A stretch of 64,000 bases of DNA from an uncultured Bacilli bacterium (GTDB taxonomy: Bacteria; Bacillota_I; Bacilli_A; RF39; UBA660). A program made the translations under genes and the position numbers. This document shows, in pieces, positions 1 through 64,000 of this stretch; the stretch's first letter is position 1; each line of letters opens with the position of its first letter. The notes below the pieces were generated by a model. The model searched no databases, was not told the origin of the DNA, and was given only the letters and a program-made list of their open reading frames with translations. Where the stretch lies: contig CANRCV010000003.1 in the NCBI GenBank assembly GCA_947629205.1, forward strand, positions 1,303 to 65,302, given 5' to 3'.

Positions 1-1
1 A

Positions 2-409
2 AGTGACTTAGAACAAGTCTATGCTCTTGGAAATTTATTAACACCTAATTTTTCAAAAACCAATTCTTTGCATGATTTAGAAAATAATCCTTTTACAAAA
101 GTATTGGTTTATGAAAAAGAGGGTACGATTATCGGTTTTTTAATGTATACAGAACTTGATGAAACTGTAGATATTTTGCATTTATTTGTAAAAGAAGAAT
201 ATCGAAGACAAAAAATTGCCAGTAATCTTTTAGATACTTTAATTAGTAATTTAAAAGAAAGTGTTTGTTATTTAACTTTAGAGGTAAGAAGGGGAAATGA
301 AAGTGCTATAGCTCTTTATCAAAAATTTGGTTTAGAAATTATTCATATACGAAAAAATTATTATGAAAATGAAGATGCTTATTTAATGGGAAGGAGGTTT
401 TCCAATTGA
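2..409 (+). CDS. rimI: GNAT ribosomal-protein-alanine N-acetyltransferase (RimI-like); 5' end lies outside the window
   Basis: ORF 68-409 stays open in the same frame back to the window edge. GNAT-type motifs are present. There is a 4-nt overlap with the downstream tsaD, as in tsaB-rimI-tsaD operons. Confidence 0.7.
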   Translation, partial: SDLEQVYALGNLLTPNFSKTNSLHDLENNPFTKVLVYEKEGTIIGFLMYTELDETVDILHLFVKEEYRRQKIASNLLDTLISNLKESVCYLTLEVRRGNESAIALYQKFGLEIIHIRKNYYENEDAYLMGRRFSN

Positions 410-1425
410 AAGATGTTTATCTATTAGCAATAGAATCTTCTTGTGATGAAACAAGTATGGCGATTGTGAAAAATGGAAGAACGATTGAATCTTTTACCGT
501 TTTAACCCAAATGGATACACATGCTAATTTTGGAGGAGTCGTTCCAGAAATTGCTTCTCGAATGCATACGGAAAATATTACTATGGTTTTTGAAGAAACT
601 TTAAAGAAAAGTAATATAAAAATGGAAGATGTAGATGCGATTGCTGTAACGTATGCTCCTGGTTTACTTGGTAGTTTACTTGTAGGGGTTGAATTTGCGA
701 AAACACTTTGTCTTGTATATAAAAAACCTTTAATTGCTGTTAATCATACCATAGGGCATATTTATGCAAATGCTATAGAGCATACGTTAGAATTTCCTTT
801 ACTTGCTTTAGTAGTTAGTGGAGGACATACCGATCTTATTTTAATGAAAAAGGACTATGATTTTGAAATACTTGGAAGTACTTTAGATGATGCTGTTGGG
901 GAATGCTATGATAAAGTCGCAAGAGTGCTTGGTTTAAAGTATCCTGGAGGACCAAATGTGGATAAATTAGCAATGGATGGAAACGATACTTATCCTTTAC
1001 CGAAACCCGTTAATGATCAATCCTATAACTTTAGTTTTAGTGGTTTAAAAAGCTATATTATTAATTTGGTTCATAATGAAACACAAAGAGGAAATGAGAT
1101 TCGAAAAAATGATTTAGCAAAAAGTTTTCAGGTTACTGTTGTAGATGAATTAATTCGTAAAGTAGAACTGGCCTTACAACATAATGATGTAAAAGAACTG
1201 ATTATTGCAGGTGGAGTATCTGCTAATCGTCATTTACGAGAAGAAATTAAAAAAGTAGCAGACAAGTATCAAGTACATTTAAGTATTCCTAAAATAGAAT
1301 ATTGTACTGATAATGCTGCTATGATTGGTGCTGCTGCTTATCCATTATATAAACAAAAAAAGTTTGCAGATTTTACGTTAAATGCAAGTAGTAGTGGATC
1401 CATTGTCCAAAAAAAAGACAACTAA
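406..1425 (+). CDS. tsaD: tRNA N6-adenosine threonylcarbamoyltransferase TsaD (Kae1/YgjD family)
   Basis: 339 aa with N-terminal SCDETS and metal-binding HxxGH motifs. Overlaps the rimI stop. Confidence 0.9.
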   Translation: MKDVYLLAIESSCDETSMAIVKNGRTIESFTVLTQMDTHANFGGVVPEIASRMHTENITMVFEETLKKSNIKMEDVDAIAVTYAPGLLGSLLVGVEFAKTLCLVYKKPLIAVNHTIGHIYANAIEHTLEFPLLALVVSGGHTDLILMKKDYDFEILGSTLDDAVGECYDKVARVLGLKYPGGPNVDKLAMDGNDTYPLPKPVNDQSYNFSFSGLKSYIINLVHNETQRGNEIRKNDLAKSFQVTVVDELIRKVELALQHNDVKELIIAGGVSANRHLREEIKKVADKYQVHLSIPKIEYCTDNAAMIGAAAYPLYKQKKFADFTLNASSSGSIVQKKDN

Positions 1426-1451
1426 AAAAAGATGAGCATCTCATCTTTTTT
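1424..1451. terminator. bidirectional rho-independent terminator between convergent tsaD and the symporter gene
   Basis: A-run, then 7-bp stem agatgag / ctcatct with loop cat, then T-run (aaaaaaagatgagcatctcatctttttt). Confidence 0.7.
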
Positions 1452-2673
1452 CGTTTAAGAAATTTTTACCATCTGTTAAACGTCCCACAAGTAGACTGGC
1501 TGTAGAATCTCCTACGACATTTAATACAGTGGCTGGTGCATCAATAACAGTAGCAATCACCGTTAGAATTGGTAAAGCTGCAGCAGGGAATCCCATTAAA
1601 CTTAAAATAAACATTTCGCTAATGGTTCCTCCTCCTACTGGAACAGCTGTTATAAGAAGGGTGGCCAGTATAGATACACCAATAATTGTCCATATATCCG
1701 TACTTGTATTAAATAAATAAACTAAAAACATAACTTTAAAAACACTACCAATTACGGATCCATCTTTATGAAAACTAGTTCCCATTGGAATAGTGGTTTC
1801 AGCAATATCTTTTGATACACCCATATTGGTTGTTGAGGTTACATTTACGGGAATACAAGCAGCAGAAGAACAAGTTGCTAAAGCTGTAAGAGTAGGTGTT
1901 AGAATATGTTTCCAATAGTTTTTTAATCCTTTTTTGCCAGCAGCTATAAAAGCATAAAAAGAGTATACTATAAAATAAACAAAGAGACTAACAAGTGTAT
2001 ATAAAATAAAAGTTTTAAAAAATCCTAGGGCAATAGTACTACCATAAGTTCCAATTAAACTAGCAAAATAGCATCCTAATCCAAAAGGAGCATAGTACAT
2101 AATGAGTTTAACTATATTTAAAACAATGTCATTTAAACTTAAAATAAATTCACTTACTTTTTTGCCTTTTTCTTGACTCATACGCGTTGCTAAACCAAAT
2201 AGAATAGAGAATAAAAGTAGAGCAATAATATTATCTTTACTTAGTAAAAGAGAAAAATCACTGACGGTTAATAAACTAGCAGTTCTTTGTAATACGTTTA
2301 CTTTGGTATCAATTGTTGAATTTTGATCTAATAGTTCTAAAATAGAATTGGTATCACTTGGATTTACTAGTTTAAATAGTTTCGTAGAAACAATTCCTAT
2401 TAGGGCTGCTATAACAGACATGATGATAAAAACAATAAGTATTCTGCTCATAATCTTTCCTAATCGTTTAGGACTTTTCATTTTAATAATTGCAGAAGAG
2501 ATAGTTAAGAAAATAAGGGGAACAATGACGACAAACATTAAGTTAATGAAAATATCTCCAAAAGGAGTTAAGACTTGGGCTTTTTCTTTAAAAAGTAAAC
2601 CGACAAGTGCTCCTAGTAAAATTCCTCCTAAAAGAAGCATAGTGCTTCGATAATTTTTCCATATTTTTTTCAT
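1441..2673 (-). CDS. dicarboxylate/amino acid:cation symporter family transporter (SstT/GltP-like)
   Basis: 410-aa polytopic membrane protein with the typical DAACS re-entrant loop sequence pattern. Confidence 0.75.
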   Translation of the reverse strand: MKKIWKNYRSTMLLLGGILLGALVGLLFKEKAQVLTPFGDIFINLMFVVIVPLIFLTISSAIIKMKSPKRLGKIMSRILIVFIIMSVIAALIGIVSTKLFKLVNPSDTNSILELLDQNSTIDTKVNVLQRTASLLTVSDFSLLLSKDNIIALLLFSILFGLATRMSQEKGKKVSEFILSLNDIVLNIVKLIMYYAPFGLGCYFASLIGTYGSTIALGFFKTFILYTLVSLFVYFIVYSFYAFIAAGKKGLKNYWKHILTPTLTALATCSSAACIPVNVTSTTNMGVSKDIAETTIPMGTSFHKDGSVIGSVFKVMFLVYLFNTSTDIWTIIGVSILATLLITAVPVGGGTISEMFILSLMGFPAAALPILTVIATVIDAPATVLNVVGDSTASLLVGRLTDGKNFLNEKR

Positions 2674-2713
2674 TTGAAACCTCCCATTACATTATATTAT
2701 CAAATTGCTTTTT

Positions 2714-3241
2714 TTAGTTTTCTTTTTCTTTATAAAACTTTTCCCATAATTCTTCATTAGAAAGGCATTCATTTTCTTCTTCTCTTTTTTTAATGTATTC
2801 ATCAAATGTACCAATCACTTTAGCAGGTACTCCTGCTACTACACTATTTTCTGGAACATCTTTGGTTACAACGGATCCTGCTGCTACTATGGCATTTGGT
2901 CCAATTCGTACATTTTTTAAAATAGTTGAATTACAACCAATAAAGACATTATCCATAATTTCAATACAACCAGCTTGATAAGAAAAATTTTTTCCTTTTA
3001 AATAGTTTAAACCTAAATGAAAAACATCATGGGTTACAAAAGTAACATTGCTGGTTATAATATCGTTGTTATGAAATTTGATTAGTTTTGGATCTGATGG
3101 TATGACTCTAGGTTGAAAAAAGAAATTTTCTCCTACACTTTTAAATATTTGATGTTTTAGAATATATTGATTTCTTTTATCACTATTGATCATTAAAGCT
3201 ATGCGTAATCTTCTTAATTGATTTTTTGTATATTCTTTCAT
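2714..3241 (-). CDS. hexapeptide-repeat (left-handed beta-helix) sugar O-acetyltransferase
   Basis: 175 aa. Hexapeptide repeats [LIV]GxxxxI in IGCNSTILKNVRIGPNAIVAAGSVV (LacA/WcaF-like family). Confidence 0.7.
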   Translation of the reverse strand: MKEYTKNQLRRLRIALMINSDKRNQYILKHQIFKSVGENFFFQPRVIPSDPKLIKFHNNDIITSNVTFVTHDVFHLGLNYLKGKNFSYQAGCIEIMDNVFIGCNSTILKNVRIGPNAIVAAGSVVTKDVPENSVVAGVPAKVIGTFDEYIKKREEENECLSNEELWEKFYKEKEN

Positions 3242-3301
3242 ATTATCCCTCTTTATTATCTTATCAAATTCTCTTTCTTTTTACAAATAATAACAAGAAG
3301 A

Positions 3302-5389
3302 CTAGTTTTCGTCTTCTTGTTTTTCTTCTTGTTCGTCTCCTATATCAAGACCTGGTATTTCAGGAACAGTAGGATTGGTTTCTTGGTTTTCCTCTTCCTT
3401 GTTTTCCTCTTTATTTTCTTCTTCTGTTGGAGCACCAGGAATCGTTTCTGTTTCATTTGGAGTTTCTTCGTTTTGATTGTCGTTGTTATTTTCTTCTTGA
3501 TTTTCTGTAGTATTACATACTTGATTGACAAAAATGGTAATACTTGAAACACTTCGAGCAGAGGTTCCAGCAAGTATGCTTTGACTACCAATTAATCCTG
3601 GAATTCCATCACTACAAGTAAATGTGGTATTAATCGTGATATTATTATTTCTTCCCCAATCTTCGGCATAGGATACGGTACTACCAACAAAATTAGGAAC
3701 AGTGGTTTCTTTTCCACCCCCTGTAATTCCTTTTCCTATTACAGGAGATGTATATTCTTCATTATAATCATAAGAGAAAGTTTTAATCATTTCTTCTTCT
3801 TTAATTCCTAAATTCACTTGTAAGGCATCTTCAATCGCTTTTAAACTATTATCATAGTATCCTAAAGCAGAAAGAGTAAGTCCACTTATGGAAACAGGTA
3901 AGTTATAAACCTCTAAATACGTTTTTTGAATATTAACAAAATCATTACCATGTAAACTTTGAACCAACATATTTTTTAATGTATCATAAAAAGAAAGAAT
4001 TTGATTGGTAGATAAGTTCGTTGCAATATTTTTACCAATAACATTTAATAAATTTTCAAAATTATTAAAACTACTTACAGTGAGTATTTTTTTAGCTAAT
4101 GCTTCTACTATTTGTTGTTGATGACGATTTCTAGCTAAATCACTTTCTAAAAAACCATGACGATTTCTTGCATAAGCAAGTGTTTGTTCTCCATTTAAAT
4201 GTTGCATACCTGTATCCATACAAACAAGATTATGAGTGCTTCTTAAAGAGTTACTTTCACATAATTTTCCTTCTCCATACTCTCTTACATAAGCTTTATA
4301 ATCAGGTTGTTCTACCTCTACATCAATTCCCCCTAAAGCATTTACTAAATCAATAACACCATTAAAATTAATTTTTGCATAATAATCTATTTCGACATCT
4401 ACTAAGTTTTGAATGGTATTAATAACACATTCTGTTCCATAAGCAGCAGAGGAATTAATTTTATGATAACGATTATTATTACAAGCAATAGGAACATATA
4501 GATCTCTTGGGAAACTAACCATAGTGGCATTAAGCGTTTGTGGATTAAAAGTAATTAACATGAGAGTATCTCCATTAAATGCAGCATTGGCATTTAAACC
4601 ATCTTTTTCGGAGTCTACTCCCATTAATAGAACTGTAAAAGGTTCTGTTAGTTTTTTATTCGTATTCAAATTACTTTTGGTTTTCATTTGTTCACTATAT
4701 TCATATAAAATTTTCGTTTCTTCTCCAATATTTTGATATGTTTCTTCACTACCAAATAAAATAACATAATTACTCGAAACAAAAATAGCATCAACCTCTT
4801 TTGTATAAAGAGCATTTAACATAGAATAATAATCATCATAATAAACAATTTTTTGAGTTAAACCTTCTTTATTTCGTAGGGTATTGGCTAAGCTGTAGCC
4901 TTCTATATCTTCATTATTAGCAATCATTCCAATTTGACTATCTAAAGTAAGTTCTGTATCTTTTAAAGCAATTAAATTGGTTGTATATAAAGTATATTCT
5001 TGATTTGTAAATAATCCAATTTTATTATAAAAATGATGAATAGTAATTGATGCAAAAGTCATGATACCTAGTAATAGAAATTGAATAAAGGTAAAAAGTA
5101 AAAATTTTTTAATTTGATTCGTCACTAAGTTTGATAATCCAAATAAAAAATAAATAAAAAACCAAATTAAAAATAATAGAAAAATAATAATTCTTAAAAT
5201 TGTTTCAATTCCTTCTAATTTAAATAGGAAGATAGAAAAAAAGATAAATCCTATTAAATAGAAAAGAAGGGATAATATATAAATCGTTAAAGCAATTTTA
5301 TTAGAACGTTTAATTTTTTTAAATAGTATTTTCATTTTCTTATCCTTTCTCATTTTATTATTATATAATAAAAGAATAGGGTTATACAA
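3302..5389 (-). CDS. LCP (LytR-CpsA-Psr) family glycopolymer-to-peptidoglycan ligase with long acidic C-terminal low-complexity tail
   Basis: N-terminal TM segments. LCP core sequence TVLLMGVDSE...NGDTLMLITFNP...VSFPRDLYV. The last ~100 aa are E/N/K-rich. Confidence 0.8.
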   Translation of the reverse strand: MYNPILLLYNNKMRKDKKMKILFKKIKRSNKIALTIYILSLLFYLIGFIFFSIFLFKLEGIETILRIIIFLLFLIWFFIYFLFGLSNLVTNQIKKFLLFTFIQFLLLGIMTFASITIHHFYNKIGLFTNQEYTLYTTNLIALKDTELTLDSQIGMIANNEDIEGYSLANTLRNKEGLTQKIVYYDDYYSMLNALYTKEVDAIFVSSNYVILFGSEETYQNIGEETKILYEYSEQMKTKSNLNTNKKLTEPFTVLLMGVDSEKDGLNANAAFNGDTLMLITFNPQTLNATMVSFPRDLYVPIACNNNRYHKINSSAAYGTECVINTIQNLVDVEIDYYAKINFNGVIDLVNALGGIDVEVEQPDYKAYVREYGEGKLCESNSLRSTHNLVCMDTGMQHLNGEQTLAYARNRHGFLESDLARNRHQQQIVEALAKKILTVSSFNNFENLLNVIGKNIATNLSTNQILSFYDTLKNMLVQSLHGNDFVNIQKTYLEVYNLPVSISGLTLSALGYYDNSLKAIEDALQVNLGIKEEEMIKTFSYDYNEEYTSPVIGKGITGGGKETTVPNFVGSTVSYAEDWGRNNNITINTTFTCSDGIPGLIGSQSILAGTSARSVSSITIFVNQVCNTTENQEENNNDNQNEETPNETETIPGAPTEEENKEENKEEENQETNPTVPEIPGLDIGDEQEEKQEDEN

Positions 5390-5490
5390 GTAAGCACTTA
5401 CTTGACAATTATCTTACAAAAAAGAGTGTAGTTTTCTTTCTTGGTCTTTCATATAATGGTATAATAAAGAGGAAAAAGGAGGGAATTTTA

Positions 5491-7242
5491 ATGAAAAAAA
5501 GAGTAAAATTGTTTTTGAAAAAATCTTTTTCTATTCTTTTCATTTGTTTGATAACTTTCTCTTCTATATTTCCTTTTTCTAAAGTTTTAGCAGAACAAAC
5601 TTATATAGGAAAAGTAAATGGTAATGACGTACGTTTACGTTCAAAACCAACAACTGCAAAAGAAAATAATGTTAGTAATATTTTAATGGAATTAGATATA
5701 GGAGATGTTGTAACTGTCCTTTCTATGACTCGTGAAAGTGGAAGTGGTTGTAGTAATGGTTGGTACCATGTTAGTTATCAAAATATTACTGGATATATTT
5801 GTTCTTCTTATATTAGTATTGATGGATATGATGTTTATGATAGACCTTGGACAAGTCCAAAAAAAGCTATTATTGGTGGAGCAAAGTTTATAAGTGGTTC
5901 TTATATTTCTCGTGGTCAATTTACTAGTTATTTAAAAAAATATAATGTAAATCCTAATGGATATTATGATGTTTATAATCACTTGTATATGTCTAATATT
6001 GCTGCTCCTTCTAGTGAAGCCAAAACAAGTTATACAGCTTATTCTAAAAATGGATTATTAAATTTACCTTTATCTTTTAATATCCCTATTTATGAAAATA
6101 TGCAAGAGGTTTATAATCGACCTGGAAGTAATTTAGTTACCGTTGAAAAACAAACGAATGTAACCGATCAAAATTTTGAAAATGCCTTAAATGCCCAAGG
6201 TTTTCCAGAACCTTATAAACAAGCTTTAAGAGCTGTACACACAAAACATCCAAATTGGACATTTACTGCTATGAAAACAGGACTTGATTTTACGGAAGCT
6301 GCTCAAACATTTAAAAATATTGGAGCCATGCAAGGGGGAGACAAATATTATGATTTGAGTAGTGGTTCTAAAGTACAAGCTGGAAATGATTCTGGATGGT
6401 ATATTCCTAATTTAGCTACTACCGAATATTATTTAGATCCAAGAAACTTTTTAGTTGATCAATACATATTACAATTTGAAAGTTTAGAAAATTCTTCTAA
6501 TTATACAGAAAGTACTGTTCAAAGTATATTAGATAATACCTTTATGAGTGGACTATCCATTTTAGATAATCAATCTTATGCATCAATTTTTATTGAAGCT
6601 GGAAAAGTTGCTAATGTTAGTAGTGTTTATCTTGCTTCTTTAGCAAGACAAGAATCTGGTACGAATGGTGGATTTACGACAAATGGTTCTCAATTTGAAT
6701 ATAATGGTGTTATTTATTCTGGTCTTTATAATTTCTATAATATTGGAGCTTCTAGTGGAGCAAGTAATCCTGCTAAAGCTGGTTTAGTGTATGCTAGTGG
6801 TGGTATTTGTACGACTTGTACACTTTCATCTACTGGAGGATCTAGTTTAAATCTTGCTAATTCTTTAGTAGGAAATGGATATAAATTTTCTGGTAATTAC
6901 TTTACTGGATTTAAAGAAGGAGAAAGTGCTAGTACTTTAAAAAATCAATTACAAAATTATGGAATCAATGCAACGATTAGTAGTGATACCATAGGAACAG
7001 GAACAACGATAAAATATAATAATGAGACTTATACAGTCGTTGTTTATGGAGATTTAACTGGAGATGGAAAAATCAATTCAGCGGATTTATTAAAAATGCG
7101 TCAACATTTACAAGGAACGATTTCTTTATCAGGTGCTTATAAAACAGCAGCAGCCGTTGCTAATGGTTCAACCATTAATTCAGCAGACCTATTAAAAATT
7201 AGACAACATTTATTAGGTACAAGTATAATTTCACAAGGATAG
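5491..7242 (+). CDS. secreted SH3b-domain plus GH73-like (glucosaminidase-type) cell-wall hydrolase with C-terminal type I dockerin-like repeat pair
   Basis: Signal peptide, SH3b-like segment, and LARQESG region resembling the GH73 catalytic Glu context. C-terminal DLTGDGKINSADLLKMRQHL and TINSADLLKIRQHL are EF-hand-like dockerin repeats. Good SD sequence AAGGAGGG upstream. Confidence 0.6.
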   Translation: MKKRVKLFLKKSFSILFICLITFSSIFPFSKVLAEQTYIGKVNGNDVRLRSKPTTAKENNVSNILMELDIGDVVTVLSMTRESGSGCSNGWYHVSYQNITGYICSSYISIDGYDVYDRPWTSPKKAIIGGAKFISGSYISRGQFTSYLKKYNVNPNGYYDVYNHLYMSNIAAPSSEAKTSYTAYSKNGLLNLPLSFNIPIYENMQEVYNRPGSNLVTVEKQTNVTDQNFENALNAQGFPEPYKQALRAVHTKHPNWTFTAMKTGLDFTEAAQTFKNIGAMQGGDKYYDLSSGSKVQAGNDSGWYIPNLATTEYYLDPRNFLVDQYILQFESLENSSNYTESTVQSILDNTFMSGLSILDNQSYASIFIEAGKVANVSSVYLASLARQESGTNGGFTTNGSQFEYNGVIYSGLYNFYNIGASSGASNPAKAGLVYASGGICTTCTLSSTGGSSLNLANSLVGNGYKFSGNYFTGFKEGESASTLKNQLQNYGINATISSDTIGTGTTIKYNNETYTVVVYGDLTGDGKINSADLLKMRQHLQGTISLSGAYKTAAAVANGSTINSADLLKIRQHLLGTSIISQG

Positions 7243-7251
7243 GGGATATAG

Positions 7252-8577
7252 ATGAAAAAAAGTTTTTTAGTAAGTATAACTTTGTTACTTTTACTACCCT
7301 TACATGTTTTTGCAGCAGGAAAAGCTAGTATTAGTGGGGCTTCTAGTGTAGAGGTTGGTAGTAGTGTTACCGTAACGGTTACTTTAACCAATACAGCATC
7401 TTGGAATATTAAAATTAATTCTTCTGGTTCGACGAGCGGTTGTTCTCAAAGTTTTGCAGATGCTTCTAGTAATGGAAAAAATACAACCAAAAAATTAAGT
7501 GTAACTTGTAAAGCAACAAGTATTGGAACCATTGGATTTACCGTTTCTGGTGATATTACCAGTGCAGATGGTGCTAATAGTAATGTTTCTTTAAGTAAAA
7601 GAGTAACGGTTACTCCTGTTCGTGAAAAATCAAAAGATGCTAACTTAGCTTCTATAACGCTTGAGGGATATACATTGAGTCCTGAATTTAATAAAGAAAC
7701 TTTAGAGTATGAAACGACTATTCCATCTACTGTGAATACTGTTATACTTTCTGCAAAAGCAAATGAATCTCATGCAAGTGTAGCAGGAGTTGGAGAATTT
7801 GAGGTCACAGAAGGAATAAATACATTTGAAATCGTCGTTACTGCTGAAAATGGGAATCAAAAAACCTATAAAGTACATGTGAATGTAGAAGATACTAATC
7901 CAATTCATGTTAAAATAGGAAATGATGAATATACAGTGATTAAAAATGCTAAAAGTTTAACCAAACCAGAAACTTATGAAGAAAAAACCGTAACGATTAA
8001 TGACTTTACTATACCAGCTTTTTATAGTGATATTACGAAATTTACTTTGGTAGGATTAAAAAGTCAAGAGGGGAAAATTTACTTAGCTATTTATGAGGAA
8101 GAAACAAATACGTATGTTTTATATAATGAAATTACAGCGGGTTCTCTAAATTTATATTTAGTTGATTTTCCAAAAGAATTTCCAGAATATACAAAAAGTA
8201 CTTTAGAAATTAATAATGTTGTTGTTCCTATCTATAAATTTAGTAATAGTCGTTTTGTTTTAGTCTATGGAATGAATATTGAAACAGGAGAGTACGATTA
8301 TTATACATATGATACAAAAGAAGCAACATTTCAAAGTTGGAATCATGAGGAGATTGATGCTTTAAATAAAGAGGTAAAAACGTATCAACTTATTTGCTTT
8401 GCTTTTGGAATTGGTTTATTCTTTGCTTTTATACTTATTCTTTGTTTACTTAAAAAAAGAAAGAAAAAAAATAAGAAGAAAGACCAAAAAGAAGAAAAAA
8501 AGAAAGAAGTAAAAGAACAAACCCAAGAAGAAAAATTAAAACAATTTGATCAATTTGAAGAGAAGAAGAAAAAGTAG
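7252..8577 (+). CDS. cell-surface protein with signal peptide, cadherin-like beta-sandwich domain, C-terminal TM helix and Lys/Glu-rich cytoplasmic tail
   Basis: ANLASITLEGYTLSPEFNKETLEYETTIPSTV...TYKVHV matches the cadherin-like beta-sandwich pattern. TM helix CFAFGIGLFFAFILILCLL is followed by a KKRKKKNKKK tail. Confidence 0.55.
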   Translation: MKKSFLVSITLLLLLPLHVFAAGKASISGASSVEVGSSVTVTVTLTNTASWNIKINSSGSTSGCSQSFADASSNGKNTTKKLSVTCKATSIGTIGFTVSGDITSADGANSNVSLSKRVTVTPVREKSKDANLASITLEGYTLSPEFNKETLEYETTIPSTVNTVILSAKANESHASVAGVGEFEVTEGINTFEIVVTAENGNQKTYKVHVNVEDTNPIHVKIGNDEYTVIKNAKSLTKPETYEEKTVTINDFTIPAFYSDITKFTLVGLKSQEGKIYLAIYEEETNTYVLYNEITAGSLNLYLVDFPKEFPEYTKSTLEINNVVVPIYKFSNSRFVLVYGMNIETGEYDYYTYDTKEATFQSWNHEEIDALNKEVKTYQLICFAFGIGLFFAFILILCLLKKRKKKNKKKDQKEEKKKEVKEQTQEEKLKQFDQFEEKKKK

Positions 8578-8624
8578 AAATCTATTTTTTCTTCATTTTT
8601 TTTCTGGTTTACGTTATAATAAAA

Positions 8625-9701
8625 ATGGAAGTGAATAATATGTATGTAAATGGTCATGATGTTTTTATTATCGTCTTTATAACCTTTTTATGTAGTTTAA
8701 TTGTAACTCCAATTGTTGAACGTATTGCTTATCATGTTCATGCTATGGATTATCCTAATGAAAGAAGATTAAATAAAGTTCCAATGCCTACTTTAGGAGG
8801 ACTTGCTATTTTCTTTGCTTTTTTACTTGGTTATATGTTATATGCCAGAAGTAATGTCCAAATGCTTTCTATTTTAATGGGTAGTTTTTTACTTATCTTA
8901 ATGGGTATGATTGATGATATAAATCCTTTAAAAACACGTTATCAATTACTTGTTCAACTACTAGCTGCAGGAATTGTTACCTTTTATGGAGGTATTACTT
9001 TAAATTATATTAGTGTTTTTGGTCTTTCTTTTATTATTCCTGCTCCATGGAGTTATTTATTAACCATTATTTTAATTGTAGCGATTATTAATGCTATTAA
9101 TTTATCGGATGGATTAGATGGTTTATGTTCAGGTATTAGTTCCATTTACTTTTTAACGATTTCTATTATTGCTTTTATTATGAATTCTCAACAAGGACTA
9201 GATACAACTCTTGCCCTTATTATGCTAGGAGGTACTCTAGGATTTTTAGTTTATAACTTTCCACCTGCTCGTATTTATTTAGGAGATACGGGAAGTAATT
9301 TTATTGGTTTTATTATTGCAGTAACCACACTACTTGGTTATAAAACAGCAACCTTTACCTCCTTAATTATTCCTCTTATTATTTTAGCAACTCCTATTAT
9401 AGATGTCGCTTTATCCATTGCCAGAAGAATTTTAAAAAGACAGAATCCATTTAGTACTCCTGATAAACAACATTTTCATCATCAACTTTTAAAAATGAAA
9501 TTTTCCACGAGAGCTTCTTTACTGATTATTTATGCTATTGATCTTATTTTTGCTGGTTTATCTATTTTATATGCTTTAGGAATTACGTATTATGTTATGT
9601 TGATTTATATTGGATTAATGATTATCTTTTTATTCGTTGTATTAAAAACGGATATTTTATTTAAACATCAAAAAAAAGAAAAGAAAAGTAAAAGAGGGTA
9701 A
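8625..9701 (+). CDS. tagO: GT4/MraY-family undecaprenyl-phosphate N-acetylhexosamine-1-phosphate transferase (TagO/WecA-like priming enzyme)
   Basis: Polytopic protein with conserved DDxxP (MIDDINPL), NAINLSDGLDGL and LGDTGS motifs of the MraY/WecA family. Confidence 0.8.
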   Translation: MEVNNMYVNGHDVFIIVFITFLCSLIVTPIVERIAYHVHAMDYPNERRLNKVPMPTLGGLAIFFAFLLGYMLYARSNVQMLSILMGSFLLILMGMIDDINPLKTRYQLLVQLLAAGIVTFYGGITLNYISVFGLSFIIPAPWSYLLTIILIVAIINAINLSDGLDGLCSGISSIYFLTISIIAFIMNSQQGLDTTLALIMLGGTLGFLVYNFPPARIYLGDTGSNFIGFIIAVTTLLGYKTATFTSLIIPLIILATPIIDVALSIARRILKRQNPFSTPDKQHFHHQLLKMKFSTRASLLIIYAIDLIFAGLSILYALGITYYVMLIYIGLMIIFLFVVLKTDILFKHQKKEKKSKRG

Positions 9702-9703
9702 TT

Positions 9704-11845
9704 ATGAAAGTAAAACAAGAAAATTTTATTTATATTTCTATCTTATTATGGCCAGTGTTGGATTTTATCTCTTTTTTAAATCCTATTGGTAATAGTATTT
9801 CTTTAATCGCTAAAGGTATTTTTCTAGGGTTTGTTCTTTTCTATTTGATTAAGAAAACCGAACATAAAAAAATATTTCTCTTTTTAGGTATTTATTTTTT
9901 TATCTTTCTTTATTTTACCTTTACCAATCATTCTACTATATTCTTAGAAATACAAAATCTTTTGACCATTTTTTCTTTTCCTATCTTTTTATTGTTCTTT
10001 TCTTCGATTGAAAATAAAAAAATTAATTATAGTTTAATGCCTATTCTTTATTTTATATCGACAAGCTTCTTTCTTATTTTATCTGTAAGTTCTATTTCTA
10101 TACCGTCTTCTTTCTTATTTGTCTTTTTAATTTTATTTGCTCTTAGTATTACTTATGTTTTAGAAAGCCATAGTTATATTTTAAAAGGAGTCTTTGTTTT
10201 TGCTACCTTTTTCCTATCCTTATACTTATCTTCTAAAATCTTTACTTTTGGTGTTCTTCTTATTACTCTTTTGGTGTTGCTGTTTCATTTTAAACAATGT
10301 ATTGGATATATAAAGAAAAATCAATTTCCTAGTTTTTGTCTTATTTGCATTATTCTACTTTGTGGCTCTTTATCTTATCAAGCCATAAACTTTGCATCTA
10401 TAAAAAATAAAACTGTTTATACAACTAGAATAGAGAATCAAAAAGAAACCGCACTTTCTTATAAAAATGCTGAAGGTTTATTTAAAGTTCTAGGTTTAAA
10501 ACAAGAAGAGGTTAAAATAGAAGCTGATGTTTTAACGCTTTATTACAGTATTGGTTTTGTTGGTTGTTTCTTTTATTTACTATTTCTTTTATATGCTTTT
10601 AGAAAAAGTACATTAAAAAGAAAAGAAGGTTTTTGGTGTATACTTTTCTTCTGTCTTTCTTTTTTAGGAAATGTTTATACAAATTTTTATGTTATTTTTT
10701 ATATCTCTTTAGTATGTATTCTTTCAAAAACGGATAGCAAAAAACTCACAAAAGATATTTTAATGGTTAGTAATATGTATCCAAGTTTAGAGTATCCACA
10801 TTATGGTATATTTACTAAAAACGCTTATGAATTACTTTGTAATCAAGGGTATAAGATTGATTTAGTGGTTATGAAAAAAACGGAAGGAAAGTTAAAAAAA
10901 TTCATAGCTTATGTTAAAATGTGTGGAACCTCTTTATTAAAAGCAATATTTTATAATTATGACTTTTTCTATGTTCATTTTGCTTCTCATACTCCAGCTG
11001 GAGTGTTTATTCCTTATCTTTTTTCTAGAGATACAAAATACGTTTTAAATGTACATGGAAATGATATTGTTGCTGATACCAAAGTAGATCAAAACTATTT
11101 ACTATTAAGTCGTCTTTTTCTTAAATGGACAAATATCGTTATTGCTCCTTCTACTTATTTTAAAAATATTTTAATAAAAGACTATAAAATACCAAGTACG
11201 AAAATCGTTGTCTATCCATCTGGAGGAGTTGATTGTGAGAAATTTAAGAAAATAAATAAAAAAACAGCCCTTAAGAATAGTAACTTAGATCCTCAATATA
11301 AATATTTTGGTTTTGTTGCACGTCTTGAAAAAGATAAAGGATATGATACGTATTTAAAAGCTATATATGAAATGGAAAAAACAAGAAAGTATAAAGATAT
11401 TCGTTATTTATTAGTTGGTCAAGGAAAAGAAGAAGAAAACGTTGCTTCCTTGATAAAAAAATATCGTTTAGGTAAGAAAGTCATTCGTCTTCCTTTCCAA
11501 ACCCAAGAAGAACTAGTCAATATTTATAATAGCTTAGAAGCCTTTATTTATCCTACTCGAATGAAAAGTGAAAGTTTAGGACTTACTGGTTTAGAAGCTA
11601 TGGCTTGTGAATGTTTGGTAATTGGTAGTAATAAATATGGTCCAAGTGATTATTTAATCCATAAAGAAAATAGTTATACTTTTAATCCTATTGATGCGAA
11701 ATTACTAGAAGAATATATGATTGAGGTCTTATCGATGGATAAGAAAGAAAAAAGTAAAATTGTAAAAAATGCCCGAAAGAAAAGTATGGAATATAGTTTA
11801 GAAAATACAAAAGAAATTCTTTTGAACGTTTTTGAAAAGGAATAA
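9704..11845 (+). CDS. membrane protein with N-terminal polytopic domain (O-antigen ligase/polymerase-like?) fused to C-terminal GT4 (GT1-fold) glycosyltransferase
   Basis: 713 aa, about 10 predicted TM segments in the first 340 aa. The C-terminal part carries the GT4 EX7E-type motif ESLGLTGLEAMACECLVIGS. Confidence 0.65.
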   Translation: MKVKQENFIYISILLWPVLDFISFLNPIGNSISLIAKGIFLGFVLFYLIKKTEHKKIFLFLGIYFFIFLYFTFTNHSTIFLEIQNLLTIFSFPIFLLFFSSIENKKINYSLMPILYFISTSFFLILSVSSISIPSSFLFVFLILFALSITYVLESHSYILKGVFVFATFFLSLYLSSKIFTFGVLLITLLVLLFHFKQCIGYIKKNQFPSFCLICIILLCGSLSYQAINFASIKNKTVYTTRIENQKETALSYKNAEGLFKVLGLKQEEVKIEADVLTLYYSIGFVGCFFYLLFLLYAFRKSTLKRKEGFWCILFFCLSFLGNVYTNFYVIFYISLVCILSKTDSKKLTKDILMVSNMYPSLEYPHYGIFTKNAYELLCNQGYKIDLVVMKKTEGKLKKFIAYVKMCGTSLLKAIFYNYDFFYVHFASHTPAGVFIPYLFSRDTKYVLNVHGNDIVADTKVDQNYLLLSRLFLKWTNIVIAPSTYFKNILIKDYKIPSTKIVVYPSGGVDCEKFKKINKKTALKNSNLDPQYKYFGFVARLEKDKGYDTYLKAIYEMEKTRKYKDIRYLLVGQGKEEENVASLIKKYRLGKKVIRLPFQTQEELVNIYNSLEAFIYPTRMKSESLGLTGLEAMACECLVIGSNKYGPSDYLIHKENSYTFNPIDAKLLEEYMIEVLSMDKKEKSKIVKNARKKSMEYSLENTKEILLNVFEKE

Positions 11846-12056
11846 AAAAGATAGTTATCGACCACTTTTGCACTTATATACTCAAAAATTGGTCAATAAC
11901 TTGACTTTTTCCTTCTTTTTTTTTATAAAAGCTATTATTAACCAGTTTGTATTATTGTTAGAATATTCAAGTGCTATTACTTACTTTGAGTTGTTATATC
12001 CATTTTTTAAATTGCATAACCCTATTAAAAATGGTAAAATACAAATTAGGTGACAT

Positions 12057-12503
12057 ATGAATAGTTTAAAAATAATATTAAAAATTATTTTAATCGGTTT
12101 TTTTATTTTCGTAATTACTCGATTTTATCAAATTGGTATTGTTTTTGGTCATTCTATGGAACCAACTTTAAAACCATATCATTTGCTTGTAATTCAAAAA
12201 TTTCATTTTAATATTGAAGCAAATGATATTGTGATTATCAAAAAAAAGAATCAGTATATGATTAAAAGAGTTATTGGATTACCAAATGATGAGGTGCAAA
12301 TAAAAGAGTATCCTTATATTAATGGGAACCAATTTGATAATGTATGGATAGAAAATCCAGGTGAAATAACAGAGGTTTTGTTAAAAGAAAACGAATACTT
12401 TGTTTTAGGAGACAATCGACAAAATAGTATTGATAGTCGTTTTTCACAAATTGGAATTATTGAAAGAAAAGAGATTATTGGTAAAGTATTAGGAAGGAAG
12501 TAA
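12057..12503 (+). CDS. lepB: signal peptidase I (S26 family)
   Basis: 148 aa with an N-terminal TM segment. Catalytic Ser box GHSMEPT, Lys box IKRVIGLPND, and GDNRQNSIDSR. Confidence 0.85.
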   Translation: MNSLKIILKIILIGFFIFVITRFYQIGIVFGHSMEPTLKPYHLLVIQKFHFNIEANDIVIIKKKNQYMIKRVIGLPNDEVQIKEYPYINGNQFDNVWIENPGEITEVLLKENEYFVLGDNRQNSIDSRFSQIGIIERKEIIGKVLGRK

Positions 12504-12507
12504 AAAT

Positions 12508-14337
12508 ATGCAAGCAATTATGTTAGCAGCTGGAATGGGGAAAAGACTAGGAAAATATACAAAAGATAATACAAAATGTATGTTAGAAATTAATGGCAAA
12601 ACATTAATTGAAAGAGCAATTGAAGCTCTAATTGACTCCGGGGGGGGGGTTACAAAGTTAATAATTGTTACTGGATATAAAGGAGAAAATTTAAAAAAAT
12701 TTTTATTAGAAGAATGTAAAAATGAAAAAATAAAACAACTACCTTTGGAATTTATTGATAATCCAGAATATAATAAAACTAATAATATATATTCTTTGTA
12801 TTTAGCAAAAGAAGCATTAGAAAAAGATGATACAATTCTTTTAGAATCTGATTTAATCTATGATGGAAAACTTATTAAAAAGTTAATAGAATCTCCTGAG
12901 AAAAATTTGGTTTCTGTTGCTAAATATAAACAATGGATGGATGGAACCGTTATTAAAGTTGATGATCAACAAAATGTAATTGAATTTATTGAAAAGAAAA
13001 ATTTTAATTATGAAGAAATAGAAAATTATTATAAAACGGTTAATATTTATAAATTAAGTAAAGAATTTTCCCATCAAGTTTTTATTCCTTTTTTAAAAAG
13101 TTATATTCAAGCCTATGGTAATAATGAGTACTATGAATTAGTATTAAAAATTATTGCCCATTTATCCCGTAGTCAATTAAAAGCATTGGATGTATCAAAC
13201 ATTCTTTGGTATGAGATAGATGATGCACAAGATTATGATATTGCTACTTGTATGTTTTCAAGCGGTAAAGAAAAACTAGAAAATTTTCAAAAACGATATG
13301 GTGGTTACTGGAGATTTGAAAATATATTAGATTATTGCTATTTAGTAAATCCTTATTATCCACCAAAACAATTAATGGAGAAAATAAATTATTTTTCCAA
13401 CAATTTAATTACACAATATCCTTCTGGTCAAAAAATTGAATGTATTAATGCAAGTCGTTTATTTAATGTAGATGAAAATTATTTATGTGTTGGGAATGGA
13501 GCTGCTGAATTAATTAATATTTTAGGAAATATTTTAAAAGGAAAAATGTATGTTCCAAAAACAGCATTTAATGAATATATTCGTTGTTTTAAAAATAATG
13601 AATTTACTTTATTTGATATGGAAAAAAATAATTTTCAATATGATTTACAAGATATTAAGAAAAATATCTCTTTGAATGAGATTATTTGTTTAGTAAATCC
13701 TGATAATCCTTCCGGAACATTTTTATCTTTTGAAGAAATAATTTCTATTTTAGAACAATGTAAAAAAGAAAATAAAATAGTTATTTTTGATGAATCATTT
13801 ATTGATTTTGTTAATCCAAATAAAAGATATACTTTATTACAAAATGAAATTTTAGAAAAATATCAAAATTTAATTGTAATTAAAAGTATTAGTAAATCTT
13901 ATGGCATTCCTGGTTTAAGATTAGGTATTTTGGCAACAAGCAATCTATCATTAATGGAAGAAATAAAAAGAAATATTTCGATATGGAATATTAATTCTTA
14001 TGGAGAATATTTCTTACAAATTGCTAATCTTTATAGCAAAGAATATATAAAATCTTGTGATAAAATTGCTATAGAAAGAGATCGCTTTATGGAAGAGTTA
14101 TCTAAAATTAATGGTGTAATTGTTTATCCATCTGAAGCAAATTATGTTTTGTGTAAATTAAAAAATTATAACTCAACAAAATTAGCCATTCAATTGTTAG
14201 ATCAAAATATTTTTATTAAAGATTTAAGAACAAAAAATGCATTTAATGATAAAGATTACATTCGACTTGCCATTAGAACAAAAGAAGAAAATGATGTTTT
14301 GGTTCGTGAAATCAAAAAATCTTTAAAGGGTGAGTAG
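12508..14337 (+). CDS. bifunctional LicC-like nucleotidyltransferase (N-term) / class I-II PLP-dependent aminotransferase or decarboxylase (HisC/CobD-like, C-term); contains an in-frame G10 tract
   Basis: N-terminal MQAIMLAAGMGKRLG matches the NTP-transferase G-rich loop. The C-terminal half has the PLP-lysine context SKSYGIPGLRLGIL. The tract at 12640-12649 encodes GGG. Confidence 0.7.
   Translation: MQAIMLAAGMGKRLGKYTKDNTKCMLEINGKTLIERAIEALIDSGGGVTKLIIVTGYKGENLKKFLLEECKNEKIKQLPLEFIDNPEYNKTNNIYSLYLAKEALEKDDTILLESDLIYDGKLIKKLIESPEKNLVSVAKYKQWMDGTVIKVDDQQNVIEFIEKKNFNYEEIENYYKTVNIYKLSKEFSHQVFIPFLKSYIQAYGNNEYYELVLKIIAHLSRSQLKALDVSNILWYEIDDAQDYDIATCMFSSGKEKLENFQKRYGGYWRFENILDYCYLVNPYYPPKQLMEKINYFSNNLITQYPSGQKIECINASRLFNVDENYLCVGNGAAELINILGNILKGKMYVPKTAFNEYIRCFKNNEFTLFDMEKNNFQYDLQDIKKNISLNEIICLVNPDNPSGTFLSFEEIISILEQCKKENKIVIFDESFIDFVNPNKRYTLLQNEILEKYQNLIVIKSISKSYGIPGLRLGILATSNLSLMEEIKRNISIWNINSYGEYFLQIANLYSKEYIKSCDKIAIERDRFMEELSKINGVIVYPSEANYVLCKLKNYNSTKLAIQLLDQNIFIKDLRTKNAFNDKDYIRLAIRTKEENDVLVREIKKSLKGE
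12640..12649 (+). repeat. homopolymeric G10 tract (simple sequence repeat) inside the nucleotidyltransferase domain coding region
   Basis: Counted directly: ...gactccGGGGGGGGGGttacaaag, translated DSGGGVTK, in frame. Confidence 0.9.
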
Positions 14338-15952
14338 TATGAAAAAATTAATTTATTCTTATATAATTACTTTTGCATTATGTTTTATGTTATTTTTATA
14401 TGAACCAATCATGATGTATGCTAATAATATTAATGATTTTTGGTTTGATTTAGGCATTGCCTTTTTTCCTTTCTTAAAATTATTTTTAGGTATTTTCATC
14501 ATAGGGGTCTTGTTATTAACTTTGCTTTATTTTTTGAATTCTAAATTATTAAAAAATAAAAATATTTTTTCTGTTTTAATTATTATTGAATTTATTTGCT
14601 TTTTAGCAACTTATATTCAAGGAAATTATTTAATTAAAGATTTACCCATTTTAGATGGTAGTGCAATTGCATGGTCTTCTTTTACTAAGGAAAATATTAT
14701 TACGCTTTTTGTTTGGCTTTTCATTATAATTCTTACAATTTTTTGTATTAAAAAAGTAAAATTAGAAAATACCTTAAAATATGCATCCTTTCTTTCTTTA
14801 GCGGTTTTTGCCATGCTTACAACCTCATTGATTTCTACTCTTATGACTACTGATGCATTAAAAAGTAAGGATGGCATTAATATTACTAATGAAAATTTAG
14901 ATACTATTTCTAACAATGATAATTTTTTAATCTTTTTAGTGGATGCAATAGATTCACAAACTTTTAATCAAATATTACAAGATAATGAGGATTATAAAAA
15001 GGTATTTGCAGATTTTACTTATTTTCCTGATACATTATCTGCATATCCATTTACAAGAGATTCTATTCCTTATATTTTATCTGGAATATGGAATAAAAAT
15101 GAACAAGAATTTAGTGACTATTCAAGTAATGCATTAAATAATTCACCATTTTTTGCAGAATTAACAAATAGAAACTATCAAATAAATTTATATGATGATG
15201 AACTAATTTGGAATGGTAAAGGTCATGATATATTGCAAAATATATCGTCAATAAAAAATTCAAATATTGATTTAACTAGCTTTTATAAACAAGAATTAAA
15301 ATATATTTTGTTTAAGTATTTACCATATAACTTAAAAAAATATTCAAGGATTGAATATATGAATTTTAATATGAGCATAGAAAAATTTAGATGGAATAAT
15401 GATTTAATTTATGAAAATTTAAAAGATAATCAAACTCTTCGTAAAGTGAATAAAAATCAATTTCAATTTGTGCATGCTGAAGGAGGACATGTACCATTTG
15501 ATTATGACAAAGATTTAAATAAGATTGAAAATGGTACATATGGTCAAAAAGTAGAAGCTTCTATTACCTTAATTAAAACTTATTTGGAACGTTTAAAAGA
15601 TAATAATAGTTATGATAATTCTAATATTATTATTATGGCTGACCATGGTTTTGCATTTGATTTGATCGATCCACGTTTCAATCCAATATTACTAATTAAA
15701 GGAAAAAATGAGCATCATGATTTAGAAATTTCAAATCTTCCTATTTCCTATGAAGATTTGCAATCTGCTTACATTGATTTATTAGATAATAAAAAAAGTG
15801 ATGAATTATTTGCAAATATTCCAGAAAAAAGAACTAGAAAACTGATATGGTATATATATGGAAGAGAAAACCATATGGTAGAATTTGAAACAAATGACAA
15901 AGCTTACGAATCGAATAAATATAAAGCAACAGGGAATATATATGATAGGTAG
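14330..15952 (+). CDS. LtaS/sulfatase (alkaline-phosphatase superfamily) membrane enzyme, phospho-headgroup transferase-like
   Basis: 5 N-terminal TM segments followed by an extracellular domain with LIFLVDAIDSQTF, HAEGGHVPFDYD and IIIMADHGFAF motifs. 8-nt overlap with the upstream gene. Confidence 0.65.
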   Translation: MSSMKKLIYSYIITFALCFMLFLYEPIMMYANNINDFWFDLGIAFFPFLKLFLGIFIIGVLLLTLLYFLNSKLLKNKNIFSVLIIIEFICFLATYIQGNYLIKDLPILDGSAIAWSSFTKENIITLFVWLFIIILTIFCIKKVKLENTLKYASFLSLAVFAMLTTSLISTLMTTDALKSKDGINITNENLDTISNNDNFLIFLVDAIDSQTFNQILQDNEDYKKVFADFTYFPDTLSAYPFTRDSIPYILSGIWNKNEQEFSDYSSNALNNSPFFAELTNRNYQINLYDDELIWNGKGHDILQNISSIKNSNIDLTSFYKQELKYILFKYLPYNLKKYSRIEYMNFNMSIEKFRWNNDLIYENLKDNQTLRKVNKNQFQFVHAEGGHVPFDYDKDLNKIENGTYGQKVEASITLIKTYLERLKDNNSYDNSNIIIMADHGFAFDLIDPRFNPILLIKGKNEHHDLEISNLPISYEDLQSAYIDLLDNKKSDELFANIPEKRTRKLIWYIYGRENHMVEFETNDKAYESNKYKATGNIYDR

Positions 15953-15960
15953 GTGCGAAT

Positions 15961-18024
15961 ATGTTTATAGTTGATATTTTAGGAAACTTAATGCGTATTT
16001 TTTATAATTTGTTTCATAATTATGGACTAGCCATTTTACTATTTACTTTGTTTAGTAAAATTATTTTGCTTCCTATATCTGTATGGGTACAAAAAAATTC
16101 TATAAAAATGGTAAAAATGCAACCCAGTATAAATCGAATTAAGATAAATTATTTTGGTGATAAAGATAAAATAGCAGAGGAAGAATCGATTTTATATCAT
16201 AAAGAAAAATATAATGCCTTTGCATCATTAATACCATTAATCATTCAAATTGGATTATTATTATGTTTAGTAGAAGTAATTAATCATCCTTTAACTTATC
16301 TTTTAAATACTCCAAAAGAAACAACTCAACAATTAACCAATATTATGGTTGAACAAAGAGGCTCAAATCCTGAATCTTCCTCTTTAGAAATTGAGGTTGT
16401 CAAAGAGATAAAAAAAGAGAATCAACAAAATATTTTTTCTACTGTTGAAAATCATGAAGCAATAGAAGAACAAGTCAAAAATTTAAACTTTAATTTTTTA
16501 GGATTTGATTTAACTTGGATTGCCGTTGTGGAACAACATTTATCTATTTGGGTACCAATACTTGCTGGATTAAGTGCTTTATTTATGTGCTTTGCTCAAA
16601 ATAAAATCAATGTTTTGCAACAAGAACAATCTAATTGGAATAAATATGGAATGCTTATTTTTTCTGTTGGATTATCTTTATATTTAGGTGCTTTTGTTCC
16701 AGCAGGTGTTGCTCTTTACTGGATTTATAGTAATTTATTTGCTGTTTTACAACAATGGCTTTTAAATTTATGGATTAACCCGAAAAAATATATAGATTAT
16801 AAAGAATTAGAAACAACAAATGAAGAATTAAAGGCATTAAAAGAAATTAAAAATAAAAATAAATTAACAAAAGAAGAAAGAAAAAAAGCAAAAAACGATT
16901 ATAAAAGATTTTTTAAAGTCGTTAATAAGCATTTGGTTTTCTATTCAGAAAGTAATGGCTTTTATAAATATTATAAGGGGATAATTGAATATTTATTAAA
17001 AAATACAAATATAGTTATTCATTATATTACAAGTGATTATCATGATCAAATATTTGATTTAGAAAAAGAAAACCACCAAATCAAAGCTTATTTTATTGAT
17101 GAAAAAAGATTAATTACTTTGATGATGAAAATAGATGCTGACGTAGTAGTAATGACTATGCCAGATTTACAAACCTATCATATTAAAAGAAGCTATTTGA
17201 GAAAAGATATTGAATATATTTATATTCCTCATGGAATGGATAGTTTAAATATGACTATGCGAACGGGTTCAATGAATTATTTCGATACTATTTATACTAC
17301 AGGACCTCATCAATATGATGAAGCTATCAAAACAAATGAATACTATCATTTGAATCGCAAAATTATTAAATGGGGCTATAGTTTACTTGATGATATGCTT
17401 AGTGAATATAAAAAAGAAAATAAGAATAAAACGAAGCAAATATTAATTGCTCCTTCTTGGCAAAAAGATAATATTATAGATTTATGTTTATCTAAAATTT
17501 TAGAGAAATTAAAAGATAAAAACTATGATTGTTATATTAGACCTCATCCACAAGAAATAAGAAGGAAAAAAGATAAATTTTTGCAAATGCAAGAAGAATA
17601 TAAAAAATATCCTAATATTCATTTTGAATTAGATTTTTCAAAAAATAGTACGGTATTTAATGCAGATTTACTTATTACAGATTGGTCTGGAATTGCTTTT
17701 GAATATGCTTTTACAACGAAAAAACCGGTTGTATTTATTGATACTCCAATGAAAGTAATGAATCCAGAATATAAAAATATTAAAGTAGAGCCTTTTAATA
17801 TATGGGCAAGAAAAGAATTAGGAGAGATTGTTAAAGTAGAAGAAATAAATACTATTGACCAAAAAATAGATTATATTATAAATCATTATAAAGAATATCA
17901 AGCAAAAATTAATAAATTAACAAAAGAATCTACTTATAATTTAGGTATAAGTGGTAAAGTTGGTGCAGAATATATTATTGAAACTATACAAAAGAAAATA
18001 GAAGAAAGAAGGAATGAAAAATGA
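15961..18024 (+). CDS. fusion protein: YidC/Oxa1-like membrane insertase domain (N-term, ~280 aa) + CDP-glycerol glycerophosphotransferase (TagF/TagB family) domain (C-term)
   Basis: NYGLAILLFTLFSKIILLPI...KMQP...YHKEKYNAFASLIPLIIQ...LYWIYSNLF parallels SpoIIIJ/YidC. The C-terminal part has the TagF-family IAPSWQKDN and ITDWSGIAFEYAF...KPVVFIDTP motifs. Confidence 0.65.
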   Translation: MFIVDILGNLMRIFYNLFHNYGLAILLFTLFSKIILLPISVWVQKNSIKMVKMQPSINRIKINYFGDKDKIAEEESILYHKEKYNAFASLIPLIIQIGLLLCLVEVINHPLTYLLNTPKETTQQLTNIMVEQRGSNPESSSLEIEVVKEIKKENQQNIFSTVENHEAIEEQVKNLNFNFLGFDLTWIAVVEQHLSIWVPILAGLSALFMCFAQNKINVLQQEQSNWNKYGMLIFSVGLSLYLGAFVPAGVALYWIYSNLFAVLQQWLLNLWINPKKYIDYKELETTNEELKALKEIKNKNKLTKEERKKAKNDYKRFFKVVNKHLVFYSESNGFYKYYKGIIEYLLKNTNIVIHYITSDYHDQIFDLEKENHQIKAYFIDEKRLITLMMKIDADVVVMTMPDLQTYHIKRSYLRKDIEYIYIPHGMDSLNMTMRTGSMNYFDTIYTTGPHQYDEAIKTNEYYHLNRKIIKWGYSLLDDMLSEYKKENKNKTKQILIAPSWQKDNIIDLCLSKILEKLKDKNYDCYIRPHPQEIRRKKDKFLQMQEEYKKYPNIHFELDFSKNSTVFNADLLITDWSGIAFEYAFTTKKPVVFIDTPMKVMNPEYKNIKVEPFNIWARKELGEIVKVEEINTIDQKIDYIINHYKEYQAKINKLTKESTYNLGISGKVGAEYIIETIQKKIEERRNEK

Positions 18025-18293
18025 AAAAAATGGTAAAAGAAATTTTATTTGTAGTAGTGTTTGGAGTAAGTTTTGCATTTTTATTTAGTTTAAATGTAAA
18101 TGCTTATATTGATCCATCGGTTATGACTTATGCTATTCAAGCAGTAGCTGGTATTGTGATTGCAGTTGGAGCAGTAATAGGTATTTACTTTCGTAAAGCA
18201 AAAAAGAAGATTAGTAAGAAATTAGGAATTGATGAAAATAAAAATAAAGAAATAGAAACTGATGAAATTGTTGTAAAAAATGACAAAAAATAA
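18021..18293 (+). CDS. small membrane protein (one TM, Lys-rich tail)
   Basis: 90-aa ORF overlapping the upstream stop by 4 nt. Hydrophobic core followed by a charged tail. Confidence 0.4.
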   Translation: MKKMVKEILFVVVFGVSFAFLFSLNVNAYIDPSVMTYAIQAVAGIVIAVGAVIGIYFRKAKKKISKKLGIDENKNKEIETDEIVVKNDKK

Positions 18294-18300
18294 TATAGAA

Positions 18301-18327
18301 AAAGGATGTTCTTATGCATCTTTTTTT
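18301..18327. terminator. putative rho-independent terminator after the small membrane-protein gene
   Basis: aaaaaggatgttcttatgcatcttttttt: short gatg/catc stem flanked by an A-run and a T7 run. The stem is weak. Confidence 0.4.
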
Positions 18328-18378
18328 CATTAGTATATACAATGGGAATTTCGAACAAATAATTCAATAGATTAAATG

Positions 18379-18407
18379 CTTGATTTTCACCATTTTTTAC
18401 TTTATAA
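18379..18407 (+). promoter_or_regulatory. sigma70-type promoter of the AbiE operon (TTGATT - 17 bp - TATAAT), followed by SD AAGAGGTG
   Basis: ttgattttcaccattttttactttataat read directly. The SD sits 6-7 nt before the ATG at about 18428. Coordinates are +/-1. Confidence 0.55.
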
Positions 18408-18427
18408 TGGTAAAAAGAGGTGAAAAT

Positions 18428-19018
18428 ATGATAATTACCAATACAATTTTTAAAAATAATAATCAACAATATAGGAATCAAAATAATAAATTAACAAGGG
18501 AAGTAAAAGCAAATAAGTTGTATAAAATTATAAATGGGTTATATGAAACAGATCCAAATACACCAGGCTATTTACTTGCTGGAAGTATTTATGGTCCATC
18601 TTATATTTCTTTTGAATATGCTCTTTCCTTTTATGGTCTAATTCCAGAAAGAGTAACTGTGATTACAAATGCTACTTTTGATAAGAAAAAGAAAAAAGAG
18701 TATCATACCTCATTTGGTGTTTTTACCTATAGGGATGTTCCTAAAGAGGTTTATGCCCAAGAAATTCTTTTAAAAGTAGAAAAAAATTATTCTTATCAAA
18801 TTGCAACTCCAGAAAAAGCCTTATGTGATAAGTTATATACTTTATCTCCGCTTCATAATTATAAGAATTTAGAAATAATGCTTTTTCAAGATTTACGTAT
18901 TGATGAAGAAGAATTTAATAAACTAGATGGAAATAAAATAAAAACACTAAGCCATTTCTATCATTCAACAAATATAAATTTATTAGCAAACTATATGAGG
19001 AGAAATAAACATGAATAA
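18428..19018 (+). CDS. AbiEi-family antitoxin-like transcriptional regulator (type IV TA / abortive infection)
   Basis: The track ORF begins at an upstream TTG. The ATG with a strong SD is the likely start. The C-terminal region (GYLLAGSIYGPSYISFEYALSFYGLIPE...ATPEKALCDKLY) resembles AbiEi/COG5340. 8-nt overlap with the AbiEii gene. Confidence 0.55.
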   Translation: MIITNTIFKNNNQQYRNQNNKLTREVKANKLYKIINGLYETDPNTPGYLLAGSIYGPSYISFEYALSFYGLIPERVTVITNATFDKKKKKEYHTSFGVFTYRDVPKEVYAQEILLKVEKNYSYQIATPEKALCDKLYTLSPLHNYKNLEIMLFQDLRIDEEEFNKLDGNKIKTLSHFYHSTNINLLANYMRRNKHE

Positions 19019-19871
19019 TATTATTGAACAAATGTTAGAAAAATATGAAATCAAAAATAGTAATGATGAATTAAATGCCTTAAAAGAAATCATTCAAGAA
19101 ATTGTATTGTCAGGCTTGTCACGAAGTGGTTTTTTTGATGAGGCTGCCTTTTATGGTGGAACAGCATTAAGAATTTTTTATAATTTAAATCGTTTTTCTG
19201 AAGATTTAGATTTTGCTTTACTATCACCAAATACAAATTTTGATTTAAGTAAATATTTTATTTCTATCGAGAAAGAATTAAAAGCGTATGGTTTAAATTT
19301 AGAAATTCATCCAAAAATAAAAAATAAAGATTCTAATATTACCTCTGCTTTTCTAAAAGGGGATACTTTAGAACATATTTTAAAATTTTTCCCTAAGGAA
19401 GAAACAAGACAATTTGATCACTTACTTAAAGATATCAAAATTAAATTTGAGGTGGACATAAACCCTCCACAGGGAGCAAATTATAAGATAGAATATAAGT
19501 TATTGCCAAGTCCACATCAAATTCGTCTTTATGATAAGGAATCTTTGTTTGCTGGTAAAATCCACGCTATTTTATGTCGAAATTGGATTTCTAGAACAAA
19601 AGGTAGAGATTTATATGATTATGTATTCTTTATGGCAACAAATACAAAAGTAAATTTAGAATTATTAAAAAATAAATTAATTGAATCTAGCTATATAAAA
19701 GAAAACGAAGAGTTTGATATTGAAAAATTGAAAGGACTATTGACTAAAAAATTTCAAGAAATTAATTATAATGATGCTAAAAATGATGTATTTCCATTTA
19801 TTAAAGATGTGGATAGTCTTAAAGTATGGAATAGTGAATTTTTTATTCATATTACAGAAAAATTACAATAA
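19011..19871 (+). CDS. AbiEii/AbiGii-family nucleotidyltransferase toxin (DUF1814)
   Basis: FYGGTALRIFYNLNRFSEDLDF is the hallmark N-terminal motif of the AbiEii NTase family. 286 aa. Confidence 0.7.
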   Translation: MNNIIEQMLEKYEIKNSNDELNALKEIIQEIVLSGLSRSGFFDEAAFYGGTALRIFYNLNRFSEDLDFALLSPNTNFDLSKYFISIEKELKAYGLNLEIHPKIKNKDSNITSAFLKGDTLEHILKFFPKEETRQFDHLLKDIKIKFEVDINPPQGANYKIEYKLLPSPHQIRLYDKESLFAGKIHAILCRNWISRTKGRDLYDYVFFMATNTKVNLELLKNKLIESSYIKENEEFDIEKLKGLLTKKFQEINYNDAKNDVFPFIKDVDSLKVWNSEFFIHITEKLQ

Positions 19872-19890
19872 TATTGCATCTGCTTGTTGA

Positions 19891-19925
19891 CAAAATGCTA
19901 TATTCAAAAAGAATATAGCATTTTG
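19891..19925. promoter_or_regulatory. perfect 15-bp inverted repeat (caaaatgctatattc-aaaaa-gaatatagcattttg) downstream of the AbiE operon, overlapping a TTGACA box; terminator or operator
   Basis: Read directly. TTGACA at 19887-19892. An extended -10 TGtTATAAT at 19943-19951 lies ahead of the GT2 gene. Confidence 0.5.
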
Positions 19926-19989
19926 CTTCCTTTTCTATTAAGTGTTATAATAGCAAGTAAGAGTAATAAAAAAGATAAGTGGGTGTCAT

Positions 19990-20841
19990 ATGAAAAATGC
20001 CATTATTATTTTAAATTACAATGATTGGGAAAATACCAAATTATTAGTGCAAGATATTAAGGGGTATAAAACATTAAATTATATAGTGATTGTTGATAAT
20101 AAAAGTACAGATGATTCTCTAGAAAAATTAAAGGTATTAGAAAATGATAAAATTATTTTACTAGAAGCCAAAGAAAATAAAGGCTATGCAGCAGGAAATA
20201 ATATTGGCATTCAATATGCCATAGAAAAATTAAAAGTGGAGAATATTATTATTAGTAATCCTGATATTATTGTAAGAGAAAAAGATTTAGAGGTTTTACT
20301 TAGTGATTTAGAAAAGGAAAATGTTTCTGTTATTGCTCCTGTTGTAGTAGAACCAATGGGAATTTCTCGTGGTTGGCATCTTCCTACATTTTTATCAGAA
20401 CTTTTTGCTAACATTCCTTTTATAAAAAGATTTGAATTTTCAATTCTTGCTTATCCCAAAGACAATTATAAAACAGATTTAACAAAAGTAGATGTTGTAA
20501 AAGGATGTTTTTTTATAATAAAAAAAGAAGCTTTAGAAGCAGTTGGTTATTTTGATGAACATACTTTTTTATATTATGAAGAAATTATTTTAGCTAAAAA
20601 ATTAAAAGATTTAGGGTATACTACTTATGTAGATAATCGCGTGAGTGTAAAACATGCTTTAGATCAAAGTATTTCAAAAAGTGTAAGAAGAATAGATAAA
20701 TTTAAATTATTAAAAGAAAGTCAACTTTATTATGAAAAAGAAATAGTAAAAAGAAATGTTTTTGCCATTCTTATATTAAGAATATGTGCTTATTTTTATC
20801 TATTTGGATTGCAAATAGAAAACATTTTTAGAAAGAATTAA
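19990..20841 (+). CDS. GT2-family glycosyltransferase
   Basis: ILNYNDWENT...VDNKSTDDS...DIIVRE with a DxD region. 283 aa. Confidence 0.75.
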   Translation: MKNAIIILNYNDWENTKLLVQDIKGYKTLNYIVIVDNKSTDDSLEKLKVLENDKIILLEAKENKGYAAGNNIGIQYAIEKLKVENIIISNPDIIVREKDLEVLLSDLEKENVSVIAPVVVEPMGISRGWHLPTFLSELFANIPFIKRFEFSILAYPKDNYKTDLTKVDVVKGCFFIIKKEALEAVGYFDEHTFLYYEEIILAKKLKDLGYTTYVDNRVSVKHALDQSISKSVRRIDKFKLLKESQLYYEKEIVKRNVFAILILRICAYFYLFGLQIENIFRKN

Positions 20842-20853
20842 TGCTCAAAAATA

Positions 20854-20945
20854 AAAAAGTGGGTGCAAAAAGGTGTAAATTTCATCAAAAAGTGGGTGCA
20901 AAAAGGTGTAAATTTCATCAAAAAGTGGGTGCAAAAAGGTGTAAA
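20854..20945. repeat. 2.8 tandem copies of a 33-bp direct repeat (aaaaagtgggtgcaaaaaggtgtaaatttcatc)
   Basis: Copies at 20854-20886, 20887-20919 and a partial copy from 20920. They are contiguous, with no spacers. Confidence 0.85.
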
Positions 20946-20997
20946 AATTGCAATAATTGTTGCAATTTTGTCACAAATAATATATACTATTTGTGAC
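20945..20997. promoter_or_regulatory. two palindromes upstream of AAA-ATPase gene 1: aaattgcaa-taattg-ttgcaattt and gtcacaaata-atatatac-tatttgtgac (10-bp arms); operator-like sites around a TATACT -10-like element
   Basis: Base-by-base check of 20945-20968 and 20970-20997. Confidence 0.55.
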
Positions 20998-21050
20998 GAA
21001 GATAATACAATATTGTGCTTAATTAGCTTATTTTAGGAGAAAAAGAAAAA

Positions 21051-22361
21051 ATGAAAAGAAAAATATATGAAGATTTAATGAATTGGAAGGAAGATAATAG
21101 TTTTAAACCCTTAATTGTTTTAGGAGTAAGACAATGTGGAAAAACCTATATAATTGATGAATTTTGTAAAAATGAATTTAAAAGTTACAAAAAAATTAAT
21201 TTATTATATGATACAGATGTTATTAAATTATACACATCAAATGATCCATCAGAAAAAAAATATAATGCTTTAAAAATGTTAATTGATTTTGATTTTGACC
21301 AAGAAAATAGTGTATTATTTATTGATGAAATTCAAGAATGTGAAGAATTAATCTCTGAATTAAAATTTTTTAATGAAAAACATAGTAATGTGCGTATTAT
21401 ATGTGCAGGCTCTTTGCTTGGTGTAAAATTAGCCAGGTTTAAGAAATCGTTTCCAGTAGGAAAAATAAATATATTAAATATGTATCCTATGGATTTTGAG
21501 GAATTTATGATTGCTTTTAATCAACAACCTCTTTTAGATAAAATAAGAGAATGCTTTCAAAAAGATGAGCCAATGGGAGTTCTTCACAAAATAGCCATAG
21601 ATTATTATAAAAAATATTTATTATCAGGTGGAATGCCAGAAAGTATAAAAGCATTAATCGATTGTCAAGAAGATTATTATAATTATGATTTATCAAAGTT
21701 AGATAATATTATTGAAGGCTATAAAAATGATATGAGTCATCATGTTACTAATTCAAACGAAACTTTAAAAATTAGAAATATTTATAGTTCTTTACCTTCA
21801 CAACTTCAAAATGTATCTAAAAAATTCCAATATTCTGTTATTAATACAGAAGCCAAATCAAGAGAGTATGCTTTACCTTTACATTGGTTAGTAGAAAGTG
21901 AAATGGTTCAAATTTGTAAATGTGTTAAATTACCAGAAATACCTTTATTAGGTTTTGTAGATAACGAGGTTTTTAAAGTTTACTATTCAGATGTTGGCGT
22001 TTTTAATCGATTAGTCAATAATAATGCAAAAACAATTCTTCTTGATGATATGAAAATATATAAAGGCATTATTACTGAAAATTATGTTGCAAATCAGTTA
22101 GCTGCTAAGGAAATTGATTTATTGTATTGGAAAGGCAAAAGAGATGCTGAGGTTGATTTCTTAATTACAACTGCAAATGATGGAGTTATTCCTATTGAGG
22201 TGAAAGCAGAAGAGCATACACAATCCAAAAGTTTAAAAATATATGATGAATTATACCATCCAAACTATATGATTAGAATTAGTTCTAAAGATTTTGGTTT
22301 TGCTAATAATATTAAATCAGTTCCATTATATGCTGTTTTTTGTATTGATTCAATACTATAA
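21051..22361 (+). CDS. AAA+ ATPase of the AAA_14/DUF4143 family (ATP-binding protein, function unknown)
   Basis: Walker A GVRQCGKTY, Walker B VLFIDEIQ, and a C-terminal DUF4143-like region. SD AGGAGA upstream. Confidence 0.7.
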   Translation: MKRKIYEDLMNWKEDNSFKPLIVLGVRQCGKTYIIDEFCKNEFKSYKKINLLYDTDVIKLYTSNDPSEKKYNALKMLIDFDFDQENSVLFIDEIQECEELISELKFFNEKHSNVRIICAGSLLGVKLARFKKSFPVGKINILNMYPMDFEEFMIAFNQQPLLDKIRECFQKDEPMGVLHKIAIDYYKKYLLSGGMPESIKALIDCQEDYYNYDLSKLDNIIEGYKNDMSHHVTNSNETLKIRNIYSSLPSQLQNVSKKFQYSVINTEAKSREYALPLHWLVESEMVQICKCVKLPEIPLLGFVDNEVFKVYYSDVGVFNRLVNNNAKTILLDDMKIYKGIITENYVANQLAAKEIDLLYWKGKRDAEVDFLITTANDGVIPIEVKAEEHTQSKSLKIYDELYHPNYMIRISSKDFGFANNIKSVPLYAVFCIDSIL

Positions 22362-22373
22362 GGAGATATAAAA

Positions 22374-23528
22374 ATGAAAAATATAATCATTATTGGTGCA
22401 AGAGGGTATCAATTTAATTATGGTGGATGGGAAACTTTTGTTACAAATTTAATTCAAAATTATAATGATAAATCGGTTCAATTTCATATACCAGAACTTA
22501 ATCACAATAAAAAAGAAAATAAAAGTATTCTTAATAAAGATGGTGTTTCCTGTTTGCAAATTTATGTTCCAAAAATAGGATTTGTCACTATGTTTCTCTA
22601 TGCTATAAAAGCCTTAAAATATTTAAAAGAATATATAAAGAAGAATCAATTAGAAAATGTAGTTGTCTATGTTTTAGGATGTCGTGTAGGGCCTTTTTAT
22701 CCTTTTTTAATACATTCTTTAAAAAAACAAGGAATACCCATTTATTTAAATCCTGATGGCTTAGAATGGATGCGAGATAAATGGGCATGGTGGATTAAAG
22801 AATGTTTTAAAATTAGTGAATCGTGTATGGTTAAACATAGTGATTATATTGTTTGTGATAGCAAAGCTATCCAAAATTATATTGATAACAAATATAAAAA
22901 ATATAAGAAAAAAACCTATTTTATTCCCTATGGTGCTTATTTAAATGAAAAAGAAGAAAAAACAGAACTTGTTAAAAATATTCTAAAACAATATAACATA
23001 AAAGAAAATAATTACTATTTAATGGTTGGAAGATTTGTACCTGAAAATAATTACGAACTTGTGATTCGTGAATTTATGTCTTCCAATACAGAAAAAGATT
23101 TAGTAATTATTTCAAATGTAAAAGAAAATAAATTTTATAAACAATTAGAACAAAAAACAAACTTTTTAGGAGATAAAAGAATTAAGTTTATTGGTCCAGT
23201 TTATGATCATCCGTCTTTACTTTATTTTCGAAAAAATGCTTATGCATATATTCATGGTCATAGTGCTGGAGGTACAAATCCTAGTTTATTAGAAAGCCTG
23301 GCAACAACAAAAGTAAATCTTTTATATCATGCGGTTTATAATGTTGAGGTAGGAATGATGTCTTCTCTTTATTTTAGTAAAAGAAAAAATGATTTAAAAA
23401 GTATGATTGAAAAGTGTGACACTTTTGATGCTTCTACCATAAAAAAGTATGAAAAACTCGCTAAAGATCGCATCAAAAGCACTTACACTTGGCAATTAGT
23501 TGTGGAAGAATATAAAAAAATTTGGTAG
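22374..23528 (+). CDS. DUF1972 + GT1-fold (GT4) glycosyltransferase, RgpA/WchF-like (rhamnosyltransferase-type)
   Basis: N-terminal IIIIGARGYQFNYGGWETFV is typical of DUF1972 as found in RgpA/WchF. C-terminal GT4 domain. Confidence 0.7.
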   Translation: MKNIIIIGARGYQFNYGGWETFVTNLIQNYNDKSVQFHIPELNHNKKENKSILNKDGVSCLQIYVPKIGFVTMFLYAIKALKYLKEYIKKNQLENVVVYVLGCRVGPFYPFLIHSLKKQGIPIYLNPDGLEWMRDKWAWWIKECFKISESCMVKHSDYIVCDSKAIQNYIDNKYKKYKKKTYFIPYGAYLNEKEEKTELVKNILKQYNIKENNYYLMVGRFVPENNYELVIREFMSSNTEKDLVIISNVKENKFYKQLEQKTNFLGDKRIKFIGPVYDHPSLLYFRKNAYAYIHGHSAGGTNPSLLESLATTKVNLLYHAVYNVEVGMMSSLYFSKRKNDLKSMIEKCDTFDASTIKKYEKLAKDRIKSTYTWQLVVEEYKKIW

Positions 23529-23533
23529 TTTTT

Positions 23534-23660
23534 AAAAAGTCCTTCAATTTTCGTGAAGGTAAGCACAAAAAGTCCTTTGATTTTCGTGAAGGTAAGTACA
23601 AAAAGTCCTTCGATTTTCGTGAAGATAAGTGCAAAAAGTCCTTCAATTTTCGTGAAGAAA
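23534..23660. repeat. 3.8 tandem copies of a second 33-bp direct repeat (aaaaagtccttcaattttcgtgaaggtaagcac), each with an internal 6-bp inverted repeat ccttca/tgaagg
   Basis: Copies at 23534-66, 23567-99, 23600-32 and a partial copy 23633-~60, with point variants (c/t, a/g). Confidence 0.85.
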
Positions 23661-23692
23661 AGATGAAAATAGCTTTATTTTTTGGGCAATTA

Positions 23693-23701
23693 TGGTATAA
23701 T
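23693..23701 (+). promoter_or_regulatory. extended -10 promoter element TGGTATAAT ahead of AAA-ATPase gene 2, followed by SD AGGTGA
   Basis: tatggtataat read directly. taggtga lies 7 nt before the ATG at 23719. Confidence 0.5.
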
Positions 23702-23718
23702 AATAATAGGTGATTTCA

Positions 23719-25041
23719 ATGAAAAGAAAAATATATCAAGAATTATTGAATTGGAAAGAAGGAAAAATAGAGAATAAACCTTTGATGCTTTTAGGAGTAA
23801 GGCAATGTGGTAAAACTTATATTATTGAAGAATTTTGTAAAAATGAATTTAAATATGCTAAGACGATCAATTTGTTAAGTGATACAAATGTTATAGAATT
23901 ATATCGAAGTAATCTTACATCTGATGAAAAATATGTTCAATTGAAATTAATCATTAATTTTGATTTGGATAAAGAAGATTCTGTTCTTTTTATTGATGAA
24001 ATTCAAGAATGCGAAGAATTAATTGCTGAATTAAAATATTTTTGTGAAAAGCATAATAATGTTCACATTATTTGTGCTGGTTCTTTACTAGGAGTGAAAT
24101 TAAATCGCCTGAAATCATCTTTTCCCGTTGGAAAAGTGTGGATACAATATTTATATCCAATGGATTTCGAAGAATTTTTAATGGCATATAAACAAGAAAA
24201 TTTAATTGATTATATTAAAGAATGTTTTAATAAAAATAAGGCATTAAGTGAACCTTTACATCAAAAACTAATAATGCTTTATAGAACCTATTTAATTACT
24301 GGAGGAATGCCAGAGAGCATTAAAAATATGATAATCAATGAAGATGATTATATAAAATATAATAAAAATATTTTACAAAGTATTTTAATTGCTTATATAA
24401 ATGATATGCAAAAACATGTTTTAAATGAACAAGAATCTTTTAAAATAGAAGCTATTTATAAGTCACTTCCTTCTCAATTAATGAATATTTCAAAAAAATT
24501 TCAATATTCAAATGTTTCAAAAAATGCAAGAGCAAGAGATTATGAAACAGCTATTCATTGGTTAGAAAATAGTAATTTAGTTATTAAATGTAGAAATATA
24601 CGATTACCTGAAATTCCTTTGGAAGGCTTTGCTGAAGAAGATGTATTTAAACTCTATTTAAGTGATGTAGGGGTTCTTAATAAATTATTGATAATCAAAA
24701 TGGAAGATATTTTAACGAATAAAAATTTTATATACAAAGGAATTATTGCGGAAAACTTTGTTGCCAATCAATTAGTTGCTAATAATATTCCACTATATTA
24801 TTGGAAAAATGGGGATGGTACTGCAGAGGTAGATTTTTTAATTGATACAAAAGATGGTATAATTCCCATTGAGGTAAAAGCTTCCAATAATACGCAATCC
24901 AAAAGTTTAAAAGTATATATGGATAAATACAAACCAAAATATGCAATAAGAATAAGTAGCAAAAATTTTGGTTATAATGAAAAAACCAATGTTAAATCTA
25001 TTCCACTTTATGCTACATTTTTAATTAAAGAAATTGTATAG
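23719..25041 (+). CDS. AAA+ ATPase of the AAA_14/DUF4143 family, paralog of 21051-22361
   Basis: Track ORF starts at GTG 23710. The ATG at 23719 aligns with the paralog start MKRKIY. Same Walker A/B motifs. About 55% identity to the first copy by eye. Confidence 0.7.
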   Translation: MKRKIYQELLNWKEGKIENKPLMLLGVRQCGKTYIIEEFCKNEFKYAKTINLLSDTNVIELYRSNLTSDEKYVQLKLIINFDLDKEDSVLFIDEIQECEELIAELKYFCEKHNNVHIICAGSLLGVKLNRLKSSFPVGKVWIQYLYPMDFEEFLMAYKQENLIDYIKECFNKNKALSEPLHQKLIMLYRTYLITGGMPESIKNMIINEDDYIKYNKNILQSILIAYINDMQKHVLNEQESFKIEAIYKSLPSQLMNISKKFQYSNVSKNARARDYETAIHWLENSNLVIKCRNIRLPEIPLEGFAEEDVFKLYLSDVGVLNKLLIIKMEDILTNKNFIYKGIIAENFVANQLVANNIPLYYWKNGDGTAEVDFLIDTKDGIIPIEVKASNNTQSKSLKVYMDKYKPKYAIRISSKNFGYNEKTNVKSIPLYATFLIKEIV

Positions 25042-25105
25042 AAAATAGACATTAATAAAACAATTTGGTAGAATAAATAAAGAAACAGGTTTAGGAGGAA
25101 TCGTC

Positions 25106-25834
25106 ATGGATGAATTAGCAATTGAGGTCAAAAATGTAACAAAAAATTTTAAGTTATATTATGATAAACCAAGTACTCTAAAAGAAAGACTTGTTTTTTG
25201 GAATAAGAAAAAAGCAGATGTTCATGTTGTTTTAGAAAATGTATCTTTAAATATAAAAAAAGGAGAGAGTGTTGCTTTAATTGGGGTAAATGGTAGTGGG
25301 AAATCAACTTTATTAAAATTAATGACTAAAATTATTTATCCCAATGCTGGTAAAATTGTTACACATGGAAAACTTACCTCTTTACTAGAATTAGGAGCAG
25401 GTTTTCATCCTGATTTTACGGGACGTGAAAATATTTATTTTAATGCTGCTATTTTTGGTTTAACAAAAGCTGAAATTGATAAACGTTTAGAGGAAATTAT
25501 TGCTTTTTCTGAACTTGGAGAGTTTATCGATAGTCCTGTTCGAACTTATTCATCTGGTATGTATATGCGACTTGCTTTTTCTGTTGCTATAAACGTTGAT
25601 GCTGAAATTCTTTTAATTGATGAAATCTTGGCTGTTGGAGATCAACATTTTCAAGATAAATGTTTTCAAAAACTAAAAGATTTAAAAGAGAGTGGTAAAA
25701 CAATTGTTATTGTTAGTCATAGTTTAGATGCTGTTCGTAAACTTTGTAATCGTGCTATATGGATTCATGAAGGTAAAATAAAAATGGATGGAGATACATC
25801 TGTATTTGATGAATATATAAAGGTGTGTGGTTAA
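25106..25834 (+). CDS. ABC transporter ATP-binding protein, polysaccharide/teichoic-acid export type (TagH/Wzt/RgpD-like)
   Basis: Walker A GVNGSGKST, signature YSSGMYMRLAF, Walker B ILLIDE. Confidence 0.85.
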   Translation: MDELAIEVKNVTKNFKLYYDKPSTLKERLVFWNKKKADVHVVLENVSLNIKKGESVALIGVNGSGKSTLLKLMTKIIYPNAGKIVTHGKLTSLLELGAGFHPDFTGRENIYFNAAIFGLTKAEIDKRLEEIIAFSELGEFIDSPVRTYSSGMYMRLAFSVAINVDAEILLIDEILAVGDQHFQDKCFQKLKDLKESGKTIVIVSHSLDAVRKLCNRAIWIHEGKIKMDGDTSVFDEYIKVCG

Positions 25835-26606
25835 AATGTTTAAAGAACTTTATAATTATCGTGAACTATTAAAAACCAATGTTAAAAAAGATATTCGAGG
25901 AAAGTATAAGGGTTCTTTTTTAGGGGTTTTATGGTCTTTTGTAAATCCTCTTTTAATGACTTTGGTTTATGCTATTGTTTTTCCAATATTAATGCGTAGT
26001 ACTGAACCTCATTATGTTACTTTTATTGTTGTAGGAATTCTTCCTTGGACTTGGTTTACGAATTGTATAGCTCTTGGTACAACAACCATTTTAGCAAATG
26101 CTGGCGTTATTAAAAAAGTATATTTTCCTCGTGAAATTTTACCTATTTCGGTAGTGACAAGTGGTATGATTAATTTTTTAATTTCTTGTTTGATTATTTT
26201 ATTATTCTTACTTTTTTCAAAAATAGGTTTTAGTATTTATATTTTATTTTTACCTCTTATTATACTAGCCCAATATTTACTTTCTTTAGGTATTATTTTG
26301 ATTACAAGTGCTATTGATATTTATATTCGAGATTTAGAATATATTATTAATTTCTTTGTTAGTATGCTATTTTATGCAACTCCTATTTTATATTCTCCAA
26401 GTATGTTTCAAAATACCCCTTTTGCTCTTTTATTTAAAATTAATCCTCTAGCTATTATTATTAGTTCTTATCGCGATATTTTTTATTATAAAACAATGCC
26501 TGATTTAGGGGTTTTAACAATTGTTATTCTTGGATGTATTCTATTTTGTTCTTTTGCTTACTATATATTTAAAAAGTTGGCAAAAGGATTTGCGGAGGAG
26601 GTGTAA
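25827..26606 (+). CDS. ABC-2 type permease (TagG/Wzm/RgpC-like)
   Basis: 6-TM ABC-2 permease pattern. 8-nt overlap with the ATPase gene. Confidence 0.8.
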   Translation: MVKMFKELYNYRELLKTNVKKDIRGKYKGSFLGVLWSFVNPLLMTLVYAIVFPILMRSTEPHYVTFIVVGILPWTWFTNCIALGTTTILANAGVIKKVYFPREILPISVVTSGMINFLISCLIILLFLLFSKIGFSIYILFLPLIILAQYLLSLGIILITSAIDIYIRDLEYIINFFVSMLFYATPILYSPSMFQNTPFALLFKINPLAIIISSYRDIFYYKTMPDLGVLTIVILGCILFCSFAYYIFKKLAKGFAEEV

Positions 26607-26608
26607 AT

Positions 26609-27451
26609 TTGATTGCATTTGTTGTACTACATTATAAGAATTTGGATGATACAATAGCTTGTGTGGAATCATTAAAAAAAATAAAAGGTAATAAAAAGAT
26701 TATCGTTGTAGATAACCATTCTTTAAATGAAGAAACACAAAAAGTATTAGAAAGCAAAGTAAATGATGTGATTGTACTTGATGAAAATATTGGTTTTGCT
26801 AAAGCTAATAATATTGGAATTCAATTTGCAAAAGAAAAATATAATCCAAAATTTGTAATGGTCTTAAATAGCGATACAGAAATTCAACAAATTGACTTTG
26901 TCGATCGCGTAAAAAAAAATGCTCAAAAGTACAAATTTGACCTTTTAGGGGGCAAAATTATTACAAAAGGGGATTCTTGTAACCCTTTTCCTGCCCTTGA
27001 TTCAAAAGAAAAAGTAATGAAGGAAATAAAACGTGCCCATAAATTAATTACGATTTATGAGCACCCTTTCTTATTTTTTCTTTTGAACATTTATATGAAA
27101 ATAAAACATATTTTTAAAAAACCAAAAAAAATGGAAAATGGAAAACGACTTTGTAAAAATGTGCCTTTACATGGTTGTGCTATTCTATTTTCTAAACAAT
27201 ATTTAGATAAATATGAAGATGCTTTTATTAATGATACCTTTTTATTTCATGAAGAAGATTTTCTTTATGAACGAATAAAAAAAGATCATTTACTGACGAT
27301 TTATGATCCAAAAATAGAAGTTATTCATAAAGAAGGTTCTTCTTTAAATAAAACATTTAAAAATGAAAGAAAAAAGAAATTATTTCGAGAAACAGAAAGG
27401 TTAAAATCACTAAAATTATTACTTGAATATATTCAGGAGGGAAAAGAATGA
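26609..27451 (+). CDS. GT2-family glycosyltransferase
   Basis: VVLHYKN...VVDNHS N-terminal GT2 signature, plus DxD. Confidence 0.7.
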   Translation: MIAFVVLHYKNLDDTIACVESLKKIKGNKKIIVVDNHSLNEETQKVLESKVNDVIVLDENIGFAKANNIGIQFAKEKYNPKFVMVLNSDTEIQQIDFVDRVKKNAQKYKFDLLGGKIITKGDSCNPFPALDSKEKVMKEIKRAHKLITIYEHPFLFFLLNIYMKIKHIFKKPKKMENGKRLCKNVPLHGCAILFSKQYLDKYEDAFINDTFLFHEEDFLYERIKKDHLLTIYDPKIEVIHKEGSSLNKTFKNERKKKLFRETERLKSLKLLLEYIQEGKE

Positions 27452-29364
27452 AGAAAAAGAAAATATCAGTTATTATTTCTGTTTATAATACAGCAAACTA
27501 TATAAAAAAATGTTTAGATTCTATTCTAAATCAAACTTACAAAAATTTAGAAATTATATTAATTGAGGATGGTTCAACTGATAATTCAGTCGAAATATTA
27601 AAAAAGTATGAAAAAAAAGATTCTAGAATTGTACTTATTATTAATGAAAAAAATATGGGATTAGCTGCATCCAGAAATAAAGGTTTAGCAAGAGCAACAG
27701 GAGATTATATTGGTTTTATTGATAGTGATGATTATATTCCACTAAATTATTATGAAACTTTAATAAAAGCAATTGAAAAAGAACATGCAGATGTAGCTAT
27801 TTGTGATATTAATCTTATTTTTGAAAATGAAAAAACAGAAATTCTTCGAAAATGTTGTGAAGGAGAATGGAACATAGTAAATATTATAGATAATGGTATG
27901 GTTGCAAGTGCTTGTAATAAATTGTTTAAAGCTGAGTTAATTAAAAAATATTCATTTGCAGTAGGAAAAATTAATGAAGATATTGCAGTTGTTATTCCAA
28001 CCCTCATTCATGCCAAAAAAATAAGTTATGCAAATTGCACTTATAATTATGTGCAAAGAAATAATTCTATACAAAATTCAGCTTTTTCGATGAAAAGATT
28101 TGATATTATTGATGCCGTAGATACCACTTTAGAAAGAATACAGGATTGTGAACATTATGAAGATATTAAAGATGCAATTATATTTAATCAAATTATTGTA
28201 TTATTATTTTATGTAATTCCTAAGGATAAAAGATTCTTTTATCGTCAAAAAGCAATAAAAAAATTTAATGAATTAACCACTAAATATGATATTAGGCAAA
28301 ATAAATGTTATTGGAAATTTGCAGATTGCAGTGGAAAGAAACATGCAATGTATTATCGATTATTATTAAAATTTGTATGTACTGGTCATTATTTTTTAGC
28401 TAACTTATTATTTATTGCTTATAAAATTTTATCAAAAATTTTAAAAGGAAAACCAGTTATTAAAAAAAATTTAACTATTAATGATTTAATTACTGTTGCT
28501 AAAAAACAACAATCTAGAAAGGAAAAAGCAATTAAAATATCAGTTGTAATTCCTAATTATAATTATGAAAAATTTTTAATTCAACGATTATATAGTATAT
28601 TATATCAAAATGTAAAAATTTATGAGTTAATTATTTTAGATGATTGTTCCAAAGATAATTCAAGAATATTAATTGATGAAATAGTTGATAAATTATCTCC
28701 TTATATTAAGATAAAAAAAGTTTACAATGAATCTAATAGTGGTTCAGCTTTTAAACAATGGCAAAAAGGATTTGATTTAGCTACAGGAGATTATGTATGG
28801 ATTGCGGAAGCAGATGATTATTGTCAACGTAAGTTACTTTATTATTTATTAAAACCAATTCAAAAAGATAAGAATGTTAAAATATGTTATTCTGATACAG
28901 CATTTATAGATGCCTTAGGCTATAAAACTATGAAATCTATAAAACCACAAATTGATATTATGAATACGAAACATTGGGATACGTCTTATATTAATAGTGG
29001 ACAGGATGAAATAAAAAATTATACTTTTTTAAACTGCACGATAGCAAATGTATCAAGTTGTATTATTAAAAAAGATAATTATAATGATTATCTATCTCAA
29101 GCAGGAAAATTTAAACAAGCAGGAGATTGGTATTTTTATGTAAATGTAATGAAGCATGGAAATATTGCCTATATTAATAAAGTTTTAAATTATTATCGAA
29201 TGCATGGTAATAATGTAAGTAATATAATGGATCATCAAAAGCATCTTGAAGAGATTCAAAAAATTTATGATATAATAAGTAAGGAATTTTCTTTAAAAGA
29301 AAAACAAAAAAAGGAAATGGAAAAAAGAATAAAAATTTTAAAAAAAGCTTGGAATATTAAATAA
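27448..29364 (+). CDS. tandem two-domain GT2 glycosyltransferase
   Basis: Two GT2 N-terminal signatures: ISVIISVYNTANYI...EDGSTDNS and ISVVIPNYNYEKFL...DDCSKDNS. Confidence 0.75.
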   Translation: MKKKKISVIISVYNTANYIKKCLDSILNQTYKNLEIILIEDGSTDNSVEILKKYEKKDSRIVLIINEKNMGLAASRNKGLARATGDYIGFIDSDDYIPLNYYETLIKAIEKEHADVAICDINLIFENEKTEILRKCCEGEWNIVNIIDNGMVASACNKLFKAELIKKYSFAVGKINEDIAVVIPTLIHAKKISYANCTYNYVQRNNSIQNSAFSMKRFDIIDAVDTTLERIQDCEHYEDIKDAIIFNQIIVLLFYVIPKDKRFFYRQKAIKKFNELTTKYDIRQNKCYWKFADCSGKKHAMYYRLLLKFVCTGHYFLANLLFIAYKILSKILKGKPVIKKNLTINDLITVAKKQQSRKEKAIKISVVIPNYNYEKFLIQRLYSILYQNVKIYELIILDDCSKDNSRILIDEIVDKLSPYIKIKKVYNESNSGSAFKQWQKGFDLATGDYVWIAEADDYCQRKLLYYLLKPIQKDKNVKICYSDTAFIDALGYKTMKSIKPQIDIMNTKHWDTSYINSGQDEIKNYTFLNCTIANVSSCIIKKDNYNDYLSQAGKFKQAGDWYFYVNVMKHGNIAYINKVLNYYRMHGNNVSNIMDHQKHLEEIQKIYDIISKEFSLKEKQKKEMEKRIKILKKAWNIK

Positions 29365-29376
29365 GGATGTGTTTTT

Positions 29377-29724
29377 ATGAATAAAAACAATTATAAAAAA
29401 TTAACTAAGTATTTAATAGATGACATTTATTCATTAAATTTATCAAAAGAAAAGGAAGAAAAATTATTAGCATCAGTTGATGCAGTTATTAATGAATTTG
29501 TTCGTTATAATAAATATATTGATTTAAATTTTGATGTTTATGAAGCTGAAAAAGAAATTTTATTAAATCATTTTATTGAAAAAGATGATGAAGTAAATAA
29601 AATTTATACCGAATCAAATCAAATGAAATTAGAACTTGCTAGATATAAAAAAACAGTATTTTATAAAGTTTATAATTTATTAAGAAAAGTTTATAGAAAA
29701 TTTTTTAAAAGAACTGGAAAATGA
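29377..29724 (+). CDS. hypothetical protein (115 aa, charged, coiled-coil-like)
   Basis: ORF only. Confidence 0.35.
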   Translation: MNKNNYKKLTKYLIDDIYSLNLSKEKEEKLLASVDAVINEFVRYNKYIDLNFDVYEAEKEILLNHFIEKDDEVNKIYTESNQMKLELARYKKTVFYKVYNLLRKVYRKFFKRTGK

Positions 29725-29735
29725 GGTAAAGATGT

Positions 29736-30770
29736 ATGGCAAAAAAGAAAATAGCATTAATGGTGGATGCAGATAATTGGGCTTTTGCAAATATTGCTAC
29801 TATTATGAAAAAATATATTAAAAAATATGAGTTTAAAATTATTCCAATATCTTATTATAATTGCAATTTAGTAAAAGCTTATATTGCTGCAAGAGATTGT
29901 GATGCAATTCATTGGTTTTTTCGAGAATATTTAATTAAATTAGATACTAAAATATTTAGGTGGTATATAAAAATATTAGGATTTAAATCTTATGAGGATT
30001 TTTGTGACAAATATATTAATAATAAAATCATTTCTACAGCAGTTTATGATCATTTATTTTTAGATTCTCAACAATACAAAACAAAAAAAATATTTAATTT
30101 ATGTCCAAATTATTATGTTTCCTCTAATATGTTGTTTGAGATTTATAATCATTTAAACATCAAATATAAACCAAAATATGTAATTACAGATGGTGTAGAT
30201 TTAAATGATTTTTATCCAATAAACTTAAAGAGATTTGAAGAAATTCAAAATCGTAAAATAGTAATTGGATGGGTAGGGAATAGTGAATGGAAACAAAAAA
30301 TTGAAGATTTTAAAGGAGTAAATACCATTTTAAAACCAGCTATAGAAGAATTGCAACAAGAGGGATATCCCATTGAAATGTTTTTTGCAGATCGAAAAGA
30401 AAGAATGATTCCTCATGATCAAATGGTGAATTATTATGCAAAAATTGATGTTCTTGTTTGTGCTTCGAAATGTGAAGGAACTCCTAATCCAGTTTTAGAA
30501 GCCATGGCTTGTGGTGTTCCTATTATTTCTACTAATGTTGGTATTGTTCCGAATGCCTTAGGAGTAAAGCAACAAAATTATATATTAAAAGAAAGAAGTA
30601 AAGAGTGTATGAAAGATACTTTGATTCAATTTATTAATAATAAAAAAAATATACAAGAATTGAGTCAAGAAAATTTAAAACAAATAAAAAATTGGGAATG
30701 GAAAAAAATATGCAAAAAATTTGAAAAATTTTTTGATGATTTGTTTGAAACAAAAATAAATCATGAATAA
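29736..30770 (+). CDS. GT4 (GT1-fold) glycosyltransferase
   Basis: EGTPNPVLEAMACGVPIISTNVG EX7E motif. Confidence 0.75.
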   Translation: MAKKKIALMVDADNWAFANIATIMKKYIKKYEFKIIPISYYNCNLVKAYIAARDCDAIHWFFREYLIKLDTKIFRWYIKILGFKSYEDFCDKYINNKIISTAVYDHLFLDSQQYKTKKIFNLCPNYYVSSNMLFEIYNHLNIKYKPKYVITDGVDLNDFYPINLKRFEEIQNRKIVIGWVGNSEWKQKIEDFKGVNTILKPAIEELQQEGYPIEMFFADRKERMIPHDQMVNYYAKIDVLVCASKCEGTPNPVLEAMACGVPIISTNVGIVPNALGVKQQNYILKERSKECMKDTLIQFINNKKNIQELSQENLKQIKNWEWKKICKKFEKFFDDLFETKINHE

Positions 30771-30811
30771 TGGTAATCAAATTAAAAATAATATAAACAA
30801 GTAGTGAGGTT

Positions 30812-31911
30812 GTGGAAACTTTGAAAAAAATAATTAATGAACAGAATAAAGATTTTTGGAATATAGTAAAAGGCGTAGGGATTTTATCAATTGTAATTGG
30901 TCATACTGGATGTCAATTAGTACCTTACGTTTATTTATATCATTTAGTTATTTTCTTTTTCATTTCAGGTTATTTATATTCTGAAGAAAAATATGGAGAC
31001 AATCCATTTTTGAATTTTCTTACAAGATTAAAAAAAATTGGAAAAAATATTTTGCTTTTTCTGCTTTTTTTATTTTTTTACATAATCTTTTTTATAACAT
31101 TGGTTTTATTATACAAAATAATTCAATGTATACTTTTCAAGATATTATTGTTCAATTAATTAATTCAATGATATTTCAATGTGTAGAATCATTTGCTGGA
31201 GCATTATGGTTTATACCTGTCTTAATATTTGCTTCATCATTATTTGGAACGTTAATTTATTTTGGAAGAAAAATTAATTATATGTTTAAAATAAATTTTG
31301 GAAAACATCTATTTTTAATTTTCATGTGTTTCTTTTTTATTTATATAGGAAGAATGTTAAATGTTGAAAATATTTATACAACTTATCATTTACAGACTGC
31401 TATATTAGTAATTCCAATATACATAATTGCTTATTATGTAAGAAATATTAAGAATTTAGATTGTTTTTTAAAATGGTATTTTTTCATTCCAGCAATTTTC
31501 TTTTTATATTTATGTGTAAATAAATTTAATTGGAATATTGAACTTTCAATTAATTTAATTTCAGGATATAAATTTTATGTTATTTCTATAGTAGGTATTT
31601 ATTGTTGTTTATATTTAGCCAAAATGTTGTTAAATACTAAATTATTAAAAAAATATTTTATTTTAATAGGAAAATTTTCTTTTGAAATAATGGCTCTTCA
31701 TTTTTTAGTTTTCAAACTTATTGATTATGTGTATGCATTGATAATTCATACAAATGCAAATATATATGGTGTATTCCCTTGTGCTTTTAATAATAATTAT
31801 ATTATTTGCACATTATATATTCTATTAGGAACAATAATTCCAGCAACAATTATTAAATTTTTTACAGCATTAAAAAGTAAATTTAATAATAATAATAATA
31901 ATAATCAATAA
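30812..31911 (+). pseudogene. acyltransferase family 3 (membrane O-acyltransferase) gene interrupted by a frameshift in the 30973-31159 overlap region
   Basis: Two ORFs (30812-31159 and 31126-31911) overlap in different frames. Both halves are hydrophobic, acyltransferase-3-like. Frame 1 stays open back to ~30973. The only repeats nearby are T7aT7 (31065-31079). Confidence 0.45.
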
Positions 31912-31977
31912 ATCTATAAATGTTTATTTACAGAGCGATTAGTTATTTGATATAATAAAAAATATGGATGTGAAATT

Positions 31978-33609
31978 ATGAAAAAAAAAATATTAACAAG
32001 AAAAAATCAAAATAATTTTTTTAAATTATGTATAGATAAATTAAAAAAATTATCATTTAAAAATTATTTAAATATTTTTTTACTTACCGTTATTTTAATT
32101 TGTGAAACTTATGTATTTTTTCAATACAAAATGATATTTTTTCCAGATGGTCAACTTTATTATTCTTTATCTAGAATTATAGTTGGTTCAACTTCATTAT
32201 CGCATTGGAGTGCAGTAAGAGGTTTTGGGTTTCCTTTAATTATTGCAATTTGGACTAAATTATTTGGAGATTCTTCTTTTGGATTAATATTAGGTTCTTT
32301 TATCTTCTATTTATTTTTAATACTAGGAATTGGATTTTTAATTCAAAAATTTATAAAAATCAATAAAGTAAAAAATAGAAGTTTATTCTTTTTTCTATAT
32401 TTATTAATAGTTGCTTTTAATCCATTAATCATTGGGTATCAACATACATTATTAACAGAAGCTGTAATGCCAAGTTTTTATTTATTAACTATAATGTTAT
32501 GTTTGAAATGGTATAAAATTAATTATAATGATAATAAAAAAACTTATATAGCAATAAATATTATTTTCGTTATACTTGCTATTTGGATTTGGTTTATAAA
32601 GCAACCTTATTCTCCGGCATTTTATATAGCCCTTTTGTTAACTGCTGTTTTAACAGCTATATATTATAAAAGTTGGAAAATATTTGCTACAAGAATGATA
32701 ACTGTTGTAATGTGTTTTTGTTTTATGATGTTATCGATTTTCATATGGGATAATACTTTAACTAAAAATAGCGCTGCATCTGCAAGTGCACTTGATGTAG
32801 CATATATGAGTAATAATATCTATGGTGGATTAAGTGTATATTATTATTATGTAAAGCCGGAAAATTTTTGCGATATTGATTATATACAAAGTTTGGACCT
32901 TTCATTAAAAGAAAAGGAAAAAATTAATTCTATTTATGAACAAGATAAAGAAAATTGGTGTTCACATATTGTAATGTATGAACTTAAAGATCGATATAAA
33001 CAACATATTGCAACTGAAGTTATTATTTCTAATGATGATAAAATTGATATGGCTGAAAATACAATCTTTTTATTGAAAAATATATGGAGACATCCTACAT
33101 TAGTTTTAAAATCCTATTTTTATAATTACTTAGCAATAGCTGATATCCAAGAACGTGATTTAAATAGAGGAGTTGTTTCATCTTTAAATTATGAACCATA
33201 TGTATGGGGAGAAAATTTAAGTAATGGAATGATGGCATTAACAATAGATAATAATACGGTAGTTTTCAATAATAAATCTTTGGCTAAATTTAATGAAAAA
33301 ACTACTCCTTCTAATATTGATCTTATGAATATTTTATTAATTCATAATAATCTTTGTTATTATTTATATAAGCTTTTAATTTTCTTAGCATTGCCTATTT
33401 TTATGTATAGTTTTATTAAATTTATTAAAAATAAAAATATAAATTATTTCTTAATATCTATTTGTAGTTTAACAACTTTTGTAGATGCATTTTTCCATGT
33501 ATTTACTGGGCATGTAATAGATAGATATGCATATCCAGTATATCCATTAATGATTTTGGTATTAATTCTATTGTTTATGGAAAAAAATAATGAAGATACA
33601 AAAAAATAA
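31978..33609 (+). CDS. polytopic membrane protein (about 14 TM), possible polymerase or GT-C-type enzyme
   Basis: 543-aa hydrophobic ORF with no recognisable catalytic motif. Confidence 0.45.
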   Translation: MKKKILTRKNQNNFFKLCIDKLKKLSFKNYLNIFLLTVILICETYVFFQYKMIFFPDGQLYYSLSRIIVGSTSLSHWSAVRGFGFPLIIAIWTKLFGDSSFGLILGSFIFYLFLILGIGFLIQKFIKINKVKNRSLFFFLYLLIVAFNPLIIGYQHTLLTEAVMPSFYLLTIMLCLKWYKINYNDNKKTYIAINIIFVILAIWIWFIKQPYSPAFYIALLLTAVLTAIYYKSWKIFATRMITVVMCFCFMMLSIFIWDNTLTKNSAASASALDVAYMSNNIYGGLSVYYYYVKPENFCDIDYIQSLDLSLKEKEKINSIYEQDKENWCSHIVMYELKDRYKQHIATEVIISNDDKIDMAENTIFLLKNIWRHPTLVLKSYFYNYLAIADIQERDLNRGVVSSLNYEPYVWGENLSNGMMALTIDNNTVVFNNKSLAKFNEKTTPSNIDLMNILLIHNNLCYYLYKLLIFLALPIFMYSFIKFIKNKNINYFLISICSLTTFVDAFFHVFTGHVIDRYAYPVYPLMILVLILLFMEKNNEDTKK

Positions 33610-33646
33610 AATTTGCGTGAAATATAAATATAAAAGGCATAATTTA

Positions 33647-33681
33647 GGTCTCGCATTTAGATAAAGAGCGAGACCTTTTTT
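33647..33681. terminator. bidirectional rho-independent terminator (ggtctcgc - 13-nt loop - gcgagacc - TTTTTT)
   Basis: Perfect 8-bp GC-rich stem followed by a T6 run, between convergent genes. Confidence 0.8.
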
Positions 33682-33686
33682 CTAAT

Positions 33687-34592
33687 TTAAATTTTATTTA
33701 ATATATTAATAGTAAGGCTTTCTGTGTATTCTTTACGACCTTGATTTGATAAATGAATTAAATCAAAAAAATTATAAGAATTTTTACTAATATTCTCATT
33801 TATATCAGTAGATAGGTAATAAGTAATATTATTTTCTTTTAAAATGTTTGTATAAATAGCCATTAATCCTTGATAATAATGATCTTCCATGATACGTCCT
33901 GATTTAGGAGTTTCAATATATGATAATGAAATATTATTTTCTTGACATATTTTTATAATATTTAAAATGGCTTCTATATTTTTATCTTTAATTGTACTTT
34001 CTTCAATAATATTTAGATTATCTAATTTATTTTTATCTATTCCATTTTTTCCAATTTTTATTCCTCCTTGATAATAAGTAGCATTTACTATAGGATAATA
34101 AATTGGCCAAGTAAGTAATTGCTCAACATTTTTACTTACAAATATTGAATAAAAATCACTAAAATCTTTATTATCTCCTAAAAGATTATACAATTCATAT
34201 TTTCCTTTTAAATTTACTTCCATTAATATTTTACTATCACTTATAGGTGATAAATCTGCTAACGAATAAGCATATAAATCAATATATAAATTTTTTATCT
34301 TAACATTATTTTTTAATAAGTAGTCAATAATCCAAGATTCTAAAATTGGATTATTTCCATTGTAAGATAAAATATAACTGTCTATTCCATTTTCTTCTAA
34401 AATTTTAGAATCTAATCCTTGGCGAAACATAGAAGAACCTATAAATAAATTTTCAACTTGTCCTTGATTAATAAGACGGGGAAGCCCATATTCAGCATGA
34501 TTTAATAATTTATTTTCATAATTATCTTTGATAATAATACAAAAAATAGAAAATAGTATAGCTGCAAAAATAGTAATAATTAATTTTTTCAT
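33687..34592 (-). CDS. secreted SGNH/DltD-like partner protein of the MBOAT (O-acyl transfer to glycopolymer)
   Basis: Signal/anchor sequence. GDS-like block FIGSSMFRQG near the N-terminus. Located immediately downstream of the MBOAT gene. Confidence 0.5.
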   Translation of the reverse strand: MKKLIITIFAAILFSIFCIIIKDNYENKLLNHAEYGLPRLINQGQVENLFIGSSMFRQGLDSKILEENGIDSYILSYNGNNPILESWIIDYLLKNNVKIKNLYIDLYAYSLADLSPISDSKILMEVNLKGKYELYNLLGDNKDFSDFYSIFVSKNVEQLLTWPIYYPIVNATYYQGGIKIGKNGIDKNKLDNLNIIEESTIKDKNIEAILNIIKICQENNISLSYIETPKSGRIMEDHYYQGLMAIYTNILKENNITYYLSTDINENISKNSYNFFDLIHLSNQGRKEYTESLTINILNKI

Positions 34593-34601
34593 TGGTTCCT
34601 C

Positions 34602-35862
34602 CTAATAATTCATGTAAATAAATTTATTTGCTGTAAAAACTCCAAATAAAATAATAAAAACGATGTATATAAAAATTCTAATACAGTATTTTTGTTTTGT
34701 ATAATCTTCTTTATTTTTTATTTCAATAATGAATTGAAATAAAATTAAAATGAATAATGTAATAGCCATAGCAATACTAGCATTATCTCCAGTAAAAGGA
34801 ATTACACAATTTACTAAGCTATTATAATTGATTACAAAATTTGATAACATATGTTTTAAATAATTAATTCCAGCACTAAAGCTCTCTAAACGAAAAAATA
34901 TCCATCCAATAGTTATTTCTATAAAAGTTAAGATTTTGTAAAAAAATGATTTTAATTTATTATGTGATGGGGGGGGGGGTTAAATTATTTAAAATTCCAT
35001 GATACAATCCCCAAAATATGTATCCACTACCATTTCCATGCCAAAATCCACTAACTAAAAAAGTAATTATAGAATTTAACCATTTTCTAAATTTTCCTTT
35101 TCGATTTCCTCCTAAAGGAATGTAAATATAATCTTTTAGCCAACTAGATAAAGAAATGTGCCAGCGTCCCCAAAATTCTTTAATGCTTTTAGAAAAATAA
35201 GGACGATTAAAATTTCTTTCAACCTCTATACCAAGAAGATTAGATATACCTATAGACATATTAGAATATCCAGAAAAATCACTATATATTTGAATGCTAT
35301 AAAGTATAGCAGCAATAAATAAAGCTAAACCTGTATAAGATGTATAATTTTGAAAAACTGTATTGACATATACAGCAGTACGATTTGCAATTACAAATTT
35401 TAAAAATAAACCAGCAATAATTAATTGTATACCTTTTAACCATTTATCTTTTTTAAAAGTAAAAGTGTTATCTAATTGTTCAATAATTGTTTTTCCTCTA
35501 GAAATTGGTCCGGAAATAATTTCAGGAAAATAAGTCACATAAATAAAATAATTTATAAAATTTTGTTTAAATGAAATTTTATGTTTATAGTTATCTATTA
35601 AATAACTTATAATTTTAAAGGAATAAAAAGATAAACCTAAGGGCAATATTTTAATAAATGATTTATAAAATATCCAAATGAAAACCGTAAAAATAGTTCC
35701 TAATAGAGTAAAAATTTTATTATTCTTTTTAGTGCATAAAAAAGTTATGCATACTAAAAGAATTAAAATTGGCAAAGATTTAAAATCAATTAAGCAGTAA
35801 AAAAGTAAATTGATTAATAAAAGAATCATTTTACGCATTTGTATGTTATTTGGTTTTGTCAT
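34602..35862 (-). CDS. MBOAT-family membrane-bound O-acyltransferase (DltB/AlgI/PatA-like), reading frame interrupted at a C11 tract (phase-OFF as sequenced)
   Basis: Conserved-His region WGRWHISLSSWLKDYIYIPLGG...VSGFWHG. ORF 34960-35862 ends ...LTPPPIT* just after the tract. Hand translation of the -1 frame is stop-free from the tract into ORF 34602-34850. Confidence 0.7.
34969..34979 (-). repeat. homopolymeric C11 tract (G11 on + strand) inside the MBOAT gene
   Basis: tgtgatGGGGGGGGGGGttaaatt counted directly. Confidence 0.9.
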
Positions 35863-35971
35863 ATGGTTTAACTCCTTTATTAGCTAATTTAATTATACAC
35901 TAAATAATTAATGATTAATATCTTTTTTTAAAATAAAAGATGAATAGTTTTTTAAATAACTTTACATAAAT

Positions 35972-36742
35972 ATGGAAATTTTGATAAAATTAAATAGAAG
36001 TTGGTGTTATATGAAAAATAAAGAAAAAATATTAATCATTATTCCTGCTTATAATGAAGAAAAAAATATTTTAAGTACATATCAAGAAATTATTAACTAT
36101 AATAAAAAAATGAAAACAAAATATGATGTTATAGTTATAAATGATGGAAGTTACGATAAAACAGAAAACATTTTAAAAGATAATAAAATTCCTCATATTT
36201 CCTTGGTGACTAATTTAGGAATAGGGGGAGCAGTCCAAACAGGATATAAATATGCCTTAGAAAATAATTATGATGTTGCTATTCAATTTGATGGAGATGG
36301 ACAACATGATGTGAATTGTATAAAGGATTTAGTAAAACCAATTCTAGATAAAAAGGCAAATATGACAATTGGTTCTAGATTTATAAAAAAGGATAGTAGT
36401 GAATTCCAATCTTCTCAATTAAGAAGAATTGGAATTAAAATGATTTCTTTAGTGATTAAATTAAAAACCAAGAAAAAAATTTATGACACAACAAGTGGAT
36501 TTAGGGCAATTGATAAGAATTTAATTAAATTATTTACAGAAATATATCCTATAGAATATCCAGAACCAATCTCAACAGTATATGTTTTAAATCATAATTA
36601 TAAAGTGGATGAAATTGGAGTCAATATGAAAGAACGAAAAGAAGGAAAATCTTCTATTCATACTTGGAAAAATTTTTATTACATGATTAATGTTATTTTA
36701 ACGATTTTATTATTGAAAAGAGGTAAGAAAAATGCAAAGTAA
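35972..36742 (+). CDS. GT2 polyprenol-phosphate glycosyltransferase (GtrB/DPM1/ArnC-like)
   Basis: ILIIIPAYNEEKNI...VINDGSYD...DGDGQHD motifs. Confidence 0.7.
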   Translation: MEILIKLNRSWCYMKNKEKILIIIPAYNEEKNILSTYQEIINYNKKMKTKYDVIVINDGSYDKTENILKDNKIPHISLVTNLGIGGAVQTGYKYALENNYDVAIQFDGDGQHDVNCIKDLVKPILDKKANMTIGSRFIKKDSSEFQSSQLRRIGIKMISLVIKLKTKKKIYDTTSGFRAIDKNLIKLFTEIYPIEYPEPISTVYVLNHNYKVDEIGVNMKERKEGKSSIHTWKNFYYMINVILTILLLKRGKKNAK

Positions 36743-37070
36743 TTTAAGAATTTTATTAGTTGTTTTATCCATAGTTTTAATAATTACAACTTTAAGTTTA
36801 ATTGCTAAAAATAAATTGCCTATCAAATATTCTTTATTTTGGCTTGTAGCTTCTATTGTGGTATTACTTGTTGGATTAGTTCCTAATGTTATTACTTTTT
36901 TTACATCATTAATTGGTTTTGAAACCTCAGTAAATTTAGTTACTGGAATTATTTTAGGATTATTATTGTTAATAACTTTATTATTAACAATAATAATTTC
37001 TGAACAAAAAAGAAAAATCATACTTCTTGTTCAAGAGGTATCAATATTAAAAGAAAAAATAAATAAATAA
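36732..37070 (+). CDS. small membrane protein (DUF2304-like), often paired with a GtrB-like GT2
   Basis: 112 aa with 3 TM segments. Overlaps the upstream gene. Confidence 0.45.
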   Translation: MQSNLRILLVVLSIVLIITTLSLIAKNKLPIKYSLFWLVASIVVLLVGLVPNVITFFTSLIGFETSVNLVTGIILGLLLLITLLLTIIISEQKRKIILLVQEVSILKEKINK

Positions 37071-37100
37071 TGTTTTTAAATAACTGAAGGAGTTTTAATT

Positions 37101-37916
37101 ATGAAAAAAAATTTATCTTTAAGAGAAATTCAATTAAAAGAATTAAATATTTTAAAAGAGGTAGTAAAAATTTTAGAAAAACATAATTTAAAATATTCAT
37201 TATGTGGTGGTACACTTATTGGTGCATTAAGACATAAGGGTTTTATTCCTTGGGACGATGATATAGATATATTTATGCCTAGACCAGATTATGATAAACT
37301 TATTCAATTATCTTCAGAAATAGATGATGTTAACCTAAAGCTATGCTGCTATGAAAATGGTACTGGGTTTTTGCCAATTTGTAAAATTAAAGATGAAACT
37401 ATAAAGATTATTGATGATGCAGCAATTTCTGAAGGTAGAGAACAAGATAATATATGGATTGATATTTTTCCTATTGATGCATTACCAGATAATTTAAAGC
37501 AACGAAAAAAATTATATAAAAAATATTCCATATATAGAAAATTATTTATCATTAGTAGAAATAAAATAAATTTTTCAAATAAAAAAATATTTTCTATAGA
37601 ATTTATAAAAGAATGCATAAGAGTTTTAGTTAAACCTATTTCTAAGTTTATTACTGCAAAACAATTAATTAAAATTGCTACTAAGTTGGATTGGAATAAT
37701 GCCAAATATGTTGGTGATATAGTTTGGGGATATGGAGAAAAAGAAATGTTAAATAAAAGTGATTTTGATGATTTAATAGATATTGATTTTGAAGGAAATA
37801 AATTTAAAGTAATTAAAAATTATGATTATTATTTAAAACGTGTTTATGGAAATTATATGGAATTGCCTCCAGAAAATGAAAGAGGAGGACATGGTATTAA
37901 AGCACTGGAAAAATAG
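37101..37916 (+). CDS. LicD/fukutin-family phospho-headgroup transferase (phosphocholine or ribitol-phosphate transferase type)
   Basis: LIGALRHKGFIPWDDDIDIFMPRPDYDKL, the LicD nucleotidyltransferase-fold signature. Confidence 0.75.
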   Translation: MKKNLSLREIQLKELNILKEVVKILEKHNLKYSLCGGTLIGALRHKGFIPWDDDIDIFMPRPDYDKLIQLSSEIDDVNLKLCCYENGTGFLPICKIKDETIKIIDDAAISEGREQDNIWIDIFPIDALPDNLKQRKKLYKKYSIYRKLFIISRNKINFSNKKIFSIEFIKECIRVLVKPISKFITAKQLIKIATKLDWNNAKYVGDIVWGYGEKEMLNKSDFDDLIDIDFEGNKFKVIKNYDYYLKRVYGNYMELPPENERGGHGIKALEK

Positions 37917-37986
37917 TTTAAATAAAAACTATAGTTTTTGTATTTATAAAATTATAGTATAATAGAAGCATTGGAGTAGATTCATT

Positions 37987-39861
37987 ATGAAAATATCAAT
38001 TATTACTGTTAGTTTTAATGCTGAAAATACAATTAAAGATACACTAGATAGTGTATTAAAACAAACTTATACGAATTATGAATATATAATTGTTGATGGT
38101 AAAAGTACTGATAATACTCTTAATATTATTAAAGAGTATATTCCTAAATTTAAAGGAAAATTACAATATATTTCCGAAAAAGATAATGGGCTTTTTGATG
38201 CCATGAATAAAGGCATTAAAATGTCTTCTGGAGATATTATAGGTATGATTAATGCTGATGATATACTGGCTCATAAAAATGTTTTTCAAAAGATTGTTAA
38301 TCATATTGGAAATTGTGATGGTGTATATTCTAACTTATTAATGTTAGATCAAGTTTTAAATAAACCCTATCGTTTATTTAAATCGAAATCGGTTTCTAAA
38401 AAGTGGGGATGGCATATGCCACATCCAACCCTTTATTTAAAAAAAGAAATATATGAAAAATATGGAAATTTTGATTTAAATTACAAAATATCTGCAGATT
38501 TGGATTTTATGTTAAGGATTATAAAAAATAATCTTTCTTTAAAATATATCAATGATTATTTTGTTTTTATGCGCGCAGGCGGTACAAGTACAAAAGGATT
38601 AAAAGGATACTATGAAAATTTTAAAGAAAGTTATAAAGTTTTAAAACATAATTATATCCAATTTCCACTTTTAACCAATGTAAAAAGAACAATAGATAAT
38701 GTTTTTTTACAAAGACTTAAAGTTAAAAATAAACATAAAATGGAAGAGATAGCTACAAACTTAGGGAACCCTATAATGATTCAAATTAATACCGTTTGTA
38801 ATGGATCAACTGGCAAAATTATGGGAGATATTCAAAGAAAAGCCAATCAAGAAGGATATAAAACTTTATCTATATATGGTAGAAGAAAAGGCTTTAAAGA
38901 TTTAAATTGTATAAAAATAGGTGGTTTTTTCTCTTTCTGGTTCCATGTATTTATTACAACTATTTTTGATAAACAAGGACATGGATCTTATTTTAAAACA
39001 AAGAAAATGGTGCGAATTTTAAAAAAAGAAAATCCAGATATTATTCATTTGCATAATATTCATGGATATTATCTAAATTACAAAGTTTTATTTAAATATT
39101 TGAAAGGAGAATATCAAGGTAAAATTTATTGGACATTTCATGATTGTTGGCCATTTACAGGACATTGTCCTTATTTTTCATTAGTAAATTGTGAAAAATG
39201 GAAAACAGAATGCCATCATTGTCCTAATAAAAAAAGATACCCAACAAGTTTATTTTTTGATTCTTCAAAAAGTAATTATTATGAAAAAAAAGAATTATTT
39301 ACGGGTCTTAACAATTTAACGATTATTACACCATCGAATTGGTTAAATCATTTAGTAAAGCAATCCTTTTTAAAAGAATATTCTGTTATTACTGTTCATA
39401 ATACCATTGATAAGAAAATATTTAGACCGATTCGAGATAATAATATTTATGAAAAATATCATTTGCCTAAAAATAAAAAGATTATTTTAGGTGTAGCAAG
39501 TGTTTGGGAAGAAAGAAAGGGCTTAAATGATTTTATAAAATTGTCACAAATGCTTGATAAAAATTTTCAAATTGTTTTAGTTGGTTTAACCAAAAAACAA
39601 ATTAAAAAATTACCAAAAGAAATTATTGGAATTACTAGAACAGAAAATCAAAATGATTTAGCAAAACTTTATAGTTGTGCTACTTATTTTGTAAATCCTA
39701 CGTATGAGGATAATTATCCTACTGTTAATTTAGAAGCAATGGCTTGTGGAACAAAAGTCATTTGTTATAATACAGGTGGATGTAGTGAGCAAATTGATTC
39801 AAATCATGGTATAATAATACCTGTAGGGGATGTTGATGGTATTTTTAAATCTTTAAAATAG
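37987..39861 (+). CDS. two-domain glycosyltransferase (GT2 N-term + GT4 C-term)
   Basis: ISIITVSFNAENTI...VDGKSTDNT (GT2). The C-terminal part ends in the EX7E-like motif NLEAMACGTKVICYNTGG. Confidence 0.7.
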   Translation: MKISIITVSFNAENTIKDTLDSVLKQTYTNYEYIIVDGKSTDNTLNIIKEYIPKFKGKLQYISEKDNGLFDAMNKGIKMSSGDIIGMINADDILAHKNVFQKIVNHIGNCDGVYSNLLMLDQVLNKPYRLFKSKSVSKKWGWHMPHPTLYLKKEIYEKYGNFDLNYKISADLDFMLRIIKNNLSLKYINDYFVFMRAGGTSTKGLKGYYENFKESYKVLKHNYIQFPLLTNVKRTIDNVFLQRLKVKNKHKMEEIATNLGNPIMIQINTVCNGSTGKIMGDIQRKANQEGYKTLSIYGRRKGFKDLNCIKIGGFFSFWFHVFITTIFDKQGHGSYFKTKKMVRILKKENPDIIHLHNIHGYYLNYKVLFKYLKGEYQGKIYWTFHDCWPFTGHCPYFSLVNCEKWKTECHHCPNKKRYPTSLFFDSSKSNYYEKKELFTGLNNLTIITPSNWLNHLVKQSFLKEYSVITVHNTIDKKIFRPIRDNNIYEKYHLPKNKKIILGVASVWEERKGLNDFIKLSQMLDKNFQIVLVGLTKKQIKKLPKEIIGITRTENQNDLAKLYSCATYFVNPTYEDNYPTVNLEAMACGTKVICYNTGGCSEQIDSNHGIIIPVGDVDGIFKSLK

Positions 39862-39882
39862 TTTGGAAGGGAAATTAATAAT

Positions 39883-40896
39883 ATGAAACAAGAAGAATCA
39901 AATAAAATAACGAATCTTAATTTTATATTAACAATACTAATTGTTTTTATGCACTCAAGCTGCTTAAGTTATAGTAGTACAATTCAAAATGAATTTGTTG
40001 GAATAATATATAATTTCATATATGGTATTCTAAATATAGCAGTTCCTACTTTTTTTGCATTATCAACAATTTTATTTTTTCGCAATTTTGATATGTCAAA
40101 ATATAGATTTAAGATAAAAAGTAGAATTAAATCATTAGTGTTGCCTTATTTATTTTGGAGTACTGTTTTTCTTGTTTATTACATAATAATTACTCATATT
40201 CCTTGGGTTAGTAGTATGGATACTACAATGGAACCAATAAAATATAATTTATTTTCTATACTATATTATATTTTATTTGCAAAATATGCGGGTGCCCTTT
40301 GGTATATTAGAGAACTTTTTATATTATTTTTAATTTCACCAATAATATATAGTCTGGTAATTAAATTAAAAAGTAAAAATTGGATTTTAATTCTTTTTGT
40401 TATTACAATGAATTTAATTTTTAAGCCATCCTATTTTACTTTTATTTATTGGCTCCCATTATACTATATGTTTGCTTATCTAGTGATTAGCAAGAAAAAA
40501 ATAAATATAAATTTAAATGTTCTTAAATTTCTATTAATTTCGGGGGGGGGGCTATTCTTAATAATACTTAATGAATATTCAGGATTTTATATGCACTTTA
40601 TATTTAGATTATATATACCATTCTTTATATTATATTTAGTTTCAAAAAGTAAATTATTAGAAAAGAATCCTAAATCTTTTATGAAAAATAATTTTATTAT
40701 ATATTGTACTCATTTTCAATTATCGGTTGTAATTAAAAGATTACTTATGATTATTTTTGGAACTAATGAATGGTTACTTTTAGTATATCAGTTGGTAACG
40801 TGTTTTATGGTAGTGTGTATAATTAATATATTTATTAAATTAGGAAAAAAGATATGCCCGAAATTTATAATGTTTATATCTGGTGGTAGAGTTTAA
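39883..40896 (+). CDS. acyltransferase family 3 membrane O-acyltransferase; contains an in-frame G10 tract
   Basis: 10-TM protein with N-terminal TILIVFMHSS pattern. The tract at 40542-40551 encodes ISGGGLF. Confidence 0.65.
   Translation: MKQEESNKITNLNFILTILIVFMHSSCLSYSSTIQNEFVGIIYNFIYGILNIAVPTFFALSTILFFRNFDMSKYRFKIKSRIKSLVLPYLFWSTVFLVYYIIITHIPWVSSMDTTMEPIKYNLFSILYYILFAKYAGALWYIRELFILFLISPIIYSLVIKLKSKNWILILFVITMNLIFKPSYFTFIYWLPLYYMFAYLVISKKKININLNVLKFLLISGGGLFLIILNEYSGFYMHFIFRLYIPFFILYLVSKSKLLEKNPKSFMKNNFIIYCTHFQLSVVIKRLLMIIFGTNEWLLLVYQLVTCFMVVCIINIFIKLGKKICPKFIMFISGGRV
40542..40551 (+). repeat. homopolymeric G10 tract in the acyltransferase-3 gene
   Basis: atttcGGGGGGGGGGctattc counted directly. 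In frame. Confidence 0.9.
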
Positions 40897-40920
40897 AAAT
40901 ATAGAGAAAGAAGTGAAAAA

Positions 40921-41940
40921 ATGAAAAAAGAAATTCCTATTATGTTTTGTTTTGATAAAAATTATGTGATTCCTGCAGCTGCTTGTTTTATATCTATAAT
41001 GGAACATGCAAATTCTAAAAATAACTATCATTTTTATGTTTTGCACTCTGATATATCAAAAGATCAACAAGATAAATTACACTTGGATATGAGAAAATTT
41101 TCAAATTGTAAATTGGAATTTATAGATATGAATAACAAATTTAAAACTGAATTTAAAAATGTTGAGAATAAAGCCCATTTTTCGAAAGAAGTATTATATA
41201 AATTAATTTGTGGTTCTATTTTTCCGAATATTAATAAACTAATTATTACAGATGTAGATGTAATCTTTTTAGATGATATTGCTAAAATTTATGATGAATT
41301 ATCAGAAAATGATTCATATTATTTTGCTGGTATTCCCCCTATTAAAACCAAACCATATATTTATAAAGATAAACCTAGTTATAAAAAATTTGATGAGACT
41401 GAATTGGCAATATTAGAAAATGGTATAGGTGGAGGTTTTTTATTAGCTAATTTAAAAAAAATTCGTGATGATAATTTTGAAGAAAAATTAGTAAATTACC
41501 TTATACAAAATGCAAATAAACTAATACAAATGGAACAAGATGTTATAAATGTCGTTGGGGGGGGGGTACATGGTATAAAACATTTACCATATTATTACAT
41601 GGTATGTAGTTATCATTATAATGATTTTAATGATTCAGAGGCATATAAAAAATTAATTTATCATGACGAAAAAGATGTTAAATATGCTTTAGAACATCCA
41701 GTACAGTTACATTATGCTACTTGTGATAAACCTTGGACTTATGTTGATTGTGCTAAAAGTGAAATATGGTTTCAGTATATCGTTAAATCAGTTTTTTTAA
41801 GAGATTTTTTAGAAGAATTACCAAGTAAAATAAAAACCGTAAATGACTTTTTACAAACCATGAGAAAGAAGCATAAAAAGTTATATAATTTTTTATTAAA
41901 AATATATCATTTAATTAAAAAGATACTTTTTATTAAATAA
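40921..41940 (+). CDS. GT8-family glycosyltransferase (LgtC/RfaJ-like retaining hexosyltransferase); contains an in-frame G10 tract
   Basis: IPIMFCFDKNYVIPAAACFISI and the DxD region LIITDVDVIFLDD. The tract at 41557-41566 encodes VVGGGVHG. Confidence 0.7.
   Translation: MKKEIPIMFCFDKNYVIPAAACFISIMEHANSKNNYHFYVLHSDISKDQQDKLHLDMRKFSNCKLEFIDMNNKFKTEFKNVENKAHFSKEVLYKLICGSIFPNINKLIITDVDVIFLDDIAKIYDELSENDSYYFAGIPPIKTKPYIYKDKPSYKKFDETELAILENGIGGGFLLANLKKIRDDNFEEKLVNYLIQNANKLIQMEQDVINVVGGGVHGIKHLPYYYMVCSYHYNDFNDSEAYKKLIYHDEKDVKYALEHPVQLHYATCDKPWTYVDCAKSEIWFQYIVKSVFLRDFLEELPSKIKTVNDFLQTMRKKHKKLYNFLLKIYHLIKKILFIK
41557..41566 (+). repeat. homopolymeric G10 tract in the GT8 gene
   Basis: gtcgttGGGGGGGGGGtacatgg counted directly. 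Confidence 0.9.
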
Positions 41941-41969
41941 AAAATAAAATACAAGAAAGGATTTACAGT

Positions 41970-43484
41970 ATGAAAAGTAGTCGATTTAAAAAAACAATTT
42001 TTAATAGTATTTCAAATGTTTTAGTACTTTTCAGTATTACTGTCTTTTCTTTTGTTTTAAGAACATATTTTATTAAAATATTAGGTGAACAATGTTTAGG
42101 TGTAGATGGGTTGTTTACAAATATTTTATCTTTGCTTTCCTTATCAGAATTGGGAATTTCTGCTGCTATAAGTTATAGTTTATATAAACCATTAGCTGAA
42201 AAAAATAAAGATAAAATAAATAAAATCATGTCTTTTTATAAAAAAGTTTATCATTTTATTGCTTTGTTTATTTTCTTTTTTAGTATTGTATTAATTCCAT
42301 TTTTACACCTAATTGTAAAGGGCTATGATGTTAATTATAATATTTATCTTATTTATAGCTTGTATGTTATTGATATTGTAATGTCTTATCTTACATCTTA
42401 TAAAATTATTTTAATTGAGGCAGATCAAAAATCTTATAAATTAACAGGAATAAAAATTATGTTTAACTTTTTGACATATGGTTTGCAATTATTGTTTTTA
42501 TTGCTAACAAGAAATTTGATTTGGTATCTGGTTATACAAGTTATAGTAAGACAAATAGAAAGATTAATTACTAATATTTATATTGGAAAGAATTATCAAG
42601 ATATAGACTTTAATTATAAAGAAAAATTAGATAAAGAAGATAGTGATAATATAAAAGAAAATGTAAAGGGTATTATTTTTCATAAAGTTGGTAATTATGC
42701 TGTTAATAGTACAGATAATATTTTAATTTCAAGCATTGTCAATATTTCAACAACAGGTATTTATTCAAATTATTTATCTATTATTTCCATTATTCGTAAT
42801 TTTATTGGAAGTATTGTATCCTCAGCTACATCTAGTTATGGTAATTTAAATGTAAATGATACTCCTCAAACTAAATTAAATATTTTTAATATTATGGATT
42901 TTACGTGTTTTTTTGTAACAGGATTATTTACTTTAGGTATTTATTTTCTAATTAATACATTTATTCATTTATGGGTTGGAACAAATTATATATTAGATAA
43001 TTTTTGTGTAATAATTATAACTATTAATTTTTATTTAAATTGTATGTTGTTACCAGTTGATACTGTAAAAAGCTCAACCGGAAAATATTATCAAGATCGA
43101 TATATACCAATAATTCAAGCGATAATTAATTTGGCGTTATCTATTATATTAGGAAAAATTATGGGACTAGTTGGTATCTTACTTGCAACTACTATTTGCT
43201 ACTTATGCACAGTAAGTTGGTCTAAAGCTTATATAATATATAAATATATTTTTCAAAAAAATGTTTTTACTTATTTAAAAAGGCAACTAAAAAATGGAAT
43301 AATGTTATTATGTACTGCTTTTGTTATCCAATATATTTTTAAATACATTCATATTAATGGTTTGTTTTTATCTTTCGTGATTAAAGGATGTATTTTAACT
43401 CTTACTTTTAGTATTATTTTTCTATTATTTTATAGAAATTCCAATGAATTTAGTTTCTTTAAAAATTTATTTTTGAAAAAATAA
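41970..43484 (+). CDS. Wzx-type polysaccharide (lipid-linked oligosaccharide) flippase, PST/MOP family
   Basis: 504 aa with about 14 TM segments. N-terminal pattern (FNSISNVLVLFSITVFSFVLRTYFIKILGEQCLGVDGLF) is typical of Wzx/polysaccharide biosynthesis proteins. Confidence 0.75.
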   Translation: MKSSRFKKTIFNSISNVLVLFSITVFSFVLRTYFIKILGEQCLGVDGLFTNILSLLSLSELGISAAISYSLYKPLAEKNKDKINKIMSFYKKVYHFIALFIFFFSIVLIPFLHLIVKGYDVNYNIYLIYSLYVIDIVMSYLTSYKIILIEADQKSYKLTGIKIMFNFLTYGLQLLFLLLTRNLIWYLVIQVIVRQIERLITNIYIGKNYQDIDFNYKEKLDKEDSDNIKENVKGIIFHKVGNYAVNSTDNILISSIVNISTTGIYSNYLSIISIIRNFIGSIVSSATSSYGNLNVNDTPQTKLNIFNIMDFTCFFVTGLFTLGIYFLINTFIHLWVGTNYILDNFCVIIITINFYLNCMLLPVDTVKSSTGKYYQDRYIPIIQAIINLALSIILGKIMGLVGILLATTICYLCTVSWSKAYIIYKYIFQKNVFTYLKRQLKNGIMLLCTAFVIQYIFKYIHINGLFLSFVIKGCILTLTFSIIFLLFYRNSNEFSFFKNLFLKK

Positions 43485-43508
43485 ATTTTAGATAAGGAGG
43501 ATTAAATA

Positions 43509-44618
43509 ATGAAAGAAAAAACAAATAGAAATTCAAATGTTGAAATATTAAGAATAATTAGTATGCTATTAATTATTGCTCATCATTATTCATACTATGG
43601 TTTTAAAGATTTGGGTATAGTTTATACTTTTAACAAGTATTTAGTAAGTTTTATTGGTTTTGGTGGAAAATTGGGAACTCTTATTTTTGTACTTATTTCT
43701 GGTTATTATATGTGCGATTCTAAATTTTCAATTAAAAAATTAATTAAATTAATTGGAGAAGTTTGGTTTTATTTAACTGGTATTGGTCTTTTATTGCTTT
43801 TTGTTTTTCCAACAAATATTCCTATAGATTTTCATACAATACTTAAAATTTTTATTCCTTTATTATATCAACAAAATTGGTTTATTACTGACTACATATT
43901 ATTAATGATAATATCTCCTTTATTGAATATAATTATTCAACAAATTAATAAAGAATTTTATAAAAAGATTTTGTTTGTTGGAGTTCTAATATGTTCAATA
44001 ATTCCAAGTCTTTTTTATGCAGATTTAAATATAAATAGTATATTATGGTTTATAGTATTGTATTTTATTTCTGGATATTTGAAAAAGCATATTCAATTGA
44101 ATCAAAATAGTAAAAAAAATTTTTTATTATCATTTCTATTTTTAATAATACTATTTACCCTTAAAGTAGGAAATGTATTTTTAGGAAATTATTTACATAT
44201 GCCTATATTAATTAATAATAGTATATATTTTAATTCTTTAATTAGTCCATTGACGTTGCTTGTAGGTTTAGAGTTATTAATTGCGTTCTTAAAATTAAAA
44301 CCTTTTTCTAACAAAATTGTAAATGAAATTGCTAGTACAACATTAGGAATTTATCTTATTCATGATCATTTTTTAATGAGAAATTTCTTATGGGGGGGGG
44401 GTATATTTAATAATAAAATATACTTTAATTCCAATTTATTAATTATCCATGCTATGATTTGCATAAGTATAGTATATATTATTTGTGCCATTATTGATTT
44501 AATACGTCAAAAAACAATAGAAAAAATTTATTTGAAAATAGTAGATAAATTTATATTATTTTATCAAAAGAAAAATTTAAATAAATTTTGGAGTTATGTT
44601 TATAAAATTATTAATTAA
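43509..44618 (+). CDS. acyltransferase family 3 membrane O-acyltransferase, paralog A; contains an in-frame G10 tract
   Basis: ILRIISMLLIIAHHY...ASTTLGIYLIHDHF...LWGGGIF. Close paralog of 47885-49006. Confidence 0.65.
   Translation: MKEKTNRNSNVEILRIISMLLIIAHHYSYYGFKDLGIVYTFNKYLVSFIGFGGKLGTLIFVLISGYYMCDSKFSIKKLIKLIGEVWFYLTGIGLLLLFVFPTNIPIDFHTILKIFIPLLYQQNWFITDYILLMIISPLLNIIIQQINKEFYKKILFVGVLICSIIPSLFYADLNINSILWFIVLYFISGYLKKHIQLNQNSKKNFLLSFLFLIILFTLKVGNVFLGNYLHMPILINNSIYFNSLISPLTLLVGLELLIAFLKLKPFSNKIVNEIASTTLGIYLIHDHFLMRNFLWGGGIFNNKIYFNSNLLIIHAMICISIVYIICAIIDLIRQKTIEKIYLKIVDKFILFYQKKNLNKFWSYVYKIIN
44392..44401 (+). repeat. homopolymeric G10 tract in acyltransferase-3 paralog A
   Basis: cttatGGGGGGGGGGtatattt counted directly, translated LWGGGI. 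Confidence 0.9.
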
Positions 44619-44646
44619 TTAAAAAGTAAATAGAGTAGGTGAAAGT

Positions 44647-45585
44647 ATGCTTAAAAAAATATTTAATAAAATATTCCAAATGATAAAAGAGTATTTTATT
44701 AATTTAAAGTATTTTGGTTTTAAAATAGCAAATTTAAATTTTTTATGTGAATTTTCAATGATTCCATTTTTACAAAATAGAATGGATTCATTACATCAAA
44801 AAAGGTATAAATATATAAATCATTATTTAGTGACTAATTTTGATTATTTGATTGATAAATATCGTCATAAAACTATGATAACTCAAAAAGGTGAAAAAAT
44901 CATTTGGTGTTTTTGGTATCAAGGCTTTGATAGTGCTCCTTTATTAGTTCAAAAATGTATAGAAAGTATTAAAAAAAATGCTGGTGAATATCAAGTTATT
45001 TTATTAACAAAAGAAAATTATCAATCTTATATAAAAATACCTCAATTTATTTTAGATAAATTAGAAAATAAAACTATTACTCTTACACATTTTTCGGATA
45101 TTTTAAGAGCGGGATTATTAAAGGAACATGGCGGTATTTGGGTTGATGCTACAATGTATTTTACTAAAAATATATTTAAAGAGTTTGACAACAAAATATT
45201 TAATAGTACTATTTTAGATGAAGAAAGCAACTTACATTGTACAGGCTTTTTTATGGGAGGTTGTCCTAATAATTTATTTGATTTTTTGTATGAGTTTTTT
45301 TTAGAATATCACAAAAAAAATAAATATCTTATTAATTATTTCTTAATTGATTATATTTTAAATATTGCTTATGATAATTTAGAAAATTGTAGAAAAATTA
45401 TGGATTTAGAAACGATTGAAAATAAAAACATGTATCTTTTAACATCAAAATTTTCTTTAGAATACAATAAATTGGAATATAAAAATATAATAAATAGCGC
45501 TCCATATTTTAAATTAAATTATAAACATCATTATAATAAAAACATAAATGGAAAAATAACGAATTATGGTTATTTTATGAAATAA
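44647..45585 (+). CDS. DXD-motif sugar-binding glycosyltransferase (GT32/capsular polysaccharide synthesis protein family)
   Basis: FSDILRAGLLKEHGGIWVDATMYF matches the Gly_transf_sug / Caps_synth consensus. Confidence 0.6.
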   Translation: MLKKIFNKIFQMIKEYFINLKYFGFKIANLNFLCEFSMIPFLQNRMDSLHQKRYKYINHYLVTNFDYLIDKYRHKTMITQKGEKIIWCFWYQGFDSAPLLVQKCIESIKKNAGEYQVILLTKENYQSYIKIPQFILDKLENKTITLTHFSDILRAGLLKEHGGIWVDATMYFTKNIFKEFDNKIFNSTILDEESNLHCTGFFMGGCPNNLFDFLYEFFLEYHKKNKYLINYFLIDYILNIAYDNLENCRKIMDLETIENKNMYLLTSKFSLEYNKLEYKNIINSAPYFKLNYKHHYNKNINGKITNYGYFMK

Positions 45586-45697
45586 AATAAAAAAAGGAAT
45601 GCCAAACAAATAGACTTTAATTCGTTTTTTTGATACAATGTTTAAAAGAATAAAGATGAAATGTTAAAATGTATTAGGAAGGAATAAGTGGATTAAA

Positions 45698-46819
45698 ATG
45701 AAAAAAAATAGCAAATTATTATTGTCCATTATTTGTCCTATTTATAATGGTGAAAAAGTTGTTGGAAATTTAATTGAATCTTTAGAAAATCAAGAATACA
45801 AAGACTATGAATTGATATTGATAAATGATGGATCAGAAGATAATACATGGGATGTCATTCAAAATTATGCCAAACAATATAGTAACATTGTTTTAATAAA
45901 TAAAAAAAATACGGGCGTTGGAGATACTAGAAACGAAGGACTAAAAATTGCCAAAGGAAAATATATTGCATTTGCTGATGCAGATGATACTTATACAATA
46001 GATTTTTTTGAAAAAATAATTCCAGAAATTAAAAAGGAAGATTTTGAAATGCTTGTTTTTAATGCAAATGTAATGAATCACGAAAAGTATTTATATGCTG
46101 AAATTTCTGAAAAATATTCTAGTGGTTCTTTTATTGAAAAACATGGAGTAGAAAAATATTTACAAGGTGAATTTTGTTATAGAATTGGAAATGTGCCTTG
46201 GAATAAAATATACTTATCTAAAATTATAAAAGAAAATAATATTTGGTTTGAAAAAGACAAAAAAACAGGAGAAGATTTGATATTTAATATTTGCTATGTA
46301 TCTAAAATTGAAAAATATAAATATTTAAATATTAAACTTTACAATTATATGCTAAATATGATTGTAAATAAAAATAGAAATTATTTTGAAAACTGTTTAG
46401 AAGAAAATTTAAAATATTATGAATTATTAGAAAAAATATGTAAAACTGAAAATATAAAAACGCAATATTTATCTTTATTTTTTCTAAGGAGATTTCCAGG
46501 TATTGTACAAAATGAAGTTAATAATAAAGATTACTATCAAGGTAAACTAAATATAAAAAAATACTTATGCAATGAAAAAATGAAAAAAGTTTTTACTAAT
46601 ATAAATTTACGAAATATAGATTTAAAATTATTTATTTGTTATCTATTTTATAAATTAAAAATTTATAATTTTTACTATTGTATAAAATGGAAAATAGCTC
46701 ATAAAATTGATCGGGGGGGGGGCTATAGACTAGATTTTAATTTCCTTAATACTGAAATAAATAATATTCAATATTTTTTTAAAAAGACTTTAATACCTAT
46801 ATACTTTTTGAAAGAATAA
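45698..46819 (+). CDS. GT2-family glycosyltransferase, paralog 1; contains an in-frame G10 tract near the C-terminus
   Basis: LSIICPIYNGEKVV...NDGSEDNT GT2 signature. The tract at 46713-46722 encodes DRGGGYRL. Confidence 0.7.
   Translation: MKKNSKLLLSIICPIYNGEKVVGNLIESLENQEYKDYELILINDGSEDNTWDVIQNYAKQYSNIVLINKKNTGVGDTRNEGLKIAKGKYIAFADADDTYTIDFFEKIIPEIKKEDFEMLVFNANVMNHEKYLYAEISEKYSSGSFIEKHGVEKYLQGEFCYRIGNVPWNKIYLSKIIKENNIWFEKDKKTGEDLIFNICYVSKIEKYKYLNIKLYNYMLNMIVNKNRNYFENCLEENLKYYELLEKICKTENIKTQYLSLFFLRRFPGIVQNEVNNKDYYQGKLNIKKYLCNEKMKKVFTNINLRNIDLKLFICYLFYKLKIYNFYYCIKWKIAHKIDRGGGYRLDFNFLNTEINNIQYFFKKTLIPIYFLKE
46713..46722 (+). repeat. homopolymeric G10 tract in GT2 paralog 1
   Basis: attgatcGGGGGGGGGGctataga counted directly. 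Confidence 0.9.
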
Positions 46820-46855
46820 GAAAAAGTATAAAAAGTAAAAGAAAGGATTTTTAAT

Positions 46856-47881
46856 ATGAAAAAAAATAGTGAAATATTATTATCCATTATTTGCCCAATT
46901 TATAATGGTGAAAAGGTAGTTGGGAATTTAATAGAGTCTTTAGAAAATCAAGAATACAAAGACTATGAATTAGTATTAGTAAATGATGGCTCAGAAGATA
47001 ATACATTAAAAGTATTGAATGAATATTCTAAAAAATATCCTAATATTATAGTTGTTGATAAACCACATACTGGATTATGTGATACTCGAAATGTAGGTGT
47101 TGAGCATTCACATGGAAAATATCTTACCATAGGAGATTGTGATGATTATTATAGTGCAGATTTTTTTGAAAAAATAATTCCAATAATCCAAGAAGGAGGA
47201 TTTGAATTATTAATCTTTAATGCGTATGTAATGAATTATGATAAATTTATGCACTATTTAATTCCAGATAAATATAAAAGTGGTTATTTTGAAGAAAAAA
47301 ATGGTGTTTATAAGTATTTAAGAGGGCAATTTGGACATCAAATTGCTAATAATACATGGAATAAAATATATCCTAGAGAAATTATAGATAAATATAAATT
47401 TAAATATTCAGTTGAAAATCATGGGGAAGATTTGTTATATCATATTCTATATACATCTAAAATAACCAAATATAGATATTTTAATGAAAAACTGTATTAT
47501 TATCAGTTAAATATGAATCCATTAACAACAAGCAGTTATCGTGAAAATGAAGTTAAGGATGTGCTTGACTATTATGAACCAATTAAAAAAATTTGTGTGA
47601 ATAGTCAACTTGAAAAGTGGGAGGAATATTTAAGTTTATTTTTCTTAAGAAGATTACCAATTATCGTTTTAAATGAAACAAATTGTAACGATTATAACAA
47701 GGGAAAAGAAAACATAGAATCATTTTTAAACAATAAAATAATTTTATCTTTGTTTAAAAAAATTAAGTTTAAGTATTTTGATTTTAAATTATTTATCAGT
47801 TTTTTATTATATAAATTAAAATTATACAAATTAGTCTATATTGTATTATGGAAGAAAAGACATAAAAAGAGGAATCATTAA
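46856..47881 (+). CDS. GT2-family glycosyltransferase, paralog 2 (5' ~150 nt nearly identical to paralog 1, 3' part divergent, no G tract)
   Basis: Same N-terminal 50 aa as 45698 with only conservative changes. The protein ends before the region that carries the tract in paralog 1. Confidence 0.7.
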   Translation: MKKNSEILLSIICPIYNGEKVVGNLIESLENQEYKDYELVLVNDGSEDNTLKVLNEYSKKYPNIIVVDKPHTGLCDTRNVGVEHSHGKYLTIGDCDDYYSADFFEKIIPIIQEGGFELLIFNAYVMNYDKFMHYLIPDKYKSGYFEEKNGVYKYLRGQFGHQIANNTWNKIYPREIIDKYKFKYSVENHGEDLLYHILYTSKITKYRYFNEKLYYYQLNMNPLTTSSYRENEVKDVLDYYEPIKKICVNSQLEKWEEYLSLFFLRRLPIIVLNETNCNDYNKGKENIESFLNNKIILSLFKKIKFKYFDFKLFISFLLYKLKLYKLVYIVLWKKRHKKRNH

Positions 47882-47884
47882 AAA

Positions 47885-49006
47885 ATGAGTACTACTGAAA
47901 AAAAGCGTAATTCAAATTTAGAATTATTAAGAATTATTAGTATAATTTTAATTATTGCTCACCACTATGCTGGGCATGGTTTTGTTATTGAAAATATGCC
48001 ATATTCGTTCAATCAATATTTAATTGGTTTTTTAGTATTAGGTGGGAAATTAGGAGTCGTTTGTTTTATTTTAATTTCTGGATTTTTTATGTGTGAAACA
48101 AAATTTTCTATTAAAAAATTAATTAAATTAATAGGTGAGGCATGGTTTTATTTACTTGTAATAGGAATATTATTTAATACAATTTTAACCCCAACTATTC
48201 CTATTGATTTTACAGTAATATTAAAATCAACCATTCCAATTATATATGATCAAAATTGGTTTATAACAGATTATATAATGCTAATGATAATTTCACCAGT
48301 ATTAAATATTATCATTAAAAATATTAGCAAAGAATCATATCAAAAAATGCTTATCATAGGATTTATTTTATATTCAGTTTTACCTATATTCATTTTTGCA
48401 AGTCTTAATAATACAAGTTTTGTTGGGTTTATTTATTTATATTTTGTAGCAGGGTATATGAGAAAATTTTTACAAGTTCAAAATTCTCCTAAAAGATATT
48501 TTTTAAAAGCTTCGATAATTAATTTTATGGTTATATTATCAAGTATTTTGTTTATATTTTTAGGTCATAAATTCAATTTAACTATTTTTATAGTTAATAA
48601 TGCCTATTTTAGTTCTTTAAATAGTCCATTTACTTTGTTAATAGGAATTGAACTATTTATATTCTTCTTAAAATTAAAACCCTTTACAAGTAAAATTATT
48701 AATAAAATTGCTAGTACAACTTTAGGAATTTATTTAATTCATGATAATTTTTTACTACGTCCATACTTGTGGGGGGGGGGTATATTAAATAATTTAAATT
48801 ATGTTAATTCTCCATTTTTATTTTTACATGCTATTATTTCAATAATAGGAGTATTTATTGTATGTGTTATTATTGATCTAATTAGACAAGAAACAGTAGA
48901 AAAGGTTTATTTGAAAATTGTAGATAAATTAATTTTATTTTATCAAAAAAAGAATTTAAATATATATAAAAAAATTTGGTATTATATTAGTAAAATAATA
49001 GATTAA
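47885..49006 (+). CDS. acyltransferase family 3 membrane O-acyltransferase, paralog B; contains an in-frame G10 tract
   Basis: Collinear with 43509-44618, including the LWGGGIL tract context and the ...IDLIRQETVEKVYLKIVDKLILFYQKKNLN tail. Confidence 0.65.
   Translation: MSTTEKKRNSNLELLRIISIILIIAHHYAGHGFVIENMPYSFNQYLIGFLVLGGKLGVVCFILISGFFMCETKFSIKKLIKLIGEAWFYLLVIGILFNTILTPTIPIDFTVILKSTIPIIYDQNWFITDYIMLMIISPVLNIIIKNISKESYQKMLIIGFILYSVLPIFIFASLNNTSFVGFIYLYFVAGYMRKFLQVQNSPKRYFLKASIINFMVILSSILFIFLGHKFNLTIFIVNNAYFSSLNSPFTLLIGIELFIFFLKLKPFTSKIINKIASTTLGIYLIHDNFLLRPYLWGGGILNNLNYVNSPFLFLHAIISIIGVFIVCVIIDLIRQETVEKVYLKIVDKLILFYQKKNLNIYKKIWYYISKIID
48771..48780 (+). repeat. homopolymeric G10 tract in acyltransferase-3 paralog B
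   Basis: acttgtGGGGGGGGGGtatatta counted directly. Confidence 0.9.
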
Positions 49007-49179
49007 ATGTTTATATTTTTGAAGGCAAATAATTTAAAATCAAATCTAAATGAAAATTAGCAAGTTTGAGTTTAAATTAATTATTTGCCTTTTATTTTAT
49101 GCAACAAAATGTTATAATTTATTATATAGTGTTTATATAGAAAAAACAAAATAATAAATTTTATATTAGGGAGGGTTAA

Positions 49180-50142
49180 ATGAAATTTGAACCTATTTTA
49201 AGCGTAATTATAATCTCATATAAACAAGAAAAATATATTCGAGAAGCCATAGAAAGCGTTTTGAGCCAAAAAACAGAATACAAATATGAATTACTTTTAG
49301 CTGATGATTGTTCGCCAGATAAAACGCTGGAAATTATGGAAGAATATGCAACAAAGTATCCCAAAATAATTAAACTTTTAAAAAGAGAAAAAAATTTAGG
49401 AGCTAATAATAATTTATTAGATGCATATTCAAAATGTAAAGGTAAATATGTTACCTTTTTAGAAGGTGATGATTATTGGTGCGATAAAAATAAAATCCAA
49501 AAACAAATTGATTTTTTAGAAAAACACACAGAATATATTGGAGTTTCGCATACTCAAGAAGGAAGAAAAAACAATGTTGTAGTAGGGTATTTTCCTAAAA
49601 AATTAAATGAAGATATGATTATTGATGGATTAGATGATTTAATTAAAAATGAAAAGACTTTTTCATTTTCATCTACTATTCATAAAAACTTATATTTAAA
49701 TGAAAAATGGAAAAAAGATATTATTTATTTACATAGCTTGGATAGTACTATTAGTGATTCTCAAATGTGCGATTACTTATGTTTTATTGGTAAAATATAT
49801 GTGATGAATGAGGGAATGATGGTATATAGAATTAGAAATAATGATGGAAATTCAAATTTTAATTCAAGTCATAAAATAAATGAAATTCAATTACGATATT
49901 TAAAAATATATTTAGAAGAAGAAAAATTTTATAATGAAAAATATAGTTTTTATAACAAAATAAAAGAACGATATACTTTAGGAATTGTTTATAATTTATT
50001 ACATGGAAATTTTAAAGAAATAAAGGACTTTAAAAGATTATGCCCTAAAAAATATCGTTTAAGAATAAATTTAGTTTTTCCAATTACTTGTTGTAAAATT
50101 TTATGGAGAAGATTTATTAAAAATCGAGGTGAAAAAAAATGA
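49180..50142 (+). CDS. GT2-family glycosyltransferase
   Basis: LSVIIISYKQEKYI...LLADDCSPDKT...EGDDYW. Confidence 0.75.
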   Translation: MKFEPILSVIIISYKQEKYIREAIESVLSQKTEYKYELLLADDCSPDKTLEIMEEYATKYPKIIKLLKREKNLGANNNLLDAYSKCKGKYVTFLEGDDYWCDKNKIQKQIDFLEKHTEYIGVSHTQEGRKNNVVVGYFPKKLNEDMIIDGLDDLIKNEKTFSFSSTIHKNLYLNEKWKKDIIYLHSLDSTISDSQMCDYLCFIGKIYVMNEGMMVYRIRNNDGNSNFNSSHKINEIQLRYLKIYLEEEKFYNEKYSFYNKIKERYTLGIVYNLLHGNFKEIKDFKRLCPKKYRLRINLVFPITCCKILWRRFIKNRGEKK

Positions 50143-50852
50143 AATTAGGAATTATGCAGCCATATTTTTTCCCATACATTGGTTATTGGCAATTAATTAA
50201 TGCAGTTGACAAATATATTATATATGATGATGTTAACTATATTAAAGGGGGATGGATTAATCGTAATCGTATTTTAGTCAATGGGAATCCAAGTTATTTT
50301 TCTTTACAATTAGATGGAGCTAGTCCAAATAAAAAAATTAATGAGATTAAATTAAATAGTAATGCAGTGTGGAAGAAAAAATTAATAAATTCTTTGCAGA
50401 TGAGTTATAGTAAAGCACCTTTTTATAATGAAGTATTTCCCATAATACAAGATATTATATTATATTCAGAAAATAATTTAGCAAAATATTTAGAAAATTC
50501 ATTAAGAAAATTATGTGCGTTTTTAGATATTAATACTGAAATTATTGTTTCTTCTACTTTACAAAAAAATAATGACTTAAAAGGCAAAGATAAAGTTATA
50601 CATATTTGTGAAATTTTAGATGCTAAAGAATACATAAATGCAATTGGTGGTCAAGATATGTATGATAGTAAAACATTTTTGGAACATGGAATAAAATTAA
50701 GTTTTATTGAAACAAATATTATTCCATATACTCAATTTAAAAATGACTTTGTACCCTATTTATCTATAATTGATTTATTAATGTTTAATGGAAAAGAAAA
50801 GGTAAAAGAATATTTAAATGATTATAAATTAATAAAAAATAGTAAGGAGTAA
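50139..50852 (+). CDS. WbqC-like family protein (O-antigen/amino-sugar pathway accessory protein)
   Basis: N-terminus MKLGIMQPYFFPYIGYWQLI matches the WbqC-like family consensus start. Confidence 0.65.
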   Translation: MKLGIMQPYFFPYIGYWQLINAVDKYIIYDDVNYIKGGWINRNRILVNGNPSYFSLQLDGASPNKKINEIKLNSNAVWKKKLINSLQMSYSKAPFYNEVFPIIQDIILYSENNLAKYLENSLRKLCAFLDINTEIIVSSTLQKNNDLKGKDKVIHICEILDAKEYINAIGGQDMYDSKTFLEHGIKLSFIETNIIPYTQFKNDFVPYLSIIDLLMFNGKEKVKEYLNDYKLIKNSKE

Positions 50853-50853
50853 A

Positions 50854-51830
50854 ATGAAAGAAATTGGTGGATTTTTAGAATTAGATCTTTATAAAGATAG
50901 AAATAAAAAATTTAAAAATAATTTATTATTATTTAATAGTTGTCGTAATGCATTGGCTTATATAATTAAAGTAAAGAATATAAAAAAAATGGCTGTGCCC
51001 TATTATTTGTGTGATTCAATTGTAAATTTATTACAAAAAAATAATATAGATATAACTTTCTATCATATTAAAATGGATTTTACTCCTGAGAATAATATTA
51101 AATTAAGAACTGGTGAATATCTTTTTGTAGTAAATTACTATGGTCAATTAACGAAAAAAATGCAAGGCAAATTAAAATCACAATATAAAAATATAATTTT
51201 AGATAATACGCAAGCTTTTTTTGATAAGCCTTTAAAAAATGTTGATACTCTTTATTCTTTTCGTAAATTTTTTGGAGTCCCCGACGGGGGGGGGTATCTA
51301 CGAATGATGCAAGTTACTATAATCAATTAAAGGTTGATAAATCTAATAATCGTATGTCAGCTTTACTTGGCAGATTTGAAGAAAATGCAGCAGCTTTTTA
51401 TACAGTTTTTCAAAATTTAGAAGAAAATTTTGAGAATATGCCTATGTTAAAAATGTCAAAGTTAACTAATAATCTTTTAAATGCAATTGATTTTTGTAAA
51501 GTAAGAACTATTAGAACTAAAAATTTTAACTTTTTATATAAAAATTTAAAGAATAAAAATATTTTGAAATTAAAAAAAGTTAAAGGTGCTTATATGTACC
51601 CATTATATTTAGAAGATGCTGTAGAATTAAAAAAATTTTTATTAGAAAATAAAATATATATTCCTATTTTATGGCCTAATGTTTTAAATATAGTTTCAAA
51701 AGATTCTATTGAATATAAATATGTGCATAATATTTTACCTTTACCTTGTGATCAAAGATATAGTAAAACAGATATGAAATACATTTGTGATAAAATAATT
51801 GAATTTGAAAAAAGGACAAGAAAGAAGTGA
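50854..51830 (+). CDS. DegT-like (fold-type I PLP enzyme-like) sugar-modifying protein, split into two ORFs at a G9 tract (phase-OFF as sequenced)
   Basis: ORFs 50854-51330 and 51354-51830. NSCRNALAYII...VPYYLCDS resembles the DegT N-terminal block. Hand translation shows the +1 frame after the tract runs stop-free into the second ORF. Confidence 0.4.
51286..51294 (+). repeat. homopolymeric G9 tract separating the two halves of the DegT-like gene
   Basis: ccccgacGGGGGGGGGtatcta counted directly. Confidence 0.9.
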
Positions 51831-52933
51831 TAATAATGTCAAAAATTTTAGTTACACAATCTTCTATGCCAAGTTATGAAGAATATTGTGAAGAAATAAA
51901 AGAATTATTTGATACAAAATGGTTAACGAACAACGGTAAAAAACATAATTTATTAGAAGAAAAATTATGTGATTATCTTGGTGTAAACAATATATCTTTA
52001 TTTTGTAATGGCCATATGGCTTTATATAGTGCTCTTAAATTTTTAAATTTAAAAGGTGAGGTTATTACAACTCCTTTTACATTTGCATCTACAACACATG
52101 CTATTGTAGAAAATGGACTTACTCCTGTTTTTTGTGATATTAATCAAGAAGATTACACAATAGATGCTAATAAAATTGAAGATTTAATTACTGATAAGAC
52201 TTGTGCTATTGTGGCAGTACATGTATATGGTAATCCATGTAATGTAGAAAAAATAGAAGACATTGCAAAAAAACATAACCTTAAAGTTATATATGATGCT
52301 GCTCATGCTTTTGGAGTTAAATATAATGGTATACCTATTGCAAATTTTGGAGATATTTCCATGTTTAGTTTTCATGCTACAAAAGTTTATAATACAATAG
52401 AAGGTGGTGCTCTTGCTTATTCTAATAAAGAGTGGTATCAAAATTTTGGAGAGTTGAAAAATTTTGGTATTGTCGATGAAGAGCATGTTTCTAACATAGG
52501 AATAAATGCTAAAATGAATGAATTTCAAGCCGCTATGGGATTATGTAATTTAAGGCATATAAATGAAGAAATAGCAAAAAGAAAAAAAGTATATGAAAAA
52601 TATATAGAGTTATTAAAAGATGCGAAAGGTATCAAATTAAATATTTTAAAAGAAAATGTTGAAAAAAATTATGCATATTTTCCAATTATTATTGAAGATG
52701 AGTATGGTTTAACAAGAGATCAATTATATGAAAAACTAGCTGAAAATGACATATTTACCAGAAAATATTTTTATCCTTTAGTTAGTGATTACGATTGCTA
52801 TAATAAACAATATGATTCTACTTTAACACCTATTGCAAAGGATATTGCTAATAGAGTTTTAACTTTACCAATGTATGCTAATTTATCTTTAGAAGATGTA
52901 GAAAAAATATGTAATATAATTAAAAAACAATAG
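51827..52933 (+). CDS. DegT/DnrJ/EryC1/StrS-family sugar aminotransferase (PLP-dependent)
   Basis: 368 aa. NGHMALYSALKFL...GEVITTPFTFASTTHAI...FSFHATKVYNTIEGG, with the Lys in HATK. Confidence 0.85.
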   Translation: MIIMSKILVTQSSMPSYEEYCEEIKELFDTKWLTNNGKKHNLLEEKLCDYLGVNNISLFCNGHMALYSALKFLNLKGEVITTPFTFASTTHAIVENGLTPVFCDINQEDYTIDANKIEDLITDKTCAIVAVHVYGNPCNVEKIEDIAKKHNLKVIYDAAHAFGVKYNGIPIANFGDISMFSFHATKVYNTIEGGALAYSNKEWYQNFGELKNFGIVDEEHVSNIGINAKMNEFQAAMGLCNLRHINEEIAKRKKVYEKYIELLKDAKGIKLNILKENVEKNYAYFPIIIEDEYGLTRDQLYEKLAENDIFTRKYFYPLVSDYDCYNKQYDSTLTPIAKDIANRVLTLPMYANLSLEDVEKICNIIKKQ

Positions 52934-52937
52934 ACAT

Positions 52938-53738
52938 TTAATCATTGAATTTTATTTCTATGATACCATGTCTATTTTCTCTTTTATCAACGGGTGGAGG
53001 AGTCATATAATCTCCATAAAAAAATTTTAAATATTTATCATATCCTTTTAAACCCATTAATGTTGTATTTTCAAATTGTAAGGGTATAAATTCGGTCATT
53101 AAACTTGCATCAATTATCATTTTATTAAAATAAACGTCAGCAAAATGGGTAATATAGAAAGTATTTTTCCCATAATATTTATATTGTATTTTGTTTATTT
53201 TTTTTATTATTTTATTAGTTGATATAAAGAACGAAAGGAATTTTAAAATTTTTAACAATATTTTTTTTATAATTGTTTGTGATTCAAGAATATATTTTTT
53301 TTTGATTAAAAGAATCATTCTTAAAATAATTACTTTTTTAATAATAATTTTGTTTAAAAAAGTATTATTACTTAATTGATCAATAGGAAATATATCAATA
53401 AAGATACCATGATGTATATCAACATTTTTTGATATTTCTTCTAAATAAAGAGTATTATTTTCTCTGATTTTTGCAAATGGGAATACAAAATTTTTATCAG
53501 TATCCCAAGTTTGAAGAAAATATTTTTTCCCTAATTCTTGTTGAGCAATTTTAATAAATTTATCATAATCTTCACGAGGCATACTAATATCAAGATCATC
53601 ATCCCAAGGAATGAATCCTTGATGACGTATGGCACCTAATAGTGTGCCACCTGCAATACTATATCGAAGGTTATACTTTTTGCATATTCGATCAACTTCT
53701 TTTGCCATATTCAATTGATGTTGTTGTATTTGATTCAT
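52938..53738 (-). CDS. LicD/fukutin-family phospho-headgroup transferase, second copy
   Basis: LGAIRHQGFIPWDDDLDISMPREDYDKF. Confidence 0.7.
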   Translation of the reverse strand: MNQIQQHQLNMAKEVDRICKKYNLRYSIAGGTLLGAIRHQGFIPWDDDLDISMPREDYDKFIKIAQQELGKKYFLQTWDTDKNFVFPFAKIRENNTLYLEEISKNVDIHHGIFIDIFPIDQLSNNTFLNKIIIKKVIILRMILLIKKKYILESQTIIKKILLKILKFLSFFISTNKIIKKINKIQYKYYGKNTFYITHFADVYFNKMIIDASLMTEFIPLQFENTTLMGLKGYDKYLKFFYGDYMTPPPVDKRENRHGIIEIKFND

Positions 53739-54080
53739 AATAATTAATCACCTAATCTTTAATTCTATTATATATTATTTTAAGTAAAAAAGGAAAGTAT
53801 AAGTTACATGATTAATTAATTAAAAAAATAGTATTTGAATATAAGATATTTATATTAATATTGAATTCTTAAATTATGTAGTAACTATTAAAAGTCAAAC
53901 TTAAATAAAAAATTAAAAAATGACAGATAATTAAATTTTGTCACATTTTAATAAATATGCTATAATTAAATTAATAAAGTTATTGTGTTTGTTACTGATA
54001 TTGATTTTATACTAAATATAGTTATAATTTAGAAATTAACAGAAGGGAATAATTAATTTTAAATTAATTATAGGTGAATT

Positions 54081-54791
54081 ATGAACATAGTTATATTAAC
54101 AGCTGCTGGAAATGGAAGCAGGACACATCAAGATATTCCTAAGCAATTTTTAACAATTAATAATAAACCTTTAATTGTTTATACAATGGAGGTATTTGAA
54201 AAACATCCAAGTATTGATGCTATTTTAGTTGTATGTTTGGATGGATGGCATGAGGTATTGAAAGCATATGCCAAACAGTATAATATTACTAAATTAAAAT
54301 GGGTGGTCTCTGGTGGAAAAACAGGTACTGAATCAATTAAAAATGGAATTATTGAGTTAGAAAAACATTGTAAAAAAGATGATGTAATCTTAATTCATGA
54401 TGGAAATAGACCACTCGTAAGTCAAGAAATTATTACAGATAGTTTAGTTATATATAAAAAATATGGATCAGCAGTTGCGGCTATTCCTTGTATTGAAGCA
54501 ATTTTTAAAAGCCAAGATGGTATTAGTTCTAATGTACACATACCAAGAGAAGAATTATATAGAACACAAACACCTCATACATATTCTTTAGATAAACTTT
54601 TGTGGGCTTATAAAGAAGCAGAAAAGAAAAATATAACTTCTACAACTGCAACTTGTACTCTTATGAATGAATTAGGAGAAACAATTTATTTTTCAAAAGG
54701 ATCTGAACGAAATATAAAAGTTACAACTGTTGAAGATATAGAATTAGTTAAATCTTTATTAGAAACAAATTTGGATTATATTAAGAGGTAA
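54081..54791 (+). CDS. tarI: IspD/TarI-family sugar-phosphate cytidylyltransferase (ribitol-5-phosphate cytidylyltransferase-like)
   Basis: ILTAAGNGSRTHQDIPKQFL...KPLIVYT, IspD/TarI fold. The context with the SDR reductase matches the split Bcs1 arrangement. Confidence 0.75.
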   Translation: MNIVILTAAGNGSRTHQDIPKQFLTINNKPLIVYTMEVFEKHPSIDAILVVCLDGWHEVLKAYAKQYNITKLKWVVSGGKTGTESIKNGIIELEKHCKKDDVILIHDGNRPLVSQEIITDSLVIYKKYGSAVAAIPCIEAIFKSQDGISSNVHIPREELYRTQTPHTYSLDKLLWAYKEAEKKNITSTTATCTLMNELGETIYFSKGSERNIKVTTVEDIELVKSLLETNLDYIKR

Positions 54792-54793
54792 TT

Positions 54794-55840
54794 ATGATTA
54801 GTAATAAATTATATTTAGAAAATTTAGGGCAAATAAGTAAACTTGATTATGATTGGAATTTTTTTCAAAATAAAACCATATTAGTCGCTGGCGCTAGGGG
54901 TTTAATAGGTAGTTATTTCATTGATGAAATAATGTATTTAAATAAAATTAAAAATTTAAATTGTACTATTATTGCAATTGGAAGAAATAAAAATAGTTTA
55001 GAAAATAGGTTTAAAGAGTATTTAAATTATTCAACATTTAAAATATACGAAATGGATATCAATAATAAAATTAAATTGAATGATACTATAGATTTTATTA
55101 TTGATGGAGCTAGCAATACACATCCACTTGCTTATAGTACTGATCCAGTTGGAACTATTATTACTAACGTAATAGGATTGTATAATTTATTGAACTTAGC
55201 AGTAGATAAAAAAATAAAAAAATTTATTTTTTTATCATCTGTAGAAATTTATGGCGAAAATTTAAATAATATAGATGCTTATAAGGAAACTGATTTAGGT
55301 TATATTGATTGTAATACTTTAAGAGCAGGATATCCCGAAAGTAAAAGATTAGGGGAAGCTTTATGTCAAGCCTATATAGAAAAGTATGATTTAGATATTA
55401 GTATAGCTAGAATATCTAGAGTTTATGGACCAACATTATTAAAAGAAGATAGTAAAGCTCTTTCACAATTTTTGAATAAAGCTATAAATGATGAAGATAT
55501 AATATTAAAAAGTGAAGGTAAACAATTTTTTTCTTATACTTACGTTGGTGATGTAGTTTCTGCAATTTTATTAATAATCTCAAAAGGAAAAAATGGAGAG
55601 GCTTATAATATTGCAGATGAACAATCCAATATTTTATTAAAAGATTTAGCACAATTAATTGCAGAAAGTGTAGGAAAAAAAGTAATATTTGAATTGCCAA
55701 ACGAAATTGAAAGGAAGGGCTATTCAACAGCAACTAAAGCAATTTTGGATGGTAGCAAGTTAAAAGAGTTAGGATTTGTTCCATTAATTCATATTGAAGA
55801 AGGAATACAAAGAACTATAAAAATTATGAAAGAAAAATAA
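54794..55840 (+). CDS. NAD(P)-dependent SDR epimerase/dehydratase-family reductase (likely ribulose-5-P reductase partner of TarI, Bcs1 C-domain-like)
   Basis: Rossmann ILVAGARGLIGSYF, and YxxxK region YPESKRLGE. Confidence 0.65.
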   Translation: MISNKLYLENLGQISKLDYDWNFFQNKTILVAGARGLIGSYFIDEIMYLNKIKNLNCTIIAIGRNKNSLENRFKEYLNYSTFKIYEMDINNKIKLNDTIDFIIDGASNTHPLAYSTDPVGTIITNVIGLYNLLNLAVDKKIKKFIFLSSVEIYGENLNNIDAYKETDLGYIDCNTLRAGYPESKRLGEALCQAYIEKYDLDISIARISRVYGPTLLKEDSKALSQFLNKAINDEDIILKSEGKQFFSYTYVGDVVSAILLIISKGKNGEAYNIADEQSNILLKDLAQLIAESVGKKVIFELPNEIERKGYSTATKAILDGSKLKELGFVPLIHIEEGIQRTIKIMKEK

Positions 55841-55849
55841 AATTGATAA

Positions 55850-56071
55850 TTGATTTTTACGACACATGCTACAAATTTATTTAATTTTGATTTATTACGA
55901 AGAGATCAAATTTGGTTTACGGAAAAAGACTATGAAACAAGTATTTCGGATTTATTTCCACTTGATTCCTTTCCTGTTCGAAAAGGAGAAAATATAGAAA
56001 AAGGTTATAGAAATGGACGCTATGGAGCTGTTCCATTTATAAAAGAAATAGAAAAATTAAAAAAGCAATGA
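55850..56071 (+). pseudogene. C-terminal fragment of an AAA_21-type ATPase (abortive-infection-like ATP-binding protein); gene remnant
   Basis: 73-aa ORF MIFTTHATNLFNFDLLRRDQIWFTEKD...GRYGAVP resembles the conserved C-terminus of AAA_21 ATPases. No ATPase N-terminus is present upstream. Confidence 0.35.
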
Positions 56072-56295
56072 TCTGCTTTTTTAATTGGTTTGTTTTTCTT
56101 TTGATTTTTCATATTCTGTATCTTCTTCACAAAGATGAAAATGGTAATATCGTTATTAAACCTGAACCAGAACCAACTCCAACACCTACACCTACACCAG
56201 ATCCAGTACCTGGAACTGGTGATTCAATAGCATTAGGTCTTGTTGGTGTACTTGCTTTAGTATCTGCATGTTATGTATTTAAGAAAAATGCTTAA
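56068..56295 (+). CDS. small ORF: Pro/Thr linker + sortase-type sorting signal-like tail (VPGTGD, hydrophobic stretch, KKNA); probable remnant of a surface-protein C-terminus
   Basis: PEPEPTPTPTPTPDPVPGTGDSIALGLVGVLALVSACYVFKKNA. Confidence 0.35.
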   Translation: MICFFNWFVFLLIFHILYLLHKDENGNIVIKPEPEPTPTPTPTPDPVPGTGDSIALGLVGVLALVSACYVFKKNA

Positions 56296-56315
56296 GAAAT
56301 AAATAATAAATAAAG

Positions 56316-56346
56316 TGAAGCAAAATAAATTTGCTTCATTTTTTTT
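56316..56346 (+). terminator. rho-independent terminator (tgaagcaaa-ataaa-tttgcttca-TTTTTTTT)
   Basis: Perfect 9-bp stem followed by a T8 run. Confidence 0.75.
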
Positions 56347-56388
56347 GCATGTTATGTTATACGTGGTATAATAAAAATATAAAGTGAT

Positions 56389-57366
56389 GTGGTAAAAGTG
56401 AAAAATAGTTTATATGTAGTTATTCCTTGCTATAATGAAGAACAAGTATTACCAGAAACATGTAAAAGATTAACAAAGAAATTAAAAAATATGATGGAAG
56501 ATGGTTTCATTACTAAAAGTAGTAAGATGTTATTTGTAAATGATGGAAGCAATGATAAAACTTGGGATATGATTAAACAATTGCATAAGGAAAATGATCT
56601 TGTTTTAGGTGTTAATTTATCAAGAAATAGAGGACATCAAAATGCTCTTTTAGCAGGACTTATGACTGCTAAGGAAAAAGCGGATATAGTCATTTCTATG
56701 GATGCAGATTTACAAGATGATATAGAGGTTATGGATGAGATGATTCAAGAATACAATAAAGGTGCTGATATTGTTTATGGTGTTCGCAATAATCGTAAGA
56801 AAGATTCTTTCTTTAAAAGAACCACTGCTCAAGGTTTTTATAAATTTATGAAATTCTTAGGAGTAGATGTTGTTTATAACCATGCGGATTATCGATTAAT
56901 GAGTAAAAGAACTATAATGGAACTAGAAAAGTATAAAGAAGTTAATTTATTTTTAAGAGGAATTATTCCTTTAATAGGATTTCAAAGTAGTAAAGTATAT
57001 TATGAACGAAAAGAAAGATTTGCTGGAGAAAGTAAATATCCATTAAAGAAAATGCTTAGTTTTGCTTTGGAAGGAATTTTATCTTTTAGTGTAAAACCTT
57101 TAAGAATTATTACCATATGTGGTTTTACTATTGCTTTTATTAGTTTTCTTTTCTTACTTTATGTTGTAATTGGTCATTTTATTACGGGAAATGTTCAAGG
57201 TTGGACCACGATTGTTTCACTGATTTCTTTCTTTGGAGGATTCCAAATCTTTTGCATTGGAATTATAGGAGAATATATTGGTAAAATTTATAGTGAAACA
57301 AAACAAAGACCAAGATATATAATAGCGGAGGTACTAGATGATGACAAAAAAAATCGAACAATTTGA
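56389..57366 (+). CDS. GtrB/CsbB-like GT2 polyprenol-phosphate glycosyltransferase
   Basis: YVVIPCYNEE...VNDGSNDKT...DADLQDD plus two C-terminal TM segments. GTG start in the track. Confidence 0.75.
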   Translation: MVKVKNSLYVVIPCYNEEQVLPETCKRLTKKLKNMMEDGFITKSSKMLFVNDGSNDKTWDMIKQLHKENDLVLGVNLSRNRGHQNALLAGLMTAKEKADIVISMDADLQDDIEVMDEMIQEYNKGADIVYGVRNNRKKDSFFKRTTAQGFYKFMKFLGVDVVYNHADYRLMSKRTIMELEKYKEVNLFLRGIIPLIGFQSSKVYYERKERFAGESKYPLKKMLSFALEGILSFSVKPLRIITICGFTIAFISFLFLLYVVIGHFITGNVQGWTTIVSLISFFGGFQIFCIGIIGEYIGKIYSETKQRPRYIIAEVLDDDKKNRTI

Positions 57367-58930
57367 AAACTTTTTACAAAAACAAAGTAAAAAAATGAAG
57401 GATAGTCTTCCTTACCTTTTCTTATTTATTATTATTTTTCTTCTTTTGTTTTTTATGCATCATTTAATTGGTTTATACTATGATGATTTTGGTAATGCTT
57501 CCTTAAGTTATGGTCAAAATTCATTGGATGTGATTGGAACAAATTATACGTTGTCTCAATTATGGTCTTGGTGTAAAATGATTTATATGACTTGGGGTGG
57601 AAGAATTTTATGGGCGGCTCTTATTTTAATTCCTTTACTTAAATTTGGAGCAGGTATTTATTTTGCATTACAAAGTGTTGTTCTTACTTTCATTTTTTAT
57701 TTTATTTTTAAAATTGTAGAACAAGTTACAAAGAAAAAAAGTATTTTTGTTCCTATAGTATTAATGATTTTATATGGTTTAATTGATATGACTTTCTTAC
57801 GTCATGGTATTTATTGGGCTTCGGCATCTATTTTATATATATGGCCATTATTACCTTTATTTCTATTTATCTATCTATATATGAAACTAACTGATAAGAT
57901 TAAGAATAAGGAAAAAGTAAATTACTTTCTTTATGTACCTATTTTATTAATTTTAAATTTCTTTGCTACTTTTTCACAAGAACAAATTAGTGTCGCTATG
58001 CTTACCTTTTTAATTTTGTATATTTTATTTTATCATGGTAAAGAATGGAAGCAATATAAAAAGTTAGATATACCCAATATTGTAGTTTGTCTTGCCAGTT
58101 TTGCTCTTTTAATGCTTGCTCCCGGAAATTATGCACGATTAGATACGAATGTAGAGTTTGCCTCTTTAAGTTTATTTGGAAAAGTATTTAAAAATTTACC
58201 ATCATTACTTTTAGTGATTTTCCGTTCGCAAATGACGATTTTTATGATGATTTTAACTATTCTTTTCTTACTTTGCTTATTTAAATATCGTAAAGAATTT
58301 AAGATAAATCCTAAAAAGACGGTTGTATCTATCCTTTTATTTATACTTTTAAGTGTTATTTGTGTTTTCTTACAAAAACAATTTAAAATTATTGGAGTTC
58401 TTTATGGAATTGTTTGGATACTTTATATGGGAATATGGATGCTCATTTATGGTTTTCATTTTAAAAAGTTAAGTATTCCTATACTAGCTATAACTGGGTG
58501 TGGTTCGATGTTTTGTTTAGTAGTATCTCCCGTTATTGGAGGAAGAACAGCTTTACCCTTTATTTTCTTTCTCTTTTTATTGATTGCTATATTTACAGTT
58601 GAACTTTTAAAAGAGGCAAGAATGATGGTCTATGTGGTTTTTATTCTTTTCCTATTTCCTTTAGGTACTCTAAGTGCTCTATCTTTTAATATTAACTACA
58701 ATGGTTATTTAAATAATTATAATATAGAAAAATTAAATCATGAAATTCTTATAAAACATTCCAATACTACAGATAAAGAAATAACGTTATATAAATCAAA
58801 AGATTCTGGTTTTGGAGTAGCAAGAGGATATGAAGAACCATCAATTACTTATTGGATGAAAGAATATTATAATATCCCTCAAGATGTCGTTTTTAATTGG
58901 GTGGATATTTATGAGGACATAAGAGAATGA
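57338..58930 (+). CDS. polytopic membrane protein, putative GT-C-fold glycosyltransferase (GtrC/YfhO-like role)
   Basis: 530 aa with about 13 TM segments. Located between the GtrB-like and GtrA-domain genes. Confidence 0.45.
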   Translation: MMTKKIEQFENFLQKQSKKMKDSLPYLFLFIIIFLLLFFMHHLIGLYYDDFGNASLSYGQNSLDVIGTNYTLSQLWSWCKMIYMTWGGRILWAALILIPLLKFGAGIYFALQSVVLTFIFYFIFKIVEQVTKKKSIFVPIVLMILYGLIDMTFLRHGIYWASASILYIWPLLPLFLFIYLYMKLTDKIKNKEKVNYFLYVPILLILNFFATFSQEQISVAMLTFLILYILFYHGKEWKQYKKLDIPNIVVCLASFALLMLAPGNYARLDTNVEFASLSLFGKVFKNLPSLLLVIFRSQMTIFMMILTILFLLCLFKYRKEFKINPKKTVVSILLFILLSVICVFLQKQFKIIGVLYGIVWILYMGIWMLIYGFHFKKLSIPILAITGCGSMFCLVVSPVIGGRTALPFIFFLFLLIAIFTVELLKEARMMVYVVFILFLFPLGTLSALSFNINYNGYLNNYNIEKLNHEILIKHSNTTDKEITLYKSKDSGFGVARGYEEPSITYWMKEYYNIPQDVVFNWVDIYEDIRE

Positions 58931-60135
58931 AAACAAAAATGAAATATATTGTTCAATTTATAAAATTTGGTATTGTTGGATGTATTAATACCTTTAGTTC
59001 TTGGTTCTTTTATTATAGCTTACTATTTTTAAAAGTACATTATTTACTTGCTACTACAATTGCTTATTTTTTAAGTTCTATTGTTGGTTTTTTATTAAAT
59101 CGATCATGGGTGTTTCAAAAGAAAATTTATAATCAACGTTTTATTTTTAAATATTATATTGTTTATGGAAGTAGTTATCTTTTAAATTTATTTTGTATGT
59201 ATTTATTTGTTGATATTTTAAATATATCTACTTTGATTGCTCCCATTTTAACCCTTTTTATTACAGTTCCTTATAATTTTCTTTTTAGTCGTCTTTGGGT
59301 ATTTAAAGAAAAAGAAAATATTTATTTAAAAAATCCTAAAAAATATCATACTTTTGCCATTTGTGCTTATAAAGAGTCTCCTTATTTAGAAGAATGTATT
59401 CACTCTATAATAAATCAAAGTATAAAAACAAATGTTATTATGGTTTCTTCTACTAAAAATAAAAAAATTGATTCTTTAGCTAAAAAATATAATCTAGAAC
59501 TCTATTATCGTGATGGAAAAAGTGATATTGAAGAAGATTGGAATTTTGGTATGCAAAAGGCTAAAACCGAATTAGTAACCATTGCTCATCAAGATGATGT
59601 GTATGATCCTTATTATGCCGAAAATATTTTAAATAATTATACGGGGAAAGAAATGATGCTATTTACGGAAAATTATTTTTTAAAACAAGGTAAAAAAATA
59701 AGTGATAAAAACTTAGTGATTAAAAGAATTTTAAAAAGTCCATTACGTATACCTGGATTTTCAAATATTAGATGGATAAGAAAATTAACATTAGCTTTTG
59801 GTAGTAGTATTTGTTGTCCTTCTGCTACTTATAATAAAAAATTAATACCCAATCCAATTTTTACAAGTGATTTAAGATTTGCTTTAGATTGGGATACTTT
59901 TTTAAAAATATTTGAGTTAAAAGGAAAAGTTCGTTATATTCCAAGAAAATTGATTTCTTTTCGTATTCATGAGGGTGCAACAACTGCGATGTGGATAAAG
60001 AATCAAACGAGACAAAAAGAGGATACTATGATGTTTCAAAAGTTTTGGCCAAAAAAGATAACGAACATGATTATGCATTATTATGTAAAATGTTATGAGG
60101 TTTATAAGGAGGATGCAAAAAATGAAAGAAAATAA
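58927..60135 (+). CDS. GtrA-like flippase domain (N-term, 4 TM) fused to GT2 glycosyltransferase domain
   Basis: N-terminal FIKFGIVGCINTFSSWFFYY GtrA pattern. C-terminal YHTFAICAYKESPYLEECIHSIINQS GT2 signature. Confidence 0.6.
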   Translation: MKTKMKYIVQFIKFGIVGCINTFSSWFFYYSLLFLKVHYLLATTIAYFLSSIVGFLLNRSWVFQKKIYNQRFIFKYYIVYGSSYLLNLFCMYLFVDILNISTLIAPILTLFITVPYNFLFSRLWVFKEKENIYLKNPKKYHTFAICAYKESPYLEECIHSIINQSIKTNVIMVSSTKNKKIDSLAKKYNLELYYRDGKSDIEEDWNFGMQKAKTELVTIAHQDDVYDPYYAENILNNYTGKEMMLFTENYFLKQGKKISDKNLVIKRILKSPLRIPGFSNIRWIRKLTLAFGSSICCPSATYNKKLIPNPIFTSDLRFALDWDTFLKIFELKGKVRYIPRKLISFRIHEGATTAMWIKNQTRQKEDTMMFQKFWPKKITNMIMHYYVKCYEVYKEDAKNERK

Positions 60136-61657
60136 AAAGAATTGGATTGCTCTTGGTATTGTAGGTTTTTTATTACTTTTTACGTTTGGTTTCTATATCA
60201 AAAACTTACATTTTCAATTTTTAATGGATGGAATTCAAGAAATAGGAAAATATAATACCTCTTTTTATATACGAGGAGGGATCACTCTTTTATTAGTAGG
60301 ACTTGCGGTATGGATTGCAAGTCATGGTAAAAAAGAAAATCTCCATAAAATTTATTTATTGGTAGGTTTGCTACTTGGAGCTTGTTATTTAATTGTGATG
60401 CCATTATTTGTCCAAAGTGATGAGGTAGCGCATTACTTGCGTGCTTATGAAATGAGTAATGGACATTTTGTTGCTTCCTATGTGGATGGACAAAGAGCTA
60501 GTTTATTTTCAAAAAGTGTTTATGATACGATTTATACGGATCTCTCTAAATTACCAGAATATAAGACATATGAGGATATGAAAAGTATTTCTACAATTGA
60601 AAATAGTGATGAAGAAGTTGTTCTATCCAATAGTGCGGGAAATTATTCTTTCATAAATTATATTCCCCATATTCTTGGTATTTGGGTATCTAAACTTTTT
60701 GGAGGTAATCCTTACGTTTGTGGAATTCTTGGACGTATTTTTAGTGTCATTTTTTGTGTTTGTTTAGCTGCTTTAGGAATAAAGTGGTTACCAGAAGGAA
60801 AATTTTTTGCTTTTACTTGCTTATTATCTCCCGTATTTTTATCTTATAGTGCCTCTTTTTCTGCTGATGCAACCACTATTGTTTATGTTTTCTTACTATT
60901 TAGTTTTATCTTAAAAAAACGAAAAGAAAAAAAAGTACTCAACAAATGGGATGTTGGAATACTTACTCTTTTAACCATGGCTACATCATTAGCAAAAATT
61001 GCTTATATGCCTTTAATTATTTTTATCTTTTTCTTACCTAAAGAGTGTTTTAAAAATAGAAAAATGGAATATTTATGTAAAGGTTTATTAGTAGTATTGG
61101 GAGCTTCCTTTAATTTTGGATGGCGAGAGTTATTAAGTCTTGCTGCAGCTCATTATAAAACAGTTTCTACAGAAACAGCAGTTGCAACAAATGCTTGGAT
61201 TTATACCCAACCAATACGTTTTATGATGGTCCTTTTAAATACTTTATTTATAAATGGTTATGATTATTTAATTAATATTTTTGGTGGAGAATTTTTATGT
61301 CATATGCAAGTCGTTCCTTTTGCTCTTATTAGTTTTCTTCTTCTTCTTATTAATGCCTTGGCTTATTTTACGGAAGAAAAAAATAAAGAAGGAACATGGT
61401 GGCAATGTCTATTTGTGTTTATGGTTTTTGCCTTTGTAAGTGTTTTAATTTTAATTGCAATGTATCTTGCAAGTACTTATGAAGGATCACCAATTGTTAT
61501 AGGAGTTCAAGGAAGATATTTTTTACCATTACTATTTACATTCTGTTTCTTAAAAATGACAAAACCAATTTCTATTTCGAAAAAGTATTTAACATATGCA
61601 AATCTAATCTGTAATTATTTTATTCTTTTGGATATGGTTTTAACCTTTCTTTATTGA
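60095..61657 (+). CDS. polytopic membrane protein, second putative GT-C-type/DUF2142-like enzyme
   Basis: 520-aa hydrophobic ORF with a 41-nt overlap with the upstream gene. Confidence 0.45.
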   Translation: MRFIRRMQKMKENKKNWIALGIVGFLLLFTFGFYIKNLHFQFLMDGIQEIGKYNTSFYIRGGITLLLVGLAVWIASHGKKENLHKIYLLVGLLLGACYLIVMPLFVQSDEVAHYLRAYEMSNGHFVASYVDGQRASLFSKSVYDTIYTDLSKLPEYKTYEDMKSISTIENSDEEVVLSNSAGNYSFINYIPHILGIWVSKLFGGNPYVCGILGRIFSVIFCVCLAALGIKWLPEGKFFAFTCLLSPVFLSYSASFSADATTIVYVFLLFSFILKKRKEKKVLNKWDVGILTLLTMATSLAKIAYMPLIIFIFFLPKECFKNRKMEYLCKGLLVVLGASFNFGWRELLSLAAAHYKTVSTETAVATNAWIYTQPIRFMMVLLNTLFINGYDYLINIFGGEFLCHMQVVPFALISFLLLLINALAYFTEEKNKEGTWWQCLFVFMVFAFVSVLILIAMYLASTYEGSPIVIGVQGRYFLPLLFTFCFLKMTKPISISKKYLTYANLICNYFILLDMVLTFLY

Positions 61658-61709
61658 GGTTAAAGATTGAAAAAAGAAACCTTATCATGATATAATACTT
61701 TTTGAAAGA

Positions 61710-62675
61710 ATGAAGGGAGTCTTAATGATGCCTAAAAAAGAAAAAAGCAAGTTTAATTCTAAAAATGTTCAAATCAAAGAGGAAGAATTATCCATTACTA
61801 AAATTGGAGAAATGAATACAGAAAATCAAAGTTCTATTGTCATGCTTATTTTATTTGTTTTTATTTTAGGTTTTATCTTTTTCTTACCAAATATTGTAAC
61901 CCTTATTAAAGGAAAACAAGAAAAACCCGATTATAGTATGATAAACAATCAAGAACAAGAAAAAGAACAAGATAGTGAAAAACAACAAGAAGAGTCTTTT
62001 TATACTTTAAGTTCCTCTTTAACCGTTCATTTAGAAGAGAAAATTGTTCTTTCTAATTTTAAGTTACAAGACAATCAATTATCATTTACTGTTCAAAATG
62101 AGCAAGATACTAGATATTATTTTGAAAAAGAAAACTATTTTTTAGAACTTTATTCTAAAGAACAAACATTACTGGAAAGAATTCGTTTAGAAGATATTGT
62201 TGTTTCTAAAGGAGAAAATGTCAATGTAGAGTATACTTTACAAGAAAGTACAAGTTCTTTAGTCAATCAATTGTATTTTGTGAAAAAAACAGAAAATGAT
62301 TATCCTTATAGAGTAATCGAAAAGGATGAAGAAGGTGTACAAAAATTAACTTGTACAAATAATCATAATACGTTAACGTATACGTTTTCTAATGATCAAT
62401 TAGTTTCTTTTGAAGAAGAAATACGTTATTCTTTAGGGGATACAAATTATGAAAACTTAAAAGTGGAATGGCAAGAAAAAAGTACTTTTTTAAATCAACA
62501 AACTGGATTAACCTCTCTTTTTGTTGACACAGAAAATCGCTTTGTTGTCAATACAACATTTGATTTACAAAAAGCAAATGTAAAGGATTTGAATAATCAT
62601 TACTATTATGAAAAAGATACTCATTCTAAAGTAGTTGCCTTTGAAATGGAAGCAAGAGGTTTTGTTTGTAAATAA
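61710..62675 (+). CDS. hypothetical membrane-anchored protein
   Basis: ORF with one N-proximal TM segment. No recognisable motif. Confidence 0.35.
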   Translation: MKGVLMMPKKEKSKFNSKNVQIKEEELSITKIGEMNTENQSSIVMLILFVFILGFIFFLPNIVTLIKGKQEKPDYSMINNQEQEKEQDSEKQQEESFYTLSSSLTVHLEEKIVLSNFKLQDNQLSFTVQNEQDTRYYFEKENYFLELYSKEQTLLERIRLEDIVVSKGENVNVEYTLQESTSSLVNQLYFVKKTENDYPYRVIEKDEEGVQKLTCTNNHNTLTYTFSNDQLVSFEEEIRYSLGDTNYENLKVEWQEKSTFLNQQTGLTSLFVDTENRFVVNTTFDLQKANVKDLNNHYYYEKDTHSKVVAFEMEARGFVCK

Positions 62676-62689
62676 AGGAGGGAATACAA

Positions 62690-63409
62690 GTGGATTACTT
62701 AATTGATATAAATGACTTTCATGGCCCACTTGATTTATTACTTCATTTGGTCAAATCAACCCAAATGGATATTTATGAAATAGATACACATGAAATAATT
62801 GAAAAATATTTAGACTATATAGAAAAAATGCAAGATTTAAATATTGATATTGCTAGTGAGTTTTTAGTCATGGCTGCTACTTTGGTTCATTTAAAAAGTA
62901 AAATGTTAGTAGGTAGCACCGAAGAAACAGAAGAAGAAAGTGAATTTGAAATCAATAGTGAAGAAGAATTAAAAAATAAAATTATAGAATATGAAAAATA
63001 TAAAAATATGACAGAAATTTTTAAAGAAATGGAAGAAAAAAGAAATGACTTTTTTACCAAAGAACCCGTTTCTTTAAAAGAATTTAGTGATCAAGCTATA
63101 AAAAATGATGGTAGTGTAACGATAGAAGATTTAATTCAAGCACTATTAAGTTTTCAAGAACGAAAAAATGAACAAAAACCCATACATACAAAAATTACAA
63201 GAAAAGAATTAAGTATTGAAGATAGTATTTTATCTATTAAAGAACGATTAAAAAAACAAAAGAAAATGAATTTTTTAGATTTATTTGAAGAGACAACAAA
63301 AGAATATATTATTGTCACTTTTTTGGCTATTTTACAAATGAATAAAGATGATGAAATTACAATCTATCAAGAAAAAAATTTTGGAGATATTTTAGTTGAG
63401 AGTAGGTGA
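62690..63409 (+). CDS. scpA: segregation and condensation protein A
   Basis: HGPLDLLLHLVKSTQMDIYEID N-terminal ScpA signature. Confidence 0.85.
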   Translation: MDYLIDINDFHGPLDLLLHLVKSTQMDIYEIDTHEIIEKYLDYIEKMQDLNIDIASEFLVMAATLVHLKSKMLVGSTEETEEESEFEINSEEELKNKIIEYEKYKNMTEIFKEMEEKRNDFFTKEPVSLKEFSDQAIKNDGSVTIEDLIQALLSFQERKNEQKPIHTKITRKELSIEDSILSIKERLKKQKKMNFLDLFEETTKEYIIVTFLAILQMNKDDEITIYQEKNFGDILVESR

Positions 63410-63996
63410 GTATAATGAACTTATTAGGTGTTTTAGAAGGTATTTTATTTGTCGTTGGAGATGAAGGAATTTCTTTAAAAAAGATTTGTGAAATTATGGA
63501 TATATCTTTAGAAGAAGCAAAATCTTTATTAAAAGAATTAAAGCAAACATATGAAAATGATGCTCGAGGTATTCGTATTAGTTATTTAGGAGATGCTTTT
63601 AAATTAACGACAAAACAAGAACATAAAGAGTATTATAAAAAGTTAGTAGAAAATCCTGAAAACCACTTATTAAGTCCTTCTGCTTTAGAGGTACTAGCAA
63701 TAGTTGCTTATAATCAACCGATTACAAGAGTGGAAATAGATGAAATGCGTGGTGTTTCTTCTAGTCATATGATAAGAAGATTAGTAGCCAAAGGACTATT
63801 AAAAGAAGCTGGAAAGAGTACTATGCCAGGAAGACCAAATTTATATAAAACAACAAGTGATTTTTTAGATTATTTTGGACTTGCTACTATAGAGGATTTA
63901 CCAAGTATTGATTTATTAGAATATCATAAGGATGAGGAAGAAGAAAAAGACTTATTTACCTCTATTTATAAAGAAGAGGAAGAAGTAGAAAAATAA
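63406..63996 (+). CDS. scpB: segregation and condensation protein B
   Basis: SPSALEVLAIVAYNQPITRVEIDEMRGVSS winged-helix ScpB signature. 4-nt overlap with scpA. Confidence 0.85.
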   Translation: MSIMNLLGVLEGILFVVGDEGISLKKICEIMDISLEEAKSLLKELKQTYENDARGIRISYLGDAFKLTTKQEHKEYYKKLVENPENHLLSPSALEVLAIVAYNQPITRVEIDEMRGVSSSHMIRRLVAKGLLKEAGKSTMPGRPNLYKTTSDFLDYFGLATIEDLPSIDLLEYHKDEEEEKDLFTSIYKEEEEVEK

Positions 63997-64000
63997 ATTT

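What the first reader, a model, noticed from the sequence alone, without database searches (positions are those of the whole stretch)
50854..51830. DegT-like sugar-modifying gene split at a G9 tract; +1 G restores a ~320-aa ORF
ORFs 50854-51330 and 51354-51830 lie in different frames. Reading the +1 frame after the G9 run gives S-T-N-D-A-S-Y-Y-N-Q-L-K-V-D-K-S-N-N-R-M-S-A-L-L-G-R-F-E-E, which flows without a stop into the second ORF. The N-terminal half has a DegT-like block (NSCRNAL...VPYYLCDS). The gene sits in a WbqC / DegT aminotransferase / LicD amino-sugar sub-cluster. This is a second OFF-state switch, in the amino-sugar branch of the locus.
Basis: seen in the sequence. Interest (0 to 1): 0.6.

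Follow-up and report, generated by a model that had tools for sequence, protein, structure and literature searches.

The report
Poly-G frameshift silences sugar-modifying enzyme gene
A run of nine G's splits an otherwise intact gene for a sugar-aminotransferase-like enzyme in the cell-wall sugar locus of an uncultured gut bacterium; it is one of eight such G-runs in the locus and is most likely a reversible on/off switch caught in the off position.

Summary
A G9 run at 51286-51294 separates two 158-codon ORFs. G10 (or G7) gives a 325-aa (324-aa) protein that aligns end to end with more than 4,000 homologs of about 320 aa.

The fused protein matches no Pfam or NCBIfam model. Its AlphaFold model (pLDDT 88) matches only DegT-type sugar aminotransferases. 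The Schiff-base Lys and the PLP-binding Asp are invariant in the family.

The family almost always sits beside a WbqC, ATP-grasp or FemAB-like gene, with a canonical DegT aminotransferase nearby. The same module occurs in E. coli O123, whose O-antigen carries an aminoacylated Qui4N. I therefore infer a role in aminoacyl decoration of an amino sugar.

The tract is one of eight G9-G11 runs in a 24.7%-GC window, where about 0.0015 are expected. All eight are in glycan genes and all are in frame at length 10. Six are ON and two are OFF (this gene and an MBOAT gene). Homologs have no tract at this site, and the downstream half shows no decay.

Switching itself is not shown. All three available assemblies read G9. 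One sister tract differs in another sample.

Verdict: a new member of a known kind (a poly-G contingency gene), in an uncultured gut Bacilli lineage.

The parts
50854..51830 (+). Frameshifted gene 'X'. With G10 it encodes a 325-aa DegT-fold, PLP-enzyme-like protein of an unannotated family.
   Evidence: Fused translation. 4,230 homologs, the 120 listed are 313-330 aa and cover 95-100% of the query. Colinear alignment. AF2 pLDDT 88.4. Foldseek matches are DegT-type aminotransferases only. No Pfam or NCBIfam hit.
51286..51294 (+). G9 homopolymer tract and proposed slipped-strand switch. It starts at codon 145 in codon phase 0 and encodes the Gly residues of ...RK138FFGVPD-GGG..., the counterpart of the (E/D)GG motif that follows the catalytic Lys in DegT enzymes.
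   Evidence: Homologs read GAT GGA GCA TAT here, with no tract.
50854..51330 (+). OFF-state product: a 158-aa N-terminal fragment ending ...PDGGGYLRMMQVTIIN*.
   Evidence: The same truncated peptide was called in two ENA metagenome contigs.
51354..51830 (+). Second ORF, which is the C-terminal half of X in the other frame. That frame is open from 51267. No convincing ribosome-binding site precedes the ATG at 51354 (my reading of the sequence).
   Evidence: It keeps 45 of 47 strongly conserved family columns.
50139..50852 (+). WbqC-family gene immediately upstream, the usual partner of X.
   Evidence: Pfam PF08889, E 7e-75. WbqC lies next to X in 9 of 15 contexts examined and also in E. coli O123/O186.
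51827..52933 (+). Canonical DegT/DnrJ/EryC1/StrS aminotransferase; its best NCBIfam match is the DesI-type 4-aminotransferase model, below that model's cutoff. Its GTG start overlaps the stop codon of X (GTGA), which suggests translational coupling.
   Evidence: It is 61-78% identical to the DegT genes next to X in three other loci.
34969..34979 (-). Sister tract: C11 on the coding strand of an MBOAT gene (34960-35862). The gene is OFF, truncated at 300 aa. C10 gives 419 aa.
   Evidence: The same C11 is present in a second sample.
12640..12649 (+). Sister tract G10, in frame (ON), at codon 45 of a nucleotidyltransferase-aminotransferase fusion gene (12508-14337).
40542..40551 (+). Sister tract G10, ON, in an Acyl_transf_3 gene (39883-40896).
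41557..41566 (+). Sister tract G10, ON, in a GT8 glycosyltransferase gene (40921-41940). In another sample this site is 4 nt shorter (G7 plus loss of a T) and the gene is split.
44392..44401 (+). Sister tract G10, ON, in an Acyl_transf_3 gene (43509-44618).
46713..46722 (+). Sister tract G10, ON, near the 3' end (91% of the length) of a GT2 gene (45698-46819).
   Evidence: G10 also in sample ERZ27249148.
48771..48780 (+). Sister tract G10, ON, in an Acyl_transf_3 gene (47885-49006).
   Evidence: G10 also in sample ERZ27249148.

Best explanation
Gene X (50854-51830) is an intact gene that is out of frame by one base. It encodes a PLP-enzyme-like protein with the fold of DegT-type sugar aminotransferases. 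The protein belongs to a large unannotated family that works with WbqC (or with an ATP-grasp or FemAB-like enzyme) and a canonical NDP-sugar 4-aminotransferase. By inference from gene context, and from the E. coli O123 cluster whose O-antigen carries an N-acyl-D-alanyl-Qui4N, the family helps attach an amino-acid-derived acyl group to a 4-amino-4,6-dideoxyhexose of a surface polysaccharide.

In this uncultured gut Bacilli lineage, the Gly codons just after the catalytic lysine have become a poly-G tract. The tract is now G9, which ends translation after 158 codons (OFF). G10 gives the full 325-aa enzyme (ON).

Inferred, not shown: slipped-strand mispairing during replication changes the tract length reversibly and at high frequency. 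This would make the gene one of eight independent poly-G switches that vary the decoration of the cell-wall glycopolymer. The OFF state probably also lowers expression of the downstream aminotransferase, whose start codon overlaps the X stop codon.
For: Shown:
- G9 and the frame arithmetic.
- Full-length colinearity with the family.
- Retention of 84 of 90 strongly conserved columns, including 45 of 47 downstream of the shift. This lies within the range of intact homologs, 0.87-1.0.
- DegT fold.
- K138 and D117 are invariant and align with the catalytic Lys186 and Asp157 of the adjacent DegT.
- Synteny in 15 contexts: WbqC in 9, ATP-grasp in 3, FemAB-like in 2, a GNAT directly downstream in 5.
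- The E. coli O123/O186 cluster reads DegT-WbqC-X homolog-GNAT-MaoC, with the X homolog 35% identical at E 3e-59. The O123 antigen structure is cited in PMC7685785.
- There are eight G9-G11 runs against about 0.0015 expected, and no G runs of 6-8.
- All eight lie in glycan-modifying genes, in all three codon phases, and all are in frame at length 10.
- The tract is absent from homologs, so it is derived in this lineage.
- A sister tract differs in length in another sample while 1,931 flanking bases are identical.
- Related MAGs carry G10 tracts in promoter-like motifs.
Against: - No length variant of this tract was seen. The window and two metagenome contigs all read G9. Pattern scans of GTDB genomes and JGI metagenomes found nothing.
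- One of those contigs also carries a 38-nt deletion in the downstream half. If real, that would be decay.
- The profile score cannot tell a tract change from a one-base loss just 3' of the tract.
- The biochemical role rests on fold and gene context only. WbqC has no solved structural relative, and no family member has been characterised to my knowledge.
- The hhalign link to DegT is weak statistically (E 1.3e-3, probability 19%).
Confidence: 0.6

Rival explanations
1. X is a fixed or decaying pseudogene. The one-base loss happened at or next to the G tract, is not being reversed at a useful rate, and the gene is on its way out.
For: All three assemblies read G9. Contig L001 additionally lacks 38 nt of the downstream half. 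No G10 allele was found anywhere.
Against: The downstream 180 codons are free of stops (chance about 1.4e-8). They keep 45 of 47 strongly conserved residues, with only Y/F exchanges. The lesion sits in a tract class that is enriched more than 1000-fold in this locus, and six members of that class are in frame. The 38-nt deletion is in a 2x-coverage contig and could be an assembly artefact.
Confidence: 0.2
2. This is a homopolymer-length error in sequencing or assembly. The true tract is G10 and the gene is simply intact.
For: Poly-G runs are error-prone. Two of the three assemblies have only 1.5-2x coverage. The GT8 tract differs between assemblies by an odd 4-nt change that could itself be an error.
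Against: Three separate assemblies agree on G9. The same assemblies report G10 and C11 consistently at the other tracts. Six G10 tracts in the same contig are in frame.
Confidence: 0.08
3. G9 is the native in-frame length (GGG GGG GGG TAT CTA = G-G-G-Y-L, resembling the family's G-A-Y-L). The real lesion is then a one-base loss just downstream of the tract, so the tract is not the cause.
For: The OFF frame reads DGGGYL against the family consensus DGAYL. Repairs made just after TATCTA score 445.5-447.3 bits, against 444.6 for G10.
Against: The 1-3 bit difference is not meaningful. The G10 reading keeps the nearly invariant Thr150 (S-T), which the alternative loses. A priori, a G9 run is far more mutable than ordinary sequence. 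All seven other tracts are in frame at length 10. Even under this reading, G10 would still restore the frame.
Confidence: 0.07
4. The OFF state is leaky. RNA-polymerase slippage or ribosomal frameshifting on the G9 run yields some full-length protein without any DNA change.
For: Established knowledge only: long homopolymer runs can promote transcriptional slippage. Nothing in the data bears on it directly.
Against: No stimulatory structure was looked for or found. It does not explain why six sister tracts sit exactly in frame. It could coexist with DNA-level switching rather than replace it.
Confidence: 0.05

Closest known systems
Poly-G contingency genes of Campylobacter jejuni capsule, LOS and flagellin-glycosylation loci, and the similar Neisseria pgtA and Helicobacter canadensis homopolymer genes (PMC2193922, PMC2823697; the C. 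jejuni part is from my own knowledge)
   Same: Intragenic G9-G11 tracts in a low-GC genome. They cluster in surface-glycan modification genes (glycosyltransferases, O-acyltransferases, sugar-modifying enzymes). A one-base length change toggles the reading frame. Several independent switches sit in one locus.
   Different: The host is an uncultured Gram-positive-type gut Bacilli lineage: TsaD is 89% identical to a rabbit-gut MAG and 72% to Candidatus Ventrenecus. Two literature searches found no report of poly-G phase variation for such lineages. Switching is not demonstrated here. All eight tracts share the same ON length of 10.
DegT/DnrJ/EryC1/StrS sugar aminotransferases (Pfam PF01041; e.g. 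WlaRG 5u20, WecE 4piw, ArnB 1mdo, PseC 2fni)
   Same: Same fold: Foldseek E about 1e-12, TM 0.60-0.69. Same order of motifs, with an Asp in ..D-N-T-Q-A-F.. and a Lys followed six or seven residues later by (D/E)-G.
   Different: 10-17% identity. No Pfam or NCBIfam hit. About 45 residues shorter at the N-terminus, which instead carries an invariant M-K-E-I-G-G-Y motif. It always accompanies a canonical DegT rather than replacing it, so the reaction is probably not the primary sugar transamination.
The WbqC-containing O-antigen module of E. coli O123/O186 (DegT-WbqC-hypothetical-GNAT-MaoC). E. coli O121 is also relevant: per my own knowledge the name WbqC comes from its cluster, and its O antigen carries amide-linked N-acetyl-glycine (PMC7685785).
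   Same: Same gene trio. The E. coli 'hypothetical protein' WP_001206706.1 is 35% identical to fused X over 317 aa. The O123 antigen contains Qui4N acylated with N-(3-hydroxybutanoyl)-D-alanine (reference title in PMC7685785), and O121 carries amide-linked N-acetyl-glycine (PMC7685785).
   Different: The E. coli genes have no poly-G tract (my reading of DGGIL) and are not known to phase-vary. The window has no GNAT or MaoC next to the trio, so the final acyl group may differ. No enzyme of the module has been characterised to my knowledge.

Membership tests
Simple-sequence-repeat (homopolymer) phase-variable contingency gene | A hypermutable repeat lies inside the reading frame (or promoter), far longer than composition predicts. 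| tested here: met
   G9 at 51286-51294. Eight G runs of 9 or more against about 0.0015 expected, and none of length 6-8.
Simple-sequence-repeat (homopolymer) phase-variable contingency gene | A repeat-length change of one unit restores a full-length, evidently functional product. | tested here: met
   G10 gives 325 aa, 444.6 bits against the family profile. 84 of 90 conserved columns are kept and there are no further lesions.
Simple-sequence-repeat (homopolymer) phase-variable contingency gene | Tract-length polymorphism is observed at this locus within or between populations. | tested here: not met
   The window, L001 and L002 all read G9. Pattern scans of GTDB genomes and JGI metagenomes returned nothing. 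Sampling is tiny and reads could not be examined. A sister tract in the GT8 gene does differ in L096.
Simple-sequence-repeat (homopolymer) phase-variable contingency gene | Reversible, high-frequency switching of a phenotype. | not testable with these tools
   The organism is uncultured and no read data or isolates are available.
DegT/DnrJ/EryC1/StrS aminotransferase family (Pfam PF01041) | A match to the family HMM above the gathering score. | tested here: not met
   No Pfam or NCBIfam family at E <= 0.1 for the fused protein. A PDB sequence search with the protein and with the family profile found nothing relevant.
DegT/DnrJ/EryC1/StrS aminotransferase family (Pfam PF01041) | The fold of the sugar aminotransferases. 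| tested here: met
   AF2 model with pLDDT 88.4 and pTM 0.87. The 50 Foldseek PDB matches listed are all sugar aminotransferases, best E 1.1e-12.
DegT/DnrJ/EryC1/StrS aminotransferase family (Pfam PF01041) | A Schiff-base lysine and a PLP-pyridine-binding aspartate at the canonical positions. | tested here: inconclusive
   K138 and D117 are invariant in 40 sequences. hhalign pairs them with K186 and D157 of the DegT alignment, but only at E 1.3e-3 and probability 19%. No structural superposition of side chains was available.
DegT/DnrJ/EryC1/StrS aminotransferase family (Pfam PF01041) | PLP-dependent transamination (or dehydration) of an NDP-keto-sugar. | not testable with these tools
   This needs enzyme assays.
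WbqC-associated amino-sugar acylation module (operational grouping, not a curated family) | X lies next to a WbqC, ATP-grasp or FemAB-like gene, with a canonical DegT aminotransferase nearby. | tested here: met
   The window has WbqC-X-DegT. 14 of 15 contexts have one of the three partner types next to X, as does E. coli O123/O186.

The most novel reading that the evidence does not exclude
An uncultured gut Bacilli lineage related to Candidatus Ventrenecus runs a Campylobacter-style poly-G phase-variation system. It would include eight intragenic G tracts with a common ON length of 10 in one cell-wall glycopolymer locus, plus G10 tracts in promoter-like spacers in related genomes. One of its switches would control an uncharacterised DegT-fold enzyme family that, together with the structurally orphan WbqC protein, installs amide-linked amino acids on 4-amino-4,6-dideoxyhexoses. 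No enzyme has been assigned to that step, to my knowledge.
Probability: 0.4. Interest if true: 0.6.

Novelty: new member of a known kind. Interest (0 to 1): 0.42.

Why it matters
Poly-G contingency loci are textbook for Campylobacter, Neisseria, Haemophilus and Helicobacter. My two literature searches found no report of them for the abundant but uncultured low-GC Bacilli of animal guts. If the switches are real, these commensals vary their cell-wall glycans stochastically, which bears on phage and antibody escape. Single-consensus MAG annotation would then miscall switched-off genes as pseudogenes.

Separately, the work links a large family now annotated as 'hypothetical protein' (more than 4,000 members, including one in the E. 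coli O123/O186 O-antigen cluster) to the DegT fold and to WbqC. That gives a concrete, testable candidate pair for the unassigned aminoacyl-transfer step in amino-acid-decorated O-antigens.

Tried and rejected
- Pfam and NCBIfam scans of the fused protein gave no hit.
- PDB sequence searches with the single sequence and with the family profile gave only noise.
- An exact-pattern scan allowing G6-G15 tracts found nothing in GTDB representative genomes or in JGI metagenomes.
- A protein-based scan of JGI metagenomes gave only distant relatives at 30-43% identity, with no close allele.
- A literature search for WbqC returned nothing functional. A search for RF39 plus phase variation returned nothing relevant. 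An Aravind-lab paper on aaRS-like peptide ligases does not cover this module. PMC2168959, on the Qui4N pathway, is not held.
- I tried to localise the lesion by scoring alternative repairs against the family profile. The differences of 3 bits or less are uninformative.
- The simple sigma-70 scanner did not call the promoter-like motifs around the relatives' G10 tracts.
- E. coli O121 could not be reached by DNA similarity; only O123/O186-type clusters were found.
- Rejected: the G runs are not two-colour-chemistry poly-G artefacts. They are internal to a 65-kb contig, six are in frame encoding Gly-Gly-Gly, and they recur identically in other assemblies.

Full report
**1. The observation**

The window has a run of exactly nine G at 51286-51294. 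The ORF 50854-51330 (158 aa) enters the run. The ORF 51354-51830 (158 aa) lies in the frame reached by adding one base, and that frame is already open from 51267. With G10 the two parts fuse into a stop-free 325-aa protein. G7 gives 324 aa and G13 gives 326 aa. At 24.7% GC, a 180-codon frame stays open by chance with probability about 1.4e-8. The two halves are therefore one gene.

**2. A real, widespread but unannotated family**

The fused protein has no Pfam or NCBIfam match at E <= 0.1 and no PDB sequence match. It does find 4,230 homologs. The 120 listed are 313-330 aa long and cover 95-100% of the query, with the closest 58% identical. Most are called 'hypothetical protein' and a few carry UniRef names of the DegT type.

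An alignment with 39 of them is colinear across the junction. The window protein keeps 84 of 90 columns that are at least 90% conserved among the homologs. That includes 45 of 47 columns downstream of the frameshift, where the only changes are Y/F exchanges. This fraction (0.93) lies within the range seen when intact homologs are scored the same way, 0.87-1.0. There is no sign of decay.

**3. Fold and catalytic residues**

An AlphaFold2 model built from that alignment is confident (pLDDT 88.4, pTM 0.87). The 50 Foldseek PDB matches listed are all DegT-type sugar aminotransferases, including WlaRG, WecE, ArnB, PseC, WbpE and DesV. E-values start at 1e-12, TM-scores are 0.60-0.69, and identity is 10-17%.

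A profile-profile comparison with the DegT genes that neighbour X is colinear over 268 columns, although weak statistically (E 1.3e-3). It pairs the invariant D117 (IILDNTQAF) with the PLP-binding Asp (VIYDAAHAF). It pairs the invariant K138 (S-x-R-K-FFGVPDG) with the Schiff-base Lys (SFHATK-VYNTIEGG).

'DegT-like' is therefore right for fold and probably for cofactor chemistry, but the protein is not a sequence-level member of PF01041. The poly-G run encodes the glycines six to nine residues after K138, the counterpart of the (E/D)GG motif. Four homologs checked at the DNA level read GAT GGA GCA TAT or GAC GGG GCA TAT here, with no run. The tract is therefore a derived feature of this lineage.

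**4. What the gene probably does (inference from context)**

I examined 15 genomic contexts of the family.
- The gene directly next to X is WbqC in nine, an ATP-grasp ligase in three and a FemAB-like/Acetyltransf_6 protein in two.
- A GNAT acetyltransferase follows directly downstream in five.
- A canonical DegT aminotransferase is nearby in at least seven.
- The DegT genes next to X are 61-78% identical between this MAG, a Methanococcus maripaludis strain and Clostridium beijerinckii, so the module appears to move as a unit.

In E. coli O123/O186 the O-antigen cluster reads rfbB-rfbA-wzx-DegT-WbqC-'hypothetical protein'-GNAT-MaoC. That hypothetical protein is 35% identical to fused X (E 3e-59). 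[quoted passage not shown] The O121 antigen carries amide-linked N-acetylglycine (PMC7685785). That the name WbqC comes from the O121 cluster is my own knowledge.

ATP-grasp and FemAB-like enzymes are amide-bond formers. The best reading is that WbqC plus X act after the 4-aminotransferase to put an amino-acid-derived acyl group on the amino sugar. The exact reaction of X is unknown. A confident WbqC model (pLDDT 92) has no significant structural neighbour in the PDB.

**5. The tract in its setting**

The window comes from a 65.6-kb contig of an uncultured Bacilli MAG. Its TsaD is 89% identical to that of a rabbit-gut MAG and 72% to Candidatus Ventrenecus from chicken gut.

The window is a Gram-positive-type cell-wall glycopolymer locus. 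It encodes:
- an LCP protein with a PASTA domain;
- GT4 and TagF-like enzymes;
- LicD and an IspD-like cytidylyltransferase;
- many glycosyltransferases;
- three Acyl_transf_3 proteins and one MBOAT protein.

G-run lengths are 30 of length 4, four of length 5, none of lengths 6-8, one of length 9, six of length 10 and one of length 11. About 0.0015 runs of 9 or more are expected.

All eight long runs are G on the + strand, lie in glycan-modifying genes and occupy all three codon phases. Six G10 runs are in frame. The C11 run truncates the MBOAT gene at 300 aa, and C10 would give 419 aa. X is the only other gene out of frame. All eight genes are thus ON at length 10, with six ON and two OFF in this assembly. 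This is the anatomy of a poly-G phase-variation system.

**6. Evidence on variability**

Two ENA metagenome contigs from other assemblies carry the X region.
- L001 (ERZ27249360) is identical to the window up to a 38-nt deletion in ORF2, with two mismatches beyond it.
- L002 (ERZ27249148) has three SNPs.
- Both read G9.

In ERZ27249148 the MBOAT tract is again C11 and two other tracts are G10.

In ERZ27249360 the GT8 tract region is 4 nt shorter (G7 and one T lost), which splits that gene into 217 and 113 aa. All other 1,931 bases are identical. This is either real tract instability or a low-coverage error.

Pattern and protein scans of GTDB genomes and JGI metagenomes found no further alleles. 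Length variation at the X tract itself is therefore not shown.

Related MAGs carry G10 or G8 runs in intergenic, promoter-like motifs (TTGAC[TA]-N3-G10-TAWWTGATA). This suggests the lineage uses such runs widely.

**7. Caveats**

- Scoring alternative repairs against a profile of the 39 homologs gives 444.6 bits for G10, 444.8 for G7 and 445.5-447.3 for a one-base insertion just 3' of the tract. Homology alone cannot say that the missing base is in the tract.
- The OFF frame reads DGGGYL, which resembles the family's DGAYL. The G10 frame keeps the nearly invariant Thr150.
- The prior mutability of a G9 run and the 'ON at 10' rule at the seven other tracts favour the tract as the site of the lesion.
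- The 38-nt deletion in L001, if real, would mean decay in one population.
- A homopolymer miscall is unlikely, given three concordant assemblies and correct G10 and C11 calls elsewhere.

**8. Mechanism proposed**

Shown: the tract, the frames, the intact family member and the context.

Inferred:
- Slipped-strand mispairing changes G9 to G10 and back.
- G10 yields the full enzyme, and the aminoacylated amino sugar appears on the polymer.
- G9 yields a 158-aa fragment that lacks the C-terminal domain.
- Ribosomes then stop about 500 nt before the DegT start, which overlaps the X stop codon (GTGA). This would remove translational coupling and lower DegT expression too.
- Leaky expression by transcriptional slippage cannot be excluded.

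**9. Comparison and verdict**

The closest known systems are the poly-G contingency genes of Campylobacter, Neisseria and Helicobacter glycan loci (PMC2193922, PMC2823697). For the protein, the closest are the DegT sugar aminotransferases and the E. coli O123/O121 WbqC modules.

The finding is a new member of a known kind. Its interpretation is supported except that reversibility is unproven. Interest is moderate (0.42). It is raised by the lineage (uncultured gut Bacilli, for which I found no report of such switches) and by the functional lead for an unannotated enzyme family.

Noticed in passing
window 34960-35862 (minus strand), tract at 34969-34979: The MBOAT O-acyltransferase gene is truncated at 300 aa by a C11 run. 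C10 would extend it to 419 aa, a normal MBOAT length. This is the other OFF switch in the locus, and the same C11 is present in sample ERZ27249148 (L097).
   Followed up: partly
window 12640, 40542, 41557, 44392, 46713 and 48771 (G10 tracts): Six further G10 tracts are all in frame. They sit in a nucleotidyltransferase-aminotransferase fusion, three Acyl_transf_3 genes, a GT8 and a GT2. All eight tracts in the window are G on the + strand, even though one of the genes is on the minus strand. All eight are ON at length 10.
   Followed up: partly
L096:699-705 against window 41556-41566: In metagenome assembly ERZ27249360 the GT8 tract region is 4 nt shorter (GTCGT-G7 against GTCGTT-G10), which splits the gene into 217 and 113 aa. 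The other 1,931 bases are identical. This is either real tract instability or a 2x-coverage artefact.
   Followed up: partly
L016:4410, L016:9714, L015:5871, L014:4263, L017:68, L013:10694: Related uncultured Bacilli MAGs carry intergenic G10 (or G8) runs inside a recurring promoter-like motif, TTGAC[TA]-N3-G10-TAWWTGATA. In L013 the motif is TTGACT-N3-G8-TATTA-TATAAT. These look like promoter-spacer switches. The simple sigma-70 scanner did not call them, and several lie at contig ends.
   Followed up: partly
L001:673-682, corresponding to about window 51419-51456: Contig L001 (2x coverage) lacks 38 nt of the downstream half of X relative to the window. The deletion is flanked by a short A/T-rich microhomology. 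It would be a second, non-reversible lesion if real, or an assembly shortcut if not.
   Followed up: no
window 50139-50852: A confident AlphaFold model of the WbqC protein (pLDDT 92) has no significant Foldseek match in the PDB (best E 0.23). The WbqC family appears structurally and functionally uncharacterised.
   Followed up: partly
L099:7712-8686 (E. coli NZ_CP027555.1, O123/O186 O-antigen cluster): The 'hypothetical protein' WP_001206706.1 between the WbqC and GNAT genes is a clear homolog of X (35% identity, E 3e-59). It is an annotation gap in a well-studied organism and a tractable system for testing the family's function.
   Followed up: partly
window 45698-46819 and 46856-47881: These are tandem paralogous GT2 genes, about 73% identical at the DNA level, with near-identical N-termini. 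Only the first carries a G10 tract, at 91% of its length, so a length change would swap only the C-terminal tail.
   Followed up: no
window 51827-52933; L081, L083, L085: The DegT aminotransferase next to X is 61-78% identical between this Bacilli MAG, a Methanococcus maripaludis strain and Clostridium beijerinckii. This suggests horizontal transfer of the whole module across domains.
   Followed up: no
window 21051-22361 and 23710-25041: Two AAA_14/DUF4143 ATPase genes sit in the middle of the glycan locus. Their role there is unknown.
   Followed up: no
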